This document shows, one piece after another, positions 1 through 64,000 of a stretch of 64,000 nt of DNA (the first letter of the stretch is position 1; each line of letters opens with the position of its first letter). The position numbers were made by a program, and so were the translations under genes. This stretch comes from an uncultured Alphaproteobacteria bacterium. GTDB taxonomy: Bacteria; Pseudomonadota; Alphaproteobacteria; Rs-D84. The DNA lies in NCBI GenBank assembly GCA_934230415.1, contig CAKQEW010000004.1, positions 1,445-65,444 on the forward strand, in the 5' to 3' direction. A model generated the notes under the pieces. That model ran no database searches and was not told where the DNA came from. It saw only the letters and a program-made list of their open reading frames with translations.

Positions 1-2
1 TG

Positions 3-821
3 TGGAAAAATATCGCGGCACAAAATGTGGAATTTGGTCGCCCGGAAAAATTCTGTGAAAACATACCGGCGGCGAATTGGGTAATGTCGGCAACAATTAC
101 GTTAACCGATGACCGTGTTGTTCCATACATTAAAAAAATCTGCAAGAAAGATCCGCACAGCGGTTCCATCGTGTCCAGTGGGCCGGTCACCATACGTGAT
201 TCAAATTGGTTGTATGGATTTTCAATTTCGCGCCAGCCACATTTCCGCGCGCAAAAGAAAAATGAAATTGTGGTGTGGACATATGGCCTGTTGTCGGATG
301 CGCCTGGCAATTATGTGAAAAAGAAAATCGCCGATTGCACTGGGGCCGAACTGTGTGCCGAATGGTTGTACCATATTGGGGTGCCAATTGCCGAAATAGA
401 AGACATCGCGCACAACTGTTCGCACACAATTCCGTGCCATATGCCGTTTATCACAACGTATTTTATGCCACGTGCATTGGGTGACCGCCCATTGGTCGTG
501 CCGAAAAATGCGGTAAACTTTGCGTTCATCGGTAATTATGCCGAAACGCCCCGCGACACCGTGTTTACGACCGAATATTCTGTGCGTACCGCGATGGAGG
601 CCGTGTATACCCTGTGTCATGTGGAACGTGGTGTTCCCGAAGTATTCCCGTCATGTTTTGACGTGCGTGTCCTGATGCGCAGCGTGTATTATCTGAACGA
701 TAAAAAGAAACTGGCCGATATAGAAATGCCATGGTTCATGAAATTGTTGGGCGCGGCGGGCCTGAAACATGTGCGCGGCACATACATCGCCGAATTAATG
801 CACCAAGAAGGATTGATATAA
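3..821 (+). CDS. Oleate hydratase (myosin-cross-reactive antigen family), C-terminal ~270 aa; 5' end outside window
   Basis: ORF is open to the left edge. Family-typical stretch VWTYGLLSDAPGNYVKKKIADCTGAELCAEWLYHIG and YSVRTAMEAVY. Hairpin plus T-run at ~845-869 follows. Confidence 0.8.
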   Translation, partial: WKNIAAQNVEFGRPEKFCENIPAANWVMSATITLTDDRVVPYIKKICKKDPHSGSIVSSGPVTIRDSNWLYGFSISRQPHFRAQKKNEIVVWTYGLLSDAPGNYVKKKIADCTGAELCAEWLYHIGVPIAEIEDIAHNCSHTIPCHMPFITTYFMPRALGDRPLVVPKNAVNFAFIGNYAETPRDTVFTTEYSVRTAMEAVYTLCHVERGVPEVFPSCFDVRVLMRSVYYLNDKKKLADIEMPWFMKLLGAAGLKHVRGTYIAELMHQEGLI

Positions 822-957
822 TTTTGATGAAACAGTCCAAAACAAAAATGCCCCCGCAGGGGCGTTTTTGTTTGGGCACTCTCTGTTTTGGTTATTTTGT
901 ATTGACAAAAAATATATTTGTGTTATTTTTTTGTGGGGTAAAAAAGGATAAATAGCA

Positions 958-2955
958 ATGATTGTTATGGCGACAATACCTGGTGTAGATACAGCATTTA
1001 CAGTTGATACGGCAATATTGGATTTGCCGTATGATAAAATCAGTGCGGAATCACCCGTGACTGTCTATGGTGATGTGCAGTTGGACAAGCAATTTATTAA
1101 CGGTCTGGATTTAAGCAATGTTATTATTGACGGGGATTTTGATTGTTCTAACCAGAAAACTGTCCTGACATTACCACGCCGTGTAAATGGCGGTTTGATA
1201 TGTGATGGGTGCGCCGAAATGCAGTATCCGGATGGTCGCTATGCCGGTAATAAAAAATTAAAGGTATCGTTGTTCCAGGAAAACAAATCGTTTCCAGATG
1301 GCGTGACGTATTTCAGTTGTGTTCACACGATAAAGGATTTATCTGATTTATTAAATATGCAATTGCCAACAACCCTGAAAACGATTGTTGTGTCCAGCAG
1401 CCTGCTGAACCGGGTAAAAAAAGATGCGACAATGCGCGCTACGGCATTGCAATTTATGGCGAAATATCCGTCAATAAAAATCATGGACGACAAGGATCGT
1501 GAAATGTCGGAAATGGTGCAACCGGAACCTGTGGGCCCAGAAAAAAAGAAGGCGCCCGCCCGCACTGTGCCAACTGGTCGTTCTGGGACGCCGGTAAAAA
1601 CACACACGGATTGTGATAAAAATGACATCATGGCCCTGTGTGAACAAGATGCAAAAATACAATCGCTGGGCGTCAGTGCCACTGATATATCCCGCGCCAT
1701 TCGCACCGTTACCAGCCCGAAAAATATTGGCATGAAAAAATACACACGTAAACACCAAAATGGCAATGATGTTGCATGTGTCCATCGTGATAAATTGCCA
1801 GATATCATTAATGGTGTGATTGACTATCTGTGCGCACAAATTGAAAAAAATACTCAAAAAGACCAACCGCAAAATAAACAATCAGTGCCCGCACAGCCGG
1901 CACCAGTTGTCGCATCTGTGGCACCAAAATCAGGAAATCCCGCGGTTGAAATAAAAAAATATATTCCAAAAAGTATTTGGGCAACCATTAGAAGACTGTG
2001 TGGCAACGATGTAGCCAAACAGAAAACGATATTGGAAAAAATATGTTCTGTGAACATGAATCCGGTGTCACCGGACCAGGCCTTGTCATCGTCATTAACG
2101 GTATGGAATGTTCAAAAAAACAAGCCAACGACGGTCCAGTGCCTGCGTCGCGAAAAGGGTAATGCGGTTGTGCAAAGTGTGGATACCACATTTTACAAGG
2201 ACAGAAAACGTATCATTTGGACATTTGTGTCTGATGCAAATGCGCTGGTCTGTATTGCTGGCGTTGCGGAACATTCCAGTGGATTAAACGGACTGTATTA
2301 CAACAATACGTTGTTACCGGCGGCGGCCAAGGGTCGTGATGCCAAGGGAACACCGATAACACCTGATATGCTGGCGGGTGGCGATTATTGGGATGCCAAT
2401 GTATTATTACAGGAATACGGGCAAACCAATCCTGAAATCATCGTGGCACCAGAACCGGATGCCGCAACAACGGAATATGTTGCACCTGATGATGCATGCG
2501 CGGCGCCGCGTTCTGTGACGCCACCGGTTGAAACCGTTGCCCCAAAAACGCAGCCAGATGAACAACCGAAAAATGCGGTTGCCGAACCGGCGGCACCCCA
2601 GCCGCAAATGCCGGTTGCCGAACCGGTGGTAAAGGATGCACAACCAACCCCGGTACAGAAAATTGCGCCGAAACCCCAAACGATAATCCCGGCGGGCGTA
2701 CCACAAAATTTCTTTGATGTGGTTGCGTTGTCTGTGGAAATAAAAGCGCTGATTGATATATTGGATGCTGAAAACAAACGGCATATCCAGGTAATCACCA
2801 ATGAATCAGACGCCGGTGTTCAGTTGGCATCAGCACGTGCCGTCCAAGAAAACCTGTTGAAAAAGCACGCATTACAGCAAAGCTTTCAACAGATTCAAGG
2901 CGCCATGAACAAGATTAATGAAATAAAAACATTAATGAATACCAAAGAGCACTAA
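958..2955 (+). CDS. Large hypothetical protein (665 aa) with Pro/Ala/Gln-rich linker and C-terminal coiled coil
   Basis: Long uninterrupted ORF with an AAGGA-type RBS upstream and a terminator downstream. No signal peptide and no recognisable family. Confidence 0.6.
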   Translation: MIVMATIPGVDTAFTVDTAILDLPYDKISAESPVTVYGDVQLDKQFINGLDLSNVIIDGDFDCSNQKTVLTLPRRVNGGLICDGCAEMQYPDGRYAGNKKLKVSLFQENKSFPDGVTYFSCVHTIKDLSDLLNMQLPTTLKTIVVSSSLLNRVKKDATMRATALQFMAKYPSIKIMDDKDREMSEMVQPEPVGPEKKKAPARTVPTGRSGTPVKTHTDCDKNDIMALCEQDAKIQSLGVSATDISRAIRTVTSPKNIGMKKYTRKHQNGNDVACVHRDKLPDIINGVIDYLCAQIEKNTQKDQPQNKQSVPAQPAPVVASVAPKSGNPAVEIKKYIPKSIWATIRRLCGNDVAKQKTILEKICSVNMNPVSPDQALSSSLTVWNVQKNKPTTVQCLRREKGNAVVQSVDTTFYKDRKRIIWTFVSDANALVCIAGVAEHSSGLNGLYYNNTLLPAAAKGRDAKGTPITPDMLAGGDYWDANVLLQEYGQTNPEIIVAPEPDAATTEYVAPDDACAAPRSVTPPVETVAPKTQPDEQPKNAVAEPAAPQPQMPVAEPVVKDAQPTPVQKIAPKPQTIIPAGVPQNFFDVVALSVEIKALIDILDAENKRHIQVITNESDAGVQLASARAVQENLLKKHALQQSFQQIQGAMNKINEIKTLMNTKEH

Positions 2956-2960
2956 AACCA

Positions 2961-2989
2961 AAAAATGACCCGTTTGGGTCATTTTTTTA
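2961..2989 (+). terminator. Intrinsic terminator
   Basis: Hairpin atgacccgtttgggtcat followed by T7. Confidence 0.8.
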
Positions 2990-3048
2990 TTTCCGCCCGG
3001 GCAGGGGGCGCGGCTGAATATACTGCGAAATCTGTGGCGTGATGAAAA

Positions 3049-3534
3049 TTAATATGTTATTTCATCTAATATCAAGTAAAAATCTGGAACGTGTTTTGGT
3101 GACATGCCATTCAACAAACTAACAGATGCGACCGACCCGAACGGCGTATAAAAACTATCATCAAATTCATAGTATTTACGAATGCATCCGTTGATTTGTT
3201 TTTCTAAATCAGACATTGACATATGAATCATCATATCCCAAACTTTTTCTTGAATTTCGTCATACTTGTAGTCGCCAAACCTGTAATTATCCCAAAAATA
3301 AGACAAGATTTGTTCTGCCTGTTTTTCGTTCAAATCTTTTATGTTTTTTGGAAAATTGTAACGCGGATGTGCCGCGCGATACATATCCAATTTTTCTTGG
3401 TTTACCCCATAAGCATTTTTACGCACATTGACTACGGCTGTTTTTTCTACTGCCTGATTGATAAAATCATCCTTGCTATTGGCAATGGCGCATGCCGGAA
3501 TCAATAAAAACAGAACGAACAAGAATTTCTTCAT
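3049..3534 (-). CDS. Secreted protein with GH108 lysozyme-like core (divergent)
   Basis: Signal peptide MKKFLFVLFLLIPACAIA. YGVNQEKLDMYR..LNEKQAEQILSYFWDNY..VWDMMIH resembles the GH108 domain core. The EGG catalytic motif was not seen. Confidence 0.5.
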   Translation of the reverse strand: MKKFLFVLFLLIPACAIANSKDDFINQAVEKTAVVNVRKNAYGVNQEKLDMYRAAHPRYNFPKNIKDLNEKQAEQILSYFWDNYRFGDYKYDEIQEKVWDMMIHMSMSDLEKQINGCIRKYYEFDDSFYTPFGSVASVSLLNGMSPKHVPDFYLILDEITY

Positions 3535-3566
3535 AATTTGATTATTGCAAAGCAATTGCATAAAAA

Positions 3567-3997
3567 TCAATATCTATTTGTTCGATTTGTCCATCCATTC
3601 CCATATTTGCCCCAATCAGATAAGCCGCGTAGATACTCAATTCTGTTTTCTTTTAAGTCATGCATAAAATCGTCAACCTTATTGTCTGGTATATGATTTA
3701 ACGCCGTTATGGTATTATTGCCAATTTTGCCATCTACTTTTAGATTCGCATTCAGTGAATGATTTAATGTTTCTTGAATAATTTTTCCAACGTTGTTGAA
3801 GTTACTCATGACGCCCATATCAAATATCGCATACTCATAGTGGCAGCCCCACTCGGATTGTTCGCTGGGTGGCGTACGCCACCGTTCACCATACGTAAGG
3901 CGCGAACGGCGCGCAAAGCGTTGCGCTTGTTCTTGCCAACTATCGTGTCGAACCTGCGGTTCTCATCCGGTGACTGACGCAAAATAAAAACCACCAA
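3567..3997 (-). pseudogene. Decayed GH108 / PG_binding_3 (ZliS-like) gene
   Basis: The 83-aa ORF 3567-3818 is a PG_binding_3-type domain (KVDGKIGNNTITALN...GNGWTNRTNRY). The out-of-frame ORF 3806-3997 carries a degenerate N-terminal GH108 motif (NGGVRHPANNPSGAAT). The frames differ, and roughly 30 codons remain where about 70 are expected, so about 40 codons of GH108 core are missing. Confidence 0.5.
3841..3859. repeat. 19-bp exact copy of the tRNA-Glu 3' end (att-like scar)
   Basis: tggcagccccactcggatt occurs at 3841-3859 and again at 4016-4034, which is the 3' end of tRNA-Glu, in the same orientation. Confidence 0.85.
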
Positions 3998-4015
3998 GAT
4001 GGTGGTTTATTATTT

Positions 4016-4090
4016 TGGCAGCCCCACTCGGATTCGAACCGGGATTCTCGCCTTGAAAGGGCGGTGTCCTAACCATTAGACGATGGGGCC
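4016..4090 (-). tRNA. tRNA-Glu (anticodon UUC), CCA encoded
   Basis: The reverse complement folds as a cloverleaf: acceptor GGCCCCA/TGGGGCT, D-arm GTCTAATGGTTAGGAC, anticodon loop CTTTCAA, T-loop TTCGAAT. Confidence 0.95.
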
Positions 4091-4114
4091 AAAACTCTCA
4101 AAAATTGCTGGCAA

Positions 4115-4143
4115 ATTATAACTGGCAAATTACGCGTTGTCAA
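4115..4143 (-). promoter_or_regulatory. Consensus sigma70-type promoter for tRNA-Glu
   Basis: The minus strand reads TTGACA-17 nt-TATAAT. The -10 element ends ~25 nt upstream of the tRNA 5' end. Confidence 0.7.
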
Positions 4144-4199
4144 GCGGAAATAAAAACCAGGACGCAATGATTGCGTCCTGGGGATTTTTGCGTTGTTTT

Positions 4200-4655
4200 T
4201 TATTTGGTTGCCACCGGCGCGTCAACAACAACTGTTTCGGTTTCTTCTGTGACAACGGTGTCGTCCGGCACAGCGTCGGCATCAACCTGTTTGAATGTCA
4301 TTGTTTTGCCGTCGTTTGCGGTCAATGTCAATGTGCCGTCGTTCAGGTTATACTTTTCAACCTGGGTCAAGAACTGGAAATAGTTGCGTTCAGCGTCCAT
4401 TGCGTCGGCTGGGCCCATCATCAGTGTCGTTGCGTCCTGGTCAAACTTTATACGGTCGCCCGATGCGCGGTATGAACCGTTATACAGATTTACAACCTGG
4501 CCATAGAAACGCATGTCGTCCGTATCAAATGCCAGTGTGATGTTTGCGCCATTGCCCGGGGCGATAAATTTTGCGCCACGCAGGCCGTTGTCTGTGTTGC
4601 CACATGCGGCCAGCGCCAACAGTGATACGCCCAGTGTTAATGTTTTGAATGTCAT
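4200..4655 (-). CDS. META-domain (HslJ-like) lipoprotein
   Basis: Lipobox LLALAAC. Body resembles a META domain (RFYGQVVNLYNGSYRASGDRIKF...ERNYFQFL). Hairpin terminator at ~4158-4190. Confidence 0.7.
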   Translation of the reverse strand: MTFKTLTLGVSLLALAACGNTDNGLRGAKFIAPGNGANITLAFDTDDMRFYGQVVNLYNGSYRASGDRIKFDQDATTLMMGPADAMDAERNYFQFLTQVEKYNLNDGTLTLTANDGKTMTFKQVDADAVPDDTVVTEETETVVVDAPVATK

Positions 4656-4846
4656 GATTGAATCTCCCTTTGTTTTTACGTTGTAACGATAACATTATTT
4701 TTCATAAATGCAAGGTTGGACAAGGCGTTTATATTCCCAGGTGTAACCCAGCGTGGGCCCATGCGCCGTGGTTCAAATAAATTTTTCATTTTATGAAAAA
4801 AGTACTTGCGTTTGTTTCCCATACAGTATAACATATGCCTTGCTCT

Positions 4847-4923
4847 GGGGTTGTAGCTCAGCTGGTTAGAGCGTCTGCCTGTCACGCAGAAGGTCGAGGG
4901 TTCGAGCCCCTTCAATCCCGCCA
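4847..4923 (+). tRNA. tRNA-Asp (anticodon GUC), CCA encoded
   Basis: GGGGTTGTAGCTCAGCTGGTTAGAGC..., anticodon loop CTGTCAC, T-loop TTCGAGC, acceptor CAATCCC-G-CCA. Confidence 0.95.
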
Positions 4924-4984
4924 GAATTTACCGCCGTTTCGGCGGTATTTTTTGTTCACAAGGAAATAAATTTGCCCTATAAAT

Positions 4985-5010
4985 AAAAAACGCCCAAACG
5001 GGCGTTTTTT
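4985..5010. terminator. Bidirectional intrinsic terminator (tRNA-Asp / gap)
   Basis: aaaaaacgcccaaacgggcgtttttt: a perfect hairpin flanked by A and T runs. Confidence 0.8.
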
Positions 5011-6010
5011 ATTTAATCAGTTTTCCCATCGCCACGGCGGTGTCGCCCATACGGTTAGAGAATCCCCATTCGTTATCGTACCATGCGGTCACATGAACCA
5101 GCTTGTCGCCCAGGACCTTGGTCTGGCCGGCGTCAAAGATGGAACTGTGTGCATCGTGTGTAAAGTCAATGGAAACCAATGGCAATTCGTTGTATCCGAA
5201 TGTCTTGGACTGGGCGGCGCGCATTGCGTTGTTAACCGCGTCAACGGTGGCATCGCGTTCCAGATTTACAACCAATTCAACGACCGATACATCCGGTGTT
5301 GGTACACGAATCGCCATACCGTCCAATTTCCCGGCCAGTTTTGGCAGAACCAGACCAATCGCCTTGGCCGCGCCGGTGCTGGTTGGAATCATAGACAGGT
5401 TCGCGGCGCGTGCGCGACGGAAATCCTTGTGATTCTTGTCCAACAATTGCTGGTCACCGGTGTATGCATGTACGGTTGTCATCCATCCCGATACGATGCC
5501 GAACGTATCGTCCAGAACCTGGGCCACTGGGGCCAGGCAGTTCGTTGTGCATGACGCGTTTGAAACAATCAGGTCGGTTGGTTTCAGGGTGTCTTGGTTT
5601 ACACCGTACACGATTGTGGCATCCGCGCCCGCCGATGGGGCCGATACCAAAACGCGTTTCGCACCCGCATCCAGGTGAACGCGCGCCTTGTCCGCCGCGG
5701 TAAAGATACCGGTGCATTCCATAACAATATCAATGTCCAATTCGCGCCATGGCAATTTTGTCGGGTCTTTTTCCGCGATGCATTTAATTTTCTGGTCACC
5801 AACGATGATATATTCGCCGTCCAATTTAACATCCATTGGTAATTTCCCATGCACGGAATCATACTGCAACAGGTATGCATTCTGTTCCGCCGGGGCCAAA
5901 TCATTTACGGCCACAAATTCAATATCATCACGTTTTGATTCCAACGCCGCGCGCAGTACCAGGCGACCGATGCGTCCGAATCCGTTAATTGCAACTCTAA
6001 TCTTTGACAT
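5009..6010 (-). CDS. gap: Glyceraldehyde-3-phosphate dehydrogenase, type I
   Basis: N-terminal INGFGRIGR, catalytic SNASCTTNCLAP, C-terminal WYDNEWGFSNR. Confidence 0.95.
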   Translation of the reverse strand: MSKIRVAINGFGRIGRLVLRAALESKRDDIEFVAVNDLAPAEQNAYLLQYDSVHGKLPMDVKLDGEYIIVGDQKIKCIAEKDPTKLPWRELDIDIVMECTGIFTAADKARVHLDAGAKRVLVSAPSAGADATIVYGVNQDTLKPTDLIVSNASCTTNCLAPVAQVLDDTFGIVSGWMTTVHAYTGDQQLLDKNHKDFRRARAANLSMIPTSTGAAKAIGLVLPKLAGKLDGMAIRVPTPDVSVVELVVNLERDATVDAVNNAMRAAQSKTFGYNELPLVSIDFTHDAHSSIFDAGQTKVLGDKLVHVTAWYDNEWGFSNRMGDTAVAMGKLIK

Positions 6011-6074
6011 ATTACTTCCTTTCGTTTTTGTCGGTTAGACACCTGTATCATAGCCTGGGATTGACAAGATTACA

Positions 6075-6971
6075 ATGGAATTTTATACTTATGACAAAAT
6101 GAAACATTCGTCATATATTATTACTGGACCAACAGCATCCGGCAAATCTGAATTTGCCCATCGTTTGGCGCATCAAATCGGTGGCACAATCATAAATTGC
6201 GACAGTGTCCAGATTTACCGCGGTATTGAAAATATTTCGGCCAGTCCGTTTGCCGGCCGCGAAATTACCGATGAAATTGATGGGGTGCCATACCGACTGT
6301 TTTCCATTTTGCCGTTGGATGAACAAATCAGTGTGGCGGATTACATTGTGATGGCACGGCGTGAATATGACGCGGCGCGCGATGCTGGTCGCACACCGAT
6401 ATTTGTTGGCGGCACCGGATATTATATAAACGCCATTATAAATGGTATATCCCCGATGCCCGAAATCTCAGACACGGTGCGCCGGCGTGCGCGTGAATTG
6501 GTGGCCAGTGACATTGTCGCGGCGCGTGCGATGTTGCCCGCCACGTTTACCGCCACGGACCCGCAACGTGTTGCCCGCGGGGTTGAGGTATTTTTGCAAA
6601 CCGGCCGCCACATCACAGAATTTCAAAATATTCCGCGCACGGGCGCGGTTGCACCGGATGCATTCAAGATACTGATTAATCCGCCATTAGACGTGTTGCG
6701 GGACCGCATTGCGGCGCGCATACCAAAAATGTTGTCTGGCGGTGCGGCGGTTGAGGGGCGCGCGGTAATTGATGCACAATGGGACGCACGACGTGCGATT
6801 GGCGCGGCGCAAATGGTTGCGTACCTGCGCGGGGAAATTGATATGGATACATGTATCCAGAATTGGATTACCAAGACAAATCAATATGCAAAACGGCAGC
6901 GAACATGGTTTCGTACCCAATTCGCCGCCGATATTGTTTTGGATTCTGCGTCCGCACCAATTACTTTTTAA
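6075..6971 (+). CDS. miaA: tRNA dimethylallyltransferase
   Basis: P-loop GPTASGKS, INCDSVQIYRGIENISASP, C-terminal QYAKRQRTWFR. The start may be the downstream Met at 6102. Confidence 0.9.
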   Translation: MEFYTYDKMKHSSYIITGPTASGKSEFAHRLAHQIGGTIINCDSVQIYRGIENISASPFAGREITDEIDGVPYRLFSILPLDEQISVADYIVMARREYDAARDAGRTPIFVGGTGYYINAIINGISPMPEISDTVRRRARELVASDIVAARAMLPATFTATDPQRVARGVEVFLQTGRHITEFQNIPRTGAVAPDAFKILINPPLDVLRDRIAARIPKMLSGGAAVEGRAVIDAQWDARRAIGAAQMVAYLRGEIDMDTCIQNWITKTNQYAKRQRTWFRTQFAADIVLDSASAPITF

Positions 6972-7440
6972 TTACGTTTTCTGAATTAATCATGGCCACC
7001 TGGGCGTGTTTCATTTCCGCATATTGACGTGCGGCGCGCTTTGCCTGGCGTTTCTGAATAATGGTTTGGATATATCCGAATTCGTTATACAGGGCGTCTT
7101 TTAATTTTTCTTTGGCCTGTTTGCGGTTCGCAATGTTTGGCTGTTTCATTGTGTATGCCGACAGATAGTCCGCCATCAATGATGTTAATGAATCCAAAAA
7201 CTGTGGGTTTGTAGAACTGGATTTGTCGTGTGGCAACAATCTGATAAACACGCGGGTTTGCAAAATCAAGAAATCGTATGCCGCAGCAGAATACGCGCAC
7301 GTTTCACGCCATGTGTTGCGGGTGTTTTCCTGGGTTGCATACGACGTGCCATATTTATCCAAGAATAACGCGGTTATTTCGCGTGTGTATGTGGCAAATG
7401 TGCGCTGTGTTGCAGTTTGTTTTTTGTGAAACGTTGCCAT
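6961..7440 (-). CDS. Hypothetical protein (159 aa)
   Basis: ORF fills the gap between miaA and the kinase-like gene. No family recognised. Confidence 0.45.
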   Translation of the reverse strand: MATFHKKQTATQRTFATYTREITALFLDKYGTSYATQENTRNTWRETCAYSAAAYDFLILQTRVFIRLLPHDKSSSTNPQFLDSLTSLMADYLSAYTMKQPNIANRKQAKEKLKDALYNEFGYIQTIIQKRQAKRAARQYAEMKHAQVAMINSENVIKK

Positions 7441-7509
7441 ATTTTGTCCCTTTTGGTTTGTTGCTGTGCAATAACATAGGACAAAATATATAATTTGTCA
7501 ACGATAAAA

Positions 7510-8268
7510 CTATTTCTTTTTCGCCTTTTTCGCATCGCGCATTTGGTAATAGTCCCACATGGCAATTGGTGCAATATCCGTCTGGCGCATCTTGCGACGT
7601 ACCCAGAATATTCCAAAGAATTCGCGGCGCAGTGAATCATATCCAGAATATTCCCAGTCAATTATCCCGGTGATGTCCATTGTGTCTGGGTTAACGATAA
7701 TATTGCTGCACATGTCGCCGTGCACCAATCCGCAATCATTTTTATTTGCGCTCTTGGGTTTCAGGTCCGCCAGTTCTGGCGCATCATAATTAAACAGTGC
7801 AAATATGATTTCGGCCAATTGGTGCCCCAGTTTTTCGCGATGTTCGCGTATTTGTTTCAGTGGCAAATCCACCAGCACACGTCCCGGGATAAATTCAGTT
7901 TTATAAAACAAATATTCGCCCATTTGAACCAAATCAATTTTCGGAATACGTACAGGCATCACCGGGCGAATGGCGTCGGTAAAGCGTTTTTCATATGCGA
8001 ATCTGGATGCGCTGTCATCACGGTGTGTGTATTTGCGAACCTTGAACACAGTGCGGCCATTGAATATAAACGCCAACGAACCGCCACCTTTTTTCATGGT
8101 CATATGCCACCAGTTGTATTCCGGCCAATTTGCCCGAATGGCATTCAATTTACGGCGATAATCAAACAGGTAATCCCGCTGAAACGCACGGCGCCAACGA
8201 CGTACCGGTATTAAATAACTGCATAACGTCCAGATTTCAAAGCATATTTTCCACATGTGTATCCCCAA
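7510..8268 (-). CDS. Phosphotransferase (APH / choline-kinase-like) family protein
   Basis: Brenner-type motif GLVHGDMCSNIIV followed by ITGIIDWEYSGY. Confidence 0.65.
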   Translation of the reverse strand: MGIHMWKICFEIWTLCSYLIPVRRWRRAFQRDYLFDYRRKLNAIRANWPEYNWWHMTMKKGGGSLAFIFNGRTVFKVRKYTHRDDSASRFAYEKRFTDAIRPVMPVRIPKIDLVQMGEYLFYKTEFIPGRVLVDLPLKQIREHREKLGHQLAEIIFALFNYDAPELADLKPKSANKNDCGLVHGDMCSNIIVNPDTMDITGIIDWEYSGYDSLRREFFGIFWVRRKMRQTDIAPIAMWDYYQMRDAKKAKKK

Positions 8269-8325
8269 TAAAAATTCGTAATAAATGGTATTGAAAAAAA
8301 CGAAAAAAACAAGTACTTTGTGGGT

Positions 8326-10530
8326 ATGTTTAACGCAGGCGATATTGTCAAAGTTTTAATACCGAATGTTGTCAATGCCGGGTATGATTACCGGCTGACG
8401 GCGCCTGTGGATTTGGGGCAATTTGTGGCATGCCGTGTTATGAACCGACCATATATTGGCGTTGTGTGGGGTGTTGGGGATTCTGGATTGCCGGCGGATA
8501 AAATCAAAGATATATCGGATGTGTATGATGCGCGTCTGCCTGTTTCGGATTTACAGTGGATTGCAAAAATGTCTGGGTGGACACTGATGACGCCGGGTGC
8601 GGTGTTGCGACTGATTGTAAATGTGCCAGATGCGTTTTTGCCACCAAAAATGGAACCGTTATATGGCCTGAATATCACAGATGGCGTCCGCATGACCGCC
8701 CCGCGCCAGGCGGTTTCGGATGCATTTGCGTCAAACGACGGTGACCCAATGTCAGTCGCCGACATTCAAAATATCGCACACGTCAGTTCGTCTGTGGTTC
8801 GTACAATGATAGGTCAGGGGATACTCGTGCCCAGAGAGCAGAGAGCAAAGAGCAGAGAGCAATGTGCCCCCGTATATCACGATTGTGGTAACATAAAATT
8901 AAATACCGAACAACAATCGGCGGCGGATACGATTGGTGCGGCGATTGATGCGGGTGGTTTTTCTGTGTTTTTGCTGGATGGCATCACGGGCAGTGGTAAA
9001 ACCCAGGTTTATTTTGATGCTGCATGGCGCGCATATTCGCGCGGGGCATCTGTATTACTGATGATGCCAGAAATCGCACTGACGGCGCAATTTATGCACC
9101 GGTTTACGGCACGATTTGGTGCTGCGCCCGTTGTGTGGCACAGCAATTTAACCGCGGCGCGTCGGCGTGAAATCTGGCGTGGGGTGTTGCGTGGCGAAAT
9201 TCGTATGGTCGTTGGCACGCGCAGTGCGCTGTTCCTGCCGTGGCAAAATCTGGGGCTGATTGTCGTGGACGAAGAACACGATACATCATATAAACAGGAA
9301 GATATGGGTAACTATCATGCGCGTGATATGGCGGTACTGCGTGCGAAAATCGCCGGATTCCCCGTCGTGTTGGCCAGTGCGACGCCCGCGGCGGAAACGT
9401 TACAGAATACCCAATCAGGTAAATATAAGTTGCTGCGCCTGACGTCACGATTTGGTGGTGCGCAAATGCCAACAATTGAAACGATTGATTTGCGTGAAAA
9501 TCGGCCGGACGCGTATTGTGTGTCAAATGATGCGGACGCCGCGCCCCAGAATGGGTGCCTGTCGGCGCCGATGTGCGCGGCGATTTCTGATACATTGTCC
9601 CAGCATCGCCAGGTAATGTTGTTTATAAATCGGCGCGGATTTGCACCAATTGTTCAGTGTAAAAAATGTGGTTGGGTTGCCCAGTGTCCTGATTGCAGCG
9701 TCAGCATGACATACCATCGTGCGGTGGGTAAATTACTGTGTCATATGTGTGGGCGTACCGCACCAATGCCGACCCGGTGTCCCGATTGTGGTGGTGATGT
9801 ATCCATGCGTGGCGCGGGCCTGGAAAAGATAGCAGAAGAGGTGTCCGTCCGTTTCCCAGCGGCGCGTGTGGCATTGGTATCCAGTGATACGATTTCATCG
9901 CGCCAGGCATTGGAACGCATGGTCACGAAAATGGAAAATGGCGAAATAGATATCGTTATCGGCACCCAGATTCTGGCCAAGGGGCACCATTTTCCGAATC
10001 TGACATTGGTTGGCGTGGTTGATGCCGATATGGGGCTGTTTGGGACAGATTTCCGTGCCGCCGAACACACGTTTCAGCAATTATTCCAGGTCGCCGGTCG
10101 TGCCGGTCGTGGCGAATTTCCGGGGCGGGTGTTACTGCAAACGTATCAACCGGACCATCCGGTCCTGCGTGCGATATGTGCGGGTGACCGTGATGCGTTT
10201 ATGGCATCTGATATGGCGTCGCGTCGTGCGGCGGGAATGCCCCCGTTTGGGCAATTGATTGCGGTGATTGTGGAATGCCAGCGCGAAGACGCGCTGAAAA
10301 AATATTGTGCCGCATTGGCGGCGGCCGTGCCGAACGCGGCGGGCGTAAAAATCATGGGGCCAATCGCGGCGGGCGTGTACCAAATCAGAAACTGGTATCG
10401 TATGCGGTTCCTGGTCGTGGGCGGGGCGACAACATTATTACAACCGGTCGTTGCACATTGGTTGCGCGCGGTGCGCGCCCCCGCCAACATTCGGGTCAAG
10501 GTTGACGTGAACCCGCAAAACTTTATGTAA
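8326..10530 (+). CDS. priA: Primosomal protein N' (replication restart helicase)
   Basis: Walker A GITGSGKTQVY, DEEHD box, Cys-rich zinc region CKKCGW..CPDC..CHMCG..CPDCG, helicase motif VI QVAGRAGRG. Confidence 0.92.
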   Translation: MFNAGDIVKVLIPNVVNAGYDYRLTAPVDLGQFVACRVMNRPYIGVVWGVGDSGLPADKIKDISDVYDARLPVSDLQWIAKMSGWTLMTPGAVLRLIVNVPDAFLPPKMEPLYGLNITDGVRMTAPRQAVSDAFASNDGDPMSVADIQNIAHVSSSVVRTMIGQGILVPREQRAKSREQCAPVYHDCGNIKLNTEQQSAADTIGAAIDAGGFSVFLLDGITGSGKTQVYFDAAWRAYSRGASVLLMMPEIALTAQFMHRFTARFGAAPVVWHSNLTAARRREIWRGVLRGEIRMVVGTRSALFLPWQNLGLIVVDEEHDTSYKQEDMGNYHARDMAVLRAKIAGFPVVLASATPAAETLQNTQSGKYKLLRLTSRFGGAQMPTIETIDLRENRPDAYCVSNDADAAPQNGCLSAPMCAAISDTLSQHRQVMLFINRRGFAPIVQCKKCGWVAQCPDCSVSMTYHRAVGKLLCHMCGRTAPMPTRCPDCGGDVSMRGAGLEKIAEEVSVRFPAARVALVSSDTISSRQALERMVTKMENGEIDIVIGTQILAKGHHFPNLTLVGVVDADMGLFGTDFRAAEHTFQQLFQVAGRAGRGEFPGRVLLQTYQPDHPVLRAICAGDRDAFMASDMASRRAAGMPPFGQLIAVIVECQREDALKKYCAALAAAVPNAAGVKIMGPIAAGVYQIRNWYRMRFLVVGGATTLLQPVVAHWLRAVRAPANIRVKVDVNPQNFM

Positions 10531-10579
10531 TTTTAATTTTCTGTTTGATTTAATTTGCGTATTTGGCTAGCATACCCAT

Positions 10580-10757
10580 TGACATGGGGTGTTCCCATGT
10601 CGGGGATTCAAGACCCCATTAAAACCAGCGTCCATGTGACGATAAAAAACTCCAACACCCACACGGGTTGGAGGGCTGCGAATATATTGAATAAGCACGC
10701 TATAACTGGTTTTATAGTCTTGAACCTCCAACCACCTGAATATTTCGGTGGTTTTTT
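10580..10757 (+). ncRNA. Candidate attenuator-like leader / sRNA, copy A
   Basis: Possible promoter TTGATT-17-TAGCAT (10545-10573). 5' hairpin CATGGG-gtgtt-CCCATG, hairpin CUCCAAC..GGUUGGAG, second CCUCCAACC overlapping terminator AACCACC-loop-GGUGGUU-U6. Homologous to 17485-17654 on the minus strand. Confidence 0.4.
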
Positions 10758-10778
10758 AATGTCACAGGGGGGCCAGTG

Positions 10779-11567
10779 ATGTTTGCAAAAAAATTACTTA
10801 TACCAATAATGATTTTGGCGTTGTCGCCGGCATTTGCCGCGAATTGCGAGGTTTCATTGATAGAGACAACCGATGCCAGCACGACCGGTATTACAAACTG
10901 CATCAATGGTGAATTATACCAATTTGGCAGCAATGTGTTTGAATCATGTCTGGATTGTAAACCTGGTGTCAAGAGCATAGAAACAACATACGTATCCAGC
11001 AGTTGCAACCAATCCACAACACGGGTAATTTGCGCCACCACATGCACATCGGAATTGGGCGCCGAAACCAGCACGGTTGGATGCGACCTGGCCGAGGTAT
11101 ATAATTTTGGTGGCGGGTCGTACACAACGTGCAAACAATGCTCAAATGGATATAAGGCCCAAACCGACACGTACACGGATTTACAGTGCACAAACACTGT
11201 GACGTATACCAAATGCGTGGTTGACCCGACTGCCGAATGTACCGATGATTCTGATTGTGATGATGTCCTAGAGACGCCTGATTCCACTGGGCGTGCCCTG
11301 GCACGGACGGGTGGATATTGCAGTGGCGGTGAATGTGCATATCAGGATGAATATTATGTCTGTGTGGCCGGTTATTATGGCAATGGTGAAACATGTACAA
11401 AATGCCCCGCCAGTGCCGATGGCGCGACCGTGACGACGTTCTTTGAAACGACACCGACCTTGTCGTGGACCACAGATGTTCGTGGGTGCTTTATTGCCAA
11501 GGATACCACGGGAACCGACACGGCGGGTTCATTTATATATGAAAACAAGTGCAGTTATTCAGAATAA
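10779..11567 (+). CDS. Secreted cysteine-rich repeat protein (CxxC / furin- or TNFR-like repeats)
   Basis: Signal peptide ...LALSPAFA. About 30 Cys occur in recurring C-x2-C..GY contexts (CLDCKPG, CKQCSNGY, CTKCPAS). Confidence 0.7.
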   Translation: MFAKKLLIPIMILALSPAFAANCEVSLIETTDASTTGITNCINGELYQFGSNVFESCLDCKPGVKSIETTYVSSSCNQSTTRVICATTCTSELGAETSTVGCDLAEVYNFGGGSYTTCKQCSNGYKAQTDTYTDLQCTNTVTYTKCVVDPTAECTDDSDCDDVLETPDSTGRALARTGGYCSGGECAYQDEYYVCVAGYYGNGETCTKCPASADGATVTTFFETTPTLSWTTDVRGCFIAKDTTGTDTAGSFIYENKCSYSE

Positions 11568-11590
11568 AAATGCCCCGTATGGGGCATTTT
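11566..11590. terminator. Bidirectional intrinsic terminator
   Basis: aaaaatgccccgtatggggcatttt. Confidence 0.8.
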
Positions 11591-11837
11591 AATGTTGGCG
11601 TTCGGATTCTTTTGCCTTGGCCTGGGCCATGACCTTTTTGCGTTTGATTAACGCCTTGACCCGGTCAACGCCGTTCATCAGTGCATCAACCAGACTTGGT
11701 TTATTCAGCAGGCGCTCTTCGCGTTCTTCGGCCATGCGCATAATCTCTTCATCATGTGCGCGCATTTCCGCTTTTAATCTTTCGTCAATTGGAAACCGCA
11801 AGTTATTATCGGTTACCGTGATTCCTTCTTCGTCCAT
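11589..11837 (-). CDS. Small charged hypothetical protein (82 aa) downstream of the virB11-like gene
   Basis: ORF lies 29 nt after the ATPase gene on the same strand. Charged and probably coiled-coil. Confidence 0.45.
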   Translation of the reverse strand: MDEEGITVTDNNLRFPIDERLKAEMRAHDEEIMRMAEEREERLLNKPSLVDALMNGVDRVKALIKRKKVMAQAKAKESERQH

Positions 11838-11866
11838 GTTTTTCTCCTTTTTTATCTGTGTGGGTG

Positions 11867-12826
11867 CTATACAACCTCGGTCACGGCGCGCAGTGCGCCA
11901 TCACGCGATAATTGTACAACGCGAATCTTTTTCTTCATTTCTGCAATCAGGTCGGTGCGATTATACGCCGGTTGGGTATGCAGAATACGGTCGGCAAACG
12001 CTGCGTATGCGGCATCGGCACTCTCGGCATGAATGGTGGTATAGAAATGGTCGTGTCCCGTCCCCAGCATTTCCCACAGAACCGCCGCATTGTCCGTGGA
12101 AATTTCCCCGCCGATAATAACATCTGGCGTCATACGTACCACCAAATCCAACAGGCGCGCATAATTAAACGAATTTGTCTGTTCGGTACGCGACAGGACA
12201 AAGTGAACACGGTTTGCCTGCGGAACACGAATTTCACGCGCATCTTCCACGGTAATCACACGACTGTTTTGGTCAATCAGGGTCAGCATGTGATTCAAAA
12301 ACGTTGTTTTACCGGTTGCGGTCGCACCGCTGATTAAAATCGGACTGCCGTCATTAATGGCAGACATCAGTCTGTCATATGGGTCATCGGGACGCACGTT
12401 CTGGCGTGGTTTAACCTTTAACAACGGTTTGCCACGTGTCAGGCCGTAATTTGCAAATGACGTATCGTGGGCCGTGGCACCACGTATGTTCAGGGCAACG
12501 CCACCTGTGACATCGCGTTCATCATACTGAACGTTTGGCCCCGCAATTGCCGAAAAACGATGGTTGCCCGCCAACGTGGCATACACGACCGGTATACCGT
12601 GAACCGGGTCAAATGGCAAATCATATATATTTGCAACCGTGTGAATTAAATCCACCAAATATTGTTTGGTCAGTATCGGCGCATCATACGCAACCCACGG
12701 CACGCGTGCACCGTGCAATCGCATCCACACCTGGCCGGCGTGGTTGATTGCGATTTCTTCAACAAACGACGGGCGGTAAAATTCCGCCAGTGGTTTCAGC
12801 AAAGAATCCAGAACTACATTTGACAT
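11867..12826 (-). CDS. VirB11-family type IV secretion ATPase (orphan)
   Basis: 319 aa. Walker A SGATATGKTT, ITVEDAREI (Asp box), GGEISTDNA and GHDHFYTTIHA (His box) are typical of the T2SS/T4SS traffic ATPase family at VirB11 size. Confidence 0.8.
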   Translation of the reverse strand: MSNVVLDSLLKPLAEFYRPSFVEEIAINHAGQVWMRLHGARVPWVAYDAPILTKQYLVDLIHTVANIYDLPFDPVHGIPVVYATLAGNHRFSAIAGPNVQYDERDVTGGVALNIRGATAHDTSFANYGLTRGKPLLKVKPRQNVRPDDPYDRLMSAINDGSPILISGATATGKTTFLNHMLTLIDQNSRVITVEDAREIRVPQANRVHFVLSRTEQTNSFNYARLLDLVVRMTPDVIIGGEISTDNAAVLWEMLGTGHDHFYTTIHAESADAAYAAFADRILHTQPAYNRTDLIAEMKKKIRVVQLSRDGALRAVTEVV

Positions 12827-12908
12827 TATGTTTTGATTTTATCATAAATCCGGTCTTGAATCAAAAAGGATTATTTGATAAAATCAAAAAAACAAGAGAG
12901 ATACGAAC

Positions 12909-13472
12909 ATGAAAAAATCCTTGCTGTTTTTGATGTGCGGTGCGTTGGCATTGGCCGGATGCGCCACAGACACAGATGCGCCGTATAACCAGGACGATTT
13001 TGCCAACGGTGGGGCGGACGCGCCACTGTATAACGAACGGACCAGCACGTTTATGCAATCTGACAATCAATACTCTAATATTGATTCGTATAAACCGAAA
13101 ACGGCTGCGGAAAAGGAACAGTCTAATAACAAATGGAAAACATCGCGTATGGAAACCCGCTGGCAAGAATACAAGGGTGCGATGGTTCGTGTTCAGATTT
13201 TGTTGGGCAACACCGATATGCGTGAAATGCGCCTGCGCCTGGTTCAAAATGCCGATGGTATGGATATTGATGGCGACAGTCGTACAATATTGGGTCATGT
13301 TGCTGATTACGAGATGAAGCGTGTATGTGGCCGCAACGCGGACAGCATTGTTATGGTATATGACCGTCCATCGTTTGATGTGATGCGCCCGACGCCGTTC
13401 TTTGATTATCGGATAGAGGCCGAAGGCGTCACCATGCGCGAATACGGGTTCCGTTGCGTTTACAATAAATAA
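12909..13472 (+). CDS. Lipoprotein, function unknown
   Basis: Lipobox ALALAGC; GAGAG RBS upstream. Confidence 0.6.
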   Translation: MKKSLLFLMCGALALAGCATDTDAPYNQDDFANGGADAPLYNERTSTFMQSDNQYSNIDSYKPKTAAEKEQSNNKWKTSRMETRWQEYKGAMVRVQILLGNTDMREMRLRLVQNADGMDIDGDSRTILGHVADYEMKRVCGRNADSIVMVYDRPSFDVMRPTPFFDYRIEAEGVTMREYGFRCVYNK

Positions 13473-13497
13473 CAATCATAAATAAAAGGGTGCAAAT

Positions 13498-13830
13498 ATG
13501 AAAAAGATTATGTCAGCGGCGGTTGTGGCCGGCGCAATGGTCCTGGGTGCATGCGACAGCAATGCAAACGATGTTGCCAAAAATGGTGACACTGTCGTGA
13601 TTGATTTTGCCGGGTTCAAGGACGGGGTGCAATTCCCGGGTGGCACGGCAACCGGATATAAATTGACACTGGGCAGTGGCCAATTTGTCCCCGGGTTTGA
13701 AGACCAGGTTGTTGGTATGGCACGTGGCGAAACCCGTGATATTAATATCACATTTCCGCAAAACTATTATCCAGAATTGGCGGGCCAGGCGGTTGTGTTC
13801 AAGGTCACCGTCCAAGACATCATTAAATAA
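13498..13830 (+). CDS. FKBP-type PPIase domain lipoprotein (trigger-factor PPIase-like)
   Basis: Lipobox MVLGAC followed by GDTVVIDFAGFKDGVQFPGGTATGYKLTLGSGQFVPGFEDQVVGM..FPQNY..LAGQAVVFKVTV, which is the trigger-factor PPIase signature. Confidence 0.75.
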   Translation: MKKIMSAAVVAGAMVLGACDSNANDVAKNGDTVVIDFAGFKDGVQFPGGTATGYKLTLGSGQFVPGFEDQVVGMARGETRDINITFPQNYYPELAGQAVVFKVTVQDIIK

Positions 13831-13832
13831 AG

Positions 13833-13857
13833 AAACGTCCCACTGGGACGTTTTTTT
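13833..13857. terminator. Bidirectional intrinsic terminator
   Basis: aaacgtcccactgggacgttttttt. Confidence 0.8.
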
Positions 13858-14677
13858 ATTCTACGGCCACGATAAATATTTTTGCGTCGTTGGCGGCGCG
13901 GATTGTGGCCTCTTTATCCACAACAAAGCATGTTTTTGCATTTACGATAATCCCGCGCAGGTGTGCCGCCGCAACTGCACGTACGGTATCAACCCCAATC
14001 GCCGGAATATCAATACGCAGGTCCTGGCCCGGTTTTGTCATTTTCGCAAATACCCCACTGGCGCGGCGTTTGTTTTTACGCATTGCGACCACGCGTTCCA
14101 GCATTTTGGCGGTGCCTTCGGCTGCCTCTACGGCGATGACCTGTTTATCAACAACGACCGATGCGCCAATGTCGGCGGCGCCGATTGTGTGCGATACATC
14201 CACCGCGCGTTCAATGTCGCGTGCGTCGGATTTGCTGGGGCGCACCCGTGTTTTTACCCCGGCGGTTTCAAATGCCAGTTCCGGTGCCGCGTCCTGGGCG
14301 GCAACGATTTCAAATCCGCGCTTTTCCAATGCCTTGTTCAATGCAGTCCCCATAGAATCATACCCCCGTTGATGTTTCATAATGCTGAATAACATGCCAA
14401 TTGACCACCAATCTGGCCGAATATCGGCAAAATTCGGATGCCCCAGTGCGCCAACAAATGTCAATTTGCGAATTCCACGCCGGCGAAACTCGCGAATTGC
14501 CGGCCATGCACCACCCAATCGTACCACCAGGTCCGGATGCAAATCCGGATTTACAAAGTTTTTCAATCCGACGATGTATACATCCCATCCCGCCCGGCGC
14601 AATGCGTCGCGTGTAAAAAATGGTAAATCCAATGCACCCGCAACCAGGGCAATTTTCTTGTCTGTGTTTTTCTTCAT
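13856..14677 (-). CDS. lpxI: UDP-2,3-diacylglucosamine pyrophosphatase LpxI (DUF1009)
   Basis: KIALVAGALDLP N-terminus and C-terminal DIPAIGVDTV...GIIVNA pattern of LpxI. Start chosen at MKKNTDKK. Confidence 0.75.
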   Translation of the reverse strand: MKKNTDKKIALVAGALDLPFFTRDALRRAGWDVYIVGLKNFVNPDLHPDLVVRLGGAWPAIREFRRRGIRKLTFVGALGHPNFADIRPDWWSIGMLFSIMKHQRGYDSMGTALNKALEKRGFEIVAAQDAAPELAFETAGVKTRVRPSKSDARDIERAVDVSHTIGAADIGASVVVDKQVIAVEAAEGTAKMLERVVAMRKNKRRASGVFAKMTKPGQDLRIDIPAIGVDTVRAVAAAHLRGIIVNAKTCFVVDKEATIRAANDAKIFIVAVE

Positions 14678-14764
14678 ATTGCGTATGATACGCGTAAAAG
14701 GGGCTGGAATCAAGTCGCAAATTATGATAGAATTTGCGTATAATTAATCAGTGGGTATAACGTA

Positions 14765-15535
14765 ATGCAAAAAATATCTGTAATTGGATTGCTGATGGCA
14801 TTGGTGCCGATGTGTGCCAGTGCGACATACAGCGATAAAAATTTTGTTAGCGAGGTTAAAACCGGTCTGGATTTAATCGGCGCGCGCGCGAATGTGGATG
14901 TTGTTCCGGACGATGCGCCGGGCGAACTGGGGGCAGATGTGTATATGACCGCCGATGCGATGGATAATGCGCACGATATCCAGATGTTTATTCCAACCAC
15001 CATGTATGTTCGTGCGGGTGCGGGATTAAACCTGGGGTTCGCAACAGACCAGGCGAAAATTGGCGACCATAAATATGATGCCAGTGGTGGTTACGCGACC
15101 CAGATTGGTTTGGGGTGGAACCTGTCGTCATATGTGCGCGGCGAATTTGATTTCCAGAATACCACACTGAAATTTTCTGATTTAAAGCATTTGGATGCCC
15201 AGTATAACACGGTTGGCGCAATGCTGTATTTTGATTTTGCGCGTCGCTATGTCCAGACAGGCGATATCACACGTCGTCGCACATTTGTTCCGTTTATGGG
15301 ATTGGGGGCGGGCGTTGGTCGTTATGAATTCCAGGGTGCGACCGGTGCCGATGGTTTTGTGTTCGCGGCCCCGCGTGCGGCACTTGGGTTTAACGTGATG
15401 TTAAATGATTTGGTTGGAATTGATGTTATGTACCAGTACCAATTGATGATTGGTCATGGATTTGGTTGGGGCGTACGTGATGGTGGCGCAAATAATGTCA
15501 GCAATATCATGGCATCGTTTCGTGTGAATTTCTGA
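14765..15535 (+). CDS. Outer-membrane beta-barrel protein (Omp25/Omp31-like)
   Basis: Signal peptide, alternating beta-strand pattern, C-terminal ...SFRVNF. Confidence 0.75.
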   Translation: MQKISVIGLLMALVPMCASATYSDKNFVSEVKTGLDLIGARANVDVVPDDAPGELGADVYMTADAMDNAHDIQMFIPTTMYVRAGAGLNLGFATDQAKIGDHKYDASGGYATQIGLGWNLSSYVRGEFDFQNTTLKFSDLKHLDAQYNTVGAMLYFDFARRYVQTGDITRRRTFVPFMGLGAGVGRYEFQGATGADGFVFAAPRAALGFNVMLNDLVGIDVMYQYQLMIGHGFGWGVRDGGANNVSNIMASFRVNF

Positions 15536-15549
15536 TGGGGGAAAATAAA

Positions 15550-16194
15550 ATGAAATATGGATTATTAATTGGATTGGTTTGCCTGGTGCCGGGAATTGCC
15601 GGGGCGGCGATTCCATATCGTGTGCAACAGAATGTCGTACCATCAGTTTCAGAATCTGGCAATGATGACCAGGCGTTTGCGCGTATGCGTCGGTTCTATG
15701 TCGGTGGGATGTATAATTTTTCCATGTGGCAGAATAAAACGGACGAATTGGTATATGCGGCGGGCAAAAATACATCGTCATTTGAAATTGTCGCCGGTGT
15801 TCGCCCATATGACACATTCCGGGTTGAGGCAAACTATGTCCGCACCGTTGCCGAATGGGATGGTTTTAAAATGACGGGTGATACCGCATTTGTGAACGCG
15901 TTATTTGATGCCAGAATTGACAGCATGTATCGTCCATTTTATAACCAGCACCTGGTTCCATATGTCGGCGCCGGGGCGGGTCTGTCGTGGAATTCGTCTG
16001 ATGATATGCATATTGGTAAAAAAATCAGCCCGGCGGTGGCGGCACTGGCGGGGTTGGCGGTGGAATTGGGTGAATATTTCACACTGGATTTTGGATACCG
16101 TTATATGTATATGTTCAAACCAGAATTTGAATCAATGCCAAATATGGCGCCGTCTGCGCACCAGTTTCGTGCCGGCGTGCGTGTGAATTTCTGA
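15550..16194 (+). CDS. Outer-membrane beta-barrel protein (Omp25/Omp31-like), paralogue
   Basis: Signal peptide ...GIAGA; C-terminal ...RAGVRVNF; lies directly after the first porin gene. Confidence 0.75.
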   Translation: MKYGLLIGLVCLVPGIAGAAIPYRVQQNVVPSVSESGNDDQAFARMRRFYVGGMYNFSMWQNKTDELVYAAGKNTSSFEIVAGVRPYDTFRVEANYVRTVAEWDGFKMTGDTAFVNALFDARIDSMYRPFYNQHLVPYVGAGAGLSWNSSDDMHIGKKISPAVAALAGLAVELGEYFTLDFGYRYMYMFKPEFESMPNMAPSAHQFRAGVRVNF

Positions 16195-16196
16195 TA

Positions 16197-17120
16197 ATGA
16201 AAACGTGTCCGTTCTTTGGTGTATGTGGTGGGTGCAAATTTGATTTTGCCGCCCCGGATTATCGTGATAAAAAATTGGCGCTGGTGCGCGAATTGCCATT
16301 GACGGGCGATGCCATCTGGTCAGATGCGGGGATGCGTCGGCGTGCTGATTTTGCATTTGCCGGTGGCGTATTTGGTTTTTATGCCGCGCATTCCAAGGAT
16401 ATTATCCCGGTACGCACATGTCCGAATTTGGTCCACGAAATAAATGAAATCTTGCCGCATTTGGCGACATTGCCGTGGGGCGGGGCGGGGGCGTGTTTGG
16501 TTACGGCGTGTGATAATGGTATTGATATTGCCATTACATCAAATGTTCCATATTTTACACCCGAATTTCGTGCCGCCGCGTCGCATATGCCGGCAATTCG
16601 TATCACATGGAATGGGCATACGGTAAAACAAACGGCCACGCCGGTTGTAAATTTTGCCGGTCGCGCGGTGGAATATCCGTCTGGAGCGTTCTTGCAACCC
16701 ACAGTGCCCAGTGCGGACGCGTTGCGCGATATGGTCACCGCGGCGGCGCATGGTGCGCACCGCGTGGCGGATTTGTTCTGTGGTTTGGGTAATTTCACGT
16801 TTGCATTAAATGCCGATGGTTTTGATATCGTTGGTACTGGCACACACCGCGATTTGTTCACGCATCCATTAACGGTTGGGATGTTAAATACATACGATTG
16901 TGTGGTAATGGATCCGCCACGCGCCGGCGCATATGCCCAGTGTCGCGAAATTGTAAAGTCAAATGTTGGACGCGTAATTTATGTTTCGTGTAATCCCGCA
17001 ACATTTGCACGCGATGCGCGTGTACTGACCGGTGGTGGGTATAAAATGCGGCAACTGGTACCTGTTGACCAGTTCGTGGGCAGCACGCACTGGGAACTGT
17101 TTTCTGTATTTGAAAAATAA
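16197..17120 (+). CDS. SAM-dependent RNA (uracil-5)-methyltransferase, TrmA/RlmD family
   Basis: N-terminal Cys cluster CPFFGVCGGC, DLFCGLGNF, VVMDPPRAG, YVSCNPATFARD. Confidence 0.8.
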   Translation: MKTCPFFGVCGGCKFDFAAPDYRDKKLALVRELPLTGDAIWSDAGMRRRADFAFAGGVFGFYAAHSKDIIPVRTCPNLVHEINEILPHLATLPWGGAGACLVTACDNGIDIAITSNVPYFTPEFRAAASHMPAIRITWNGHTVKQTATPVVNFAGRAVEYPSGAFLQPTVPSADALRDMVTAAAHGAHRVADLFCGLGNFTFALNADGFDIVGTGTHRDLFTHPLTVGMLNTYDCVVMDPPRAGAYAQCREIVKSNVGRVIYVSCNPATFARDARVLTGGGYKMRQLVPVDQFVGSTHWELFSVFEK

Positions 17121-17121
17121 T

Positions 17122-17466
17122 TTATCGTTTCAATAATTCACTGCGCAATTCGCGGGTGTTGCGCACAATTGTGCCAATCATTTGCTCTATCTTGTCATAA
17201 TCCAGAACGCGACATGGTGCATTTGGAAACCCATTTTCAAAGAATGGTGCGACGGATATTTCCATTGCGTCTGCGAATTGACACATACGCCACAGGGAAA
17301 TACGGCTGTCGCCAGATTCGTATTTTTGAACCTGTTGAAATGTTATTCCGGTACGCGTGGCCAGTTCTTTTTGTGTAATCCCCATCATCAGTCGCGCCCG
17401 GCGCAGGAACAATCCGGCCTGGCGGTTAAATTCATTTTCAGCCATGGTTTTTGTAATCGCGGTCAT
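17122..17466 (-). CDS. XRE-family HTH transcriptional regulator
   Basis: LRRARLMMGITQKELATRTGITFQQVQKYESG is a classic HTH_3 motif. Confidence 0.8.
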   Translation of the reverse strand: MTAITKTMAENEFNRQAGLFLRRARLMMGITQKELATRTGITFQQVQKYESGDSRISLWRMCQFADAMEISVAPFFENGFPNAPCRVLDYDKIEQMIGTIVRNTRELRSELLKR

Positions 17467-17484
17467 ATTTCCCCCATATATAAA

Positions 17485-17654
17485 ATAAAAACCACCAGAT
17501 ACATTCGGGTGGTTGGAGGTTAAGAACTAAGCAAGATGTTAGTGCTGTTTATTTGATATTCAACAGCCCTCCAACCGACGGTTGGAGGTTTTTTGTGTCC
17601 CCACGGACAATCTTGCCGGAGTTCTTACACCCCACAATGGTAACACACCATTGC
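17485..17654 (-). ncRNA. Candidate attenuator-like leader / sRNA, copy B
   Basis: Minus-strand promoter TTGTGT-17-TATAAT (-10 at 17661-17666). 5' hairpin CAATGGT-gtgt-TACCATTG, perfect 9-bp hairpin CCUCCAACC-guc-GGUUGGAGG, second CCUCCAACC, terminator plus U-run ending ~18 nt before the XRE start codon. Confidence 0.45.
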
Positions 17655-17698
17655 GCACATATTATACAATCTGGGGCGTAAAAACACAAGGAATCATT

Positions 17699-17881
17699 AA
17701 AAAAAACGCCGCCGGTCGCCCGGCGGTGTTTCCGAATGCCCTGAAAGGAAGGAAAGGAGAAAAAGAAATGGGCATTCTAAACTAAATTGGGTTGGGGCCC
17801 AGAGTCCAGAGGAGAGAGAATGTAGGAGGGAGTCTGAATCCCTGAACCCCGTGTCAATCGGGTTTGCACCCCCTTTTGACG
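17699..17881 (-). ncRNA. Candidate sRNA C with pyrimidine-rich (anti-SD-like) loop
   Basis: Minus-strand TTGACA (17911-17916)-17-TACATT (17888-17893). An 8-bp stem GAAUGCCC/GGGCAUUC encloses the loop AUUUCUUUUUCUCCUUUCCUUCCUUUCA. Strong terminator CACCGCCGG-loop-CCGGCGGCG-U8 at 17699-17728. Confidence 0.3.
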
Positions 17882-17909
17882 AATCGAAATGTAATACAAA
17901 TTTTTTCAT

Positions 17910-17945
17910 TTGTCAAGATTAATTGTCAAAAAATTTTTTTGACAA
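17910..17945. promoter_or_regulatory. TTGTCAA / TTGACAA half-site cluster including a 23-nt palindrome
   Basis: TTGTCAA at 17910 and 17923; TTGTCAAAAAATTTTTTTGACAA at 17923-17945. Lies between candidate sRNA C and the repressor-like gene. Confidence 0.3.
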
Positions 17946-18079
17946 TTTTTATAGGTCGTTTTTCCGGTCGGATTTATTGCCTAACCCGTTGAAAGTCCTA
18001 GGAAATGGTGCTTGTTGTGGGTCGGGGCGCCGCGTCATAGAATATATGTGCAGGCAATAAGAAACAGAGGAGAAATCAC

Positions 18080-18322
18080 ATGACACACGAAGATGTATGG
18101 CGCGCCATAGAACGTTTCGCCAATGAACACGGAATGTCGTGTTCGGGTCTGGCCAAGTGCAGTGGGTTGGATCCGACCACATTTAATCGCAGTAAACGCT
18201 ATTCGCGCGCGGGGCAACCGCGCTGGCCATCAACCAACAGCATTTCAAAGATACTGTCATCCACTGGGGCGAATATCGCGGATTTTACCAAGTTTATTGA
18301 AAAATGTCCGGGTCACGATTAA
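18080..18322 (+). CDS. Short HTH protein resembling the N-terminal domain of alphaproteobacterial S24/LexA-like prophage repressors
   Basis: VWRAIERFANEHGMSCSGLAKCSGLDPTTFNRSKR....RWPSTNSISKIL. No S24 peptidase domain follows. Confidence 0.6.
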   Translation: MTHEDVWRAIERFANEHGMSCSGLAKCSGLDPTTFNRSKRYSRAGQPRWPSTNSISKILSSTGANIADFTKFIEKCPGHD

Positions 18323-18831
18323 ATCTGGGTATGTTTTTACAAATGTCACCGCGGGCGCGTCCTGCGGTGATTTTTATGGACAATCGGGCACACGTCGTTT
18401 ATCCTGGACATATGTTAACAGGAATTCGGATTTATTCATCTGATAAAATATGGCGGCATGTGCTGGCCAATCTGAATGCAACGGTACTGGATGCGCCGGA
18501 CGTGACCGCGGTGAATATGGATGATTTGGATGTGCGTTCGCAATGCACCCCCACGGAATTAAAGGCGGCAATTCTGGGCGCGATGGATAACAGCGATATT
18601 ATTCGCGGTGTATTTGGGCGTGATGTCGCATTGGCCCGAATCCCGCGCCAGATTATAATATTGTTGGCGCAAACGGGTGGTATGCGCGCCGCAGATCTGA
18701 AGGTTGCCCTGGGGTATTCCCCAAATGCCACAACGCATACGGTGGATACGGCGATATATCAACTGCGCCGGACATTCGGACATAACATCGTTCAAAATGA
18801 AAATGGGGTGTATAAAATTGGCCGGATATAA
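18304..18831 (+). CDS. Putative winged-helix (OmpR/PhoB C-terminal-like) DNA-binding protein; start uncertain
   Basis: C-terminal TVDTAIYQLRRTFGHNIVQNENGVYKIG resembles the Trans_reg_C recognition helix and wing. Several in-frame Met candidates (18376, 18412). Confidence 0.45.
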   Translation: MSGSRLNLGMFLQMSPRARPAVIFMDNRAHVVYPGHMLTGIRIYSSDKIWRHVLANLNATVLDAPDVTAVNMDDLDVRSQCTPTELKAAILGAMDNSDIIRGVFGRDVALARIPRQIIILLAQTGGMRAADLKVALGYSPNATTHTVDTAIYQLRRTFGHNIVQNENGVYKIGRI

Positions 18832-19486
18832 ACTGATTTCATTTGATAAAATTCCCAGTACCCAGACATATGCCATGGATATGGTCGCACGTGGTATCGC
18901 GCGCGACCACACCGTCGTCATGGCCGAAGCGCAATCGGCGGGGCGTGGGCGGTATCGCCGGACATGGGTGTCGCATCATGGTAACCTGTACGCCAGTTTT
19001 ATTTATCACGCCGAAGAACGCAATCCGAAATTATCATATATGGTCGCGGTTGCAATTGCGGAAACGATTTTGTCGTTTGGTATAACGCCATCAATCAAAT
19101 GGCCGAACGATATTCTGATTGATGGGAAAAAGGTCTGTGGTGTTCTGATTGAATATGCCGGCGCATTTGTAATTGTGGGAATTGGCATAAACATCAAATC
19201 AAACCCAACGGTCGCAGAAAACAAGACAACAAAATTGGAAAATTACGCCGATGTCCAGAAATCAGAATTACTGACGCGCCTGATGCGTAACTTGGATAAA
19301 TGGATGCGTACCGATTTTGTTAATGTGCGTGCACGTTGGATGGAATTGGCCGCCGGTCTGCACAAGATTGTAAAGTACCGGGGCGAGGCCGTTGAACTGA
19401 TTGGTATTAACGATAATGGTGCGCTGGTTTTGCGACGTGATACAGAATATTTCTTGGCATATGGTGATGAAATCAGTATGAAATAA
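18803..19486 (+). CDS. birA: Biotin--[acetyl-CoA-carboxylase] ligase
   Basis: SFDKIPSTQTY, AEAQSAGRGRYRRTWVS (GRGRxGR motif), KWPNDILIDGKKVCGVLIE. Confidence 0.85.
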   Translation: MGCIKLAGYKLISFDKIPSTQTYAMDMVARGIARDHTVVMAEAQSAGRGRYRRTWVSHHGNLYASFIYHAEERNPKLSYMVAVAIAETILSFGITPSIKWPNDILIDGKKVCGVLIEYAGAFVIVGIGINIKSNPTVAENKTTKLENYADVQKSELLTRLMRNLDKWMRTDFVNVRARWMELAAGLHKIVKYRGEAVELIGINDNGALVLRRDTEYFLAYGDEISMK

Positions 19487-19530
19487 ATGCCAGATTTCTG
19501 CGGGTTGTGGGGCGTGTCAAAAATACACGC

Positions 19531-19559
19531 TTGACTTTTATTGCGATTTGTGATACTAT
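19531..19559 (+). promoter_or_regulatory. Consensus-like promoter TTGACT-17-TACTAT
   Basis: -35 at 19531-19536, -10 at 19554-19559, 17-nt spacer. Confidence 0.5.
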
Positions 19560-19585
19560 ATGACACATCAACAAGCAAGATTCTG

Positions 19586-19607
19586 TCCGCATATAGCGGA
19601 TTTTTTT
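19586..19607 (+). terminator. Intrinsic terminator 1 upstream of the lysis genes
   Basis: TCCGC-atata-GCGGA followed by T7. Confidence 0.55.
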
Positions 19608-19619
19608 ATGCTGTTTTTT

Positions 19620-19648
19620 GACCGCGAATTTCATCGCGGTCTTTTTTT
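19620..19648 (+). terminator. Intrinsic terminator 2 upstream of the lysis genes
   Basis: 8-bp stem GACCGCGA-atttca-TCGCGGTC followed by T7. Only 24 nt remain before the endolysin ATG. Confidence 0.8.
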
Positions 19649-19671
19649 ACGCAATACGGGGGAAAATAAAA

Positions 19672-20076
19672 ATGGAACTGATTTTGAATCCAGACCATAC
19701 GCGTGGCGATGCATACAAAATTGCGCGTGTTGTTTATGCCGAAACAGGTGCGACATCGTTGCCATTGGTTGAAGGATTCGCATCAATGATTGCAAATATC
19801 GCACGTGCACGTGGTATATCACCCGTAATGGTTGTGTCTGATGAAAATACGTTTGGTGCGCTGCGTCCGAATAATTCGCGTCATGGCGCATTAAATGTAC
19901 GGCCAGATTCACGTGCGTTTCAAATGTGCCTGCGTGTGGTGACGCGAATGCTGCATGGAAATTTACCAGATTGCTGTAATGGCGCAACACGTTTCCATCG
20001 TGATGATGAAATGCCAGATTGGGCAACATCGCGTGGATATATCGCCGATATTGATGGTGTGCTGTTTTATTTGTAG
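19672..20076 (+). CDS. Cell-wall hydrolase, SleB / Hydrolase_2 family (endolysin)
   Basis: IARVVYAETGATS...MIANIARARG...ATRFHRDDEMPDWA pattern of SleB-type amidase/lysin domains. Confidence 0.75.
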   Translation: MELILNPDHTRGDAYKIARVVYAETGATSLPLVEGFASMIANIARARGISPVMVVSDENTFGALRPNNSRHGALNVRPDSRAFQMCLRVVTRMLHGNLPDCCNGATRFHRDDEMPDWATSRGYIADIDGVLFYL

Positions 20077-20086
20077 TGGTGGTGAT

Positions 20087-20290
20087 ATGCAAAAAATAAT
20101 TAATGGTGGTTTTTTGTCGGACCGGCGCACGCAAATAATGTCATGTGTTGGCGTGTTATCAGCGGTGGCGGCATATGTGGTCGGTGACACGGATGTGTTT
20201 GTCATGTTACAGACGATATTCACATTGGGTGGAATTTATTTTATGAACAAACAAAAAAACAAAGGACATGATGATGGAACAAATTCCTGA
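20087..20290 (+). CDS. Holin-like small membrane protein (two predicted TM helices)
   Basis: 67 aa; GGTGGTGA RBS; hydrophobic stretches IMSCVGVLSAVAAYVV and VFVMLQTIFTLGGIYFM; charged C-terminus; lies directly after the endolysin. Confidence 0.5.
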   Translation: MQKIINGGFLSDRRTQIMSCVGVLSAVAAYVVGDTDVFVMLQTIFTLGGIYFMNKQKNKGHDDGTNS

Positions 20291-20930
20291 AAAATTTAAA
20301 AATTCTGATGGAACATTAAACACAGATGCATTATTGAAATCTTATTCTGAATTGGAAAAGAAAATCGGAACGATGATATCAATACCATCATCCGACAGTG
20401 ATGATGCCGCGCGTGCACGATTTAATCATGCAATTGGTGTGCCCGAATCGGCCGATGAATATCCACAAAATGATTTGTTTGATGATGCTGATGTGCGTAA
20501 AAAATTCTGGGACATAGGTTTAACTTCATCCCAGGTTGAAAAAATTTATCAGGTTGCCCAGGATTTTTTATCACCTGTGTTGTCTGATTTATTTACAGCA
20601 CAACAAACAGAATCAGCAATATCAGAATTGCGAAATTATTTTGGTGGTGATGAAAAAATGCAAACGGCAATGCGTGAAATAAATGCGTTTGGTACGCGTT
20701 TCTTGCCCGCGGATGCGTTTGATGAATTATGTTCCAGTCCCCAGGGAATCCAAGGTGTTTATCAAATGATGCAATCAATGGAACCACATGTACAAACGTC
20801 CGATGCGAATGATACAAATTTATCAGATAATGATTTGCGACGCATGATGCGTAATCCAAAATATTGGCGCGATCATGATTCTGAATACGTGCGAAAAATT
20901 GAAAACGGTTTTAAAAAATTATATTCGTGA
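20268..20930 (+). CDS. Putative phage scaffolding protein
   Basis: N-terminus IPEKFKNSDGTLNTDALLKSYSELEKKIG recalls podovirus scaffold/assembly proteins. Acidic and helical; positioned before the capsid gene. Confidence 0.5.
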   Translation: MMMEQIPEKFKNSDGTLNTDALLKSYSELEKKIGTMISIPSSDSDDAARARFNHAIGVPESADEYPQNDLFDDADVRKKFWDIGLTSSQVEKIYQVAQDFLSPVLSDLFTAQQTESAISELRNYFGGDEKMQTAMREINAFGTRFLPADAFDELCSSPQGIQGVYQMMQSMEPHVQTSDANDTNLSDNDLRRMMRNPKYWRDHDSEYVRKIENGFKKLYS

Positions 20931-21036
20931 TGAAAAATTTTCACTTTCTTCTTTACTAACTTTTATGTTTCATATAAAATATAAAGTAAGAACAAAAAAA
21001 TTTGTTCTATCCAAAAAAATATAAAAGGAGAGAAGA

Positions 21037-21387
21037 ATGGCATTCACATTCTTGAAACCAGCAGCGAAAAAAATTGCTGCGAAAAAACCGGCTGCAAAAC
21101 CAGCAGCAAAAAAAACTGTTGCAAAACCAGCTGCTAAAAAAGTAGCGGCGAAACCAGCAGCAAAGAAAGTTGCGGTTAAAAAGCCAGCGGCGAAAAAACC
21201 AGTCGCAAAGAAAGTCGTTGCGAAAAAACCGGTTGCTAAAAAACCAGTCGCAAAGAAAGTTGTTGCGAAAAAGCCAGCGGCAAAAAAGCCAGTTGCAGTG
21301 AAAAAACCAGTTGCTAAAAAAGCACCTGCGAAAAAAGTCGCTGTGAAAAAGCCTGTTGCGAAAAAAGCACCGGCCAAGAAAAAATAA
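21037..21387 (+). CDS. Lys/Ala/Pro-rich histone H1-like protein (AKKPAAKK repeats)
   Basis: 116 aa made almost entirely of degenerate (P/V)AAKK(P/V)(A/V) repeats. Strong RBS AAGGAGAG; own terminators downstream. Confidence 0.75.
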
Positions 21388-21396
21388 TAAATATTT

Positions 21397-21419
21397 CCCC
21401 ATCGTTTGATGGGGTTTTT
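21397..21419 (+). terminator. Intrinsic terminator
   Basis: ccccatcgtttgatgggg plus T5. Confidence 0.75.
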
Positions 21420-21432
21420 AATTGAAAAAATT

Positions 21433-21468
21433 TTCAGTCGTATCATGTATGCGACTGAATCTTTTTTT
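21433..21468 (+). terminator. Second tandem intrinsic terminator
   Basis: TTCAGTCG-11 nt-CGACTGAA followed by cT7. Confidence 0.65.
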
Positions 21469-21597
21469 ACGGACAATTTCGGGTAACCGAAACCCGCATG
21501 TGTTTGTCATGTGGCGCGATTTCGCATAACCGTGTGATGAATTTTTGTCGGCGCATTTTTGCGTCTGTTTTTATTTATAACCAATGGGGGATTTTTT

Positions 21598-22428
21598 ATG
21601 TCTGTTTCCATAGATAATGTTTTTATTAAACAGTTTGAGGCAGATGTTCATCTGGCATATCAACAGATGGGCACAAAACTGCGCGGGACCGTACGCAGCA
21701 AATCGGGTGTCGTCGGTGCATCCACAACATTTCAAAAGGTTGGACGCGGAACCGCGGCAACAAAATCACGTCATGGCATTGTGCCGGTTATGAACCTGAA
21801 CCATGAACCGGTGGAATGCACATTACAGGATTATTATGCCGGCGATTGGGTTGATGCATTGGATGAATTGAAAACCAATGTTGATGAACGCCGTGTCGTG
21901 GCATGTGCCGGTGCGTACGCGTTGGGTCGCAAAACCGATGAATTGATTGTGAACGCAATGTCGGGCGCAACAACATCGGTTGGTGATTATTCCCAGGGAT
22001 TAAGTAAATCGCTGATTTTATCCGCGGTTGAACAATTAAATGCCAAAGATATCCCAGATGATGGCCGCCGTTTCGCGGTTGTTGGCGTGCACCAGTGGAA
22101 TGAATTACTGGGGATTAACGAATTTGTTTCTGCGGATTACGTTGGTGATGATTTGCCATTGATTTCTGGGGGCGCATCCAAAAAATGGTTGGGTATCACA
22201 TGGGTTCTGTACAACGCATTGCCGTTGACCAGCACGACCCAGCGTGATTGCTTTATTTACCACGCAACCAGTATCGGTCATGCCTGTGGCCAGGAAGTCA
22301 AAACAGATATTTCATGGCATGGTGAACGTGCGGCGCACTTTATCAGCAACAGTATGTCCCAGGGCGCCGTTCTGATTGATGGTGATGGTATCGTTCGTAT
22401 TAAATGCAAAGATACCGATGCCGATTAA
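21598..22428 (+). CDS. Putative major capsid protein
   Basis: 277 aa after the scaffold gene. N-terminus FIKQFEADVHLAYQQMGTKLRGTVR..., as recalled from podovirus capsid proteins. The assignment rests mainly on gene position. Confidence 0.55.
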   Translation: MSVSIDNVFIKQFEADVHLAYQQMGTKLRGTVRSKSGVVGASTTFQKVGRGTAATKSRHGIVPVMNLNHEPVECTLQDYYAGDWVDALDELKTNVDERRVVACAGAYALGRKTDELIVNAMSGATTSVGDYSQGLSKSLILSAVEQLNAKDIPDDGRRFAVVGVHQWNELLGINEFVSADYVGDDLPLISGGASKKWLGITWVLYNALPLTSTTQRDCFIYHATSIGHACGQEVKTDISWHGERAAHFISNSMSQGAVLIDGDGIVRIKCKDTDAD

Positions 22429-22463
22429 TGTTCCACATAAATAAACAACCAAAGGAAAAATAA

Positions 22464-22694
22464 ATGGCGTTTCAGAATAAAAATCTGTCTGTAATTGCAT
22501 ATGCAAATGGTTTTACATTGTGGCACTATGCGGAAAACACGACATTGGCAACAATCACGGCCAGTGGGTATTTTAACAATGTCAAAACACTGATGAACGA
22601 TGGCGATATTGTGATTATTAATGCGTCGGATAAAACGGCGATTAAATCCATCGCGATTGCATCTGGGGCGGTTACAACGGCGGCATTGTCGTAA
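22464..22694 (+). CDS. Small virion-module protein (76 aa)
   Basis: Compact ORF between the capsid and tubular A-like genes (SVIAYANGFTLWHY...GDIVIINA). Confidence 0.5.
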   Translation: MAFQNKNLSVIAYANGFTLWHYAENTTLATITASGYFNNVKTLMNDGDIVIINASDKTAIKSIAIASGAVTTAALS

Positions 22695-22754
22695 ATTTTA
22701 TCGGTATTTTATATATGGGTCGGTGTTCGCGCCGGCCCTGTTTTAATCAAAGGA

Positions 22755-23282
22755 ATGATAGGTATGCTGACCAAAATAGATTTATGTTCCATGGCGTTAC
22801 TGAAACTGGGTGAACGTCCGATACAATCGTTGGTTGATGACAGTGCGGCCGCACAACTGGCGCGGACGTTGTTTGATCCGGTGATTGATGCATTGATTGC
22901 GGCGCATCCGTGGCGATTTGCCACGCGCCAAATTCATATGGTAAAAAATTCAGATGGGGATTTTTTAATCCCGGCGGATGTATTACGCGTGATAAAAACG
23001 TGTGGCGATATTGTTGGCAATAAAATTCATGCCCCCACAGATACGATGGATATTGTTGCGTTGGTACGCGTTGCCCCGGATGCATTCCCGGCGTATTTTG
23101 TGTCAGTGGCGGCAACGCGATTGGCCATGGAATTCTGTGTGCCATTGACCGGTGACCAGAATGTATTTCGCATGTTGGCGGCACTGTATGAATCAGAATT
23201 ACAATCGGCGAAATTCACAGACAGTACCACAGCACCGGCGCATGCCATTGATAATTTTTCATTGCTGAATGCACGGTTTTAA
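22755..23282 (+). CDS. Tail tubular protein A / adaptor-like
   Basis: IDLCSMALLKLGERPIQSLVDDSAAAQLARTLFDPVIDALIAAHPWRFA pattern seen in gp11-like proteins of BPP-1/T7-type podoviruses, in the expected position. Confidence 0.55.
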   Translation: MIGMLTKIDLCSMALLKLGERPIQSLVDDSAAAQLARTLFDPVIDALIAAHPWRFATRQIHMVKNSDGDFLIPADVLRVIKTCGDIVGNKIHAPTDTMDIVALVRVAPDAFPAYFVSVAATRLAMEFCVPLTGDQNVFRMLAALYESELQSAKFTDSTTAPAHAIDNFSLLNARF

Positions 23283-23297
23283 TTTCGGGGGACAATT

Positions 23298-24995
23298 ATG
23301 GGAAATTTCGTAAAAACACAAAATTCGTTTGCCAACGGCGACATTGCCCCAGAATTTTATGGCAACGATAATTTGCACGCGTTGTCACGTCTGGAAAATA
23401 TGGACGTGATGGCGGGCGGTGGGCTGTGCCGACGTGCCGGTTTGACCACGGTTACAGAAATTGCATCAGGGGCGCGACTGGTGCCGTTTTCGGCGGGTAT
23501 GTCCCAGAATTACCTGGTGGCGTTGTTGCCGGGACATATGTACCTGTATTATGGTGGCGTGCGTATCCAAGATATTGTTGCGCCATGGACCGCCGATGAC
23601 ATAGCGTCTGTTCAATATGCCCAGCGTTTTGATACCATGATTTTCGTGCATCCAGAATACAGTCCGCGAATACTGCGCCGTCGGGCATCGCAATTCACGT
23701 TGGATGAATTTGCATTTGCGCGAAATGATGCCGATATGTCACGTGCCCAGCCATTCATGCGATTTGATGATACGTCTGATATCACGATTACTGTTACGGC
23801 ACATGCCAGTGGTAATAACTATGCCACATTTACAACCAACCGTGCGTTTTGGAATTCAAATTATGTGAATACGCGCATATTTGCCATGGACCGGCAATGG
23901 ATAATCCAAGAGGTCACAGATTCCACCACCGCCAAGGCATATACCAATGGGCCGTTCACATTGCCATCTGCGCCAATATCAGAATGGCGTGAATCGGCAT
24001 TCAGTGCCGCACGCGGTTGGCCCGTCAGTATCACGTTTCACCAGGACCGTCTGGTATTCGGTGGGTCGCGTGATTATCCGGCGGGCGTATGGATGTCGCG
24101 TACCGGTGCACACACGAACTTTGATGTCGGCACCGGATTGGATGACCAGGCGATTTTTATCACGTTGCTGTCCAGTCAACGTCAACAGATTTGCACCGTG
24201 GTCAGCAGTGATAATCTGCAAATCCTGACCACAGTTGGCGAATGGGCGATTTCCAGCAAACCATTGACACCATCGTCGGTTGACATAAAGCAACACACGT
24301 CTGTGGGCAGTATTGCCACGCGTTTCCTGGCCCCGCAAAAGATAGAGGGCGCAACCGTATTCGTATCCAGAACCGGTCGCGATATTCGCGAATTGGATTT
24401 GGATGAATTAGGCGAAAATTACAACGCCACAGATTTATGCGCGTTTTCAAAACACCTGGTGCAATCGCCGGTTGATATCGCGTACAACAGTGCTGTGCGC
24501 CAAATGTTCGTTGTTCGCACAGATGGCAAAATGGCGGTGTTGAATCAAAACAGCGCGTTGGGGATATCGGCATGGGGACTGTACACGACCGCCGGTGAAT
24601 TCAAATCGGTTGCGGTCTGTGGCGATGAAACATTTGTGCTGGTGGCGCGCGCGGGAAAATTCTGGATTGAAAAATTTGACGCGACGCAAATGTTGGACGC
24701 GGGCGTTTATACGTTTGACGTTGTGGCGGCCGGATTGCCGCTGCGGGCGTCTGGGCATAACGCGATGCGTGTGCGTATCCGCCAGGTATCCGTACGCATA
24801 CGTGATACACGCACGTTGTTTATAAACGGTGTGCGTGCGGCATTGCCGGATGCGACCGGATTCACCGGTGATGTGGCGGTAACAACACTGGGGTGGACGC
24901 GTAATGCCACCGGTGCGCCATGGACAATTCACACAAACGAACCGTTGCCAATGACAATCATGTCGGTCGTCGTGCGCGGATATTACACAATATAA
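23298..24995 (+). CDS. Tail tubular protein B / nozzle-like
   Basis: N-terminus QNSFANGDIAPEFYGNDNLHALSRLENMDVMAGGGLCRRAGL matches the gp12-like N-terminal pattern (NxxxGxxSP...GGxxRRPG). 565 aa. Confidence 0.55.
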   Translation: MGNFVKTQNSFANGDIAPEFYGNDNLHALSRLENMDVMAGGGLCRRAGLTTVTEIASGARLVPFSAGMSQNYLVALLPGHMYLYYGGVRIQDIVAPWTADDIASVQYAQRFDTMIFVHPEYSPRILRRRASQFTLDEFAFARNDADMSRAQPFMRFDDTSDITITVTAHASGNNYATFTTNRAFWNSNYVNTRIFAMDRQWIIQEVTDSTTAKAYTNGPFTLPSAPISEWRESAFSAARGWPVSITFHQDRLVFGGSRDYPAGVWMSRTGAHTNFDVGTGLDDQAIFITLLSSQRQQICTVVSSDNLQILTTVGEWAISSKPLTPSSVDIKQHTSVGSIATRFLAPQKIEGATVFVSRTGRDIRELDLDELGENYNATDLCAFSKHLVQSPVDIAYNSAVRQMFVVRTDGKMAVLNQNSALGISAWGLYTTAGEFKSVAVCGDETFVLVARAGKFWIEKFDATQMLDAGVYTFDVVAAGLPLRASGHNAMRVRIRQVSVRIRDTRTLFINGVRAALPDATGFTGDVAVTTLGWTRNATGAPWTIHTNEPLPMTIMSVVVRGYYTI

Positions 24996-25017
24996 AAATC
25001 AACAACAGGGGGAAATA

Positions 25018-25368
25018 ATGGGACAATTGGTTTCTGATGTACAACAAGTACTGGATTACAAAAAGAATAAACAACAGGCCGCGACACAACGCCAGAAAAT
25101 ATTGGCTGATATGGCCGCCGATGAACAGACAAAAACAAACCTGGTGAAAAAGGCACTGGCGACCCAGCGTGCGAAATATGGCGCATCTGGGATGTCGGCA
25201 AACACCGGTGTTACCGAGGGGGCGGTTTTGCGCCGTCTGCAATCCGAAACGGCCCAGCCATATGATGAAAAACGCCGGAATTCATTGGAAAAATTGCGCA
25301 AGGTTGGGGCGGCAAAGCCGAACCTGTTAAAGACATTATTGGCGCGATTTGATGATTTGGTTGGATAA
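25018..25368 (+). CDS. Small helical virion/internal protein (116 aa)
   Basis: Position between nozzle and fibre genes; Gln/Lys-rich and helical. Confidence 0.45.
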   Translation: MGQLVSDVQQVLDYKKNKQQAATQRQKILADMAADEQTKTNLVKKALATQRAKYGASGMSANTGVTEGAVLRRLQSETAQPYDEKRRNSLEKLRKVGAAKPNLLKTLLARFDDLVG

Positions 25369-25380
25369 CAGCGGGGGCAT

Positions 25381-25929
25381 ATGATGTATAAAATTTCGTA
25401 TGTTGCCGATGGTACAACCACAGAATTTGCATTCGCGTTTCCATTCTTTCAGGTGGCCGATGTTCATGTTGCAATTGATGATGCGGCAACTGATTTATCA
25501 TACGCGGTTATTCCAAACGACGATTTTACTGGTGGTAATGTTGTGTTTGACGTTGCGCCGGCAACAGATGCCCGCGTGGATATATTTCGCCAGATTTCAT
25601 TATCGCGTGTGATTGATTACCAGCCCACAATGCCAATTGACCCAGAATCATTGAACGCGGATTTTAATTTTCTGTTGGCGGCATTTTGTGATTTAAAGAA
25701 AGTGGATGTTGACCTGGGGCAATGGTCAAACACATTTGATAATGTTATGACATTTTTGAAATACAACATGGCGGTAATTCAAGACAAATTGTCGGGTGGG
25801 GGCGTTATGGGACTGTACCAGAATTTGGTATCGGTATTGGATGGTGCGTTGCCGAAATTGATAAATGATTACGGCCATATCACAGATGTCGCCCCAAACG
25901 AAAATCGCGATGATTACGGCGTTTTATAG
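25381..25929 (+). CDS. Tail fibre protein, T7 gp17 N-terminal-domain type (short, 182 aa)
   Basis: YVADGTTTEFAFAFPFFQVADVHVAID...VDIFRQISLSRVIDYQP...LNADFNFLL parallels the T7 gp17 N-terminus (YQLDGSNRDFNIPFEY..V.V....VDFTDGS..LN). Confidence 0.6.
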   Translation: MMYKISYVADGTTTEFAFAFPFFQVADVHVAIDDAATDLSYAVIPNDDFTGGNVVFDVAPATDARVDIFRQISLSRVIDYQPTMPIDPESLNADFNFLLAAFCDLKKVDVDLGQWSNTFDNVMTFLKYNMAVIQDKLSGGGVMGLYQNLVSVLDGALPKLINDYGHITDVAPNENRDDYGVL

Positions 25930-25933
25930 TTTT

Positions 25934-26521
25934 ATGGACGAATGGAACCATATGCTGGGGATGACAACGCCGGCACATCATCGGCGAATAATGAAATTCT
26001 TGGTTGATGTGTGGACGTCGCCGCCACGACGTGGGTTGTTGATGGCGTTTCGGCATTCTGGAAAATCCAGTGTGGTTGGTATATTTGCGGCATGTGTGCT
26101 GTGCATGCGACCTGAAACACGGATATTGATTTTGTCGGCGGAAAGTACACTGGCAGCGCGTATGGTTGGGCATATTCGCAATATATTGGAAAACCATCCG
26201 CGGTGCAGTGATATGGTGCCACCCGGCCGCCGCACATGGGCATGCAACCAGATAACGGTAAATCGTCCAATTGGTATACGTGAACCATCGGTCGTATGTG
26301 CGGGCATCGCTGGAAATATCACAGGCGCACGTGCGGATTTAATTATCTGTGATGACATAGAGGTTCCAAACACCAGCAATACCGCGCAAAAGCGCGAGAA
26401 GTTGCGCGACCGGTTATGTGAATTGGAATTTATACTGTCGCCCGGCGGAACGATGATTTACATCGGTACGCCGCATACCATGGATACGATTTACCGCACG
26501 GGTGATGAACAATCAGATTGA
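25934..26521 (+). pseudogene. terL: Terminase large subunit, N-terminal ATPase half (gene interrupted)
   Basis: Walker A FRHSGKSS, Walker B ADLIICDD, IGTPHTMDTIY, then a stop after 10 unrelated-looking codons. Confidence 0.75.
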
Positions 26522-27193
26522 TGTTGGTGCATCCGGTGCATTGTCCGATTCCACCGGTTCGCGCGTGCTGATAAACGTACGCAGTTTATGCAACAATTCG
26601 TCGCCGGATTCCCCGAACATCGGCAGATATGTTTCATATTCTGGCATATCAGCCTGTAATTGTGCGCGTGCACGTTCGGACAATGGTTCATTCAACATAT
26701 CCGATGCCACATGCCACAGGTAATATGCGCGATATGTTTTCGTGATGACATTCCATTTGTCCATTAATTCTGGGCGTACCGCCAATGCGGCGCGGATTGC
26801 AACCGGCCACTCGTCACCGAATTTTTTAATAACCGGTAAATTCTGAATCCGTGTCAATCCATCATTATCAGGTGTAAAGTTATCAATCCCATTTTGCAGT
26901 TCCGACCATTCATCATTGGTCAATTGAATCTGGGGAACAATCTGGGCCATCTGGCCGCCATATGGTAACAGTTCGCGTTCAATGGAATCCATTGGGGTTT
27001 TCCCACTGCGCAGGTTTTCAATATGCTGAATCAACATTTTGCCGGTTGGCAATGCGCGCAATTCGCGAATGACATCCAGGTCTGCTTCGTCAACAAAGAC
27101 GCGATTGACCGCTGCCCATCCGCCAAAAATAACGTGTTCCTGGCGGTACAGATTTAACAGTTTTTGTGCAACAACGCTGGCTGTGGTTTTCAT
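26513..27193 (-). CDS. Hypothetical protein (226 aa) in the terL-splitting cassette
   Basis: GGAGAGAGAG RBS region at 27197-27210. Its stop overlaps the stop of the TerL-N ORF. Confidence 0.6.
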   Translation of the reverse strand: MKTTASVVAQKLLNLYRQEHVIFGGWAAVNRVFVDEADLDVIRELRALPTGKMLIQHIENLRSGKTPMDSIERELLPYGGQMAQIVPQIQLTNDEWSELQNGIDNFTPDNDGLTRIQNLPVIKKFGDEWPVAIRAALAVRPELMDKWNVITKTYRAYYLWHVASDMLNEPLSERARAQLQADMPEYETYLPMFGESGDELLHKLRTFISTREPVESDNAPDAPTSI

Positions 27194-27218
27194 GTGGGGC
27201 TCTCTCTCCTGTATGGGG

Positions 27219-28232
27219 TTATTCCATGATAATCATTATGACCTTGTGCATGGTTGGTGCGACAATTTTTTCATCAGGCGATGCGATTTGACCATAAATC
27301 TTGCCACGGGAATCCTGGCGTACACTGGCGATTTGGGCCGTTGCCGCCGTTTCATAATCCAATGTGTCAAAATCAGTATCAACGCACACGGCCAGATCGC
27401 CAACCGCCGGGGTTGCGGTGCTGTCTGCAAATACATATGCGTGTTCCGACATAAATCCGCCCAGGCGTTTTGGATTTGGTACAACGGCATAGATACCCGC
27501 GTGGCCTTCCAGTGACATGGGGGCAACAATCATTGTTTCATCAGATTTTTTGAACGCGATTGCCTTGCCCGATGGCGTGCCGAACACCGGCACCAGTTTC
27601 CGGCGCGCACTGTCATACAATTTGGCGCCATACAAACCGCCATGTTCATGATTGTCCAGACTGGATGCCGGATTATCAGGCACCAATACAGAATTAACAC
27701 GTTCGTTAACCTTGTTAATTTGTTTGTTCAATTCGCCGGATTTATACAATGCCGCGATTCTGTCAAACAGTTTTTCGGCACTGGTCGCGAATGCCTTGGC
27801 CAATGGTTCAATTTCGTTCTGGTATATTTCGCGCTGGCCAACTTCTATCTTGTGATATACAGATAATGTCATCCCGGCGTCATGTGCGATTTGGGCGATG
27901 GTTTTACCCAGTTGCTGGCGCATCTTGCGCAGGCCGCTGCCAAAGACCTTCAGTCCATTGTCTTCGTTATCGTTCAGGCGGCGTTTAATTTCGTCTTGCC
28001 ATTGACCGGCGACGGCGTCATCTTCCTTGATAAAGATATCAGACAGTTTGCATCCCAAAATATTACAGATATTCAGCAACTGTTTCTGGTTCAGGCGACG
28101 GACACCCTTTTCAATCTTGGATATCGCGGACAGGGACAGGTGTGATCGCCGTGCCAATTCGGTCATTTTCATGCCCGCCGCAATACGAATGTTGCGAATG
28201 TTATTTGGAAATATGATTTCTTCTAGGGCCAT
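27219..28232 (-). CDS. Tandem XRE-HTH repressor-like protein with S24 (LexA/CI)-like C-terminal domain
   Basis: Two HTH_3 units (IRIAAGMKMTELARRSHLSLSAISKIEKG and LRKMRQQLGKTIAQIAHDAGMTLSVYHKIEVG). C-terminal LVPVFG...FADSTATPAVGDLAVCV...IASVRQD resembles the GDSM..GD..V..KR fold. Confidence 0.7.
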   Translation of the reverse strand: MALEEIIFPNNIRNIRIAAGMKMTELARRSHLSLSAISKIEKGVRRLNQKQLLNICNILGCKLSDIFIKEDDAVAGQWQDEIKRRLNDNEDNGLKVFGSGLRKMRQQLGKTIAQIAHDAGMTLSVYHKIEVGQREIYQNEIEPLAKAFATSAEKLFDRIAALYKSGELNKQINKVNERVNSVLVPDNPASSLDNHEHGGLYGAKLYDSARRKLVPVFGTPSGKAIAFKKSDETMIVAPMSLEGHAGIYAVVPNPKRLGGFMSEHAYVFADSTATPAVGDLAVCVDTDFDTLDYETAATAQIASVRQDSRGKIYGQIASPDEKIVAPTMHKVIMIIME

Positions 28233-28259
28233 GGCAAAAACTCCTGCGGTTAATATTTC

Positions 28260-28278
28260 TTGACAAAATATTAGTCAA
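28260..28278. promoter_or_regulatory. Inverted repeat TTGAC-9-GTCAA overlapping a minus-strand promoter of the repressor-like gene
   Basis: The minus strand reads TTGACT-17-TATTAA. The palindrome covers the -35 element. Confidence 0.3.
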
Positions 28279-28305
28279 TTTTTGCGCGCGCCGCAAGTAA
28301 AATAA

Positions 28306-29865
28306 TTACAATTCCATATCATCTGGAATGGCCGATGCGTCAATTTGTTCAATTGGTGCATCGTCGCCTGGCATTGGGGTTGACGATTGTGACGTGCCAA
28401 CGGCGAAATCATTTTCACCACGGGCATCCATTTCGTCCAAATTGTCAAACAAACTGTAATCACCAAAGAACGCGGTACGAACGGTTTCTGGACGGCCATG
28501 ACGGTTCTTGCCGATAATAATGTCGGCCTTGCCCCGGGCGCGTTCCAAACGGCGTTGATATGATTCCTGAATTTTATCATTGGTATTGCCAGAAATACGC
28601 TGTGACGGATCGCGGTTTTCCAGATAGTATTCTTCGCGGTACGTGAACATAACAATATCGGCGTCCTGTTCAATAGATCCGGATTCACGCAGGTCGGCCA
28701 ACTGGGGGCGTTTGTCATCGCGGTTTTCAACGCTGCGTGACAACTGGGACAGGGCAATAACCGGTACATCTAATTCCTTGGCCAACATTTTCAGCCCACG
28801 CGTGATTTCAGAAATTTCCTGGACGCGATTATCGCTGCGTCGGCCACCGGGGGACGTCATCAATTGCAGATAGTCAATCACAATCAGTGCAATCCCGCCA
28901 CATTTACGTGCCAGACGGCGCGCACGCGTGCGCATCATTGGCACCGACATGCCGGGCGTGTCGTCAATGTACAATGGCACGCGACTGATTGCGGCGGCGT
29001 ATTGCGACATTTTCAGGAAATCTTCGTCTGAAAACGATCCTTCGCGCATGGCAGATGCCGGAATTTTTGATTGCGATGCCAGCACACGGGTTGCCAACTG
29101 TTCCTGGGACATTTCCAGACTGAAAAACACAACCGCGCCCTTGTACTGTTCATTGGCGCGACCCGATAAAATTGCATTTGCGGCGTTAAACGCGATGTTC
29201 ATGGCCAGGGTCGTTTTACCCATTGCCGGACGACCTGCGATAATAATCAAATCACTGTGGTGCAGGCCGCTGATGGATTTATCCAACGCGTTCAGACCCG
29301 TGGTCAGACCCGACAGTTTTCCGTCGGCCTTGTATGCAACCTCGGCCTCTTTTAATGCGGCGGTCAGTGCGGTTGCGATGGGCGCAACCTCACGCTTGGT
29401 TTCCCCCGCGGCGGCCAGGTTAAATAATTTCTGTTCGGCGGTTTCAATTTGTGTCGTGACCGGGTTATCCAAATCTTCAACAAATGCCTGGTCGGTGATG
29501 GATTGACCCAGTTCAATCAATTCGCGACGCAGTGCGTTTTCATACACGATGCGCGCGTACTGTTCAACGTTCACAACCGTTGCGCCGGCGCCCGCCAATT
29601 GGGTCAGGTAATCAACACCGCCAACCGATTCCAACACACCCTGTTGATCCAGGTAATTTTTCGCCGTGATGATATCAAATGGAATTCCGGCGGCAAATTG
29701 ACGTTCCGCCAGTTTATAGATTTCCTGGTGCGCGGGGTGCGAAAAATGTTCCGGTCGCAGGAATTCGTTTACGCGTTCCAATGCGCGGTTGTTCATCAGC
29801 ACCGCGGCCAGGACGGCCTGTTCGGCCTCTAAATTCGTTGGCAAAGTTTTGGGAGTAAAGTCCAT
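28306..29865 (-). CDS. dnaB: Replicative DNA helicase DnaB
   Basis: NLEAEQAVLAAVL N-terminus, Walker A GRPAMGKTT, VVFFSLEMS, IVIDYLQLM, ALSQLSR, SGSIEQDADIVMF. Start set at MDFTPK (29865), not the 655-aa ORF start. Confidence 0.92.
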   Translation of the reverse strand: MDFTPKTLPTNLEAEQAVLAAVLMNNRALERVNEFLRPEHFSHPAHQEIYKLAERQFAAGIPFDIITAKNYLDQQGVLESVGGVDYLTQLAGAGATVVNVEQYARIVYENALRRELIELGQSITDQAFVEDLDNPVTTQIETAEQKLFNLAAAGETKREVAPIATALTAALKEAEVAYKADGKLSGLTTGLNALDKSISGLHHSDLIIIAGRPAMGKTTLAMNIAFNAANAILSGRANEQYKGAVVFFSLEMSQEQLATRVLASQSKIPASAMREGSFSDEDFLKMSQYAAAISRVPLYIDDTPGMSVPMMRTRARRLARKCGGIALIVIDYLQLMTSPGGRRSDNRVQEISEITRGLKMLAKELDVPVIALSQLSRSVENRDDKRPQLADLRESGSIEQDADIVMFTYREEYYLENRDPSQRISGNTNDKIQESYQRRLERARGKADIIIGKNRHGRPETVRTAFFGDYSLFDNLDEMDARGENDFAVGTSQSSTPMPGDDAPIEQIDASAIPDDMEL

Positions 29866-29890
29866 GTCCAATATAGTATCTAAAAATTTT

Positions 29891-30709
29891 ATGTTTTCAA
29901 CGCCTTTTTTGCGCGGATATAAAACATTGAAAATTCCGATTGTTGATGATGCCGGCGCGTCCACGTGGCCCGAATTATTCCCCGCATCGCGCATTGCCGA
30001 ATTGCGGGACGCGGTGGGGGCGCGGCATTTTGCCGCGCAAATGATGTTACAATGCGTCGCGCCCGAACGTGTGCGTCTGGACCCGGGGGCATTGCATTTA
30101 TATGATGACGCATTTGACGCGCGCAATGCGCAAATCGGCGAACATAAAATTACCGGCGCGGCGATGTATTGGGATCCATCAACCGGGCGCCGTGGTCGCG
30201 ATGGCAGTGTTTGCGTCATGCTGTATCGTGATGATAAATCGCGCGCCATATTTATCCATGATGTGATGTACATGATTGTCCCTGAAAACGATACGCACCC
30301 ATTGGCATCCCAGTGTGATTCTGTGTTGGATTTTATGGCGCGGTATCATATGCGCCGCATAACGATTGAAACCAACGGTATTGGAAATGCATTGCCGGAA
30401 ATTATGCGAAACGCCGCATTGATTGCCGGCGCAGACGTTTCTATAACCCAGATTACAAATAATCGGCCAAAGGTTGACCGAATTCTGGACGCGATTGAAC
30501 CGGCATTGACCGCCGGGCGTATGTATGCGCATCGCCGAATTACCCAGACGCCGTTTGTGGCCGAAATGATGGGATGGTCGCCGGGTGGGGTGGGGCATGA
30601 TGACGGACTGGACGCGGTGGCGGGCGCGATATGTGCCACGCCGACCCCGGTTCGCCCGGTCGGGGCGCCCCCCCACACATTTTCAGCAAATACGAATTTT
30701 ACCGTTTAA
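29891..30709 (+). pseudogene. terL: Terminase large subunit, C-terminal nuclease half (possible restart at ATG 29891)
   Basis: KIPIVDDAGASTWPELF, AAMYWDPSTG, ITIETNGIG, GHDDGLDAVAG. Same strand as the N-terminal half, 3.4 kb downstream. Confidence 0.7.
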
Positions 30710-30736
30710 CGCATATAAAAAAACAAAGGAGAAAAT

Positions 30737-31960
30737 ATGCAAAATAACCTGGAACAAATGTACCGACGTGCGCTGGACATGCGTGCGCCATGGGTTGCGC
30801 GTTGGGATGCCGCAATGCGGTACACAATGCCGACAACAGATGCAGATGCGGCAACGCTGTTTGACGCAACCGCGGCCGATGCGGTGGATAACCTGGCCGC
30901 GTCAATATATTCACTGATGACGCCACCGGAATCACTGTGGTTGACATTGGTGCCGGAAAGCGATGCATCACCCGATGCAGACGCCGCAACGGCGGCATTG
31001 CGCGCACACCTGAACGATTCTAATTTTTATACAACGATTCATCAGTGCTATTTGGATTTGGTGATTCTGGGGACGGCATGCCTGTTTATGGCAGAAACCC
31101 CGATGGGGGCATCGTCGGCATTTTCATTCACCGCGGTACCAATGCGCGATATTGCAATTTTGCCGGGCGCGGTATTTCATACGGCGACAATGCCTGCGCG
31201 TGAAGTCATGGAAAAATACCCGACATGGACGCCACCCACAGAAATTCGTGACCAGATAAAACGCGACCCGGCAATGCCGTTGCGCCTGGTGCAGAGTTTG
31301 GTCGGCACAGAATTCACCGCGTGGTTGGACGTGGGTGGTGACATCCAAAATAACATTGTTGCGCGTGGCACATTTGAAACCAACCCATATATCATTTTCC
31401 GGTGGAGTGTTTTGAGCGGTGAACAATACGGTCGTGGTCCCGTCTTGCGCGCATTGCCAGATATCAAGACAGCAAACAAGGTTGTTGAACTGGTTTTGAA
31501 AAATGCGACCATTGCGGTGTCTGGAATATGGCAGGCCGATGATGACGGTGTCATAAACCTGAATAACATAAACCTGACGCCGGGGGCAATTATTCCAAAG
31601 GCCGTTGGGTCGTCCGGTTTGACGCCGCTGTCATCGGGTGCAGATTTTGATGTGTCACAAATAATACTAAAAGACCTGCGTGAACGGATACGTCATGCAT
31701 TGCTGGCCGACCGGCTGGGATTGTTGTCTGAAAAAGAAATGACGGCGACCGAAATTATGGCACGTAATTCAGATATGATGCGAATCCTGGGGGCGACATA
31801 TGGGCGACTGTTGCATGAATTTATACGGCCACTGACCGACCGCGGATTACAGATTTTATCGCGCCGCGGTGTGATTGCACCAATTGTGCTGAACAGTGAT
31901 GCGGAATTGAAATACATTGCACCGATTGCCCAAATGGTGGCGGACGAAAACCTGATTTAA
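30737..31960 (+). CDS. Portal (head-to-tail connector, T7 gp8-type) protein, short form
   Basis: N-terminus YRRALDMRAPWVARWDAAMRYTMP and the position next to terL. 407 aa is shorter than the ~530 aa of T7 gp8. Confidence 0.6.
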   Translation: MQNNLEQMYRRALDMRAPWVARWDAAMRYTMPTTDADAATLFDATAADAVDNLAASIYSLMTPPESLWLTLVPESDASPDADAATAALRAHLNDSNFYTTIHQCYLDLVILGTACLFMAETPMGASSAFSFTAVPMRDIAILPGAVFHTATMPAREVMEKYPTWTPPTEIRDQIKRDPAMPLRLVQSLVGTEFTAWLDVGGDIQNNIVARGTFETNPYIIFRWSVLSGEQYGRGPVLRALPDIKTANKVVELVLKNATIAVSGIWQADDDGVINLNNINLTPGAIIPKAVGSSGLTPLSSGADFDVSQIILKDLRERIRHALLADRLGLLSEKEMTATEIMARNSDMMRILGATYGRLLHEFIRPLTDRGLQILSRRGVIAPIVLNSDAELKYIAPIAQMVADENLI

Positions 31961-31975
31961 CATGGGGAAAAAACT

Positions 31976-32170
31976 ATGAACGAAATTGAACAGAACTATG
32001 CACGCACGTTTGCGACCACATCTGGCACGGCGGTATTACAGCATTTGCGTCGGATGACAATTGAACGTGTGTTGGGGCCAAATGCAACGGACGCCGAATT
32101 GCGCGGCCTGGAATCCCAGCGCGCGTTGGTGCACATGATTGAAAATATGATATCACGGGGGCGAAAATGA
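31976..32170 (+). CDS. Small phage protein (64 aa, Bbp19-like by recollection)
   Basis: Compact ORF after the portal gene; its stop overlaps the next start (ATGA). Confidence 0.45.
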   Translation: MNEIEQNYARTFATTSGTAVLQHLRRMTIERVLGPNATDAELRGLESQRALVHMIENMISRGRK

Positions 32171-32427
32171 CACAGAAAACAAACGCGCTGGGCGGAATCA
32201 TAGATACATTGCGCGACAGTTGGTTTCTGATTGCATTTGTCGCGGGTATGGTTTATTGGGTTGCGCGCCAGGATTCATCGCTGGCGGATATTCAGCGCGC
32301 AGACACGCGCATTACAACATTGGAAAATCGTACAACGATATTGGAAACGGGTATCGGGCAATTACAGATAAAACTGGACACAATTCGTGATGATGTATCC
32401 TTGATAAAAACCGCCGTTATAAAGTAA
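32167..32427 (+). CDS. Small membrane-anchored coiled-coil protein (86 aa)
   Basis: One TM helix (WFLIAFVAGMVYWVA) followed by a coiled coil. Translationally coupled to the previous ORF. Confidence 0.5.
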   Translation: MTQKTNALGGIIDTLRDSWFLIAFVAGMVYWVARQDSSLADIQRADTRITTLENRTTILETGIGQLQIKLDTIRDDVSLIKTAVIK

Positions 32428-32428
32428 C

Positions 32429-32455
32429 AAAAACGGGGCGGACGCCCCGTTTTTT
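32429..32455. terminator. Bidirectional intrinsic terminator ending the phage-like cluster
   Basis: aaaaacggggcggacgccccgttttt. Confidence 0.8.
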
Positions 32456-32466
32456 ATTTTATTTGA

Positions 32467-32610
32467 TTATTTGCCGCAGCTGCCAATCATTTTAGAGATA
32501 GAGATATCTTTGTGGAACAAGAAATCGTATTCGCAGTTACCAGATTTGTAAGAACCTGTGCATGCAGCCAATGTCAAAACAGCAACCAGTGCCAACATAA
32601 CTTTTTTCAT
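32467..32610 (-). CDS. Small lipoprotein (47 aa)
   Basis: MKKVMLALVAVLTLAAC lipobox; GGAGAA RBS. Confidence 0.5.
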   Translation of the reverse strand: MKKVMLALVAVLTLAACTGSYKSGNCEYDFLFHKDISISKMIGSCGK

Positions 32611-32734
32611 GTTTTCTCCTTTTGTCCAAAAGTTCGCATGGATTATATCCGACCGTATTCCTAAAAGCAATACAAAAATCACCCTAATTTTTTTACCCAC
32701 ACATAAAAAACGCCCCGGGGTGGGGCGCCTTGTA

Positions 32735-34528
32735 TTATCCGACTAATTTTTGCCAGAATGTTTTCTTTTGCGGCTGCTTTTTCCGTTTGCGACGTGGTGC
32801 ATTCATGGTTGTCTTTTTTGCATCCATGTGCTGTGCATCCTTCTTTTTTGCATCTGTGGATGGCGCATATGCGTCCAACAGTTCATCCGTCTTTACCGCG
32901 TCCGGGGCAACACGCTGAATTGAATACTGGTCAATGTTCATCATGCTGTCGTCGCCGACAATCACGATCTCTGTTTCAAATTCAGATTCCATTGCCGCCA
33001 ATTCTGCACGTTTGTGGTTCAGCAAATACACCGCCACATCGGTCGGAACCGTCATGATGATTTTCTGGGCACTTTTCGCCAACAGTTTTTCCTGCAGATG
33101 GCGGAACATAATCAACGCCGCCGTCTGGATAGATGGCACAACGCCGGCCCCCAGACAGTGTGGGCACTGAACATATGATGTTTCAATGAAACTGCTGCGC
33201 AGGCGCTGGCGCGACAACATCAACACGCCAAACGTATTGATTTTCGCAACCTGGGTACGGGCGCGGTCACGTTTCATAACCTCGCGCATTTTCATTTCCA
33301 GTTTGCGGTTGTTGCGTTCTTCTTCCATATCAATAAAGTCAATTGCAACAATCCCCGCCAAATCGCGCAGGCGCAACTGCAGGGCGATTTCTTCGGCCGC
33401 CTCTAAATTAGTATTCAGTGCGGTTTGTTCAATATCTTTTTCCTTTATCGCGCGGGACGAATTCACGTCAATTGTAACCATTGCTTCGGTCTGGTTAATA
33501 ACCAATGACCCACCAGATGGCAACTGAACATACGGACCATGCAATCCTTCTAATTGTTTTTCAACGCCGGCCTTGACCATCAATGGAACCGCGGCGTCCT
33601 TGTAATTTACCAACTGTTTGCGCGGGGCGCGACCATACATCTGTTGAAAATATGTTTTTGCGGCATCATATGCTTCTTCGCCCTGGATAACCAGAACATC
33701 ATCCTTGTCCGCCAAGAAATCACGAACGACACGGCGCAACAGGGAATCTTCGGTATGAATTGTGACCGGGGCGACCGATTCCAGGGTCGTCTTGCGGATT
33801 TCGTTCCACAAATTCACCAGGTAATCATAGTCCGCCGCAATCGCCGCTGCATCGGCACCAAACGCCGCCGTACGCAAAACGACCGTCATCCCCTTTGGTA
33901 TTTTCAGGCCGTGCAAAATTTCGCGCAGACGGGCACGTTCGGCCTTGTCTGAAATCTTTTTAGAAATGCCATAGCTGTTGCGTTTGCGGGAATTTGGCAT
34001 CAGAACGGCAAAACGCCCCGCCAATGACAGGTATGTTGTCATTGACGCGCCCTTTTGGCCACGTTCTTCCTTGACACCCTGAATCAGCAAAATCTGTTTT
34101 GGCTTTATAACATCTTGAATTTTAAATTCACGTGCGCGTTTGACGAACTCTTTGTTGTCTTCGCCGGCACTGTGGTCATCGTATTCGGCAACCTCGTCAT
34201 TTTCGTCATCGGGGTCATCATCGTCATCAACGATGTTCGCATGCGCCAATTCCAACAGTTTCTTTTTCTGTTCTGGCGATACCTGGTAATAATCCGGATG
34301 AATTTCAGAAAACGGCAAGAATCCGTTTTTGCCTGTGCCATAATCCACGAATGCCGCCTGCAACGACGGTTCAACGCGGATAACCTTGGCCAGATAAATG
34401 TTCCCTTTTATCTGGGGCTTTGTTGTTGTTTCAACATCAAAATCAGAAACACGATTGGTCGCAGTATCCACCACCACCACGCGGGTTTCTTCCGGGTGGA
34501 CAGCGTCCACATAGATTTTCTTTGACAT
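32735..34528 (-). CDS. Ribonuclease E/G family endoribonuclease
   Basis: S1 domain GNIYLAKVIRVEPSLQAAFVDYG, acidic insert, VTIDVNS, CPHCLGAG zinc-link motif, basic C-terminal tail. Confidence 0.85.
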   Translation of the reverse strand: MSKKIYVDAVHPEETRVVVVDTATNRVSDFDVETTTKPQIKGNIYLAKVIRVEPSLQAAFVDYGTGKNGFLPFSEIHPDYYQVSPEQKKKLLELAHANIVDDDDDPDDENDEVAEYDDHSAGEDNKEFVKRAREFKIQDVIKPKQILLIQGVKEERGQKGASMTTYLSLAGRFAVLMPNSRKRNSYGISKKISDKAERARLREILHGLKIPKGMTVVLRTAAFGADAAAIAADYDYLVNLWNEIRKTTLESVAPVTIHTEDSLLRRVVRDFLADKDDVLVIQGEEAYDAAKTYFQQMYGRAPRKQLVNYKDAAVPLMVKAGVEKQLEGLHGPYVQLPSGGSLVINQTEAMVTIDVNSSRAIKEKDIEQTALNTNLEAAEEIALQLRLRDLAGIVAIDFIDMEEERNNRKLEMKMREVMKRDRARTQVAKINTFGVLMLSRQRLRSSFIETSYVQCPHCLGAGVVPSIQTAALIMFRHLQEKLLAKSAQKIIMTVPTDVAVYLLNHKRAELAAMESEFETEIVIVGDDSMMNIDQYSIQRVAPDAVKTDELLDAYAPSTDAKKKDAQHMDAKKTTMNAPRRKRKKQPQKKTFWQKLVG

Positions 34529-34735
34529 TTAATAATCCTTTTGTTGCGGGTTCGTATGCAACGGATACATCCCGTCCCCATGGGGCGTCCCAGCCCATGC
34601 CAAGGGAAATCGCCGCATAAACCAGCAGCGCAATCCAGAATGTATAAAATAGCGATAATATAAACACTTGCCTATACCCCATCGTCATACGACAGGTACC
34701 AGCATAACATGCCCAACCCCATCATGGCAAGGTAT

Positions 34736-35764
34736 TTATTTTTTTGTATGCTTAATATTTTTAATCCGCTGGGGAATCTGGGAAATTTTATCTTTTGCCT
34801 CGGCCGCCCAGCGTTTCATGCGCGCCCGCAACCAGCGTTCGTACACGAAAAACAGTCCGCCGACCCCAATCAGTGGCAAAACATAGTAAATAATGCGATA
34901 TGCCAACAGGGCGCCGAAAATGCTGGCCTTGTCCACGTCACCCGGCAACGCCAACAGGAAAACACTTTCAAACACGCCAATGCCGCCTGGAACCTGGCTG
35001 AATACGCCGGTTGTTTGGGCGATAACGAACAGACCGATATATGTGCCAAATGGAATTTCCACAAATGGAATCAGACAGAAATACAAAACCAAACCGGCCA
35101 GAACACTGTCGGTGATGCCCAATAACATCTGTAATGTTGCCATTTTTGTTGACGGCACCTGGAATTTTAATTGGCCGATTTTAATGCTCTTGCCATGGAA
35201 CAAAAATGTCATTGCAAAGTATGCCAGCAACATTGATGTGCAGAAAATAAACAGCGCGTTTAATCCCACAGATACACCCGTTGATGATGTTAAAATATCA
35301 TGTGGTACCAGAAAATATCCAATCAGAACAATTGCCGCACATCCCAAAAAATATGTGAATCCAGATATAGTCAGCATTTTCACAATGTCGCCGCCACGAA
35401 TTCGCCACCGTGTGTACAAACGGTATCTGATGGCGCCACCACTGACCACGGCATGACCGGCGTTATTGCTGATTGCGAACCCCAACATTCCCGCCAACAT
35501 CCATTTCCACCATGTGACCTTCTTGCTTTCGCCGACGTAATTCAGTGCCAGAAAATCATACAGCGACAGCGCAAAATATCCCGCCAGACACGCGCAACAC
35601 GCCGCGAACAGATTTACCAATGGAATCGCCGCAATTGCATGCATAATGTCGTAAAATGTATAATTGCGCAATTGCCACCACAACATGATGGCCGCCAATG
35701 CGAAAAAGAAAATACCTGCATAACTGATGATTTTTTTCATCAGTCGTTTTGCCTGTGCTGACAT
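34736..35764 (-). CDS. Lysylphosphatidylglycerol-synthase TM-region / flippase-like membrane protein (UPF0104)
   Basis: Polytopic membrane protein. ISNNAGHAVVSGGAIRYRLYTRW matches the MprF flippase-domain motif. Start set at MSAQAKRL. Confidence 0.65.
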   Translation of the reverse strand: MSAQAKRLMKKIISYAGIFFFALAAIMLWWQLRNYTFYDIMHAIAAIPLVNLFAACCACLAGYFALSLYDFLALNYVGESKKVTWWKWMLAGMLGFAISNNAGHAVVSGGAIRYRLYTRWRIRGGDIVKMLTISGFTYFLGCAAIVLIGYFLVPHDILTSSTGVSVGLNALFIFCTSMLLAYFAMTFLFHGKSIKIGQLKFQVPSTKMATLQMLLGITDSVLAGLVLYFCLIPFVEIPFGTYIGLFVIAQTTGVFSQVPGGIGVFESVFLLALPGDVDKASIFGALLAYRIIYYVLPLIGVGGLFFVYERWLRARMKRWAAEAKDKISQIPQRIKNIKHTKK

Positions 35765-35891
35765 AAAAATCCTTTCTAACGGTTGCACAGGATACCAGGA
35801 TAGATATGAAAATGCAAACCTAAAAAACATTGCAATTGGGGCGGGGTAATATATACTGGCACATATAATAATACAGCAAAAAGGGTTGAAT

Positions 35892-36608
35892 ATGATGCGT
35901 CCATCAATGCGCAAACCAAATCAAATGCGCCCAGTATCCATGGAAACCGGCGTTAACAAATGGGCCGAAGGTTCGTGCCTGATAAAAATGGGTGGAACCC
36001 AGGTTCTGTGTACGGCCAGCGTTGATTTGAACCAGCCATTGTGGAAACGTGTCCAGAATAAAACAGGCGGATGGGTAACCGCGGAATATTCCATGTTGCC
36101 ACGTGCATGCGGCACGCGCAAGGGACGCGATGCCATTGCCAAGGATCATCGCAGTGCGGAAATATCGCGCCTGATTGGGCGTGCGTTTCGCAGTGTGGTT
36201 GATATGGATGCGTTGGGGCGACACACGATAACAATTGATTGCGACGTGATTCAGGCCGATGGTGGCACGCGGTGCGCATCCATTACGGGTGGTTTTGTTG
36301 CATTATCATTGGCGGTACGTCACCTGATACAGGCGGGGCGTATATCCCAGAATCCAATACGTGAACACGTTGCCGCGATTTCTGCGGGGCTGTGGAATGG
36401 TGAACTGGTTTTGGATTTGGATTATGACGAAGATTGCACCGCCGAATTGGATTCTAATTTCGTTGTTGCCGAATCCGGTCGGTTTGTAGAGGTCCAGGCC
36501 ACCGGCGAACAACATCCGTTTACCCAGGAACAAATTACAGAACTGATGAATCTGGGGGCCGATGGGTGCCGAAAATTGATTGAATTACAGAAACAGGTAT
36601 TGGAATAA
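35892..36608 (+). CDS. rph: Ribonuclease PH
   Basis: MRPVSMETGVNKWAEGSCLIKMGGTQVLCTASV, TIDCDVIQADGGTR. Confidence 0.9.
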   Translation: MMRPSMRKPNQMRPVSMETGVNKWAEGSCLIKMGGTQVLCTASVDLNQPLWKRVQNKTGGWVTAEYSMLPRACGTRKGRDAIAKDHRSAEISRLIGRAFRSVVDMDALGRHTITIDCDVIQADGGTRCASITGGFVALSLAVRHLIQAGRISQNPIREHVAAISAGLWNGELVLDLDYDEDCTAELDSNFVVAESGRFVEVQATGEQHPFTQEQITELMNLGADGCRKLIELQKQVLE

Positions 36609-36683
36609 AGAAAACTGTGCCACGTGGCACAGTTTTTTATTACGAGAGTATTTTTACAAAAAACGGGGCGATGCCCCGTTTTG

Positions 36684-37940
36684 TTATCTGGTCTTTTGCG
36701 GTTTGGCAAATGAATAATCCATTTTCAGATGATTTGGATTATATGTGCCGTTCATGATTGCCAGTGTATCTTCAACGATAACCAATTCTTCGTTGGTTGC
36801 AATCATGAATACCTTTACCGGGCTGTCAGGTGTGCTGATAACGGCCTGGTCAACGCCCTTGCGCGCCAATGCGGCGGCATTCTTTTCGCGGTCCAGTTTA
36901 ACGCCCAGACCTTCTAATCCGGTGCAGAAACGTTCGCGCAGGTAATCGTCGTTTTCACCAACGCCCGCGGTGAACACCAATGCATCGGTGTGACCCAGTT
37001 CGGCCATATATGCGCCAATGTATTTTTTTACATTGTGCACTTCTGTATCAATGGCCAGGCGGCATTTATCGTTGCCATCCTTGTTCTGTTCCACATCGCG
37101 ACGGTCGGCAAAGCATTCTGTCAATCCCATCAGACCGGAATCCTTGTTCAGGTGTTTCTGCATCTGGTCCGGGCTCAGGTGCAATGTATTCATAACATAC
37201 AATACGGCACCCGGGTCCAGGTCGCCTGGGCGTGTACCCATGGTCAGACCGGCGGTCGGTGTCATACCCATTGATGTATCAACGGAAATACCGTTTTTGA
37301 TTGCGGTCGCCGATGCCCCAGAACCAATGTGCAATGTTACCAGGTTGCACTGGTCGGCGGGTTTGCCCAACATTGTTGCGGCGCGCTTGGATACATACAG
37401 GTGTGACGTCCCGTGGAACCCATAACGGCGGACGCCCAATTCAGTGTACCATGCCGATGGCACCGCATAGCGGTACGCGTAATCCGGCATTGTCTGGTGG
37501 AACGCGGTATCAAATACGGCAACCTGTTTTGCGTTTGGCAGCAATTGCTTTGCGGTTACGATACCCATCAGTGCTGGTGGGTTGTGCAACGGCGCCAATG
37601 GCGACAGTTCGCTGATAGTTTTCATAACATCATCCGTAATCGCCACAGACGATGCGAATTTATCACCACCCATAACAACACGGTGACCAACACCCTTAAT
37701 CTCGTTCAGGTCAATGGATGCATCGCGCAACATGAACAGGACGACATTCAATGCCTCGTCATGATTTTTCATAACGGTTTCTTTGCGTTGCTTGGTGCCG
37801 TCAGGATACTTTTGCGTAACAAAAGAATCCGGCAGACCGATTTTTTCCACATTTCCACCAACGATGGCCTGTTTGGAATTTGCGTCAAAAACCTGGTACT
37901 TTAATGATGAAGAACCACAGTTTAATGCAAGTATGTACAT
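36684..37940 (-). CDS. ackA: Acetate kinase
   Basis: ILALNCGSSSLKY, GHRVVMGG, FHGTSH, HIGSGAS, FTAGVGEN. Confidence 0.92.
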   Translation of the reverse strand: MYILALNCGSSSLKYQVFDANSKQAIVGGNVEKIGLPDSFVTQKYPDGTKQRKETVMKNHDEALNVVLFMLRDASIDLNEIKGVGHRVVMGGDKFASSVAITDDVMKTISELSPLAPLHNPPALMGIVTAKQLLPNAKQVAVFDTAFHQTMPDYAYRYAVPSAWYTELGVRRYGFHGTSHLYVSKRAATMLGKPADQCNLVTLHIGSGASATAIKNGISVDTSMGMTPTAGLTMGTRPGDLDPGAVLYVMNTLHLSPDQMQKHLNKDSGLMGLTECFADRRDVEQNKDGNDKCRLAIDTEVHNVKKYIGAYMAELGHTDALVFTAGVGENDDYLRERFCTGLEGLGVKLDREKNAAALARKGVDQAVISTPDSPVKVFMIATNEELVIVEDTLAIMNGTYNPNHLKMDYSFAKPQKTR

Positions 37941-37998
37941 TTGTTTCCTCTTTTCTGTTTTTAATACGCGCCCAGCATAGCAGAGTATTTTACGCGTT

Positions 37999-38562
37999 TC
38001 AACAGTAAACTCGGAATATTACGCGCCAATTTTGGATGGTAATATTTGTTGTTACCCCGGTGTCGCGGTGTGAAACCCATATCGGGTCGCCCCCAACCAT
38101 TTGCCGCACGTGCAGGCCACCGTCATCTGAAAACGCCAGTGGGGTGGGGTTGGCGCGGGTGCCAATGCCGTATGATGCAACAATGTCGTCCGCGCTGTAC
38201 CCGCATTCGGCGGTTTTGCATACCAGTGCCGCCGATACAAAAATTGGGGTGCGGGCGCGGCTGAATATGTATTCTTGGCCTGTGGTGTTGGTCAGTTCCA
38301 TTTCAGACGATGTCAGCATTGTTGGCGCGGTGGTCGCGTGTTTCGCAAACAGTTCATCCCAGAAATCATCAGACACAGACGTGATATCAAATTCTGATTT
38401 TACCACATCGTCGGCACGCGCCAGTGCGAATCCGCCCAGCGTTTCACCATCGTGCACGCGCAGTGTCTTTGTGTCTGTATCCATTGTAATTTCCCCAGAC
38501 ATACCGGTAAAATTGTTGTTCTGTGCGGCGGTGCCGCGGCGAATTTGTAAAATTCGTGCCAT
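37999..38562 (-). CDS. Phage tail-fibre-like protein with Mtd_N / HylP-type N-terminal motif (orphan)
   Basis: MARILQIRRGTAAQNNNFTGMSGEITMDTDTKTLRVHDGETLGG is the RRGT..W....L..GE...DTD....K.GDG motif of phage fibre and Mtd N-termini. Confidence 0.55.
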   Translation of the reverse strand: MARILQIRRGTAAQNNNFTGMSGEITMDTDTKTLRVHDGETLGGFALARADDVVKSEFDITSVSDDFWDELFAKHATTAPTMLTSSEMELTNTTGQEYIFSRARTPIFVSAALVCKTAECGYSADDIVASYGIGTRANPTPLAFSDDGGLHVRQMVGGDPIWVSHRDTGVTTNITIQNWRVIFRVYC

Positions 38563-38672
38563 GTTAGTTCCTTATATTTAATATTGGTTGATTTGTGTAA
38601 TAAAAAACACCGCCATTGGCGGTGTCGTTATGTGACGTATTATACCACAAATTGCCCAAAAAGGCAACGGAT

Positions 38673-41048
38673 TTATGCCGTGTGCCCATACGCGTTCAGG
38701 TATTCCTGGAACAGGGCGTTGCCATTGAAATTCTTTTGTTTCTTTTTGGCGCTGCCCAGACTCCACGAATACAACTTGCCCGTGTGGGTGTTGCGCCCGG
38801 TTTCCAAGAAATCCCAATACGCCATCAGTTCGCGATATTTATCCTTGTTGTTCTCGTCCCAGTTGGCAATTTTTTCATCATGTTCGGCCTGGCGTTTTTT
38901 TTCTTCGGCGATTTTTGCCGTGGCATTTTTGAAATCAGTGATTTTCGCGCCGATTTCATTATATTTATCTGACGCATCGGTATATGCCTTGTTATCTGCC
39001 TGTTTCGCAGGATCGTTAATATAAGCCGTGGCATAGGCATTATTAGCAATCAAGTACTGTTGTCTGGCGACATCTGGCATATCGGCTGCCAGTAATTGCC
39101 GTTCACCGGTCCATTGTGTATAATCGTCCAGTTCGGCGTCGGTCAGTTTTATGCCCGCGTTATATTTGGCCTCTAACGGTTTTATGCGTACGTCCAGGTC
39201 ATTTATCCTTTTTGCCAAATCCGTCATAGTCTTGTAATCATCAACGATTTGCTGGTTTTCCTGGAACATGTTATGCGCCACCGCATACCTATCCATCGTT
39301 CCTTTCAGGGTGGCGCGGTCTGCCTCGCGATCGGCGATTTTATCACTGGTATAATCCGCCCCTAACCCGGTCAGTGTTGCCTGGTGACGCGCGATTTCGG
39401 CATCGGATGTTGCGCGCACACGGTCGCGGTCGGCAACAATGGTGGCACGTTCTGCACTGGTCTTGTCAGCCCATTTGGTGCGTTCATTGGCCAGGCGTTT
39501 TGATTTACCCTTAAACTTGTTGCGGGACAGATTGTATATGTTGCCCGCCATGGTGAATCCGTATCCAATCCCCATGAGTGCGGCCTTGATACTCTTGGTC
39601 ATGGCGGTTGTGACCAATCGAGTCCCGGAATTATTGTTCCACGACAGTCCTGAAAACAGGTCCAGGTTCTCTTTGCCCAATGCATCCATAATTTTACTGG
39701 TGGTATACCCATAGTGCATTACCGACAAAACCTCCATCGCGGTTTTGGCCTCTGCAATTTTCTGTGGGTTGTTATTTATTGCCTTGGTAATAATCTCTTC
39801 CACCAGTGCCCGCATCTGGTTGCCGTGCGACAGGGCACCCGCAAATGCCTTTGGCATATCTTTCTTTAAGTCGCCCAGGACCCCCGTCATCCACTTGAAA
39901 TGGTCGGCGGCCTTGTTATTCTTGGCGCGCACGCGGTCGGTGATTGCCGATGCACTGGCCAATATTTTATCCAGGCCATCGGTCGGTTTGATTTTTTCTT
40001 TATCAATTGCCTTGAAAATATATTCCGCATTGGGTGATGCAAACATACGGTCGCCCGTTAATTTCAGATATTTTTTCAGGTAATTTGAATATGTCTCGGC
40101 CCAGGCGTCTTTTAATTTTTCAATATCGCTCAGTTCATCTTGGCGTTTTGGCGGAACAAAATCCTTGCTGTCTTTGTTGTCGTAATCTAAAAAATTCTTG
40201 GCCTCATCCAGTTTCTTGGATATCTTGCTGGTGTCATAGGCCTTGAATACCTCAAACGCCTTGGAATTAGTATATAAATCTCTCAGCAGTTTGTCGTAGC
40301 CGAACGAAGATGTTTTAAAGTCTACCAGTGTACCGTCATCAATGGCCTTGTTATCAAAGTTTTCCCTGATATTTTTAAACAGGTTATAATCTATCGTGAC
40401 ATGGCTGTTATTCAGTGCAGCGCGAACCGCATTTGGGTCCGAACCGTACAGGGCGGTATTTAACCAAGAGCTGGCAATGCTTATCACCTTGTCGCGAAAT
40501 TCTGGGTCTTTGTTGTATTTCCCGTTTCCTAAGCCTTTGGTTAAATCGTCGTACGAGATTATACCCCCATTGTCCACAACATACCGAAGCGTGGATTCAT
40601 TGTCGGACAATACCCTTTGCAATAAAGTGATTTCTTTTTCTGTTTCGTCGGTCGCCTTGGTTGGCTGAAACAATTTGCCATCGCCATAATATTTATCCAG
40701 AAAGTTTCTGGCCGGGTCGTTGTATACAAGGCTGCCCCTGTTACTGGCCATTTTCATGAACGCGTCACGAAATGCGTTAAACAAATCAGCCCACTGGTTG
40801 TCATCCAGTTCATATTCGCCAGATGTCGGATCGGGCAATTCCTTGCGCACCAGGATGCCGTGGGCGTCCTTTTTATATTCACCGGCCGCGTCTTTTTCCA
40901 GCAGGTCCCGCGCCCAATATTTCTGGTTGCCGGTAAAGTCTTTGCTCTTTACAATGTCGCAAAAGCGTGAAAACTGGGCCGCTGGCATTTCCAGAAATAT
41001 CAGCCGTTTGTAATATTCATCAACAAATTCGTCCCACTTCTTGGCCAT
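38673..41048 (-). CDS. Large hypothetical protein (~791 aa), helical, Lys/Asp/Asn-rich
   Basis: Long ORF; start set at MAKKWDEF. No signal peptide, no family recognised; central hydrophobic pair near MGIGYGFTMAG. Confidence 0.6.
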   Translation of the reverse strand: MAKKWDEFVDEYYKRLIFLEMPAAQFSRFCDIVKSKDFTGNQKYWARDLLEKDAAGEYKKDAHGILVRKELPDPTSGEYELDDNQWADLFNAFRDAFMKMASNRGSLVYNDPARNFLDKYYGDGKLFQPTKATDETEKEITLLQRVLSDNESTLRYVVDNGGIISYDDLTKGLGNGKYNKDPEFRDKVISIASSWLNTALYGSDPNAVRAALNNSHVTIDYNLFKNIRENFDNKAIDDGTLVDFKTSSFGYDKLLRDLYTNSKAFEVFKAYDTSKISKKLDEAKNFLDYDNKDSKDFVPPKRQDELSDIEKLKDAWAETYSNYLKKYLKLTGDRMFASPNAEYIFKAIDKEKIKPTDGLDKILASASAITDRVRAKNNKAADHFKWMTGVLGDLKKDMPKAFAGALSHGNQMRALVEEIITKAINNNPQKIAEAKTAMEVLSVMHYGYTTSKIMDALGKENLDLFSGLSWNNNSGTRLVTTAMTKSIKAALMGIGYGFTMAGNIYNLSRNKFKGKSKRLANERTKWADKTSAERATIVADRDRVRATSDAEIARHQATLTGLGADYTSDKIADREADRATLKGTMDRYAVAHNMFQENQQIVDDYKTMTDLAKRINDLDVRIKPLEAKYNAGIKLTDAELDDYTQWTGERQLLAADMPDVARQQYLIANNAYATAYINDPAKQADNKAYTDASDKYNEIGAKITDFKNATAKIAEEKKRQAEHDEKIANWDENNKDKYRELMAYWDFLETGRNTHTGKLYSWSLGSAKKKQKNFNGNALFQEYLNAYGHTA

Positions 41049-41170
41049 TGGTGAACCCCTTGTTTGGTACAGATAACCCCGACACACATAATTATAGTGC
41101 ATTTCCACGAAAAAATCAATACACAGACCGGAATTTTAGTGTATAATACCGCCCAGAGAGAGTAACCCCC

Positions 41171-42403
41171 ATGGCCACAAAAAATTCTGTGCATGATTTT
41201 TTGATTAACATGTACGGATACACGTTTTTTAATTACCTGATGTGGGTGGAACCGGTGTATCCCATTTATATGCAGATGCACGGGGCCAGTGATTTTGGCA
41301 TATCGGCGTTGTTGATGTTATGGTCGGTGGGCGTTATTGTAACGCAATTGCCGATTGCATTGCTGGCGCGCCGTTTTGGTGCCCGGAATGTTCTGTTTGC
41401 CGGCCTGGCGATAAAGGCGGCGGCGATTATCATGTGGCTGGTGTGGCCACAAATGCTGGGGTTCGCAATTGGTATGTTCCTGTGGGGAATGCAGGGCGCA
41501 ATTTACAATGTTGTATCCGAAGATGTTATGTACGATGAACTGCGCGCGCGGCAAAACGTACTGGTATATGAACGTGTGTTGGGCCGGCGACGTAATATCG
41601 CGACAATTGGTATTGCGTGTTCGGCGGCCGGTTCATTACTGATGGTATGGGGATATGCATGGGTAACGGCACTGTCGGTGGTGTCGTTGGTGTTTTCAAT
41701 GCTGTTTTTAACACGTATGCAATTGGTCCAGAAATATTCCGGGGTCCAGACCGATGGGGCGTCCACATTATCTGCAATTAAATCGGCGGTTCGCGTTATG
41801 CGTGCGTCGCCGGCACTGGTTGGTGTGTTGATAATCAGTGTTTTGGTGACAAATTTTTCGTACCTGAACGATTATTTGTCGCTGATTGGATATGGAATTG
41901 GTATACCGGTTGAATTTGTTGGCATTGTGCCGTTCTTTATCCTGGGGGCCCAGGTCCTGGGCCAGGGTATCGCCCATCGTTTTGTTGGAATGCGTCCATC
42001 GGTTATGTTCGCACTGATAATGGTTGTTGGTGTATTGTACGGCGTGTTTGCGGTGCACTATAATATGTGGGGACTGATTGCGCTGGGGGTGGCGTATGTT
42101 GTGTGTTCCATTATAAAAATATTGCTGTATGGTCGGTTCCAGAATATGACACCATCGCAAAATCGGATGGAGGTTTTATCGTTTTACAGCATCGCCGACC
42201 AGGCGTCATATCTGGTTATGTGCCTGGTTATTGGATTGGGGTCAACGCTGGGCGGGTGGCGATACAGTATCGCGATTATGGCGGTGCTGATGTGTATGTT
42301 GGCGATTGGGGCATTGGAATTCATGCGTCGTCATATGCATCGCGGTATGATGCCACGGCCCGCCCCCGGTGCCAGTGTGCGCCCCGGCGTGGTAATGCAA
42401 TAA
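41171..42403 (+). CDS. MFS transporter
   Basis: About 12 hydrophobic segments; LLARRFGARN loop 2-3 motif. Confidence 0.8.
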   Translation: MATKNSVHDFLINMYGYTFFNYLMWVEPVYPIYMQMHGASDFGISALLMLWSVGVIVTQLPIALLARRFGARNVLFAGLAIKAAAIIMWLVWPQMLGFAIGMFLWGMQGAIYNVVSEDVMYDELRARQNVLVYERVLGRRRNIATIGIACSAAGSLLMVWGYAWVTALSVVSLVFSMLFLTRMQLVQKYSGVQTDGASTLSAIKSAVRVMRASPALVGVLIISVLVTNFSYLNDYLSLIGYGIGIPVEFVGIVPFFILGAQVLGQGIAHRFVGMRPSVMFALIMVVGVLYGVFAVHYNMWGLIALGVAYVVCSIIKILLYGRFQNMTPSQNRMEVLSFYSIADQASYLVMCLVIGLGSTLGGWRYSIAIMAVLMCMLAIGALEFMRRHMHRGMMPRPAPGASVRPGVVMQ

Positions 42404-42469
42404 TTCAGATTGGGACCCTAGACATTTGTTCCTGTGATTTTGTTGCGCGGTTTCTGGTATGCTGACCAC

Positions 42470-43144
42470 ATGGCGATACATTTGCGTGATGTTTTCCTGA
42501 AAAGTATTCCATACCTGCTGTCAATTGCGGGTGGGGTGGCGGTGTTCACATTGACCAAGGATAATATTGCGGACAAAGAGTTGGCCGATTTAATGACGAA
42601 TATTGCGGCATCGTTGCTGTCAATACCGTTGGTGTTTTTGTTGTACGACTATTCTAATTCGCGAATTTCCAGCAAACTCAGCACGACACTGGCGGCAAAC
42701 ATGCGGGACAAGATAAATGTGTTGGTACTGAATGCAATCATGTTGTTGCGGCGGGCGATTGGGATTCGTGGGCGCGCAACACTGGAATCATTGAACCGGA
42801 TGGACGGACTGACGGTGACGGACATCGCGCGGAAAATTAACCTGACGCGGCCCCAGATTGAAACCCTGCGTGGATACCATTTGGATTTGGAGGGTTTGCT
42901 GTACCGCGCAGCCCAGGCCGACCTGTTGACGGCGCCCCAGGTTCAGACCCTGGCGGGGTTGGGGCGGGAAATATTGCACCTGGTCAATGAAACGCGATAC
43001 CGCAACAGTCGCACGGTCATTGCCCATCATGTTGCGGCAATCGTTACGCACGTGACCGATTGGCTGGACGCGGATGCGGGTGGGGCGATTGATTTCCAGC
43101 AATTATTGGCGGCGGCCCAGTCGCGCCCAACAAAAAATAAATAA
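42470..43144 (+). CDS. Hypothetical membrane-anchored protein
   Basis: Two N-terminal TM helices followed by a helical soluble domain. Confidence 0.5.
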   Translation: MAIHLRDVFLKSIPYLLSIAGGVAVFTLTKDNIADKELADLMTNIAASLLSIPLVFLLYDYSNSRISSKLSTTLAANMRDKINVLVLNAIMLLRRAIGIRGRATLESLNRMDGLTVTDIARKINLTRPQIETLRGYHLDLEGLLYRAAQADLLTAPQVQTLAGLGREILHLVNETRYRNSRTVIAHHVAAIVTHVTDWLDADAGGAIDFQQLLAAAQSRPTKNK

Positions 43145-43240
43145 CAGTGCGATTTTTTCTTGATTTTTGTTTTTGATTGTGTCAGAATTTGCCCCGAACC
43201 TTGAACAGAGGGCGCAAGCCCCAGATTCAGGTTCCGTTTT

Positions 43241-43316
43241 GGGGACATAGCTCAGTTGGTAGAGCAAATGACTTTTAATCATTGGGTCCAGGGTTCGAGT
43301 CCCTGTGTCCCCACCA
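43241..43316 (+). tRNA. tRNA-Lys (anticodon UUU), CCA encoded
   Basis: GGGGACATAGCTCAGTTGGTAGAGC, anticodon loop CTTTTAA, T-loop TTCGAGT, acceptor TGTCCCC-A-CCA. Confidence 0.95.
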
Positions 43317-43398
43317 GGAAAATTCAACGGTCGCGTCAGCGGCCGTTTAATTTTTGTCGGACACGGGACGATTTTATGCTATAATCTGGTGAAAGGAA

Positions 43399-44151
43399 AT
43401 GCATATGCCAGAGTTTATAAATTTGACGCCTGAAAATATCGCAGATGAACATTTATGCTGTATCATACGCAGTCGTACCAAACACCCGGGGGTTGAGGCA
43501 AAGCGTGCCTGGCTGCGCGATCGGTTGGCGGCGGGGCACGTGTTTTGCAAACTGAACGCGCGCGGAACATGTTTTATTGAATATGCGCCACTGGACACCG
43601 CGTGGACACCGATTATTGGGGACAACTGGTACTATATTTATTGCCTGTGGGTGTTGCCGCCGTTTCGTGGGCATGGGTATGCGCGCGAACTGTTGGAATA
43701 TTGCATTGCCGATGCGCGGGCGCACGGTGCGGCGGGCGTTTGTATGCTGGGTGCAGATCGCCAGCGCGCGTGGCTGTCTGACCAGAATTTCGCCCGTGCA
43801 AATGGGTTTAAAACCGTAGATACCACAAATAATGGGTATGAATTATTGGCACTGTCCTTTGATGGCAGTGCGCCACATTTCCCAGACGCGGTTAAAAATC
43901 CGGCGGTGGATTCAGATGAACTGACCATATTTTATGATGACCAGTGTCCGTATATGGCGCAAACAATTGATATGGTGCGCGAATATTGTGCCGCGCATAA
44001 TGTGCCGGTGAATTTGCATCATGTGGACACACTGGACGCGGCAAAATCGTTGCCATGTGTGTTTAATAATTTCGCGGTGTTTTATCATGGCCGGTTCCAG
44101 ACGGTGAATCTGTTGACGGCGGATGCATTGTCACGAATTTTATCAGAATAA
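43399..44151 (+). CDS. GNAT N-acetyltransferase with YoaP-like C-terminal domain
   Basis: LWVLPPFRGHGYARELLEYCIADAR (GNAT motif A); C-terminal FYDDQCPY...VFYHGRF (YoaP-like). Confidence 0.7.
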   Translation: MHMPEFINLTPENIADEHLCCIIRSRTKHPGVEAKRAWLRDRLAAGHVFCKLNARGTCFIEYAPLDTAWTPIIGDNWYYIYCLWVLPPFRGHGYARELLEYCIADARAHGAAGVCMLGADRQRAWLSDQNFARANGFKTVDTTNNGYELLALSFDGSAPHFPDAVKNPAVDSDELTIFYDDQCPYMAQTIDMVREYCAAHNVPVNLHHVDTLDAAKSLPCVFNNFAVFYHGRFQTVNLLTADALSRILSE

Positions 44152-44231
44152 AATACCAAATGTGTGAAAAAACGTGTTGACTTTATATTGCGATACTGCT
44201 ACTGTTCGCAGGATGCAATTAAGGTTGTAAT

Positions 44232-46004
44232 ATGCAGGATTTGCCACAAACCGTTTCTGTGTTTTATATTCGCAGGTTTTGGAGGTATGCAGGTTGTGTG
44301 GCGATTTTATTTTTACTGTTAACATTCATTGATTTGTTTGGTGTTGCACTGTTACCGTCGTTTTTCTTGCGGTATGTTGTTGGTGCGTTGGAAAATGCGC
44401 CCGCAGCATCGGCACTGCGGATTATTGTTCCGGTTGTTGTTGTGTGGTTGATTGTGCGCGGGGTAATGATTGGCGCGTCTGTATTGCGGTGGACTGTGTT
44501 TGATGGTTTTATCAAATATCGGACGAATAACAAGATATCCGCCGAATTATATGATTACGTGTTTCACCATAATATGGATTTCTATGCGAATTCAATGCCC
44601 GGAAAAATAGGCAGCCAGATAAACCAGGTTGCCGAAACATTCCCGGCGACAATATCGTTGTTGAGTGATGGGTTGGTATTGCTGACACTGTTTGTGGTGT
44701 CGTTTGTGGCGCTGTTCAGTATTGGGTGGCAATTTGCCGCATTGATTGTTGGCGTGATGGCGTTTCGTGTAATCTGGGGCGCGGTAACATATAAATATGC
44801 GATGCGTGCCGCGGCGGCGCGTGCCGGAGTTATGAATGCATTGCAGGGGCGCCTGTTGGATGCATTGTCAAATTTCCCGGTGGTAAAATTATTTGCACGT
44901 ACCCAGTATGAACAGCGCGCGGTTATGCCAGAACGCGCGGCGTTTGAGCGGGCGGGGCGATATGCAAATTACAAATCACGACTGTTCTGGGCACCGGGTA
45001 ATGTTGTTGTTGATTGGTTTGGGTTTGGAATGCTGATGTTGCTGTGTGGGTATATGTATGCGGCCGGCGCGGTTTCATTGGCAAATGTATCATTTGTATT
45101 GGCATTGTTTGACAGTCTGAGTGGTATGTCATTTAACCTGATTATGTTAATCAAAGAATTCGTGAATACGTGGGGCAATGCGGTTGGTTCATATAACGCG
45201 TTGGTTCAACCAATTGTGCTGCGTGACGCCCCAGATGCCACGGTATTGCACGTGCCACATGGTGATATTGAAATTCGCAATTTATCATTTAAGTATACCG
45301 ATAAAATGGTTCTGGAAAAACTGTCGCTGCATATTCGTGCGGGTGAACGTGTTGGCCTGGTCGGGTTCAGTGGCGCGGGCAAGACGACATTGGTTAATCT
45401 GATTATGCGCCTGTATGATCCAACAGACGGCGCAATCTTGATTGATGGCCGTGATATTCGCACGGTTACCCAGGATTCGTTGCATGAAAACATATCATTT
45501 ATTCCCCAAGAACCAACGATGTTTAACCGTACCATTGCCGATAACATTGCGTACGGTGCCCCTGGGGCGGATATGCGCCGGATTCGTGGCGCGGCACGTT
45601 TCGCGTCGGCCGATGAATTTATTATGCGTACCCCAGATAAATACCAGACGGTTGTCGGTGATCGTGGAATAAAACTGTCCGGGGGGCAGCGTCAGCGTAT
45701 CGCAATCGCACGTGCGTTATTGAAAAATGCGCCGATTTTGATTCTGGACGAGGCGACCGCCGCACTGGACAGTGAAACCGAGGCCACAATTCAGTCAAGT
45801 TTTGAAAAGTTAAGCCATAATCGCACAACGATTGTTATTGCGCACCGACTGTCAACACTGCGCAATATGGACAGAATTATCGTTTTGGATCATGGTCGTA
45901 TTTCAGAAATTGGAACACATCAACAACTGCTGCGCCGCAAGGACGGTATTTATAAACGCCTGTGGCAGATGCAGTCTGGTGGATTTGTCCCAGAAGACCA
46001 GTAG
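44232..46004 (+). CDS. ABC exporter, fused permease/ATPase (MsbA-like type)
   Basis: Six-TM N-domain. GFSGAGKTT, LSGGQRQRIAIARAL, ILILDEATAALD, IAHRLST. Confidence 0.9.
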   Translation: MQDLPQTVSVFYIRRFWRYAGCVAILFLLLTFIDLFGVALLPSFFLRYVVGALENAPAASALRIIVPVVVVWLIVRGVMIGASVLRWTVFDGFIKYRTNNKISAELYDYVFHHNMDFYANSMPGKIGSQINQVAETFPATISLLSDGLVLLTLFVVSFVALFSIGWQFAALIVGVMAFRVIWGAVTYKYAMRAAAARAGVMNALQGRLLDALSNFPVVKLFARTQYEQRAVMPERAAFERAGRYANYKSRLFWAPGNVVVDWFGFGMLMLLCGYMYAAGAVSLANVSFVLALFDSLSGMSFNLIMLIKEFVNTWGNAVGSYNALVQPIVLRDAPDATVLHVPHGDIEIRNLSFKYTDKMVLEKLSLHIRAGERVGLVGFSGAGKTTLVNLIMRLYDPTDGAILIDGRDIRTVTQDSLHENISFIPQEPTMFNRTIADNIAYGAPGADMRRIRGAARFASADEFIMRTPDKYQTVVGDRGIKLSGGQRQRIAIARALLKNAPILILDEATAALDSETEATIQSSFEKLSHNRTTIVIAHRLSTLRNMDRIIVLDHGRISEIGTHQQLLRRKDGIYKRLWQMQSGGFVPEDQ

Positions 46005-46074
46005 ACACTACTTATCATGGTACGCCCAGAATGTAGTGTTCTGGGTGTTATTTTTTAACCCAAGGAGGTAAGCT

Positions 46075-47343
46075 ATGTCGCACTTTGTCGCGGGGATTGA
46101 TTTCGGAACAACAAATACATCGGCGGCGATATCAAATGGGGGCGTCCCCCGTATGGTTGACGCGGAATCAGGACACGATACAATTCCAACCGCACTGTTT
46201 TTCCCGAATGCAACAATGGATGTTTTTTGCGGGCGCGCGGCCATTGCCCAGTATCGCGATGGCGATATTGCTGGCCGATTTATGCGCAGTATAAAACGCA
46301 TCCTGGGGACAGATTTAATGCGCGGTACCACGGTTGTTGGTGGGCGCGTGGTGAAATATACAGATATCGTCACGCACTTTATGCGATATATGAAATCGCG
46401 CATTGATGCGGCGGCTGGCACATCGGTGGACAGTGTGATTATCGGTCGGCCGGTGCATTTTCGTGATGATGACGCGGCGGGTGATGCACGTGCGCAATCA
46501 GAACTGGAACAGATTGCCATGGCGGCCGGATTCAAAAACATTGGTTTTCAGTTTGAACCAATCGCCGCGGCGTTCGCGCACGAACAGAATTTAAGCACGG
46601 ATAAATTGGCATTTGTTGTGGACGTTGGTGGTGGGACATCTGACTTTACGGTGATGCGCCTGTCGCCATCACGGCGGGATTTGCCCGATCGTTCAAATGA
46701 CATATTGGCAAACACCGGGGTGCGAATTGGTGGCAACGATTTTGACAAGGATTTATCCCTGGCGTCATTTATGCCATTGTACGGCATGGGCGGCCAGTAT
46801 CGTTCGGGTGATAAAGTACTGGATATCCCGTCCAGTATGTATATCAGCCTGTCCACATGGTCGGCGGTGAACACGGTGTATAATTACAATGCGTTAAACA
46901 TGGCGCGCGGATATGTTGTATGGGGATGCGACCCTGTGCGAACGGCACGCCTGTACCAGATTATTGAAAATCGCCTGGGGCACATTAACCTGGACGCGGT
47001 TGAAGATACCAAGATGCGTCTGTCGGGGGCAAATTCGGTTCAGACGAAATTGAACTTTTTATCAGATGCACCAATACTGGATACCGCACGCGATACATTT
47101 GAACGTGCAATCGTGACCGATGTCCAGAAAATGTGGTCGGCGGTGGACGCATGTCTGACCGCGGCAGGGGTCCAGAACACAGATATTGGGTTGATTGTCC
47201 TGACCGGGGGATCAACTGAAATTCCGTATATCGCGAATATGGTGCGGGCGGCGTTCCCAAATGCTGAAATTTCATCTGGTAATAAATTGGCCAGTGTTGG
47301 TCTGGGGTTGGCATATGATGCGCGGCGACGTTTCCTGGGCTGA
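46075..47343 (+). CDS. Hsp70-family protein, YegD-like
   Basis: GIDFGTTNT, VVDVGGGTSDF, LTGGSTEIP. About 420 aa without a substrate-binding domain. Confidence 0.8.
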   Translation: MSHFVAGIDFGTTNTSAAISNGGVPRMVDAESGHDTIPTALFFPNATMDVFCGRAAIAQYRDGDIAGRFMRSIKRILGTDLMRGTTVVGGRVVKYTDIVTHFMRYMKSRIDAAAGTSVDSVIIGRPVHFRDDDAAGDARAQSELEQIAMAAGFKNIGFQFEPIAAAFAHEQNLSTDKLAFVVDVGGGTSDFTVMRLSPSRRDLPDRSNDILANTGVRIGGNDFDKDLSLASFMPLYGMGGQYRSGDKVLDIPSSMYISLSTWSAVNTVYNYNALNMARGYVVWGCDPVRTARLYQIIENRLGHINLDAVEDTKMRLSGANSVQTKLNFLSDAPILDTARDTFERAIVTDVQKMWSAVDACLTAAGVQNTDIGLIVLTGGSTEIPYIANMVRAAFPNAEISSGNKLASVGLGLAYDARRRFLG

Positions 47344-47357
47344 CCACGACGGGGCAT

Positions 47358-48869
47358 TTGCCGGTTGATTTTATTCCTGTTTTATATAACACTGAAAATA
47401 TCGTTATACACCAACAAAGGAATATATCCGTGCCAGAATGCACACATAAACATCGGCCGACGATAAAAAAGACACTGGTGGTGTGGTTGTCGTTCATGCT
47501 GATATTGTTATTGATTTGCAGCATTAAATGGATTACGAAAAATTTTAATCGTATTAATTATGATGAAATCATGCTGGTTCTGGACATCGGAATGCACGGT
47601 GTTGACAGTGGTTTAATGTGGTCGTTTATTAAAAAGGTTATCCTGCGTGCGCTGCTGTTTTCTGGGCTGATGGGGGGGGGCTACTATATCTTGCGCCCGC
47701 GCGTACCGTGCGTTGTACTGGTGTTTTATGGGGTGCTGGGGGTGTTGTTGGGTTACCGTGTGTGTACGGCCAACCTGCAGGCGGGCAGTCTGTTTGCATA
47801 TCACAATTCTGATTTTTATGAACAAGAATATGTTGTACCTGATTCTGTGGATATAAAATTCCCGCACCGGAATAATGTGTTGGTGATTGCGCTGGAAAGT
47901 ATGGAAAAATCATATATGAACCAGGAACTGTTTGGCGCGCCCGGTCTGATACCAAACCTGGATCGGTTGGAACGTGAAAATATGTCGTTTGAAAACTATA
48001 CGGCGATATCGGGACTGTCGCATACGATTGCGGCAATCACAGGTATGGTTGCCGGACTGCCATTGTTTTATACGGGATATTCTGGGATTGAAAAAATGCG
48101 TGGCGCCACAGGAATTGGAACGGTCTTTGCGCGTGCCGGGTACCAGACGTGGGCGATGTTCCCGGCCAGTGGTAACTTCTCGCTGAAAACAAAATTCATG
48201 CACAACATGGGAATGCAAAACGTGTGGGACGGTGAATACATTGCGGAAATGTTGCCGGAAAAACCCGCGGTACAACCATTTGATGGGGTTGACGATTATA
48301 CCCTGTTTATGGCAACGCGTCCGAAAATCCAGGAAATTATTAAATCAGGCCGACCATATTTCCTGTTTATGGAAACGGTCAACACGCATTGCGAAGGATA
48401 CTTTACCCCCGCGTGTCGTGATATGGGATTCGCCCAAGAAACGATGGAGGATATCGCCCGGTGCGACGATAAAATTATTTCTGATTTTGTTCATTGGTTC
48501 CGTGCCCAGGATCCGAATGCGGTTGTCATATTGCTGGACGACCATGGCCAGCATGCCGGGGAAATTATGGATAAATTACGTCGTGTGTCCCATCGCCCGT
48601 TGACGAATGTATTTATAAATGCGCGTGCCATGCGTGGCGTTGATGTTAATCGTCCGGTGTCCGCGATGGATTGGTTCCCAACGATTATAGAGGCCGCCGG
48701 TGGTATCATACCAAATTGCCGACTGGGGATGGGTACGGCAATGACCGCGCGATGCCGTGATGTTCAAACGTTGCGTGAAAAATATGGCGATGACGCATTG
48801 GAAAGTGAAATGGAACAACCGAACAAATTATACAAACAACTGGTTGTGGGGAAAACAGATGAAAAGTAA
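47358..48869 (+). CDS. Sulfatase-family membrane transferase (LTA synthase / OpgB-like); start uncertain
   Basis: N-terminal TM segments followed by a sulfatase-like domain (VLVIALESMEKSYM...). The listed start is a TTG. Contains a G9 tract at 47672-47680. Confidence 0.7.
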   Translation: MPVDFIPVLYNTENIVIHQQRNISVPECTHKHRPTIKKTLVVWLSFMLILLLICSIKWITKNFNRINYDEIMLVLDIGMHGVDSGLMWSFIKKVILRALLFSGLMGGGYYILRPRVPCVVLVFYGVLGVLLGYRVCTANLQAGSLFAYHNSDFYEQEYVVPDSVDIKFPHRNNVLVIALESMEKSYMNQELFGAPGLIPNLDRLERENMSFENYTAISGLSHTIAAITGMVAGLPLFYTGYSGIEKMRGATGIGTVFARAGYQTWAMFPASGNFSLKTKFMHNMGMQNVWDGEYIAEMLPEKPAVQPFDGVDDYTLFMATRPKIQEIIKSGRPYFLFMETVNTHCEGYFTPACRDMGFAQETMEDIARCDDKIISDFVHWFRAQDPNAVVILLDDHGQHAGEIMDKLRRVSHRPLTNVFINARAMRGVDVNRPVSAMDWFPTIIEAAGGIIPNCRLGMGTAMTARCRDVQTLREKYGDDALESEMEQPNKLYKQLVVGKTDEK

Positions 48870-49215
48870 TTATACTGGCATTGCCAGAATATTTCGGGCA
48901 TTTGGCAATTCATGGGCGGGGGCGCGGTCTGCGTTCCAGAACGAGGCCGCATTTCGCCAGGATATACTGGTATTTATCATTGGTACAATTGTATTGTTAA
49001 TGTTGCCAGTCATGTGGTGGCGGCGTGCGCTGATGTTTGCCAGTTTGATATTTATACTGATTGCGGAATTAATAAACACCGCCATTGAAAACACCATTGA
49101 CCGAATTGGCCCAGAATATCACGAATTATCCAAGCGTGCCAAGGATATTGGCAGTGCGGTCGTATTGTTGGCATTTGTGTGCGCAATTGTTGTGTGGGTG
49201 GGAATGTTGGTCTAA
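48859..49215 (+). CDS. dgkA: Diacylglycerol kinase
   Basis: FRAFGNSWAGARSAFQNEAAFRQ, ELINTAIENTIDRIG, KDIGSAAV-type motif. The start overlaps the upstream stop. Confidence 0.85.
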   Translation: MKSNYTGIARIFRAFGNSWAGARSAFQNEAAFRQDILVFIIGTIVLLMLPVMWWRRALMFASLIFILIAELINTAIENTIDRIGPEYHELSKRAKDIGSAVVLLAFVCAIVVWVGMLV

Positions 49216-49276
49216 AATACCCATTGCAAATATACCGAATGTTTTATAATAATTACCCTCACAGGAGATAAATATT

Positions 49277-51919
49277 ATGGAACTTTCGGGACTGTCGGAT
49301 TCTGATGTAATAGCCAGCCGACAACGATATGGCAAAAATGTTCTGCCGGAACCCAGGTTGAAAACATGGTTTCAATTTCTGGGTGATACATTCAAAGACA
49401 AACTGAATTTGATACTATTGGTGTTGTGGGGTCTGTTTGTTGTGTTGTCATTTTTGGGATTTGACAATGTAACAGAGGTTATCGGTATCGGTCTGATTTT
49501 GGTCATAATCAGTGTGATAAACACAATTACCGGGCTAAAGAGTCAGCGGTTCGCCAACGATTTGCGACGCCAGAATTCGGTGCACTATGTTAACGTGATT
49601 CGCAATGGACAAAAATCCAGAATCCTGTCGTCTGATATTGTTGTTGGGGATTTTGTTTCATTGGCCGCCGGTGATGGAATATATGCCGATGGATACCTGG
49701 TTGATGGGCAAATTTCTGTGGATAATTCGGCGTTAAACGGTGAATCAGCCAGTGCACCAAAGGTCGCATGGCGCGCGTCGCGCCCGCCGTTTGAAATTGG
49801 TGTGCATCGCACGGTGTCTGGGGATGATTTCACAGATGAATCCAGTCTGTTTGCCGCCACAATGGTGACGTCTGGCGTTGGAATAATGCGGGTCAGCAAT
49901 GTTGGCACCGCCACAGAAAACGCCGCTGGAATTATCCTGATGCAGGATATTGTCCCCGAAAAAACATCATTACAGATGCAACTGGATGACCTGGCCCAGA
50001 AAATCAGTATATTTGGTTTTGTTGGCGCGGCGATTATTGCGGTAATCCTGCTGGGGGCGGATGTTTGGACGGCCGGCGGAATGACGGCATATTTGGCGGG
50101 TGGGGGACTGGCGATATTTCGCGATGTGTGCACCGTTTTGACCACGGCGTTTGTTATTATAATTGCCGCCGTACCCGAAGGTTTGCCATTGATTATTTCA
50201 TTGGTTACGTCACAAAACGCGGGACGCATGGCGCGGGCAAATATATTGGCAAAAAATCCTGCCAAGATACCCGAGGCCGGCAATATCCAATTGCTGTGTA
50301 CTGATAAGACAGGGACACTGACATATGGAAATATGGTTGTGGCGGATGTGTTTCGTGGTGATGGTGGCGTGTTGGATATGGCGCGTGGGACTACAAAATT
50401 GTGTCATTTATTACAGAACGCAATCGTGGCGACAAATGGCGCAGAATACATGGGTCGTGAAATCCGGGGTGGAAACAGCACCGATCGCGCATTGCTGGCA
50501 TTGATACCGGGTGCGCAGTATTCCCAAATCCTGGCAAAATTGCGCATCAAACATAAATTGCCATTTGACAGTGCGTATAAATTCACCGCGGCCAATGTGG
50601 CGGGAAATATGGCGTTTTTCACCGGCGCCCCCGAACGCATTTTGGAACGTGTCACGTCATATGCCGATGATATGGGAAATCCTCAGCCCATTTCACGGCG
50701 CGTAATAAATAAAATCCTGGCCACGTCGGCGCGCGCCGCCAAACGTGTGTTGGCAATTGCGTATTGCGATGGCGCGGGGCGGGCACCGGCGGGTGAATTA
50801 CCGCCTGATTTGGTCCTGGGGGCGTTGGTAACAATTCATGATGGTGTCCGACCAGAGGTCCCGCACGCCGTCGCGCAAATACAACATGCCGGGGTCCAGG
50901 TAATGATGATAACGGGCGATAACCTGGAAACCGCGATTGCGGTTGCGCGCGATGCAGGAATTGTATCTGGGGACGCGGATGTGTGTATTAATGCGGTGGA
51001 ACTGGAACAAAAATCAGACAGTGCACTGATGCGGTTGTTACCAAAATTGCGCGTTGTGGCGCGTGCGACCCCGACAACAAAATTGCGGATTGTTAAAATA
51101 TCCCAGAAATTGCACCTGTGTTGTGGAATGTGTGGTGATGGTACAAATGATGCGCCGGCACTGAAAAAGGCGGACGTTGGGTATGCCATGGGCAATGGCA
51201 CCGATGTGACCAAGGACGCCGCCGATATCATCATCACAGACAGTAATTTTGTGTCAATTGTAAAATCTGTATTACTGGGGCGCACGTTTATGCATAACAT
51301 AACAATGTTCTTGCGTTTTCAGTTGCCGATAAATTTCACATTGGTGTTATTAAGTGTGATATTCCCATTGGTCTGGGCGGTGCCAGCATTGGTCGCCAGC
51401 CAGATTTTGATTGTGAATATCCTGATGGACAGCTTGAACAGCCTGGCGTTTGGTGGCGAACCGGAAAAACCAGAATACTTTGATGTGCCACCGGTGCCAA
51501 AGGGAACGCCGATGTTAACCCATGCAATTAAATGGGAAATTGTTGGATACACGACGGTGTTTATGTCGCTGTTTGCGGGATTGTGGCTGATGCATCGCGG
51601 GGGCGTCTTTGCCGATGGTCAGTATATGACGGCGCGTTTCATATTGTTGGTCTGGGTCGCAATGCTGAATGGATTTAATATCAGAACGACGCGGCTAAAT
51701 CTGTTCGCGGGACTGGGGCAAAATATGCGATTTGTTTATATTGCGGCAATGGTGCTTGTTGGCGTGTTTATTCTGGTTCAATACGATGGCATTGTGTTCA
51801 ATACCGTGCCATTGAATGTTGCCCAGTGGTGTGCGGTTTTATTACTGGCCACCATGGTGATTCCAATCGGAATACTGGGAAAAATATTGTTTGCAAACCG
51901 TCAAAAACAGATATACTGA
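49277..51919 (+). CDS. Cation-transporting P-type ATPase (Ca2+/Mg2+ type, P2)
   Basis: CTDKTGTLT, MITGDN, GDGTNDAPALKKADVG, PEGLP. Confidence 0.9.
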   Translation: MELSGLSDSDVIASRQRYGKNVLPEPRLKTWFQFLGDTFKDKLNLILLVLWGLFVVLSFLGFDNVTEVIGIGLILVIISVINTITGLKSQRFANDLRRQNSVHYVNVIRNGQKSRILSSDIVVGDFVSLAAGDGIYADGYLVDGQISVDNSALNGESASAPKVAWRASRPPFEIGVHRTVSGDDFTDESSLFAATMVTSGVGIMRVSNVGTATENAAGIILMQDIVPEKTSLQMQLDDLAQKISIFGFVGAAIIAVILLGADVWTAGGMTAYLAGGGLAIFRDVCTVLTTAFVIIIAAVPEGLPLIISLVTSQNAGRMARANILAKNPAKIPEAGNIQLLCTDKTGTLTYGNMVVADVFRGDGGVLDMARGTTKLCHLLQNAIVATNGAEYMGREIRGGNSTDRALLALIPGAQYSQILAKLRIKHKLPFDSAYKFTAANVAGNMAFFTGAPERILERVTSYADDMGNPQPISRRVINKILATSARAAKRVLAIAYCDGAGRAPAGELPPDLVLGALVTIHDGVRPEVPHAVAQIQHAGVQVMMITGDNLETAIAVARDAGIVSGDADVCINAVELEQKSDSALMRLLPKLRVVARATPTTKLRIVKISQKLHLCCGMCGDGTNDAPALKKADVGYAMGNGTDVTKDAADIIITDSNFVSIVKSVLLGRTFMHNITMFLRFQLPINFTLVLLSVIFPLVWAVPALVASQILIVNILMDSLNSLAFGGEPEKPEYFDVPPVPKGTPMLTHAIKWEIVGYTTVFMSLFAGLWLMHRGGVFADGQYMTARFILLVWVAMLNGFNIRTTRLNLFAGLGQNMRFVYIAAMVLVGVFILVQYDGIVFNTVPLNVAQWCAVLLLATMVIPIGILGKILFANRQKQIY

Positions 51920-51923
51920 ATAT

Positions 51924-52622
51924 ATGCAAAAATATATTGATGCACATTGTCATTATACAACGCCGATGCTGCCGGTTATGGGGGCGGTGTTTAATTCTGC
52001 AACAATGCGGGATTGGGTGCGCGCGGATGATGCGCCATATGCGGGCGCAATTGGGATTCATCCGTGGTACCTGGATGAATTGGCGCCCGATTGGGATGCC
52101 CAGATGGCCCAGTTGCTGCGTGCAAATCCTGATTTAATGGTTGGTGAAATCGGACTGGATGTGGCGCGTGGTGACATTACCCGCCAGATTCCGGTGTTCG
52201 TTCGCCAGATGGCGCTGGCGCATGAATTCGGGCGTGTGGCACATATTCACTGTGTGCGCGCGTGGAATCGGATGTTGCATGTCCTGGCGGCGGGTAAATT
52301 GCCCCCGGCGATTGTTTTTCATAGTTTTCGGGGCAATGCTGAAATTGCGGGTGCCATATTGCAACATACAAATGCGTATTTTTCGTTCGGCCCCATGTGT
52401 GATGCGCGGTCGGTATGCGGGGTGGATATGGAACGGATACTGGTTGAATCAGATGCTGCCGCGCCTGGGGCGGCGGCGGACGCGTTGTCACGTGCGGTTT
52501 CGCGAATTGCCGAATTTCGCCATATGACACCGGAATCCGTATCCGAAATAATTTATAACAATACAATGGGAATAATACAAAATGCCAGACAGATTACACA
52601 GAACACGCCTGTTGTTGGGTGA
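51924..52622 (+). CDS. TatD-family metal-dependent hydrolase
   Basis: IDAHCHY, GEIGLD, HIHCVRA, FHSFRG, ESDAA. Confidence 0.8.
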   Translation: MQKYIDAHCHYTTPMLPVMGAVFNSATMRDWVRADDAPYAGAIGIHPWYLDELAPDWDAQMAQLLRANPDLMVGEIGLDVARGDITRQIPVFVRQMALAHEFGRVAHIHCVRAWNRMLHVLAAGKLPPAIVFHSFRGNAEIAGAILQHTNAYFSFGPMCDARSVCGVDMERILVESDAAAPGAAADALSRAVSRIAEFRHMTPESVSEIIYNNTMGIIQNARQITQNTPVVG

Positions 52623-53259
52623 TGAAAATATTGCGCGGTTGCGTGCATCAACCGTCATGGTTGTTGGATGTGGCGCGGTCGGGTCGTTCGCAATAGAGGC
52701 CCTGGCGCGCAGTGGTGTCGGCCACATAATTGTTGTTGATTTTGACCGGGTTGAAGAATCAAATATTAATCGCCAATTGTTCGCACTGGAATCAACCATC
52801 GGCATGCCCAAGGTGGCGGTTGCCGCCGCGCGGATTCACGATATTAACCCGGACACGGTTGTGGATACATATGACATGTTTTTTGATGATGCACATGCGC
52901 CCGATGTTATGCCTGATTTTGTAATTGATGCAATTGATTCTGTGTCATCAAAAATCGCACTGGCCACATGGTGCCAGGCGCGCAATATCCCATTTATCGC
53001 CAGTATGGGCGCCGCGCGCAAAACAGACGCTACACAAATCAGGGTGGGGCGCCTGTCAAAAACCAGCGTGTGTCCATTGGCGGCCAAGATTCGCCGTCTG
53101 GCACGTGATACCGGCCTGCGTGATTTTCCGGTTGTGTATTCAACCGAACCCGCCAATCCGAACGTTGCGCCAAATCATACATTTGGTTCAATCATAACAA
53201 TTACCGGCACATTTGGCCTGTGGTGTGCGAATGCCGCCATACAACACATTATTAAATAA
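52582..53259 (+). CDS. tcdA: tRNA threonylcarbamoyladenosine dehydratase (ThiF/E1-like)
   Basis: VMVVGCGAVGSFAIEALARSGVGHIIVVDFDRVEESNINRQ and SVCPLAAKIRR. Confidence 0.8.
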   Translation: MPDRLHRTRLLLGDENIARLRASTVMVVGCGAVGSFAIEALARSGVGHIIVVDFDRVEESNINRQLFALESTIGMPKVAVAAARIHDINPDTVVDTYDMFFDDAHAPDVMPDFVIDAIDSVSSKIALATWCQARNIPFIASMGAARKTDATQIRVGRLSKTSVCPLAAKIRRLARDTGLRDFPVVYSTEPANPNVAPNHTFGSIITITGTFGLWCANAAIQHIIK

Positions 53260-53412
53260 TTGCGAAAAGCGCGGCAATATGTACATGTGTATGTGTCGCA
53301 AAGGTATAAAATCCGTGGTAAAGAACGTTTTCCTAAAACACATAAACGCGTTGCGTGTGTGTTATGCCATGCGTTATAATATGCGTGTCTGATACAGACA
53401 CAGTCAAACCTG

Positions 53413-53643
53413 ATGCAAAAGGAGAAAAAGATGAGAGGACTGACAAACTATGTGTTTAAACCACTGACGTTCATCGGCGCCCTGAACTGGGGACTGATTG
53501 GGCTGTTTGGATTTGATTTGGTCGCGTGGATATTCGGCACCGCCACAATCGCCAGCAGCATTGTGTACAGCATAATCGGTATTTCAGCCTTGATTTGGTT
53601 GATTTGGATTTTTGTTGACCAGCCTGTGCACAACGAACGTTAA
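53413..53643 (+). CDS. DUF378 small membrane protein
   Basis: IGALNWGLIGLFGFDLVA...IVYSIIGISAL signature; AAGGAGAAAAAG RBS. Confidence 0.7.
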   Translation: MQKEKKMRGLTNYVFKPLTFIGALNWGLIGLFGFDLVAWIFGTATIASSIVYSIIGISALIWLIWIFVDQPVHNER

Positions 53644-53693
53644 CGCACATTGTACAGTTTTCATGTCATTTTCGCCCCACGCTGGGGCGTTTT

Positions 53694-54035
53694 TTATTTT
53701 TCGTTCATTGTTTCCAATGCACGAATAACAATGTCGCGTTCAGATTTCTTTAATTTCCATGTGTCCAACGCATGCTGGAATAGTTCGGTTTTGTGGGTCG
53801 CAAATTCATCAGGCATCATGTCGCCCTTGATGGAATTACATATCTGGTGTGCCGGGAACAAGTTTTCGCGAAAATCCGTGCCACCGTGCATTTTCGGTAT
53901 GTGGTGGTCAATGGACATTTTCTGCTTGCGCAATATTGGGTTGCCACAAATGTTACAGTATACGTCGTCGCACAGTAATAATTCAAATTTCAGCGTAATG
54001 GTGATTTTATGTGTTTCTGTGCGTTCGCGTTCCAT
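53694..54035 (-). CDS. HNH endonuclease (113 aa)
   Basis: CNICGNP...SIDHHIPKMHGGTDFRENLFPAHQICNSIKGD is an HNH (His-Asn-His) motif with a Cys pair. Confidence 0.8.
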   Translation of the reverse strand: MERERTETHKITITLKFELLLCDDVYCNICGNPILRKQKMSIDHHIPKMHGGTDFRENLFPAHQICNSIKGDMMPDEFATHKTELFQHALDTWKLKKSERDIVIRALETMNEK

Positions 54036-54183
54036 TTTGCCCCCAAATGTTATTATACATTGATAATACTAGTCGTTTTGGGACGCAATTGTCAACTGGT
54101 TTTGTATCATATTTGTGTTTAATATATTGACAAATAAAATATTTGTATTATTTTTATTGTCGTAAATAACAGGAACGTATCAA

Positions 54184-55743
54184 ATGAAGATTAGCAAAGT
54201 TCATATTCATAATATCTATTCAATCCAAGACGCAGAATTCACGCTGGCTGATTTTAACATGATGGTCGGTAAAAATGGTGTCGGCAAAAGCAATATATTG
54301 AATATCCTGAACGGATTTTTCCAGGGTGGGGCGCATTGCGGTCTGATGTGCCCGGGCATGGCGTATGCAAACAGCGCCCCCCAGGAACCATTGTGGATAG
54401 AGGTTGAATTGGACCTGACAGAATCTGAATTTGCCGCGTTGCCAGATGAATACCAGGCAATCCCGAACAAATTGCGCATTCGTAAAACAATCGCGAATGT
54501 AGAGGCCGTCCTGGCAGAATTGGCTAACGAACCGGGCGTTACCAATGTCCCAAATGAAACCAGCACACGCATTTATACGAAAAACGGCATGGTAAAATCA
54601 GACTATAAAATACCGTGCGATGTTGTCTTTGTTGCGCCGACAAATTATGGCCAATCGCAATTTATGGGTGAAAAAGCCCCCGACCAGGCGCAATTGGATT
54701 CGGCCGCCACAATACTGCACAGTTCGGATACCATGGTTCACCTGGATATAGAGGATATAAAAGATGTTGGTGCGGCGCACGCGCTGATTGGCATGCATGA
54801 ATTTGGAATGTCGCCAAACCAATCGTGGGTGAAAATGAGTTCTGGTGCCCAGCACGCCGGCCAAATATCCAGCGCGGCCACCAAGGCAAAAGACCCAAAT
54901 CGTCTGACATTATTGTTGTGTGATGAACCGGAAAATTCGCTGCACCCCAGTTACCTGTCGGCGGCGGCGGGGACATTGCGTAATTTTGCCAATCAGCCGA
55001 ATTGTCAGGTTGTTGTCACGACGCACAGTCCACAGTTGGTTGCAGAAAACGCGACCGATTTGACGAATATTATGCGCCTGGACAGGTATGATGGCGCAAC
55101 GCGCGTACACCAATATCCCGCAATTACCCAGGACAAGATTTATAATTTGACATTCCTGAATAACCTGGATCGTGCAAAAATGTTCTTCTCTGATCGTGTG
55201 ATTTTGGTAGAGGGTGAAACAGAAACCGCATTTTTCAACTATATGACAGAAAACAATCTGTTCCGAAATGAACCAACCCCAGAAAATGTCACGCTGGTTA
55301 ATTGCCAGGGCAAATTCTATATCAAATATTTCGCTGATATTTTGACACAATATGGTATTCCGCATACGACGCTGTGGGATTTGGATCGTGGCAAATACTC
55401 AACAGATAACGAAAACATATTGGGGTGTTTTAACGATTTGATGTCGGTTGGGTATTGTTTCTATGAAAGTATAGAACCGTTTTGCGGCATAACCAAGGTT
55501 CAAAACTTGCCGGCGCACGTGAACTTTATCCAGAAATATACCGATGGTACAATTGCCCAGAATAAACGTGACCAACTGGTCACGCTGTTCAGCAACCTGG
55601 TTCATGCGCCCGAAACACCCGAACCGGCGGTCGCGGACCCGGATTTTAAAACGGTGCAATCGTTTAAGCGGGTGCCAACAATTACCGCACAACCCGTTGC
55701 GCTGGGCCTGTATCGGGTAACATTGCGCGGCAAAACAAAATAG
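54184..55743 (+). CDS. OLD-family nuclease (ABC-type ATPase + Toprim)
   Basis: Walker A GKNGVGKSN, signature-like MSSGAQH, Walker B LLLCDEPENSLHP, TTHSP, Toprim ILVEGETETAFF and LWDLD. The last 9 codons lie in a 175-bp repeat. Confidence 0.8.
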   Translation: MKISKVHIHNIYSIQDAEFTLADFNMMVGKNGVGKSNILNILNGFFQGGAHCGLMCPGMAYANSAPQEPLWIEVELDLTESEFAALPDEYQAIPNKLRIRKTIANVEAVLAELANEPGVTNVPNETSTRIYTKNGMVKSDYKIPCDVVFVAPTNYGQSQFMGEKAPDQAQLDSAATILHSSDTMVHLDIEDIKDVGAAHALIGMHEFGMSPNQSWVKMSSGAQHAGQISSAATKAKDPNRLTLLLCDEPENSLHPSYLSAAAGTLRNFANQPNCQVVVTTHSPQLVAENATDLTNIMRLDRYDGATRVHQYPAITQDKIYNLTFLNNLDRAKMFFSDRVILVEGETETAFFNYMTENNLFRNEPTPENVTLVNCQGKFYIKYFADILTQYGIPHTTLWDLDRGKYSTDNENILGCFNDLMSVGYCFYESIEPFCGITKVQNLPAHVNFIQKYTDGTIAQNKRDQLVTLFSNLVHAPETPEPAVADPDFKTVQSFKRVPTITAQPVALGLYRVTLRGKTK

Positions 55744-55889
55744 CCCCCCGGCAGGTGTTCAAAATTCTTTGCCGCCCCGCATTTTGTACATGCAGATTTT
55801 GGTAAAAAAACTGACTCTCTACGACGTTTGCAGGATGTGTGTTTGACACAAAACAAAACCCCACCAATGGTGGGGTTAATCTTTGGCTC
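55715..55889. repeat. 175-bp direct repeat, copy 1 (OLD 3' end, intergenic region, 6 nt of the tRNA-Asn 3' end)
   Basis: Near-identical to 60618-60793; I counted 3 differences (C6 vs C7, C/T, T/G). Confidence 0.9.
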
Positions 55890-56033
55890 AGATGTATAAG
55901 CATATGTCGAACGCGCGATATCTTAGATTTACTTAGCTTGGGTAAAAGTATTGAAAAGATTTTGCAGCGTTATCCGGTATAAATCACGTAAACCCAGCAG
56001 CATTCAGGCAAAAAGGGCACCGAAGCAACCTAT

Positions 56034-56786
56034 TTGGCATTGTTCACACGTGATAAAGTGGGCGAACAGTGGATGCACGATAACGGCATTACAACCAAAA
56101 AATCTTGTGAAAGTCCTGATTTTATATTCGAAGTTCCGGGGCGGCCGACAATAGGTCTGGAAATCGTCAATTTTATTCAACCAAGTGACAAAAATTCCGC
56201 GACAATGCGATTGGAAAGAATTGCCAAGAAAATTGTTGCACATTTCAAACAAAAGGGTGTTCCATTGTCGTTATTGATAAATGTGTTTGACCCAAGGGAA
56301 TGGAGTGCGAAATGGTCGGACCATTTGGATGCTTGTGCAAATCCAGGTTTTGACCATTTGAATGCGTCCGATGATGAAATTAAATGTGCGTTTTTATCTG
56401 CGTTGGACCCCGAAACAATACCAGAGTTTGGAATAGTTAAAAAGTCAATCACGGTGAATGGCCAGACCTTTATTTTGAACGCCAGTCAAATGCACGCACC
56501 GCATACACATTATCACGTCAATAATATGGGGCGTTGCATTGAAGACCCGTTTGATGAAATCCAAACAATAATAGACGGTAAAAACAAGAAATTCCAATCA
56601 TACAAGGCCAATTGTGACGAATGCGATTTGTTAATTGTGGTCGATGGTGGATTTGTGCATTTGGACGACGAATTGAAAACATATCGGTTTGAGTCGGTGT
56701 TTAGAAATGTATTCTTTATGGATTTGTCGTTCGGGTGCAAGGTTATAAAACTGAACATACTGCCACCACGCAATGCACCGTGTTAA
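56034..56786 (+). CDS. Hypothetical protein (250 aa), possibly nuclease-fold; start uncertain
   Basis: ORF with non-ATG start; first ATG at 56073. SPDFIFEV...IGLEIV is weakly PD-(D/E)xK-like. Confidence 0.45.
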   Translation: MALFTRDKVGEQWMHDNGITTKKSCESPDFIFEVPGRPTIGLEIVNFIQPSDKNSATMRLERIAKKIVAHFKQKGVPLSLLINVFDPREWSAKWSDHLDACANPGFDHLNASDDEIKCAFLSALDPETIPEFGIVKKSITVNGQTFILNASQMHAPHTHYHVNNMGRCIEDPFDEIQTIIDGKNKKFQSYKANCDECDLLIVVDGGFVHLDDELKTYRFESVFRNVFFMDLSFGCKVIKLNILPPRNAPC

Positions 56787-56987
56787 TTCCCCCATTATAC
56801 CACCCATATACAGCCCCCAATACAGGTCACATCATTATATCACCCATATACCCCAACAATCCCCCCACCCCCCGGGTGAAGTAAGAAAAAGCCAAAAACA
56901 ATGGTTTTTTACTTCCCAAAACTTACAAATATGAATATAATCTGTTATAATATGAACATTAACTGTTAAATATAAAGAGTGTGTGCG

Positions 56988-57458
56988 ATGGCAAAAGTAG
57001 CAAAAACCAAAGAAGAAACCCTGGAAACGATATTGTTCAATTGTCGCAATCATTTGCGTGGTCGTGCACCTATGACGGACAAACGTGATTTGTTGCTGAC
57101 ATTGGTGTTCTTGAAATTTATCGGTGACCGGTTTAAAGACCAACAGGACAAAATCCGTGAAACCGAAGAAGCGGGGTTTGTTGAAATGGCGTTAAAGACC
57201 CCAAGTTTTTATACCAAGGACGGTGTGTTCTTTTTGTCGGATGATTGTTTTTGGGATAAACTGATATTGAAACTGGCCAAGGGTCGCACAACCATCGCCA
57301 TTGCACACCGCTTATCAACCTTGCGTAACATGGACAGAATTATTGTGATGGATCATGGGCATATCATTGAATCTGGCACACATCAATCGTTATTACGCAA
57401 GAAAGGCCACTATGCGAAATTGTGGAAGATGCAATCCGGTGGATTCTTACAGGAATAA
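56988..57458 (+). pseudogene. Chimeric remnant: type I R-M HsdM N-terminal domain fused to an ABC-exporter C-terminus
   Basis: aa 1-95 match HsdM_N (LRGRAPMTDKRDLLLTLVFLKFIGDRF...FYTKDGVFFLSDDCFW). aa ~100-159 match the ABC ATPase tail ([47 protein letters not shown]). Confidence 0.75.
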
Positions 57459-57467
57459 GGAGCAGAC

Positions 57468-58478
57468 ATGAAACATACAGATGAACAAATAATTGCTACA
57501 GTGCGCAAAATCTTGGACATTTTACACGATCCGGACAATGGTTTTAATGCTTTTCGTAAGGAACTTCGGGAACAACACCTGAAAAAAGATGAATACGAAC
57601 AACGTATCGTTGATAAAGAATATGAATTGGCGGAAAAGTATGGTTTAACAAAAAACGACAATAGAGATGAAATAAAATTCCGCCTTACTGGTAAAGATGT
57701 TATGGATAGCCATCTGTATGTATCTTGTGGTCAGGCGGCTAAGGCGTTTTGTTATGTAAATTCACAATTACCAAAGGAAGAACAGTTAGATTTAAGGGTT
57801 TTGTTCAGTACGGATGTTGAACACCTTATTGATGCAAAAGAAGGTCATACTTTACCATGTGTAAAATTATCAGATGGCAAATGGCATGCAATAGAACCAC
57901 AAATTCAGCCAGAAAAAGATAAACAGCCAGGATTCAATTTTGTATGTGATGATGTAAAAGTTGATGGTGAAATATGGCACCAATTGGAATCTATTAAAAA
58001 GAAGGGTCGGCCATATCAGATAACAAAAATTGTGACACCAGAAGAACACGCAACAACATATTCCGATTTTGGAAAGTTTTTAGATGCATCCATGGTACAC
58101 AAAGGCAAGCTAAGCTTTGTATGTTCAACACTTAAACTGATATTACAAGACAAAAATCCAGGACAATATAAAAACAGCAAACGTCAAATTTATGAAATTT
58201 GCAAAGCCTTGGACGGAAAGAATGCAGCGGTAAAAGTGTGGATCTTCACTAGGGGGGAAGATATAGCGTGCAGAATTGGTATTGAAGACGATGGTGTATG
58301 TTACGACATGAACCCAACTGTACAATACCTGTCTTTGAGAAAGGTTGTTGGCAATGATTTCGCGTTCAATGAACCTGGCTTTAAATTAACACAAACACTG
58401 ACCCCAGAAGAATATGTCCAAGAATTTGAAAAGCGCGTTCAAACAATGGTGAATATAAACAACGAAGTAAGAGAATAA
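57468..58478 (+). CDS. Hypothetical protein (336 aa), first gene of an island operon
   Basis: AGGAGCAGAC RBS; AT-rich codon usage; no P-loop or other motif recognised. Confidence 0.6.
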   Translation: MKHTDEQIIATVRKILDILHDPDNGFNAFRKELREQHLKKDEYEQRIVDKEYELAEKYGLTKNDNRDEIKFRLTGKDVMDSHLYVSCGQAAKAFCYVNSQLPKEEQLDLRVLFSTDVEHLIDAKEGHTLPCVKLSDGKWHAIEPQIQPEKDKQPGFNFVCDDVKVDGEIWHQLESIKKKGRPYQITKIVTPEEHATTYSDFGKFLDASMVHKGKLSFVCSTLKLILQDKNPGQYKNSKRQIYEICKALDGKNAAVKVWIFTRGEDIACRIGIEDDGVCYDMNPTVQYLSLRKVVGNDFAFNEPGFKLTQTLTPEEYVQEFEKRVQTMVNINNEVRE

Positions 58479-58569
58479 TTGTACGAAAATGGTCATAATT
58501 CATAAAAATAAGAAAAAGGATTACAATAATGCATGAGCTTAACAAGGATATTAGCAATCAAAAATAACC

Positions 58570-59913
58570 ATGGCAACAGGTAATTTCATATTTAAATTTA
58601 AAAAAGAGCCATCAGCAAGAGCGGTTGCTGATAATGTAATTCGGGTTCCGAATCTTGATGATAAAACTGTACAGTTTGGTGCGCATGATTTTGTTTTAAA
58701 TGGGGATGCGTCTGGCGTAGATATTTCAAATGCGGGGGATTTAATAAAATATATGCGTTTTAGTAATGAAACAACGTTCCCAACAACCGATAAAATGCCC
58801 GAAGGGTTTAATCCAGAACAAGTGCTACAAGACGGTATAAATCCAGGATTGCATATAGATGATTTACATGCCGCCGGCATTACTGGTAAAGGTATAACGG
58901 TAGCAATCATAGACCAAGCATTAAATACGGAACATGTCGAGATAAAAGACAATATTGTTCATTATGAGTCTATTGGTTATCCTGAAAATAAAACGGCAGA
59001 TTATCATGGTACGGTTGTATCCAGTTTGTTGGCTGGCAAAACACTGGGGGTTGCACCAGAGGCAAAGGTTGTATATTTCGCTGCAACCAATGTGAAAGAT
59101 GTTTCGGAAAAGTTATTTGCAGATCCAGAAATCAAAGAGGCAGTATCAAAACATCTGCCAGATAATGTAAAATATGACGATTTTGTCGCAGATATCAAAA
59201 ACAAGAAACACGTCACCGATAAAGCGTTTCAACAATTGATTCGCGATTTGATGCAACAATTACCACCAGCAATCGTAAAACGTATAGAAAACGGAACGCG
59301 TGAAGTTTGTTTCGAGAATTATGCATCGGCATTACGTAAGATATTGTTTATGAATGCCAGACTGCCAAAAGATAAAAAGATATCTGCGGTGTCAATAAGT
59401 TGGGGAATGTTGCACGAAGATCCAGAAAGCACAAAATTGATAAAAATGTTGATAGAAAGTGGTGTAATGGTATTAACCACAGACTCTTACAGGTTTTACG
59501 ATAAAAATGCGGCATTTACTACGATAGACAGAAAAATGAATTCTGATGCCAATGATGTAGAATCTTATGATGCTGGTTTCTGGAAGAATTATAAAGGACA
59601 AGACGAAAACAAGTTGTTAGTCCCAGCTGGTGGCAGAACAATTGCTGGATTCTATGACAACACTCAGTATATTTATAGTGGTGTGAATGCGGGTATGTCT
59701 TGGGCGACACCGTATTTAGTTGGTGTATATGCGCTGGCAAAGCAAGTAATGCCAACCTTGACACCAGAACATTTTTTTGCGGTTGCACATCAGGTTGGTG
59801 CTTCAAACGAAAAACTGGGCAATAATGTTGTTATTCAACCACAAAAAATCATCGAATATTTACAAAACGAAAACTTATTACAAAAACAAAATCTAGAAGC
59901 AAAAGGTAGATAA
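58570..59913 (+). CDS. Subtilisin-like serine protease (peptidase S8), no signal peptide
   Basis: Catalytic triad contexts VAIIDQAL (Asp), DYHGTVVSS (His), GMSWATPYLVG (Ser). Confidence 0.8.
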   Translation: MATGNFIFKFKKEPSARAVADNVIRVPNLDDKTVQFGAHDFVLNGDASGVDISNAGDLIKYMRFSNETTFPTTDKMPEGFNPEQVLQDGINPGLHIDDLHAAGITGKGITVAIIDQALNTEHVEIKDNIVHYESIGYPENKTADYHGTVVSSLLAGKTLGVAPEAKVVYFAATNVKDVSEKLFADPEIKEAVSKHLPDNVKYDDFVADIKNKKHVTDKAFQQLIRDLMQQLPPAIVKRIENGTREVCFENYASALRKILFMNARLPKDKKISAVSISWGMLHEDPESTKLIKMLIESGVMVLTTDSYRFYDKNAAFTTIDRKMNSDANDVESYDAGFWKNYKGQDENKLLVPAGGRTIAGFYDNTQYIYSGVNAGMSWATPYLVGVYALAKQVMPTLTPEHFFAVAHQVGASNEKLGNNVVIQPQKIIEYLQNENLLQKQNLEAKGR

Positions 59914-59914
59914 T

Positions 59915-60502
59915 ATGGACAAGTTTTATGAACTATTCAGACGAGATTTGAAAACACAACGTCTGGAATTGCGAGTCTTGAAAGCAACACCAGAGAACGC
60001 GAAATTGGTATGGGATGCAATCAAAGATGAAAACCCCGCGGATTTTAAGTATATAAATTGGACACCGAATTATAAAAAACCCTTGCCGGAAAGTTTAGAG
60101 GAGACCTTGGCACAAATGCAACAAGAGGAAAAATACGATGTTAATCCGAATGGTGCGGTTTGGTACGTGTTTCATAATGGAAAAATGATCGGACATCATG
60201 GTGTGTTTTATTTTGATAATAATAAATCTATGCAATCTGGGAATGAGTGGTTTGTAAAATCCGCACAGAAGAAAGGATTCAATCAAGAAATATGGTCTTT
60301 GTTAATAAAAATGGCGTTTGAGCAATTGGGGGCGAACAGAATAATGCGTCAATGTATGGCTAACAATGAGCAGTCTCAGAAATCAATTATGGGCAGCGGT
60401 TTTCATCTTGACGGGCGTATACGTGCATCAACACGCATGCCAGACGGCAGTTATATGGATCAGCTGGTATTTACAAAACTAGCCCAAGAATACGGTAAAT
60501 AA
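59915..60502 (+). CDS. GNAT N-acetyltransferase (RimJ/RimL-like)
   Basis: RLELRVLKATPENA...HHGVFYFD...KGFNQEIWSLLIKMAFEQLGANRIM. The start is 1 nt after the S8 stop. Confidence 0.75.
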   Translation: MDKFYELFRRDLKTQRLELRVLKATPENAKLVWDAIKDENPADFKYINWTPNYKKPLPESLEETLAQMQQEEKYDVNPNGAVWYVFHNGKMIGHHGVFYFDNNKSMQSGNEWFVKSAQKKGFNQEIWSLLIKMAFEQLGANRIMRQCMANNEQSQKSIMGSGFHLDGRIRASTRMPDGSYMDQLVFTKLAQEYGK

Positions 60503-60617
60503 AAGGATAGAAGAACATAGAATGCACGACTATTTAGAGAAACGTCTTATATACGGTGTTTTTATTGACAAATTATTTATTTTGTGTTAGTTTTGCGTTA
60601 TAACCTATATCAAAAAT

Positions 60618-60793
60618 GGGTAACATTGCGCGGCAAAACAAAATAGCCCCCCCGGCAGGTGTTCAAAATTCTTTGCCGCCCTGCATTTTGTACATGCAGA
60701 TTTTGGTAAAAAAACTGACTCTCTACGACGTTTGCAGGATGTGTGTTTGACACAAAACAAAACCCCACCAATGGTGGGGGTAATCTTTGGCTC
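60618..60793. repeat. 175-bp direct repeat, copy 2 (abuts and overlaps the tRNA-Asn 3' end)
   Basis: See copy 1. Contains the terminator hairpin ccccaccaatggtgggg serving tRNA-Asn. Confidence 0.9.
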
Positions 60794-60863
60794 GGGCAAC
60801 TGGACTCGAACCAGTGACATACGGATTAACAGTCCGTTGTTCTACCGACTGAACTATGCCCGA
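60788..60863 (-). tRNA. tRNA-Asn (anticodon GUU), CCA encoded
   Basis: Reverse complement TCGGGCATAGTTCAGTCGGTAGAACAACGGACTGTTAATCCGTATGTCACTGGTTCGAGTCCAGTTGCCCGAGCCA is a canonical cloverleaf. Confidence 0.95.
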
Positions 60864-61048
60864 ATAGCCCGCATATCTTATAATTTTTTTTTATGCATTT
60901 CAAGTGTTTTTTTCATTTGTTCCCAATTTGGTGGAATTATTATGGTGGGCAGTGCAATATCGGGCGTTTGTCCTGACAAAGTTGTTGATATTTGGCGGGC
61001 AGGTGTATAGCATTAATGTCACAAGGATTCAGAAACGCCGGGGGCAGC

Positions 61049-61846
61049 ATGATAAAAGATATCAGTTATTCTGCATATATTATTCCGGTGCGCGCCGGGC
61101 GCGTTGCGGTGTTGAAATATGGTGAAAATGGATACGGGCCAATCGGCGGGCGCCTGGACGCGGGTGAAGATTTTGATGCGGCACTGCGCCGTGAATTAAC
61201 AGAAGAACTGGGGCCATCAGCGGCAGATTTGGCGGACGCGGCGGTGGCTGTGCCGGTGCCATATGCATTTCGGCATGCAACGTATGCGCGTGCGTTGGCG
61301 CGCGGTGCGTTTGCCGAAGAACACCATTTCTATATCGTGCATATCGCGGATGATTGCACGCTGAATTTCTGTGAAAATCGTCCTGATTCGGTGTCGGTTG
61401 TTTGGGTTCGCCCGGATGATTTGCTGGCGCCGGAATATGTACCGATGTCCGATATGCGCGATTTTTATGCAACGCATGTGTTGCCAAACTTGGCGTGTCG
61501 GTTTTCAATCAGGTTGCGTCATACGTACTATGAAATGGTAACGTCTGGCCAGAAAGATATAGAACTGCGTCTGTATGATGAAAAGCGCCGCCAGATGCGC
61601 GCCGGTGATATTGTTTTAATCTGTGATGCGGAAAATCCATCTGATTATATCCGGTGCGAAATAGTGCATATGCACATTGCCCAGAGTTTTGCGAGCCTGG
61701 CCACACAAATAAATGTTCGGCGCATAGGATTTGATAACCTGGACCAGTTGACCGCGGCGGTATCAAAGTTCTATACCCCGGCCCAAGAGTCCAGGTACGG
61801 TGTCGTTGGCATTGAACTGAGGGTGCCGCAACCAAATAAAAATTGA
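61049..61846 (+). CDS. NUDIX hydrolase fused to an ASCH domain
   Basis: Nudix box GGRLDAGEDFDAALRRELTEELG. C-terminal YYEMVTSGQKDIELRLYDEKRRQMRAGDIVLI is ASCH-like. Confidence 0.65.
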   Translation: MIKDISYSAYIIPVRAGRVAVLKYGENGYGPIGGRLDAGEDFDAALRRELTEELGPSAADLADAAVAVPVPYAFRHATYARALARGAFAEEHHFYIVHIADDCTLNFCENRPDSVSVVWVRPDDLLAPEYVPMSDMRDFYATHVLPNLACRFSIRLRHTYYEMVTSGQKDIELRLYDEKRRQMRAGDIVLICDAENPSDYIRCEIVHMHIAQSFASLATQINVRRIGFDNLDQLTAAVSKFYTPAQESRYGVVGIELRVPQPNKN

Positions 61847-61996
61847 CATTTGGGGGGTGGGGGCCTAGAATTAATGTGAACAAACCCCAAAGGATAAAAA
61901 CCAATGCGTATGTAATATTGTAATTCTTTATAAAACAAACCGTGTATCGTTATGTTCGCGCGGGCGGTGGCTTTACAATATTCAAGGGTTTTTATC

Positions 61997-63382
61997 ATGT
62001 CCACAATTTCTTTATCAAATGTGTCTTTTTCATATGATGCGTCCAATATGATTTTGGACGGTGTTTCAATTGCATTCAGTGATTCTGAACGTGTTGCCAT
62101 TGTTGGTGATAATGGTGCTGGCAAAACAACCGTGCTGAAATTATTGGTCGGGGATATCGTGCCAGACAGTGGCCAGGTTTCCCGCGGGGCCAGCATGTAT
62201 ATGACGCGTCAAATAAATGCCGCAAATACGCAAAGTGGTGGCGAACGGCAAAGTGCCGAATTGGCGCGCGCGTTTGCCAGTGGTGCGGCAATATTGCTGT
62301 TGGATGAACCGACCAATAATCTGGACGCGGATGCACGGCACAGATTTTTTAATAATCTGGCATCGTACCCGTTCGGGGCGGTAATTGTTTCGCACGACCG
62401 GGAATTGTTGCGCCGGGTGGATAAAATCATTGAAATCAGACAGGGCAAAATACGCGTCTGGGGTGGAAATTATGATTTCTGGGTTGCCGGTCGGCGCGCC
62501 GAACAAGAAAACATTTATGCCAAATACACCGCCACCCAAAAGGAAATCAGTCGCCTGGGGGCGACGATGAATATTGCGCAAAATACCCGCCAACATCACG
62601 AGGTTAAACAACGCAAAGAAATTGCCAACACGCGACGCAGTCGCATTGCGGCAAACGCATTAAAAGGCAAGAGTCAGGAAACCGAGGCCAAGCGGCGCGC
62701 AATTATCCAACAGAAATTAGACACCCAAATGGAATTACGCCAGGCGCTGTCAGCCCAAATGCAAGATGACAAAATCAAAATTCCATTGCCCAGTAAACCG
62801 TTTTACCGCAAGGAGTTAATTCATGTGTCTGGCCTGGTGTTCTGGTATGGTGCGGCGGCGGTGCTGAATAATATAAACCTGGTTATGTATGGTGGGCAAC
62901 GTATTCGCATTGCGGGACGAAATGGCGCCGGAAAATCCACGTTGCTGAAAATAATTTGTGGGAGTTTGACGCCGGGCGCTGGGACAGTTCAGACGTTCGG
63001 TAAAATTGCATATCTGGACCAGGATTTATCGTTGTTGGACAAAAACAAAAGTATTGTTGATAACATCGTGGATATTGCCGGCGCCCGCCCGCACGATGCG
63101 CATGTAATCGCGGCGAACTTTGGTTTTCGGGGCGCCAGTTCAAATAAACTTGTCGGAATATTATCCGGTGGCGAATTGCTAAAGGCGACATTGGCGGCCA
63201 TATTGGGTGGTGAAAATCAGCCCGATTTACTGATTCTGGACGAACCGACAAACAACCTGGAAATCAAGAGTATCGCGGTTCTGGAAGATGCCCTGAACCA
63301 ATATCGTGGCGCGATATTGTTGGTGTCGCATGATGAAATGTTCGCCCAGAATATCCAAATTGACCATACTGTCCAGATTTAA
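61997..63382 (+). CDS. ABC-F family ATPase (two ABC domains, no TM domain)
   Basis: GDNGAGKTT/LLLDEPTNNLD and GRNGAGKST/LSGGELLKATLA/LILDEPTNNLE, separated by a charged linker. Confidence 0.85.
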   Translation: MSTISLSNVSFSYDASNMILDGVSIAFSDSERVAIVGDNGAGKTTVLKLLVGDIVPDSGQVSRGASMYMTRQINAANTQSGGERQSAELARAFASGAAILLLDEPTNNLDADARHRFFNNLASYPFGAVIVSHDRELLRRVDKIIEIRQGKIRVWGGNYDFWVAGRRAEQENIYAKYTATQKEISRLGATMNIAQNTRQHHEVKQRKEIANTRRSRIAANALKGKSQETEAKRRAIIQQKLDTQMELRQALSAQMQDDKIKIPLPSKPFYRKELIHVSGLVFWYGAAAVLNNINLVMYGGQRIRIAGRNGAGKSTLLKIICGSLTPGAGTVQTFGKIAYLDQDLSLLDKNKSIVDNIVDIAGARPHDAHVIAANFGFRGASSNKLVGILSGGELLKATLAAILGGENQPDLLILDEPTNNLEIKSIAVLEDALNQYRGAILLVSHDEMFAQNIQIDHTVQI

Positions 63383-63454
63383 ATTCATACTAGAATTATT
63401 AAAACATGAGTGCTATATTGGTCGTGTCCAATATCAATAACAAAAGGAAAGATT

Positions 63455-64000
63455 ATGTTATTAAAGGGAAAAAAGATTTTGATTACCGGTGTTGCCAACG
63501 ATTGGTCAATGGCGTGGGCGATTGCGCGGCGCGCGCATGAAATGGGGGCGGAAATCGCGATGCCATACGCGATGCCGGCATTGGAACGCCGTGTGCGGCC
63601 GTTGGCGGAATCAATCGGTGCCAAATTTGTCCAGGAATGCAATGTGCAAAATGATGACCAGATGGATTCACTGTTCGCGAACATTGAACGCGAATGGGGG
63701 CATTTGGATGGCATGCTGCACGCGATTGCGTTTTCAGATAAAAATGAATTGACCGGTCGCTATGTGGATACAACGCGTGCGAATTTCAAAAACACCATGG
63801 ATATTTCCGTATATTCATTGGTTGATTTGACCCGCCGTGCGTCGCGATTGATGACCGATGGGGGCAGTATTGTTGCCCTGACATATTTTGGTGGGGAAAA
63901 ATCCGTGCCGAATTACAATGTGATGGGGGTTGCCAAATCCGCCCTGGACAGCAGTGTGCGATACCTGGCGTCCGACCTGGGACGCGACAAGATTCGCGTT
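63455..64000 (+). CDS. fabI: Enoyl-ACP reductase FabI, N-terminal 182 aa (3' end outside window)
   Basis: KKILITGVANDWSMAWAIA, HAIAFSD, YNVMGVAKSALD. In frame to the window end. Confidence 0.9.
   Translation, partial: MLLKGKKILITGVANDWSMAWAIARRAHEMGAEIAMPYAMPALERRVRPLAESIGAKFVQECNVQNDDQMDSLFANIEREWGHLDGMLHAIAFSDKNELTGRYVDTTRANFKNTMDISVYSLVDLTRRASRLMTDGGSIVALTYFGGEKSVPNYNVMGVAKSALDSSVRYLASDLGRDKIRV

Follow-up and report, generated by a model that had tools for sequence, protein, structure and literature searches.

Can a phage packaging enzyme still work when a cellular helicase gene lies inside its own gene? The question is raised by a locus in an uncultured Alphaproteobacteria bacterium of the lineage Rs-D84, where the large terminase gene (terL) is interrupted by an opposite-strand block of 3.34 kb that carries dnaB. 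We analyzed a stretch of 64,000 nt (the window; contig CAKQEW010000004.1 of assembly GCA_934230415.1, positions 1,445-65,444, forward strand) and compared it with about 40 related sequences from uncultured gut Alphaproteobacteria (Candidatus Enterousia, order Rs-D84). All sequences compared are metagenome assemblies from uncultured organisms. With moderate confidence, we read the locus as a domesticated podovirus cluster resembling gene transfer agents (GTAs), with a putatively functional two-piece terminase interlocked with dnaB.

A T7-like virion cluster with cellular-type genes in its terminase

The terminase lies in a chromosomal block of about 12.9 kb (about 19.5-32.45 kb of the window) whose gene content is T7-like, comprising an endolysin-like hydrolase, holin candidate, scaffold, histone-like protein, capsid, tail tube A and B, short fibre, terminase, portal and Bbp19-like protein. 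Descent from a compact T7-like podovirus element is the best explanation for this virion cluster. Its features, in window coordinates, are as follows.

19531..19559, +: promoter-like site that opens the cluster, TTGACT-17-TACTAT with TG
19585..19648, +: pair of tandem terminator-like hairpins with U-runs, located in the leader ahead of the first gene
19672..20076, +: cell-wall hydrolase, endolysin-like (Pfam Hydrolase_2 below the curated cut-off; PHROG 938 endolysin, E=3.5e-7), conserved in related loci
20087..20290, +: small hydrophobic protein, putative holin; ORF residues 45-111 conserved across loci
20268..20930, +: T7-type scaffolding (capsid assembly) protein (Pfam Phage_T7_Capsid, 32 bits), 63-74% identity across loci
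21037..21387, +: histone H1-like protein with Lys/Ala/Pro repeats, encoded between scaffold and capsid (Pfam HC2, 59 bits, cut-off 40)
21598..22428, +: major capsid protein (Pfam Phage_capsid_2, E=5e-70), 80-95% identity across loci, dN/dS 0.02-0.08
22464..22694, +: 76-aa virion-module protein (PHROG 18004, E=5e-13), conserved across loci
22755..23282, +: tail tubular protein A-like (PHROG 394, tail, E=6.6e-32; weak Pfam Tube match)
23298..24995, +: tail tubular protein B or nozzle-like (PHROG 376, tail, E=1.4e-84)
25018..25368, +: 116-aa conserved protein, 52-82% identity across loci
25381..25929, +: short tail-fibre protein; residues 5-100 hit PHROG tail and tail-fibre families, and this N-terminal part is similar to the N-terminal regions of tail fibres
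25910..26521, +: TerL-N, the ATPase core with Walker A, Walker B and GTP motif, ending in TIYRT and a short acidic tail; corresponds to T7 gp19 residues 52-212
26513..27193, -: u226, 226 aa, lineage-restricted, all-helical
27219..28232, -: regulator, 337 aa, two XRE-type HTH domains (Pfam HTH_3 twice) followed by a further C-terminal domain
28306..29865, -: dnaB, encoding a replicative helicase of the cellular type
29864..30709, +: TerL-C, which completes the ATPase domain and contains the RNase H-like nuclease domain (gene call P0001, 281 aa)
30737..31960, +: portal protein, T7 gp8 type (Pfam Head-tail_con, E=2e-84), 76-97% identity across loci
31976..32170, +: Bbp19-like small virion-module protein (Pfam Phage_Bbp19, 42.7 bits, cut-off 25), after the portal gene as in related intact elements
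32167..32427, +: final cluster gene, for an 86-aa protein with a single hydrophobic segment; 62-93% identity, only weak PHROG matches
32429..32454, both strands: strong bidirectional terminator-like hairpin closing the cluster; 11 pairs, T-runs on both strands

The promoter-like site at the head of the cluster matches at 10 of 12 positions in the equivalent place of four other loci (L018, L010, L118 and L120), which also keep the tandem architecture of the leader with different hairpin sequences (fold z-scores -3.2 to -6.4), so that promoter and hairpins together are conserved in five species. The holin candidate is called as a gene of 73-74 aa in L118 and L120, the histone H1-like protein is present in all 20 loci checked, and the short tail-fibre gene is missing in some lineages (L010, L018, L020 and L118). 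Pfam, NCBIfam and PHROG searches gave no family match for the 116-aa protein. Neither T7 internal core proteins nor a small terminase could be recognised in the cluster by domain and PHROG searches, no phage replication genes were found in the virion cluster, and no CtrA boxes lie near it.

Three minus-strand genes occupy the interval between the TerL fragments, as initially annotated, and the stop of u226 overlaps that of TerL-N by 9 nt. Among 1241 u226 homologues, the best 120 each reach an identity of 67% or more, and none of these has a Pfam family; the AlphaFold2 model of u226 (pLDDT 78.5) is predicted to be all-alpha and found no fold match in the PDB, and its dN/dS is about 0.1. The regulator, 70-84% identical across loci, had been described as a tandem-HTH, S24-like and CI-like protein. 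The two HTH domains are supported, but a search for an S24 domain gave no signal. DnaB (72-94% identity across loci) is of the cellular type as judged by profile scores, since it passes two equivalog models for cellular replicative helicases (NCBIfam NF006606, 612 bits, cut-off 540; TIGR00665, 514 bits, cut-off 385) and falls below the phage_DnaB cut-off, which agrees with the initial view that a replication gene resides in a phage packaging gene. These three genes rank among the most conserved of the locus. Domain and PHROG profile searches found no integrase or recombinase in the cassette or the cluster, and neither junction repeats nor a target-site duplication was found on either side of the terL break, where direct and inverted repeats do not exceed chance.

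The TerL break point and its interlocked junction

According to the initial annotation, two same-strand reading frames form the halves of a single TerL, split by what looked like an insertion and not by erosion. Indeed, they are complementary. On PHROG 38 (terminase large subunit), ORF 25934-26521 (+) covers profile positions 289-459 (E=2.9e-42) and ORF 29891-30709 (+) covers positions 466-701 (E=2.9e-32), while on NCBIfam termin_lrg_T7 TerL-N matches positions 2-191 of 500 and TerL-C positions 330-500. A fused query of both halves aligns with intact homologues of 470-500 aa at 41-45% identity and 95-99% coverage. In these alignments the halves abut, without overlap, in a variable loop between the motifs GTPHxxxTIY and PFLxGF, and no conserved residue is lost at the break.

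The proposed division into an ATPase half and a nuclease half is correct in that TerL-N holds the ATPase core and TerL-C the nuclease, but the break does not fall between the domains. In an AlphaFold2 model of an intact homologue (P0033, pLDDT 92), it maps to coil residues about 197-201, after the strand that carries the GTP motif (176-186) and before the strand at 207-211; the nuclease begins only near residue 265. Foldseek matches of this model are TerL structures, and those consisting of the ATPase domain only align across about 260-280 columns. According to the model, then, the break is inside the ATPase domain, in a variable surface coil.

Both fragments are intact and keep their catalytic motifs across 21-22 species. 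In the alignment of these species 95 of the 195 TerL-N columns are invariant, and the TerL-C motifs WDPS, DGS, ETNG and HDDGLDA are conserved; one IMG/VR contig (L037) has a frameshifted TerL-C. Both start codons differ from those first proposed. TerL-N probably begins not at 25934 but at ATG 25910, overlapping the end of the fibre gene, because the stretch preceding 25934 encodes residues that align with the N-terminal ends of intact TerL proteins. For TerL-C, a restart at ATG 29891 had been suggested. That codon is limited to the window and a few close relatives, and sequence comparison places the conserved start at ATG 29864-29866. Two signals overlap at this junction.

29853..29866, +: TerL-C ribosome-binding site (GGAGT) and start ATG 29864, which overlaps the dnaB ATG in the palindrome CATG
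29873..29900, -: promoter-like site for dnaB, TTGAAA-16-TACTAT, which ends 7 nt short of the dnaB ATG and lies in the opening codons of TerL-C

All 39 sequences share the CATG, an in-frame ATG and a GG(A/G)GT element; on the opposite strand, the TerL-C ribosome-binding site coincides with dnaB codons 4-5. The promoter-like site had been noted before, together with a proposed leaderless dnaB mRNA. A TTGNNN-16/17-TANNNT pattern occurs upstream of dnaB in 38 of the 39 sequences, and the 7-nt spacing in 32 of them, a geometry that predicts a leaderless mRNA in most cases. The proposal does not extend to six other sequences, in which an insert of 18 nt creates a 25-nt dnaB leader with an AAGGA ribosome-binding site. 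Given the CATG overlap, the dnaB promoter in terL-C and the terL-C ribosome-binding site within dnaB, terL-C and portal would therefore be translatable only from transcripts that begin within, or extend across, the region antisense to dnaB.

Inheritance, selection and alternative readings

The locus comparison proposed at the outset revealed a single arrangement. All of the about 40 related sequences carry the split terL inside the same T7-like cluster of about 13 kb, and none has an alternative arrangement. They include 20 genome loci with the complete arrangement (two more are cut off by a contig end), nine IMG/VR contigs, the four closest contigs from a metagenome search with DnaB as query, and four further contigs, one of 958,617 bp with a name in what we take to be the hifiasm-meta circular-contig style. 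TerL-C identity to the window is 52-80% in this set. Both terminase fragments are under purifying selection, with dN/dS values (TerL-N 0.04-0.09, TerL-C 0.035-0.16, DnaB 0.02-0.085, portal 0.02-0.07) that are approximate because dS is near saturation for many pairs. Protein distances of the structural genes correlate with those of DnaB (r=0.80-0.88; scaffold, 0.67), and divergence of the TerL halves tracks that of DnaB. On the left flank lipB is conserved, and L120 also keeps the tRNA methyltransferase and OMP genes. Domestication and vertical inheritance of the virion cluster itself in the Rs-D84/Enterousia lineage, which formed no part of the initial annotation, is the best explanation of this pattern.

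An unlikely alternative is that packaging is dead. The terminase would have lost its function through the split, and its fragments, perhaps along with the rest of the cluster, would be retained for other reasons, such as co-option as a stand-alone nuclease or ATPase, or physical interlock with dnaB and the regulator. This would fit a cut inside the ATPase fold, the lack of a recognisable small terminase and T7 core proteins, and the rapid divergence of TerL-C, the fastest-evolving enzyme gene in the cluster, whose protein distances are roughly double those of DnaB. Also, the 5′ end of terL-C cannot be deleted because the dnaB promoter and start overlap it. However, this interlock shields only a few dozen bases, yet dN/dS is about 0.04-0.16 over the full length of both fragments, and their ATPase and nuclease motifs are conserved. 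Capsid, portal, scaffold and tail genes are constrained like DnaB, which is understandable only if particles are built. Moreover, a useless block of about 13 kb is unlikely to persist because Rs-D84/Enterousia genomes are small (less than about 1 Mb; PMC12306168) and strongly reduced.

It is improbable that the block of about 13 kb makes up an entire small temperate phage or a phage-like replicon with its own replication module (DnaB, repressor and an initiator-like u226) in terL, in a host that keeps another dnaB or has lost its own and depends on the phage copy. A helicase, an HTH regulator and an orphan gene do resemble a phage module for replication and immunity, the region is classed as viral by IMG/VR pipelines, and related intact elements show circularly permuted gene orders. 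Against this, the profile scores of DnaB are those of a cellular equivalog, the arrangement has diverged in step with the host lineage beside a conserved left flank, and no integrase or att-like repeats were found. The DnaB query, at 52-76% identity, found no other dnaB context, and the related intact elements are without any DnaB.

Precedents exist for gene-interrupting elements that are excised during development, such as skin in Bacillus and the nifD element in Anabaena. That terL is likewise rejoined on demand, either because producer cells excise or invert the cassette DNA or through splicing of RNA or protein, is nevertheless very improbable, given junctions with no repeats beyond chance, a cassette with no recombinase, no intron or ribozyme family match anywhere in the window, and no intein-sized extra segment at either fragment end. 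A start codon and a ribosome-binding site of its own are also conserved for TerL-C.

The initial annotation had considered a satellite-like element that targeted terL. A recent event of this kind, in which a mobile or satellite-like element entered the terL of a prophage, could account for a clean split by an opposite-strand block carrying a regulator, but is contradicted by fixation of that block in about 40 sequences with TerL-C identity down to 52% and saturated synonymous divergence; given also the missing recombinase and junction signatures, the high conservation of the cassette genes and cluster distances that rise with those of DnaB, we regard it as highly implausible. Misassembly near 26.5 or 29.9 kb, conceivable for data that come entirely from metagenome assemblies, can practically be dismissed, since the same junctions, with sequence conserved right across both, recur in about 40 assemblies made independently for various hosts and projects, including the 958,617-bp contig.

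Related systems and a proposed history

The closest relatives of the cluster in organisation are GTAs (the RcGTA type of Alphaproteobacteria, BaGTA, VSH-1 and FpGTA), likewise chromosomal clusters of phage head, tail, packaging and lysis genes that lack integrase and replication genes, are inherited vertically across a lineage and evolve under purifying selection. To our knowledge, no GTA has been reported with a terminase gene split by host genes, as is seen here. RcGTA differs in having HK97-type siphovirus genes, whereas the present genes are T7-type (Phage_capsid_2, Head-tail_con portal, tail tube A/B). FpGTA of Faecalibacterium is podovirus-like and from the gut (PMC12946183), as is this cluster. 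For this cluster, packaging of host DNA is putative.

Compact T7-like elements with an intact terL occur in other Alphaproteobacteria (L025, L027 and L028), and TerL homologues also in Roseospira, Skermanella and Roseococcus. A literature search found no paper describing such elements. They share portal, Bbp19, T7 scaffold, capsid_2, tail tube A/B, TerL (41-45% identical) and Hydrolase_2, are of similarly small size (about 10-12 kb) and have no integrase or replication genes. However, their TerL is a single gene, the portal and hydrolase blocks are swapped in order, a divergent S24-type repressor flanks them, and they lack dnaB, u226 and the double-HTH regulator.

A precedent for a split enzyme is nrdA of Aeromonas phage Aeh1, cut by mobE into two retained reading frames whose products reassemble into active enzyme (PMC3045599). 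There the insert is a homing endonuclease gene in a phage; here it is 3.3 kb of opposite-strand cellular-type genes including dnaB, in a domesticated chromosomal cluster, and reassembly is putative.

We propose that the block of u226, the double-HTH regulator and the host dnaB landed inside terL, in opposite orientation, in an ancestor of the sampled lineage, and that the terminase has since consisted of two polypeptides. TerL-N would supply the Walker A/B core and TerL-C the next beta-strand, the helices completing the ATPase domain and the nuclease, with the two reassembling non-covalently. The junction would then have become interlocked through the shared CATG start codons, the dnaB promoter in terL-C and the terL-C ribosome-binding site antisense in dnaB. 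Transcription of the cluster may be switched on from the strong promoter and then meet the two leader terminators. This resembles the PR′-tR′ layout of the lambda late operon, where a strong promoter and terminator hairpins within about 25-90 nt likewise precede a long lysis and morphogenesis operon, and suggests antitermination control. The likeness is one of layout only, as no counterpart of the lambda Q protein was identified.

Thus, the cell's own replication helicase gene cuts a phage-derived packaging gene in two, and this layout has been kept for a very long time in gut bacteria with small genomes. Selection on both TerL halves points to a working two-piece packaging enzyme. Its conservation makes it most likely that the cluster continues to produce GTA-like particles that package DNA, possibly particles of a new type.

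The split terminase gene and its surroundings

The initial annotation had proposed an insertion-type split of a large-terminase gene (terL) with dnaB inside it, and alignments and helicase profile scores confirm this, the dnaB being of the cellular type. The start codons are corrected, probably to 25910 for TerL-N and to 29864 for TerL-C. ORF 25934-26521 on the plus strand matches positions 289-459 of PHROG 38 (terminase large subunit; E=2.9e-42), and plus-strand ORF 29891-30709 matches positions 466-701 of the same profile (E=2.9e-32). Pfam assigns Terminase_6N to the former (TerL-N) and both Terminase-T7_RNaseH-like and Terminase_6C to the latter (TerL-C), while on the 500 positions of the NCBIfam model termin_lrg_T7 (NF033889) the two occupy 2-191 (226 bits) and 330-500, respectively. 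TerL-N aligns with residues 52-212 of T7 gp19 and carries the Walker A, Walker B and coupling motifs of the N-terminal ASCE ATPase of T7-type large terminases; TerL-C carries the RNase H-like nuclease with its conserved acidic residues. Because the same profiles are matched in adjacent, non-overlapping parts, the ORFs are best described as complementary halves of one TerL, and the sequence comparisons place this pattern of matches far beyond chance.

A fused TerL query retrieves intact homologues of 470-500 aa, with 41-45% identity over 95-99% of the query, from Roseospira, Skermanella, Roseococcus and other Alphaproteobacteria. When aligned to these proteins, the two pieces abut in a variable-length loop between ‘GTPHxxxTIY’ and ‘PFLxGF’, and no conserved residues are lost at the break. 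The ATPase and nuclease are not joined in a single polypeptide, as 3.34 kb separates their ORFs in every related sequence. A possible duplication, suggested by a faint resemblance between the TerL-N C terminus (‘DTIYRT’) and the TerL-C N terminus (‘DIVYEN’), was dropped, since only two of six residues match and the ‘IV’ codons correspond to the -10 box of dnaB on the opposite strand.

The split gene is embedded in a plus-strand T7-like virion module, whose features are as follows.

Features of the virion gene cluster (window positions)
19531-19559, promoter-like site
19585-19648, two tandem terminator-like hairpins
19672-20076, plus strand, endolysin-like hydrolase
20087-20290, plus strand, small hydrophobic protein (holin candidate)
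20268-20930, plus strand, T7-type scaffold
21037-21387, plus strand, Lys/Ala/Pro-rich HC2 histone-like protein (Pfam HC2)
21598-22428, plus strand, capsid (Phage_capsid_2)
22464-22694, plus strand, 76-aa protein
22755-24995, plus strand, tail tube A and B
25018-25368, plus strand, 116-aa protein
25381-25929, plus strand, short fibre
25910-26521, plus strand, TerL-N
26513-29865, minus strand, cassette of three genes: u226 (226 aa, its stop overlapping the TerL-N stop), regulator (337 aa, two XRE-type HTH_3 domains by Pfam) and DnaB (519 aa, cellular-type replicative helicase)
29864-30709, plus strand, TerL-C
30737-31960, plus strand, T7-type portal
31976-32170, plus strand, Bbp19-like protein
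32167-32427, plus strand, 86-aa protein
32429-32454, strong bidirectional terminator

The cluster lacks any integrase or phage replication gene, and its flanks are ordinary chromosomal genes, with lipB upstream and genes for a lipoprotein and an RNase E/G-like protein downstream. The left flank (lipB) is conserved among relatives, unlike the right flank (window 32467-34528 compared with loci L001-L022), where a small lipoprotein gene often lies 3′ of the cluster and no related locus was found to have the RNase E/G-like gene (32735-34528) on that side.

Several virion genes have features of their own. The 116-aa product of 21037-21387, encoded between the scaffold and capsid genes, has histone H1-like Lys/Ala/Pro repeats and matches HC2 with 59 bits; each of the 20 related loci examined has a counterpart of 81-159 aa, and this protein may be a DNA-condensing component of the particle. 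A minus-strand ORF at 20970-21476 was rejected as a gene, being merely the antisense of this Lys-rich gene. Directly after the capsid and 76-aa genes is a GC-rich terminator-like hairpin (22717-22738, plus strand), a position usual for attenuators that raise capsid transcript levels in phage operons. The fibre gene is missing in six related loci (L010, L018, L020, L040, L041 and L118) that retain the rest of the cluster, indicating that the receptor-binding part varies or can be dispensed with.

The cassette DnaB has full-length N- and C-terminal domains and exceeds the equivalog cut-offs for cellular DnaB (NF006606, 612 bits against 540; TIGR00665, 514 bits against 385), but fails the phage_DnaB model (416 bits against 499). 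The regulator had been called CI-like and S24-like. It has the N-terminal XRE-type HTH of such repressors, in the form of two HTH_3 domains, and its 70 N-terminal residues are nearly invariant across related loci, but an S24 autoprotease domain could not be substantiated: the C-terminal 143 aa match nothing in Pfam at a threshold as lenient as E<=1, and neither BLAST nor hhalign profile comparison relates them to the S24 repressors of related intact elements. The third protein, u226, is predicted by AlphaFold2 to be all-helical; its homologues among the matches listed all come from close relatives, it has no match in Pfam, NCBIfam or PHROGs, and its model has no significant structural match in the PDB.

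Overlapping signals at the cassette junctions

At the left junction, TerL-N ends in TIYRT followed by zero to eight mostly acidic residues, and its stop codon overlaps or abuts that of u226. One related locus (L019, 938-1615) lacks the usual stop, so that TerL-N is ~30 residues longer and overlaps the 3′ end of u226 by 84 nt.

At the right junction, all 39 sequences compared carry CATG, in which CAT is the minus-strand start codon of dnaB and ATG (29864-29866) lies in the TerL-C frame. From this ATG the reading frame is uninterrupted, including in the sub-lineage that carries an 18-nt insertion, and a GG(A/G)GT ribosome-binding site 7 nt upstream, made up of the antisense of dnaB codons Thr4-Pro5, is kept throughout. 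The ATG at 29891, where TerL-C had been thought to restart, is confined to the window and some close relatives; most relatives lack a start codon at that position, and it was rejected as the TerL-C start.

Within the first nine codons of TerL-C lies the minus-strand promoter-like sequence TTGAAA-16-TACTAT. The pattern TTGNNN-16-TANNNT, followed after 7 nt by the dnaB ATG and lacking a ribosome-binding site, is found in 32 of 39 sequences. This spacing is the geometry expected of a leaderless mRNA, as had been suggested for dnaB from the window. In six other sequences (L005, L008, L009, L012, L034 and L039) the spacing is 25 nt, owing to the 18-nt in-frame insertion between the -10 box and the ATG (equivalent of 29866-29890). 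The insertion creates an AAGGA ribosome-binding site and lengthens TerL-C by six codons, and would represent a natural switch from a leaderless to a leadered dnaB.

Given these overlapping signals, terL-C and the portal gene would have to be translated from an RNA that starts antisense inside dnaB or that enters the cassette from upstream and reads through it. A terminator search found no strong plus-strand terminator inside the cassette.

A second set of signals precedes the first cluster gene, where the promoter-like site (TTGACT-17-TAT..T with TG, a strong match) is followed by the two hairpins, each with a U-run. This layout recurs in four distant relatives (L018, 316-435; L010, 215-315; L118, 17157-17047, minus strand; L120, 17670-17569, minus strand), and thus in five species including that of the window, with differing hairpin sequences. 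The promoter-then-terminator order resembles lambda PR′-tR′, and by this analogy we hypothesize that the cluster may be controlled by regulated read-through or antitermination. Neither an antiterminator for the leader nor a regulator linked to its promoter or terminators was identified, and the single CtrA box (TTAA-N7-TTAA) in the window is far from the cluster and at chance level.

Conservation of the arrangement and position of the break

All related sequences derive from MAGs or metagenome assemblies of uncultured organisms. A genome scan limited to one genome per species yielded 22 loci, all in MAGs of uncultured gut Alphaproteobacteria, several of them named Candidatus Enterousia, with humans, sheep, deer and horses among the hosts. 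By tblastn, 20 of the 22 loci contain the complete arrangement with unchanged gene order and orientation (scaffold, capsid, tube A/B, TerL-N, u226, regulator and DnaB on the minus strand, TerL-C, portal, Bbp19-like protein, 86-aa gene), and in the remaining two a contig edge falls within dnaB. Identities to the window range from 55-80% for TerL-C and 68-88% for TerL-N to 72-94% for DnaB, 78-97% for the portal and 80-95% for the capsid.

Nine IMG/VR contigs represent the cluster region trimmed as provirus calls. Further contigs, among them one of 958,617 bp (s287.ctg000449c, ENA ERZ21564551), share both the arrangement and the left flank with lipB; in L120 this flank also contains the genes for a tRNA methyltransferase and an outer-membrane protein that occur there in the window. 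When metagenomes were scanned with DnaB, all four loci with at least 77% DnaB identity had a split terL, including the most divergent, L040, whose TerL-C is 52% identical to that of the window. The next-best DnaB proteins (at most 51% identity) have none of the cluster genes nearby, and no other dnaB context was found among relatives above 51%. One of these next-closest loci, L044, was inspected for an original dnaB neighbourhood and shows unrelated ordinary chromosomal genes. The lack of another dnaB context above 51%, together with genome sizes below 1 Mb, gives indirect support to the possibility that the cassette dnaB is the sole copy and hence essential.

These data dispose of the suggestion that the cassette is a satellite or PICI-like element, since it encodes no recombinase domain, is fixed in all relatives and lacks junction repeats, the region 25.8-30.8 kb containing only chance-level short repeats and no target-site duplication or att-like repeat. 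Likewise, an Rfam scan of the entire window for introns and ribozymes found four tRNAs only. Nor can the event be recent: the arrangement is fixed in all relatives and the species are separated by synonymous divergences ranging from 0.4 to more than 1.5, and the split is therefore old.

Both TerL ORFs are intact in every locus except L037 (2191-2951), an IMG/VR contig in which TerL-C shows a deletion and a frameshift. This is the sole broken copy among ~38 sequences that include TerL-C, and could reflect an assembly error or a real loss. Purifying selection was estimated by the Nei-Gojobori method from the less saturated species pairs; dS is near saturation for many pairs. The resulting dN/dS values are 0.04-0.09 for TerL-N and 0.035-0.16 for TerL-C, compared with 0.02-0.085 for DnaB, 0.02-0.07 for the portal, 0.02-0.08 for the capsid, ~0.1 for u226 and 0.04-0.08 for the regulator. 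Among 21-22 species the ATPase motifs (Walker A, SGKS; Walker B, ICDD.EVP; GTP motif) and nuclease motifs (WDPS, DGS, ETNG, HDDGLDA) are invariant or nearly so. The split is almost certainly ancient and fixed, with both halves under selection. The main rival explanation, that packaging is dead and the terminase pieces are kept for other reasons, strikes us as quite improbable.

Pairwise protein distances of DnaB correlate with those of five cluster proteins (TerL-N, TerL-C, portal, capsid and tube B; r=0.80-0.88) as well as with those of u226 (r=0.93) and the regulator (r=0.87), and the portal and capsid proteins are as slow-evolving as DnaB. Such co-divergence reflects vertical co-inheritance of the cluster with DnaB, not repeated infection.

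The break was located on the intact homologue P0033 as modelled by AlphaFold2 (mean pLDDT 92); the model matches the solved large terminases of PhiV-1, T4, T7, HK97, Sf6, D6E and P74-26. In this model Walker A comprises residues 50-54 and Walker B residues 146-151. The GTP motif closes a strand spanning 176-186, after which come coil (187-206), a further strand (207-211), helices (228-257) and, from about residue 265, the nuclease. The Enterousia break equates to ~197-201, within the coil, so the cut falls inside the ATPase domain, and TerL-C therefore holds the last ATPase strand and helices in addition to the nuclease. Alignment and model together place the break in a tolerant surface loop with conserved residues kept. 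A working terminase would need complementation between the TerL-N and TerL-C polypeptides, and a precedent for functional genes in pieces is the ribonucleotide reductase of Aeromonas phage Aeh1, split by mobE (PMC3045599).

Origin of the cluster and a possible gene transfer agent

Compact T7-like elements of ~10-12 kb occur in other Alphaproteobacteria (L025, 7320-19650; L027, 1548-12334; L028, 1511-12572). They comprise the same gene families as the Enterousia cluster (portal, Bbp19, scaffold, capsid, tail tube A/B, an intact TerL and Hydrolase_2, with an S24 repressor at the flank) and lack integrase and replication genes, but the portal and hydrolase blocks of the Enterousia cluster are swapped relative to theirs. 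Their gene orders are circularly permuted with respect to one another, and two adjoin lnt. No description of such elements was found in the literature searched; they could be GTA-like (gene transfer agent-like) elements or minimal prophages. The Enterousia cluster descends from an element of this kind.

The cluster is a chromosomal set of phage structural genes without integration or replication functions, inherited vertically and maintained by purifying selection, as is characteristic of GTAs. With regard to host-controlled induction and release by lysis, an endolysin-like gene, a holin candidate and the conserved leader promoter with tandem terminators were observed, with no regulator linked to the leader and no CtrA box near the cluster. 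The best explanation, which we consider probable, is a domesticated GTA-like cluster for a T7-type particle, whose terminase, interlocked with dnaB, functions in two pieces. Searches of the literature on Enterousia or Rs-D84 phage-like clusters, T7-like GTAs and split terminases revealed no description of this arrangement. To our knowledge, there is no other case of a presumably essential cellular replication gene nested in a virus-derived packaging gene throughout a lineage, with shared start codons and overlapping signals.

A more specific proposal is that Rs-D84/Enterousia carries an undescribed T7-type GTA whose obligate two-polypeptide motor is cut inside the ATPase fold, and whose terL-C and portal genes are expressed only antisense through the only dnaB of the cell. 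We advance this tentatively, as unlikely in its full form. If true, particle production and the supply of replicative helicase would be genetically interlocked, such that either induction would disturb the expression of dnaB or transcription of dnaB would control whether particles are made.

The strong selection on both halves suggests that a break within the ATPase fold need not abolish the function of a viral packaging ATPase, and the split terminase thus bears on the folding and assembly of terminase motors. Enterousia belongs to the order Rs-D84, in which genomes measure ~0.75-1.0 Mb (PMC12306168). The cluster is a candidate for a new podovirus-type GTA in these widespread uncultured gut symbionts, where the retention of ~1.4% of a genome of less than 1 Mb for its genes argues for a real benefit.

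Follow-up and report, generated by a model that had tools for sequence, protein, structure and literature searches.

The 4.7-kb insert that separates an OLD-family nuclease gene from tRNA-Asn in the analyzed window (64,000 nucleotides of one contig of an uncultured Alphaproteobacteria bacterium) is probably a recombinase-less, decayed composite of mobile islands stacked downstream of the tRNA gene. Comparison with related loci indicates that it is a mosaic of at least four sources joined at microhomologies, in contradiction to the original prediction of one integrated element. The features of the locus are given below, where the unit is a conserved module of ~187 nt, and J1 and J2 are the left and right junctions of the insert.

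54184-55743, plus strand: OLD-family nuclease gene (519 aa), the last 29 nt within repeat copy 1
55715-55889: direct repeat copy 1, consisting of the OLD 3' end (55715-55743), native intergenic sequence, a copy of the tRNA-Asn terminator and TGGCTC (55884-55889)
55857-55877, minus strand: terminator hairpin, a copy of the tRNA-Asn terminator inside repeat copy 1
55884-55889, minus strand: displaced copy of the tRNA-Asn 3' hexamer (GAGCCA), putative crossover core of J1 (55889/55890)
55890-56014, minus strand: truncated unit, the first ~125 of ~187 nt, with the anticodon-arm end deleted (aligned with 15 other loci)
56006-56014: joint a, where the unit meets sequence from inside a tyrosine-integrase island, with 9 nt of microhomology (AGGCAAAAA) (window, L047 unit and L076 compared three ways)
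56006-57282, plus strand: fragment of a tRNA-Asn tyrosine-integrase island, with a 5'-truncated 275-aa gene and the start of hsdM (match to L076)
56073-56786, plus strand: ORF of the 5'-truncated 275-aa gene (P0241, 100% identity over 237 aa)
from 56988, plus strand: first ~98 codons of hsdM (HsdM_N Pfam match)
57283-57458, plus strand: C-terminal fragment of an MsbA-like ABC exporter, ~62 codons and stop (NCBIfam MsbA, profile positions 515-570 only)
57454-60509, plus strand: block of three intact genes (84-86% nucleotide identity to L036/L037 and L038/L039)
57468-58478, plus strand: block gene 1, 336-aa unknown protein
58570-59913, plus strand: block gene 2, S8/S53 peptidase-like (Pfam)
59915-60502, plus strand: block gene 3, GNAT (Pfam)
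60555-60621, plus strand: promoter and RBS of the 85-aa gene of the same cluster, cut before the start codon (alignment to L036, L037 and L038)
60618-60621: J2, where cargo and the OLD 3' end meet in an illegitimate joint with 4 nt of microhomology, GGGT (alignment)
60618-60793: direct repeat copy 2, consisting of an orphan 29-nt OLD 3' end, native intergenic sequence, terminator and TGGCTC, here the true tRNA 3' end
60788-60863, minus strand: intact tRNA-Asn(GTT), the integration target (ARAGORN; Rfam tRNA, 74 bits)

Alignment of the two direct repeats (175 and 176 nt) revealed three differing positions, namely a run of six or seven C residues after the OLD stop codon, one C/T and one T/G. 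Their predicted near-identity is also borne out by at least three assemblies (ERZ28614844, ERZ28614142, and ERZ27287326) that span both copies with copy-specific variants and come from different samples and different assemblers. In agreement with the original prediction, copy 1 supplies the end of the OLD gene, copy 2 keeps the same 29 nt with no gene upstream, and the repeat shares the final 6 nt of tRNA-Asn (TGGCTC on the plus strand, GAGCCA in the tRNA). The OLD gene product matches the Pfam families AAA_15, AAA_21, and OLD-like_TOPRIM, as well as the PADLOC model Old (1.8e-43). Its orthologs are located upstream of tRNA-Asn in the sister species L018 and L019 (72-73% nucleotide identity), a terminator related to the hairpin of repeat copy 1 also adjoins tRNA-Asn in L019, and the proposed ancestral layout, with OLD converging on tRNA-Asn, is upheld.

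The insert DNA is foreign by composition. Its GC content is 38.2% vs 48% in the remaining window, which confirms the AT-richness predicted for it but not the value of ~60% with which it had been contrasted; GC3 is 0.33 vs 0.50, and AGA/AGG account for 40% of Arg codons vs 10% in the flanks, as anticipated. Like tRNA islands, the insert adjoins a tRNA 3' end and deviates in composition; a direct repeat made of a tRNA 3' segment (from the anticodon or T loop to CCA) is not present, the observed repeat containing only 6 tRNA nucleotides, and the tRNA-Asn anticodon arm is not found a second time in the window. The ORF list, Pfam, NCBIfam, and tblastn showed no integrase or recombinase, either as an ORF or as a remnant, in 55890-60617, just as predicted. 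Similarly, neither a large serine recombinase (LSR) nor any other recombinase is present in the window or was found in this species, and tblastn of the L016 LSR against the window gave no match. An IS or transposon was rejected, as the insert has neither terminal inverted repeats nor a transposase. Among the insert genes, replication or transfer functions were not found in Pfam, PADLOC, and NCBIfam, PADLOC gave just weak partial hits and no recognizable intact defense system, and NCBIfam and Pfam added no function for the 237-aa and 336-aa proteins. For the insert, blastn revealed no match in plasmids or phages, viral contigs had none, and a 22-mer of the unit is absent from IMG/VR. No empty site was seen in 16 contigs of the species, and exact-protein look-ups of OLD, HNH, NUDIX-ASCH, and S8 revealed neither an empty site nor a circular form.

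The left junction joins the tRNA 3' hexamer TGGCTC/GAGCCA to the unit, which is kept in 16 JGI metagenome contigs with unrelated flanks, and whose conservation ends precisely at TGGCTC in the 15 loci compared. The window unit is 87% identical, in inverted orientation, to L016:7776-7913. In the full unit, 18 nt are a copy of the anticodon arm of tRNA-Asn. A structured RNA was considered for the unit and rejected, with no Rfam hit at the gathering threshold for the window and L016, and no compensatory changes among 46 pairs predicted by RNAalifold from 10 sequences; no promoter was found within it. The junction between chromosomal tRNA flank, hexamer, and unit is present in the window (55884-56014 vs 15 loci), whereas the junction between LSR 3' end, hexamer, and tRNA body is absent from it, the native flank (repeat copy 2) adjoining the tRNA instead. 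Judging from these alignments, J1 is a conserved site-specific junction at the terminal tRNA hexamer, and since it is common to the LSR-bearing islands of sister genomes and the 16 metagenome contigs, site-specific integration at the tRNA evidently did happen, a step that the original prediction had missed.

In sister genomes the unit travels with an LSR gene (domains Resolvase, Recombinase, and Zn_ribbon_recom), which is present in L016, L054, and L056-L066; the gene always adjoins tRNA-Asn, except for one lineage that adjoins tRNA-Gln. In L016, L056-L063, and L066, TGGCTC forms the link between LSR 3' end and tRNA-Asn; LSR genes of three lineages adjoin the tRNA via TGGCTC (9 loci), and in L054 the LSR 3' end is followed by TGGCTC and the unit. 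Where the LSR adjoins tRNA-Gln, the unit ends with CCAACCA, matching this tRNA. The LSR junctions share just 6-7 nt. From the four observed junction types and the co-variation of the core with tRNA-Gln, we infer that the J1 crossover within the hexamer was catalyzed by the LSR. The targets of this serine-recombinase family seem to be tRNA 3' termini. Reports of serine integrases mostly concern non-tRNA sites. In a mycobacterial survey, 16 of 23 attB sites of tyrosine integrases were described as overlapping a tRNA or tmRNA, with no such overlap mentioned for the six serine-integrase sites (PMC10654092).

At the LSR loci the unit lies inverted upstream of the LSR, together with an inverted copy of the LSR 3' end (130-136 nt, 95-100% identical, and 100% in most loci). 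The L016-type layout does not agree with a simple attP x attB model, which predicts neither the inverted unit nor the inverted copy of the LSR 3' end. The LSR-island contigs end at the inverted repeat. These loci might represent an apparently undescribed recombination platform, a possibility we regard as doubtful. The LSR would insert within the terminal 6-7 nt of tRNA-Asn (tRNA-Gln in one lineage), its 3' coding end would serve as the tRNA terminator, and the segment between the bracketing inverted repeats (130-136 nt, 100% identical in most loci) may be invertible. P4-like tyrosine-integrase islands would find a decoy attB in the anticodon-arm copy of the conserved pseudo-tRNA module, which would nucleate defense-island build-up; the window insert would then be a platform fossil.

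Examination of the insert interior revealed its mosaic character. From joint a onward, a 1.28-kb fragment is 98.4% identical to L076:2670-3950. L076 is a tRNA-Asn island of the tyrosine-integrase type that is complete and has repeats of 50 nt, in the order displaced 50-nt tRNA-Asn 3' half, Int(Tyr), Fic, 275-aa gene, HsdM, HsdS, HsdR, HTH_17, and intact tRNA-Asn. The L076 integrase is 74% identical to an integrase located beside a unit in L043. The hsdM start continues in frame into the MsbA fragment, forming a chimeric ORF (56979-57458); this fragment, bounded by joints b and c, has 73% amino acid identity to the 3' end of the exporter gene elsewhere in the window (45807-45995). The following three-gene block opens a conserved gene cluster in L036-L039, which come from relatives of lower GC content (39% for L036/L037, 36% for L038/L039), and in L038 the cluster adjoins a displaced 45-nt tRNA-Asn 3' half. 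The 240-aa gene that normally precedes the 85-aa gene of this cluster is deleted in the window. Every joint has microhomology, i.e. 9 nt at joint a, ~2-4 nt and ~2 nt at the inner joints, and GGGT at J2.

The J2 breakpoint lies at 60617/60618, where the donor-like sequence ...cataaaGGGGTggcatATG and the OLD sequence ...ctgtatcGGGTaacattgcg meet in the window as ...caaaaatGGGTaacattgcg, with the polarity of a duplication or circle. A longer decayed duplication upstream of copy 2, considered because of weak similarity to the OLD 3' end, was rejected, since the homology of this stretch is with the 85-aa gene promoter. As the left junction is site-specific and the right one illegitimate, the 175-bp repeat is best seen as the chromosomal stretch between two staggered breakpoints and not as an att site. 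The predicted distinction between the repeat and an integrase att core is thereby upheld, as the left end of the repeat falls in coding sequence, at a GGGT microhomology joint.

The interval between OLD/HNH and tRNA-Asn has a different content in each relative: ASCH and HNH in L005; ASCH, HNH, DUF4357, AbiJ, KAP NTPase, and R-M genes in L069; a Schlafen/AlbA_2 protein in L018; D12 methyltransferase, HNH_2 nuclease, and AAA_15 ATPase in L019; a NUDIX protein in L026; and LSR, GmrSD, Dcm, R-M genes, and an OLD-like gene in L016. In one strain or species or another, this slot contains OLD, R-M genes, GmrSD, DarTG, AbiJ, KAP NTPase, RloB with AAA_21, and a Schlafen-like protein, and the alleles of the locus differ between strains that are 98-99.6% identical. 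As far as gene content indicates, the region downstream of tRNA-Asn is a hypervariable island and defense hotspot of this uncultured gut lineage. The window lacks the anticodon-to-CCA repeat of 45-50 nt that is typical of the tyrosine-integrase islands at this hotspot. Two recombinase classes would act at two different points of one tRNA in this tRNA-Asn hotspot of little-known gut Alphaproteobacteria.

The order of events can be outlined conditionally. An LSR-family element would have integrated within the last 6 nt of tRNA-Asn (GAGCCA), joining the native tRNA flank to its ~187-nt end module and so creating J1 (55889/55890). A P4-like tyrosine-integrase island (Int-Fic-275aa-HsdMSR) would have come to adjoin the module bearing the 18-nt anticodon-arm copy, and further cargo would have included a foreign msbA 3' end and the cluster opening with the 336-aa gene, S8 peptidase, and GNAT. 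Serial deletions at microhomologies of 9, ~2-4, and ~2 nt would have removed both recombinases and most of the cargo, and a final illegitimate event at GGGT would have linked the cargo to the OLD gene 29 nt before its 3' end, 175 nt upstream of J1. Because this joint has the polarity of a duplication or circle, the 175 nt would be doubled and an intact native attB-like site restored beside the tRNA. The likeliest last step, with a chance a little short of even, is a microhomology-mediated tandem duplication of the segment that runs from the OLD 3' end into the cargo; a recombinase would then have precisely excised the complete distal copy and left the truncated one stranded. The complete parental element, an integrated LSR element with cargo, was not observed in the sequences compared. 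This result speaks against the proposed history, as do the lack of any recombinase, the absence from the window of the predicted junction between LSR end and tRNA, and the inverted layout of the LSR loci.

The original prediction of Campbell-type integration could be specified as a 4.9-kb circle, formed by lambda-dgal-like aberrant excision at GGGT in a strain with the composite island and carrying one 175-bp copy, that entered an empty OLD-tRNA-Asn site by a RecA-dependent single crossover. The repeats fit homology common to circle and chromosome, the product of such integration equals the observed structure, and J2 has the polarity of a circle joint left by illegitimate excision between the OLD 3' end and the cargo, as the prediction implied; however, tandem duplication predicts a joint of the same polarity, and a circle alone leaves the site-specific J1 unexplained. 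The original prediction had missed that J2 is an illegitimate GGGT joint. Divergence of the copies (1.7% vs 0.4-0.7% between strains) would fit an origin from two strains. Logan contig L014 forms a cycle of 4,934 nt with an end overlap of 30 nt, although this is expected for any repeat-flanked segment in a de Bruijn graph. Given also that two rare events with no heritable intermediate are needed, and that replication or transfer functions, matches in plasmids, phages, and viral contigs, and an empty site in the species contigs are all lacking, we consider this route unlikely. The tandem-duplication and Campbell routes give an identical sequence product.

Uptake of a linear DNA fragment from a strain with the composite island, anchored by homology in OLD or the intergenic stretch, with its far end joined via GGGT on the anchor's wrong side and the duplication as the result, would account for microhomology at one end and homology at the other, and the allelic differences between closely related strains show that cassettes are exchanged at this locus. 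Such homology-facilitated illegitimate recombination, however, usually deletes recipient DNA and does not duplicate it, and it needs a replication fork or else two copies in the recipient, which makes this explanation quite improbable. Inclusion of the tRNA 3' end in the repeat, and the use of tRNA-Asn by integrase-bearing islands in relatives, might suggest a mobilizable satellite island whose unusually long att repeats are recognized by an integrase acting in trans. Yet the anatomy of J2, with a repeat end that lies inside a coding region and is no recombinase site, already contradicts this reading, the characteristic 45-50-nt repeat is missing, and LSR junctions share only 6-7 nt; its probability is very low. 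Finally, the short-read contigs from further samples that end exactly at the repeat (L003, L006, L014, and L015) could point to a collapsed or duplicated repeat in the assembly, but the consistent copy-specific variants of the three spanning assemblies and the unique sequence on either side of both junctions make the chance of such an artifact negligible.

The preferred reading, a decayed composite of islands, makes the tRNA-Asn insert ordinary in kind and instructive in anatomy: what looked like a homology-driven mobile unit would be the wreck of ordinary site-specific islands, and long, perfect-looking flanking repeats, which can follow one microhomology join, are not to be taken as a mobility mechanism. 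The Yersinia HPI, located at asn-tRNA genes, is a tRNA island with a P4-like tyrosine integrase. The insert resembles such islands, of which L076 is a textbook case, in its adjacency to tRNA-Asn, foreign composition, and the 1.28-kb fragment nearly identical to L076, and the locus is likewise a hotspot with different cargo in each strain; it differs in the lack of an integrase, in a repeat made of 6 tRNA nucleotides and 169 nt of chromosome, and in its mosaic structure. SCCmec and pseudo-SCC elements and the Enterococcus cassette chromosome are Ccr LSR cassettes at the rlmH 3' end, often tandem and often recombinase-less remnants. The LSR family of the related loci, with its remnants, shares with them an LSR at the 3' end of a conserved gene, cassette build-up, recombinase-less remnants, and a short core, whereas its target is a tRNA 3' end and not rlmH, the LSR 3' end supplies the tRNA flank, and it has a conserved pseudo-tRNA module and 130-nt inverted repeats (95-100% identical). 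The content of the slot across strains and species is like that of defense-island hotspots, whereas the window insert has no recognizable intact defense system. Lambda dgal/dbio-type excision and microhomology-mediated tandem duplication similarly involve one illegitimate joint, with chromosomal DNA duplicated between the att junction and the breakpoint; the insert differs from the lambda products in having no packaging or replication functions.

The insert is bounded by two direct copies of one sequence, set apart by two substitutions and a one-base difference in the length of a C-run. Repeat search and pairwise alignment agree on this near-identity with three differences, as the original prediction had it. 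The features concerned are as follows.

55715-55889, copy 1 of the direct repeat (175 nt)
55889/55890, left junction of the insert (J1)
60617/60618, right junction of the insert (J2)
60618-60793, copy 2 of the direct repeat (176 nt)
60788-60863, minus strand, tRNA-Asn(GTT), found by ARAGORN and Rfam

Both copies terminate in the tRNA's final 6 nt, GAGCCA (TGGCTC on the plus strand). The OLD-family gene (519 aa; domains AAA_15, AAA_21, and OLD-like TOPRIM; PADLOC Old, 1.8e-43) takes its closing 29 nt from copy 1, and copy 2 carries the identical 29 nt with no gene upstream, so that the predicted asymmetry between an OLD 3' end and an orphan is borne out by the sequence. The insert has a GC content of 38.2% versus 48% in the rest of the window, a GC3 of 0.33 versus 0.50, and AGA/AGG make up 40% versus 10% of its Arg codons; the predicted AT-richness and Arg codon usage thus stand, but the flanks have 48% GC, not 60%.

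The repeat arrangement is not an assembly artefact: the window matches an ENA gut-metagenome scaffold identically, and two further independent assemblies span the same arrangement. Short-read contigs from other samples end exactly at the repeat. In one sample (locus L013) the third variant site of copy 2 has T for G, which is consistent with occasional gene conversion between the copies. A Logan contig of 4,934 nt closes on itself, as any repeat-flanked segment would in a de Bruijn graph.

The block at 57454-60509, containing a 336-aa gene, an S8 peptidase gene, and a GNAT gene, shares 84-86% identity with contigs from relatives of lower GC, where it opens a longer conserved cluster. In two of these (L036:3343-9809 and L037:704-7170) the cluster order is 336-aa gene, S8 peptidase, GNAT, and then genes of 240, 85, 251, 318, and 196 aa. 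At these loci, in a lower-GC relative, the cluster is inserted between the genes for ribosomal protein S11 (rpsK) and rpoA, an odd place for eight genes, inside a ribosomal protein operon. In another, L038, it adjoins a displaced 45-nt tRNA-Asn 3' half. Downstream of the GNAT gene in the window the 240-aa gene is absent, and positions 60555-60621 align to the stretch that, in the cluster, holds promoter and RBS for the 85-aa gene; a faint similarity upstream of copy 2 in the pairwise alignment is accounted for by this match. Comparison of the donor-like (...cataaaGGGGTggcatATG), OLD (...ctgtatcGGGTaacattgcg), and window (...caaaaatGGGTaacattgcg) sequences identifies J2 as an illegitimate joint at GGGT. 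With cargo to its left and the OLD 3' end to its right, it has the polarity expected of a tandem duplication or a circle and not that of a deletion. What occurs twice as the repeat is the chromosomal stretch from the J2 breakpoint to J1, not an att site; the earlier claim that it is not an integrase att core holds in view of the GGGT joint.

The 237-aa ORF of the window is a 275-aa gene lacking its 5' end (protein P0241, 100% amino acid identity). This truncated gene lies in the region 56006-57282, which also takes in the initial ~98 codons of hsdM and shows 98.4% identity to L076:2670-3950. Locus L076 is a textbook 12-kb tRNA-Asn island with the order displaced 50-nt tRNA-Asn 3' half, P arm, P4-like tyrosine integrase, Fic, 275-aa gene, HsdM, HsdS, HsdR, HTH_17, and intact tRNA-Asn. 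The hsdM fragment continues in frame into the terminal ~62 codons of a foreign msbA-like gene (73% amino acid identity to the host's own copy), a fragment whose own far joint lies ~10 nt ahead of the 336-aa gene. The resulting chimeric ORF, 56979-57458, combining HsdM and an MsbA-like ABC exporter, is an annotation trap, recorded in the source assemblies as a 156-aa HsdM_N protein. On its left side, the L076-like fragment shares a 9-nt microhomology, AGGCAAAAA, with a truncated copy of a conserved module, the unit described below, and the two are joined there. At least four sources, pieced together by microhomology events, thus make up the insert.

Over its first ~125 nt the insert is 87% identical to L016, a sister-genome locus in which this segment is inverted. 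A 22-mer from this segment matched 16 JGI metagenome contigs (L040-L055), and their alignment delimits a conserved unit of ~187 nt with about 85-95% conservation, unrelated flanks, and a nearly invariant center of ~55 nt. One edge of the unit is exactly TGGCTC, beyond which stand terminator hairpins unrelated to one another; the flank at this edge leads in L043 to metK and a gene for a class II aminoacyl-tRNA synthetase. The tRNA-Asn anticodon arm, in an 18-nt copy, forms the opposite edge, past which the sequences fall into several unrelated classes. No RNA covariation, Rfam match, or promoter was detected in the unit. A flank of ~75 nt (…ggtatgcgtaaatac…gccgcaaacc.g.ggggtt..ggc…) adjoins tRNA-Asn in one human-gut strain (L005:3425-3497) and also the unit in several metagenome contigs (left flank of L042, L046, and L047; L053:~5440-5490); it may be either an ancestral native flank or an arm of the element. 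As an integrase 74% identical to that of L076 adjoins the complete unit in L043, an L076-like island probably integrated at the anticodon-arm copy of the unit; a later deletion would have removed this copy together with the integrase, Fic, and the 5' end of the 275-aa gene.

In L016 a large serine recombinase (LSR) with Resolvase, Recombinase, and Zn-ribbon domains adjoins tRNA-Asn, and its ORF continues into the tRNA 3' end. Homologues with 77-87% identity in other assemblies meet tRNA-Asn via the same hexamer (L056-L063 and L066), and in L054 the complete LSR 3' end is connected via TGGCTC to the unit. All four combinations are seen: native flank with tRNA, native flank with unit, LSR end with tRNA, and LSR end with unit. 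A set of this kind is the classic mark of site-specific recombination, here with a putative crossover in the hexamer common to all four. The P0129 lineage of LSRs (L064:1900-2080 and L065:2180-2300), 77% identical to the others, adjoins not tRNA-Asn but tRNA-Gln(CTG), and its upstream unit terminates in CCAACCA, the tRNA-Gln 3' end, in place of GAGCCA; this core match is the strongest single support for the putative site-specific mechanism. On the basis of the four combinations and the core change in the tRNA-Gln lineage, we read J1 as a putative attR-type junction, with an element arm meeting the native flank across the core, that an LSR element would have left behind; no LSR is present in the window.

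At every LSR locus, a complete or truncated unit lies upstream of the LSR, inverted relative to the tRNA, and after it comes the LSR 3' end in an inverted copy of 130-136 nt. The inverted repeats consist of the LSR's own 3' coding end and the tRNA terminal hexamer; within six loci the two repeats are 100% identical, in L016 95%, and contigs often stop at them.

Inverted repeats around the LSR gene
L016, 7900-8030 and 9578-9708
L056, 9742-9871 and 11428-11557
also in L061, L062, L063, L064, and L065

The inverted unit and the inverted LSR 3' end copy do not follow from a plain attP x attB scheme. The repeats suggest an invertible segment or ongoing conversion between them, and L054 looks like the flipped state of the LSR segment.

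Two routes to the duplication yield the same product and look alike at the sequence level. In one, a GGGT-mediated tandem duplication would double the segment that runs from the OLD 3' end into the cargo, and a recombinase would then precisely excise the distal complete copy, so that the truncated copy stays and the pristine flank-hexamer-tRNA site is regained. In the other, aberrant excision resembling that of lambda-dgal would produce a 4.9-kb circle, which would enter an empty site by homologous integration. The latter comes close to the original prediction of a Campbell-type single crossover, and the J2 polarity fits a circle joint, but the same polarity would arise from tandem duplication, and J1 is read as site-specific. 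Moreover, the circle would lack replication and transfer functions, and it has no counterpart in the plasmid, phage, or viral collections searched; we consider this route rather unlikely. Duplication followed by excision is tentatively favored, at somewhat below an even chance, because all its intermediates would be chromosomal and heritable. The original prediction is confirmed as an observation and partly supported as an interpretation.

The neighboring ABC-F gene matches uncultured gut Alphaproteobacteria MAGs (labeled 'Rickettsiales' or Alphaproteobacteria) at 84-92% identity, and these are related to Ca. Enterousia. From the conserved HNH/OLD genes to tRNA-Asn, the content of the slot differs in each relative, and the same species (98-99.6% nucleotide identity) has at least three alleles, among which no bare OLD-repeat-tRNA site was seen.

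Content of the slot in relatives and in the same species
L026, relative: small NUDIX gene
L018, relative: Schlafen/AlbA_2 protein
L019, relative: D12 methyltransferase, HNH_2 nuclease, AAA_15 ATPase
L016, relative: LSR, GmrSD, Dcm, R-M system, Hypoth_Ymh, OLD-like gene
Same species, allele 1: arrangement of the window
Same species, allele 2 (L005): OLD, ASCH, HNH, tRNA
Same species, allele 3 (L069): OLD, ASCH, HNH, DUF4357, AbiJ, KAP NTPase, R-M

The OLD-tRNA-Asn slot is an island and defence hotspot. The 5' side of the tRNA is variable as well: the NUDIX-ASCH gene at 61049-61846 (window 60929-61835) is missing in L016 and L018, and L019 keeps its NUDIX half only; L005 and L069 have a stand-alone ASCH gene on the opposite side of the tRNA. 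In L018, a 14-nt tRNA-Asn anticodon-arm fragment (8050-8063), ~85 nt past the OLD stop and in direct orientation with the tRNA, encloses with it the single Schlafen/AlbA_2 gene, without an integrase, a layout suggestive of one more decayed island at this site. Strains differ structurally at a second place too (window ~44184-45663 versus L002:1-1491), ~1 kb from tRNA-Lys (43241-43316); in L002 a 590-aa ABC exporter is cut down to a 188-aa fragment and the adjacent YoaP-type GNAT gene is differently arranged.

It is the related loci, with their putative serine recombinase targeting tRNA 3' termini and its pseudo-tRNA module, that hold the more novel material. The insert itself is a feature of a known kind, a genomic island, composite and degenerate, at a tRNA hotspot; the long repeats on either side of it are a by-product of a microhomology event.
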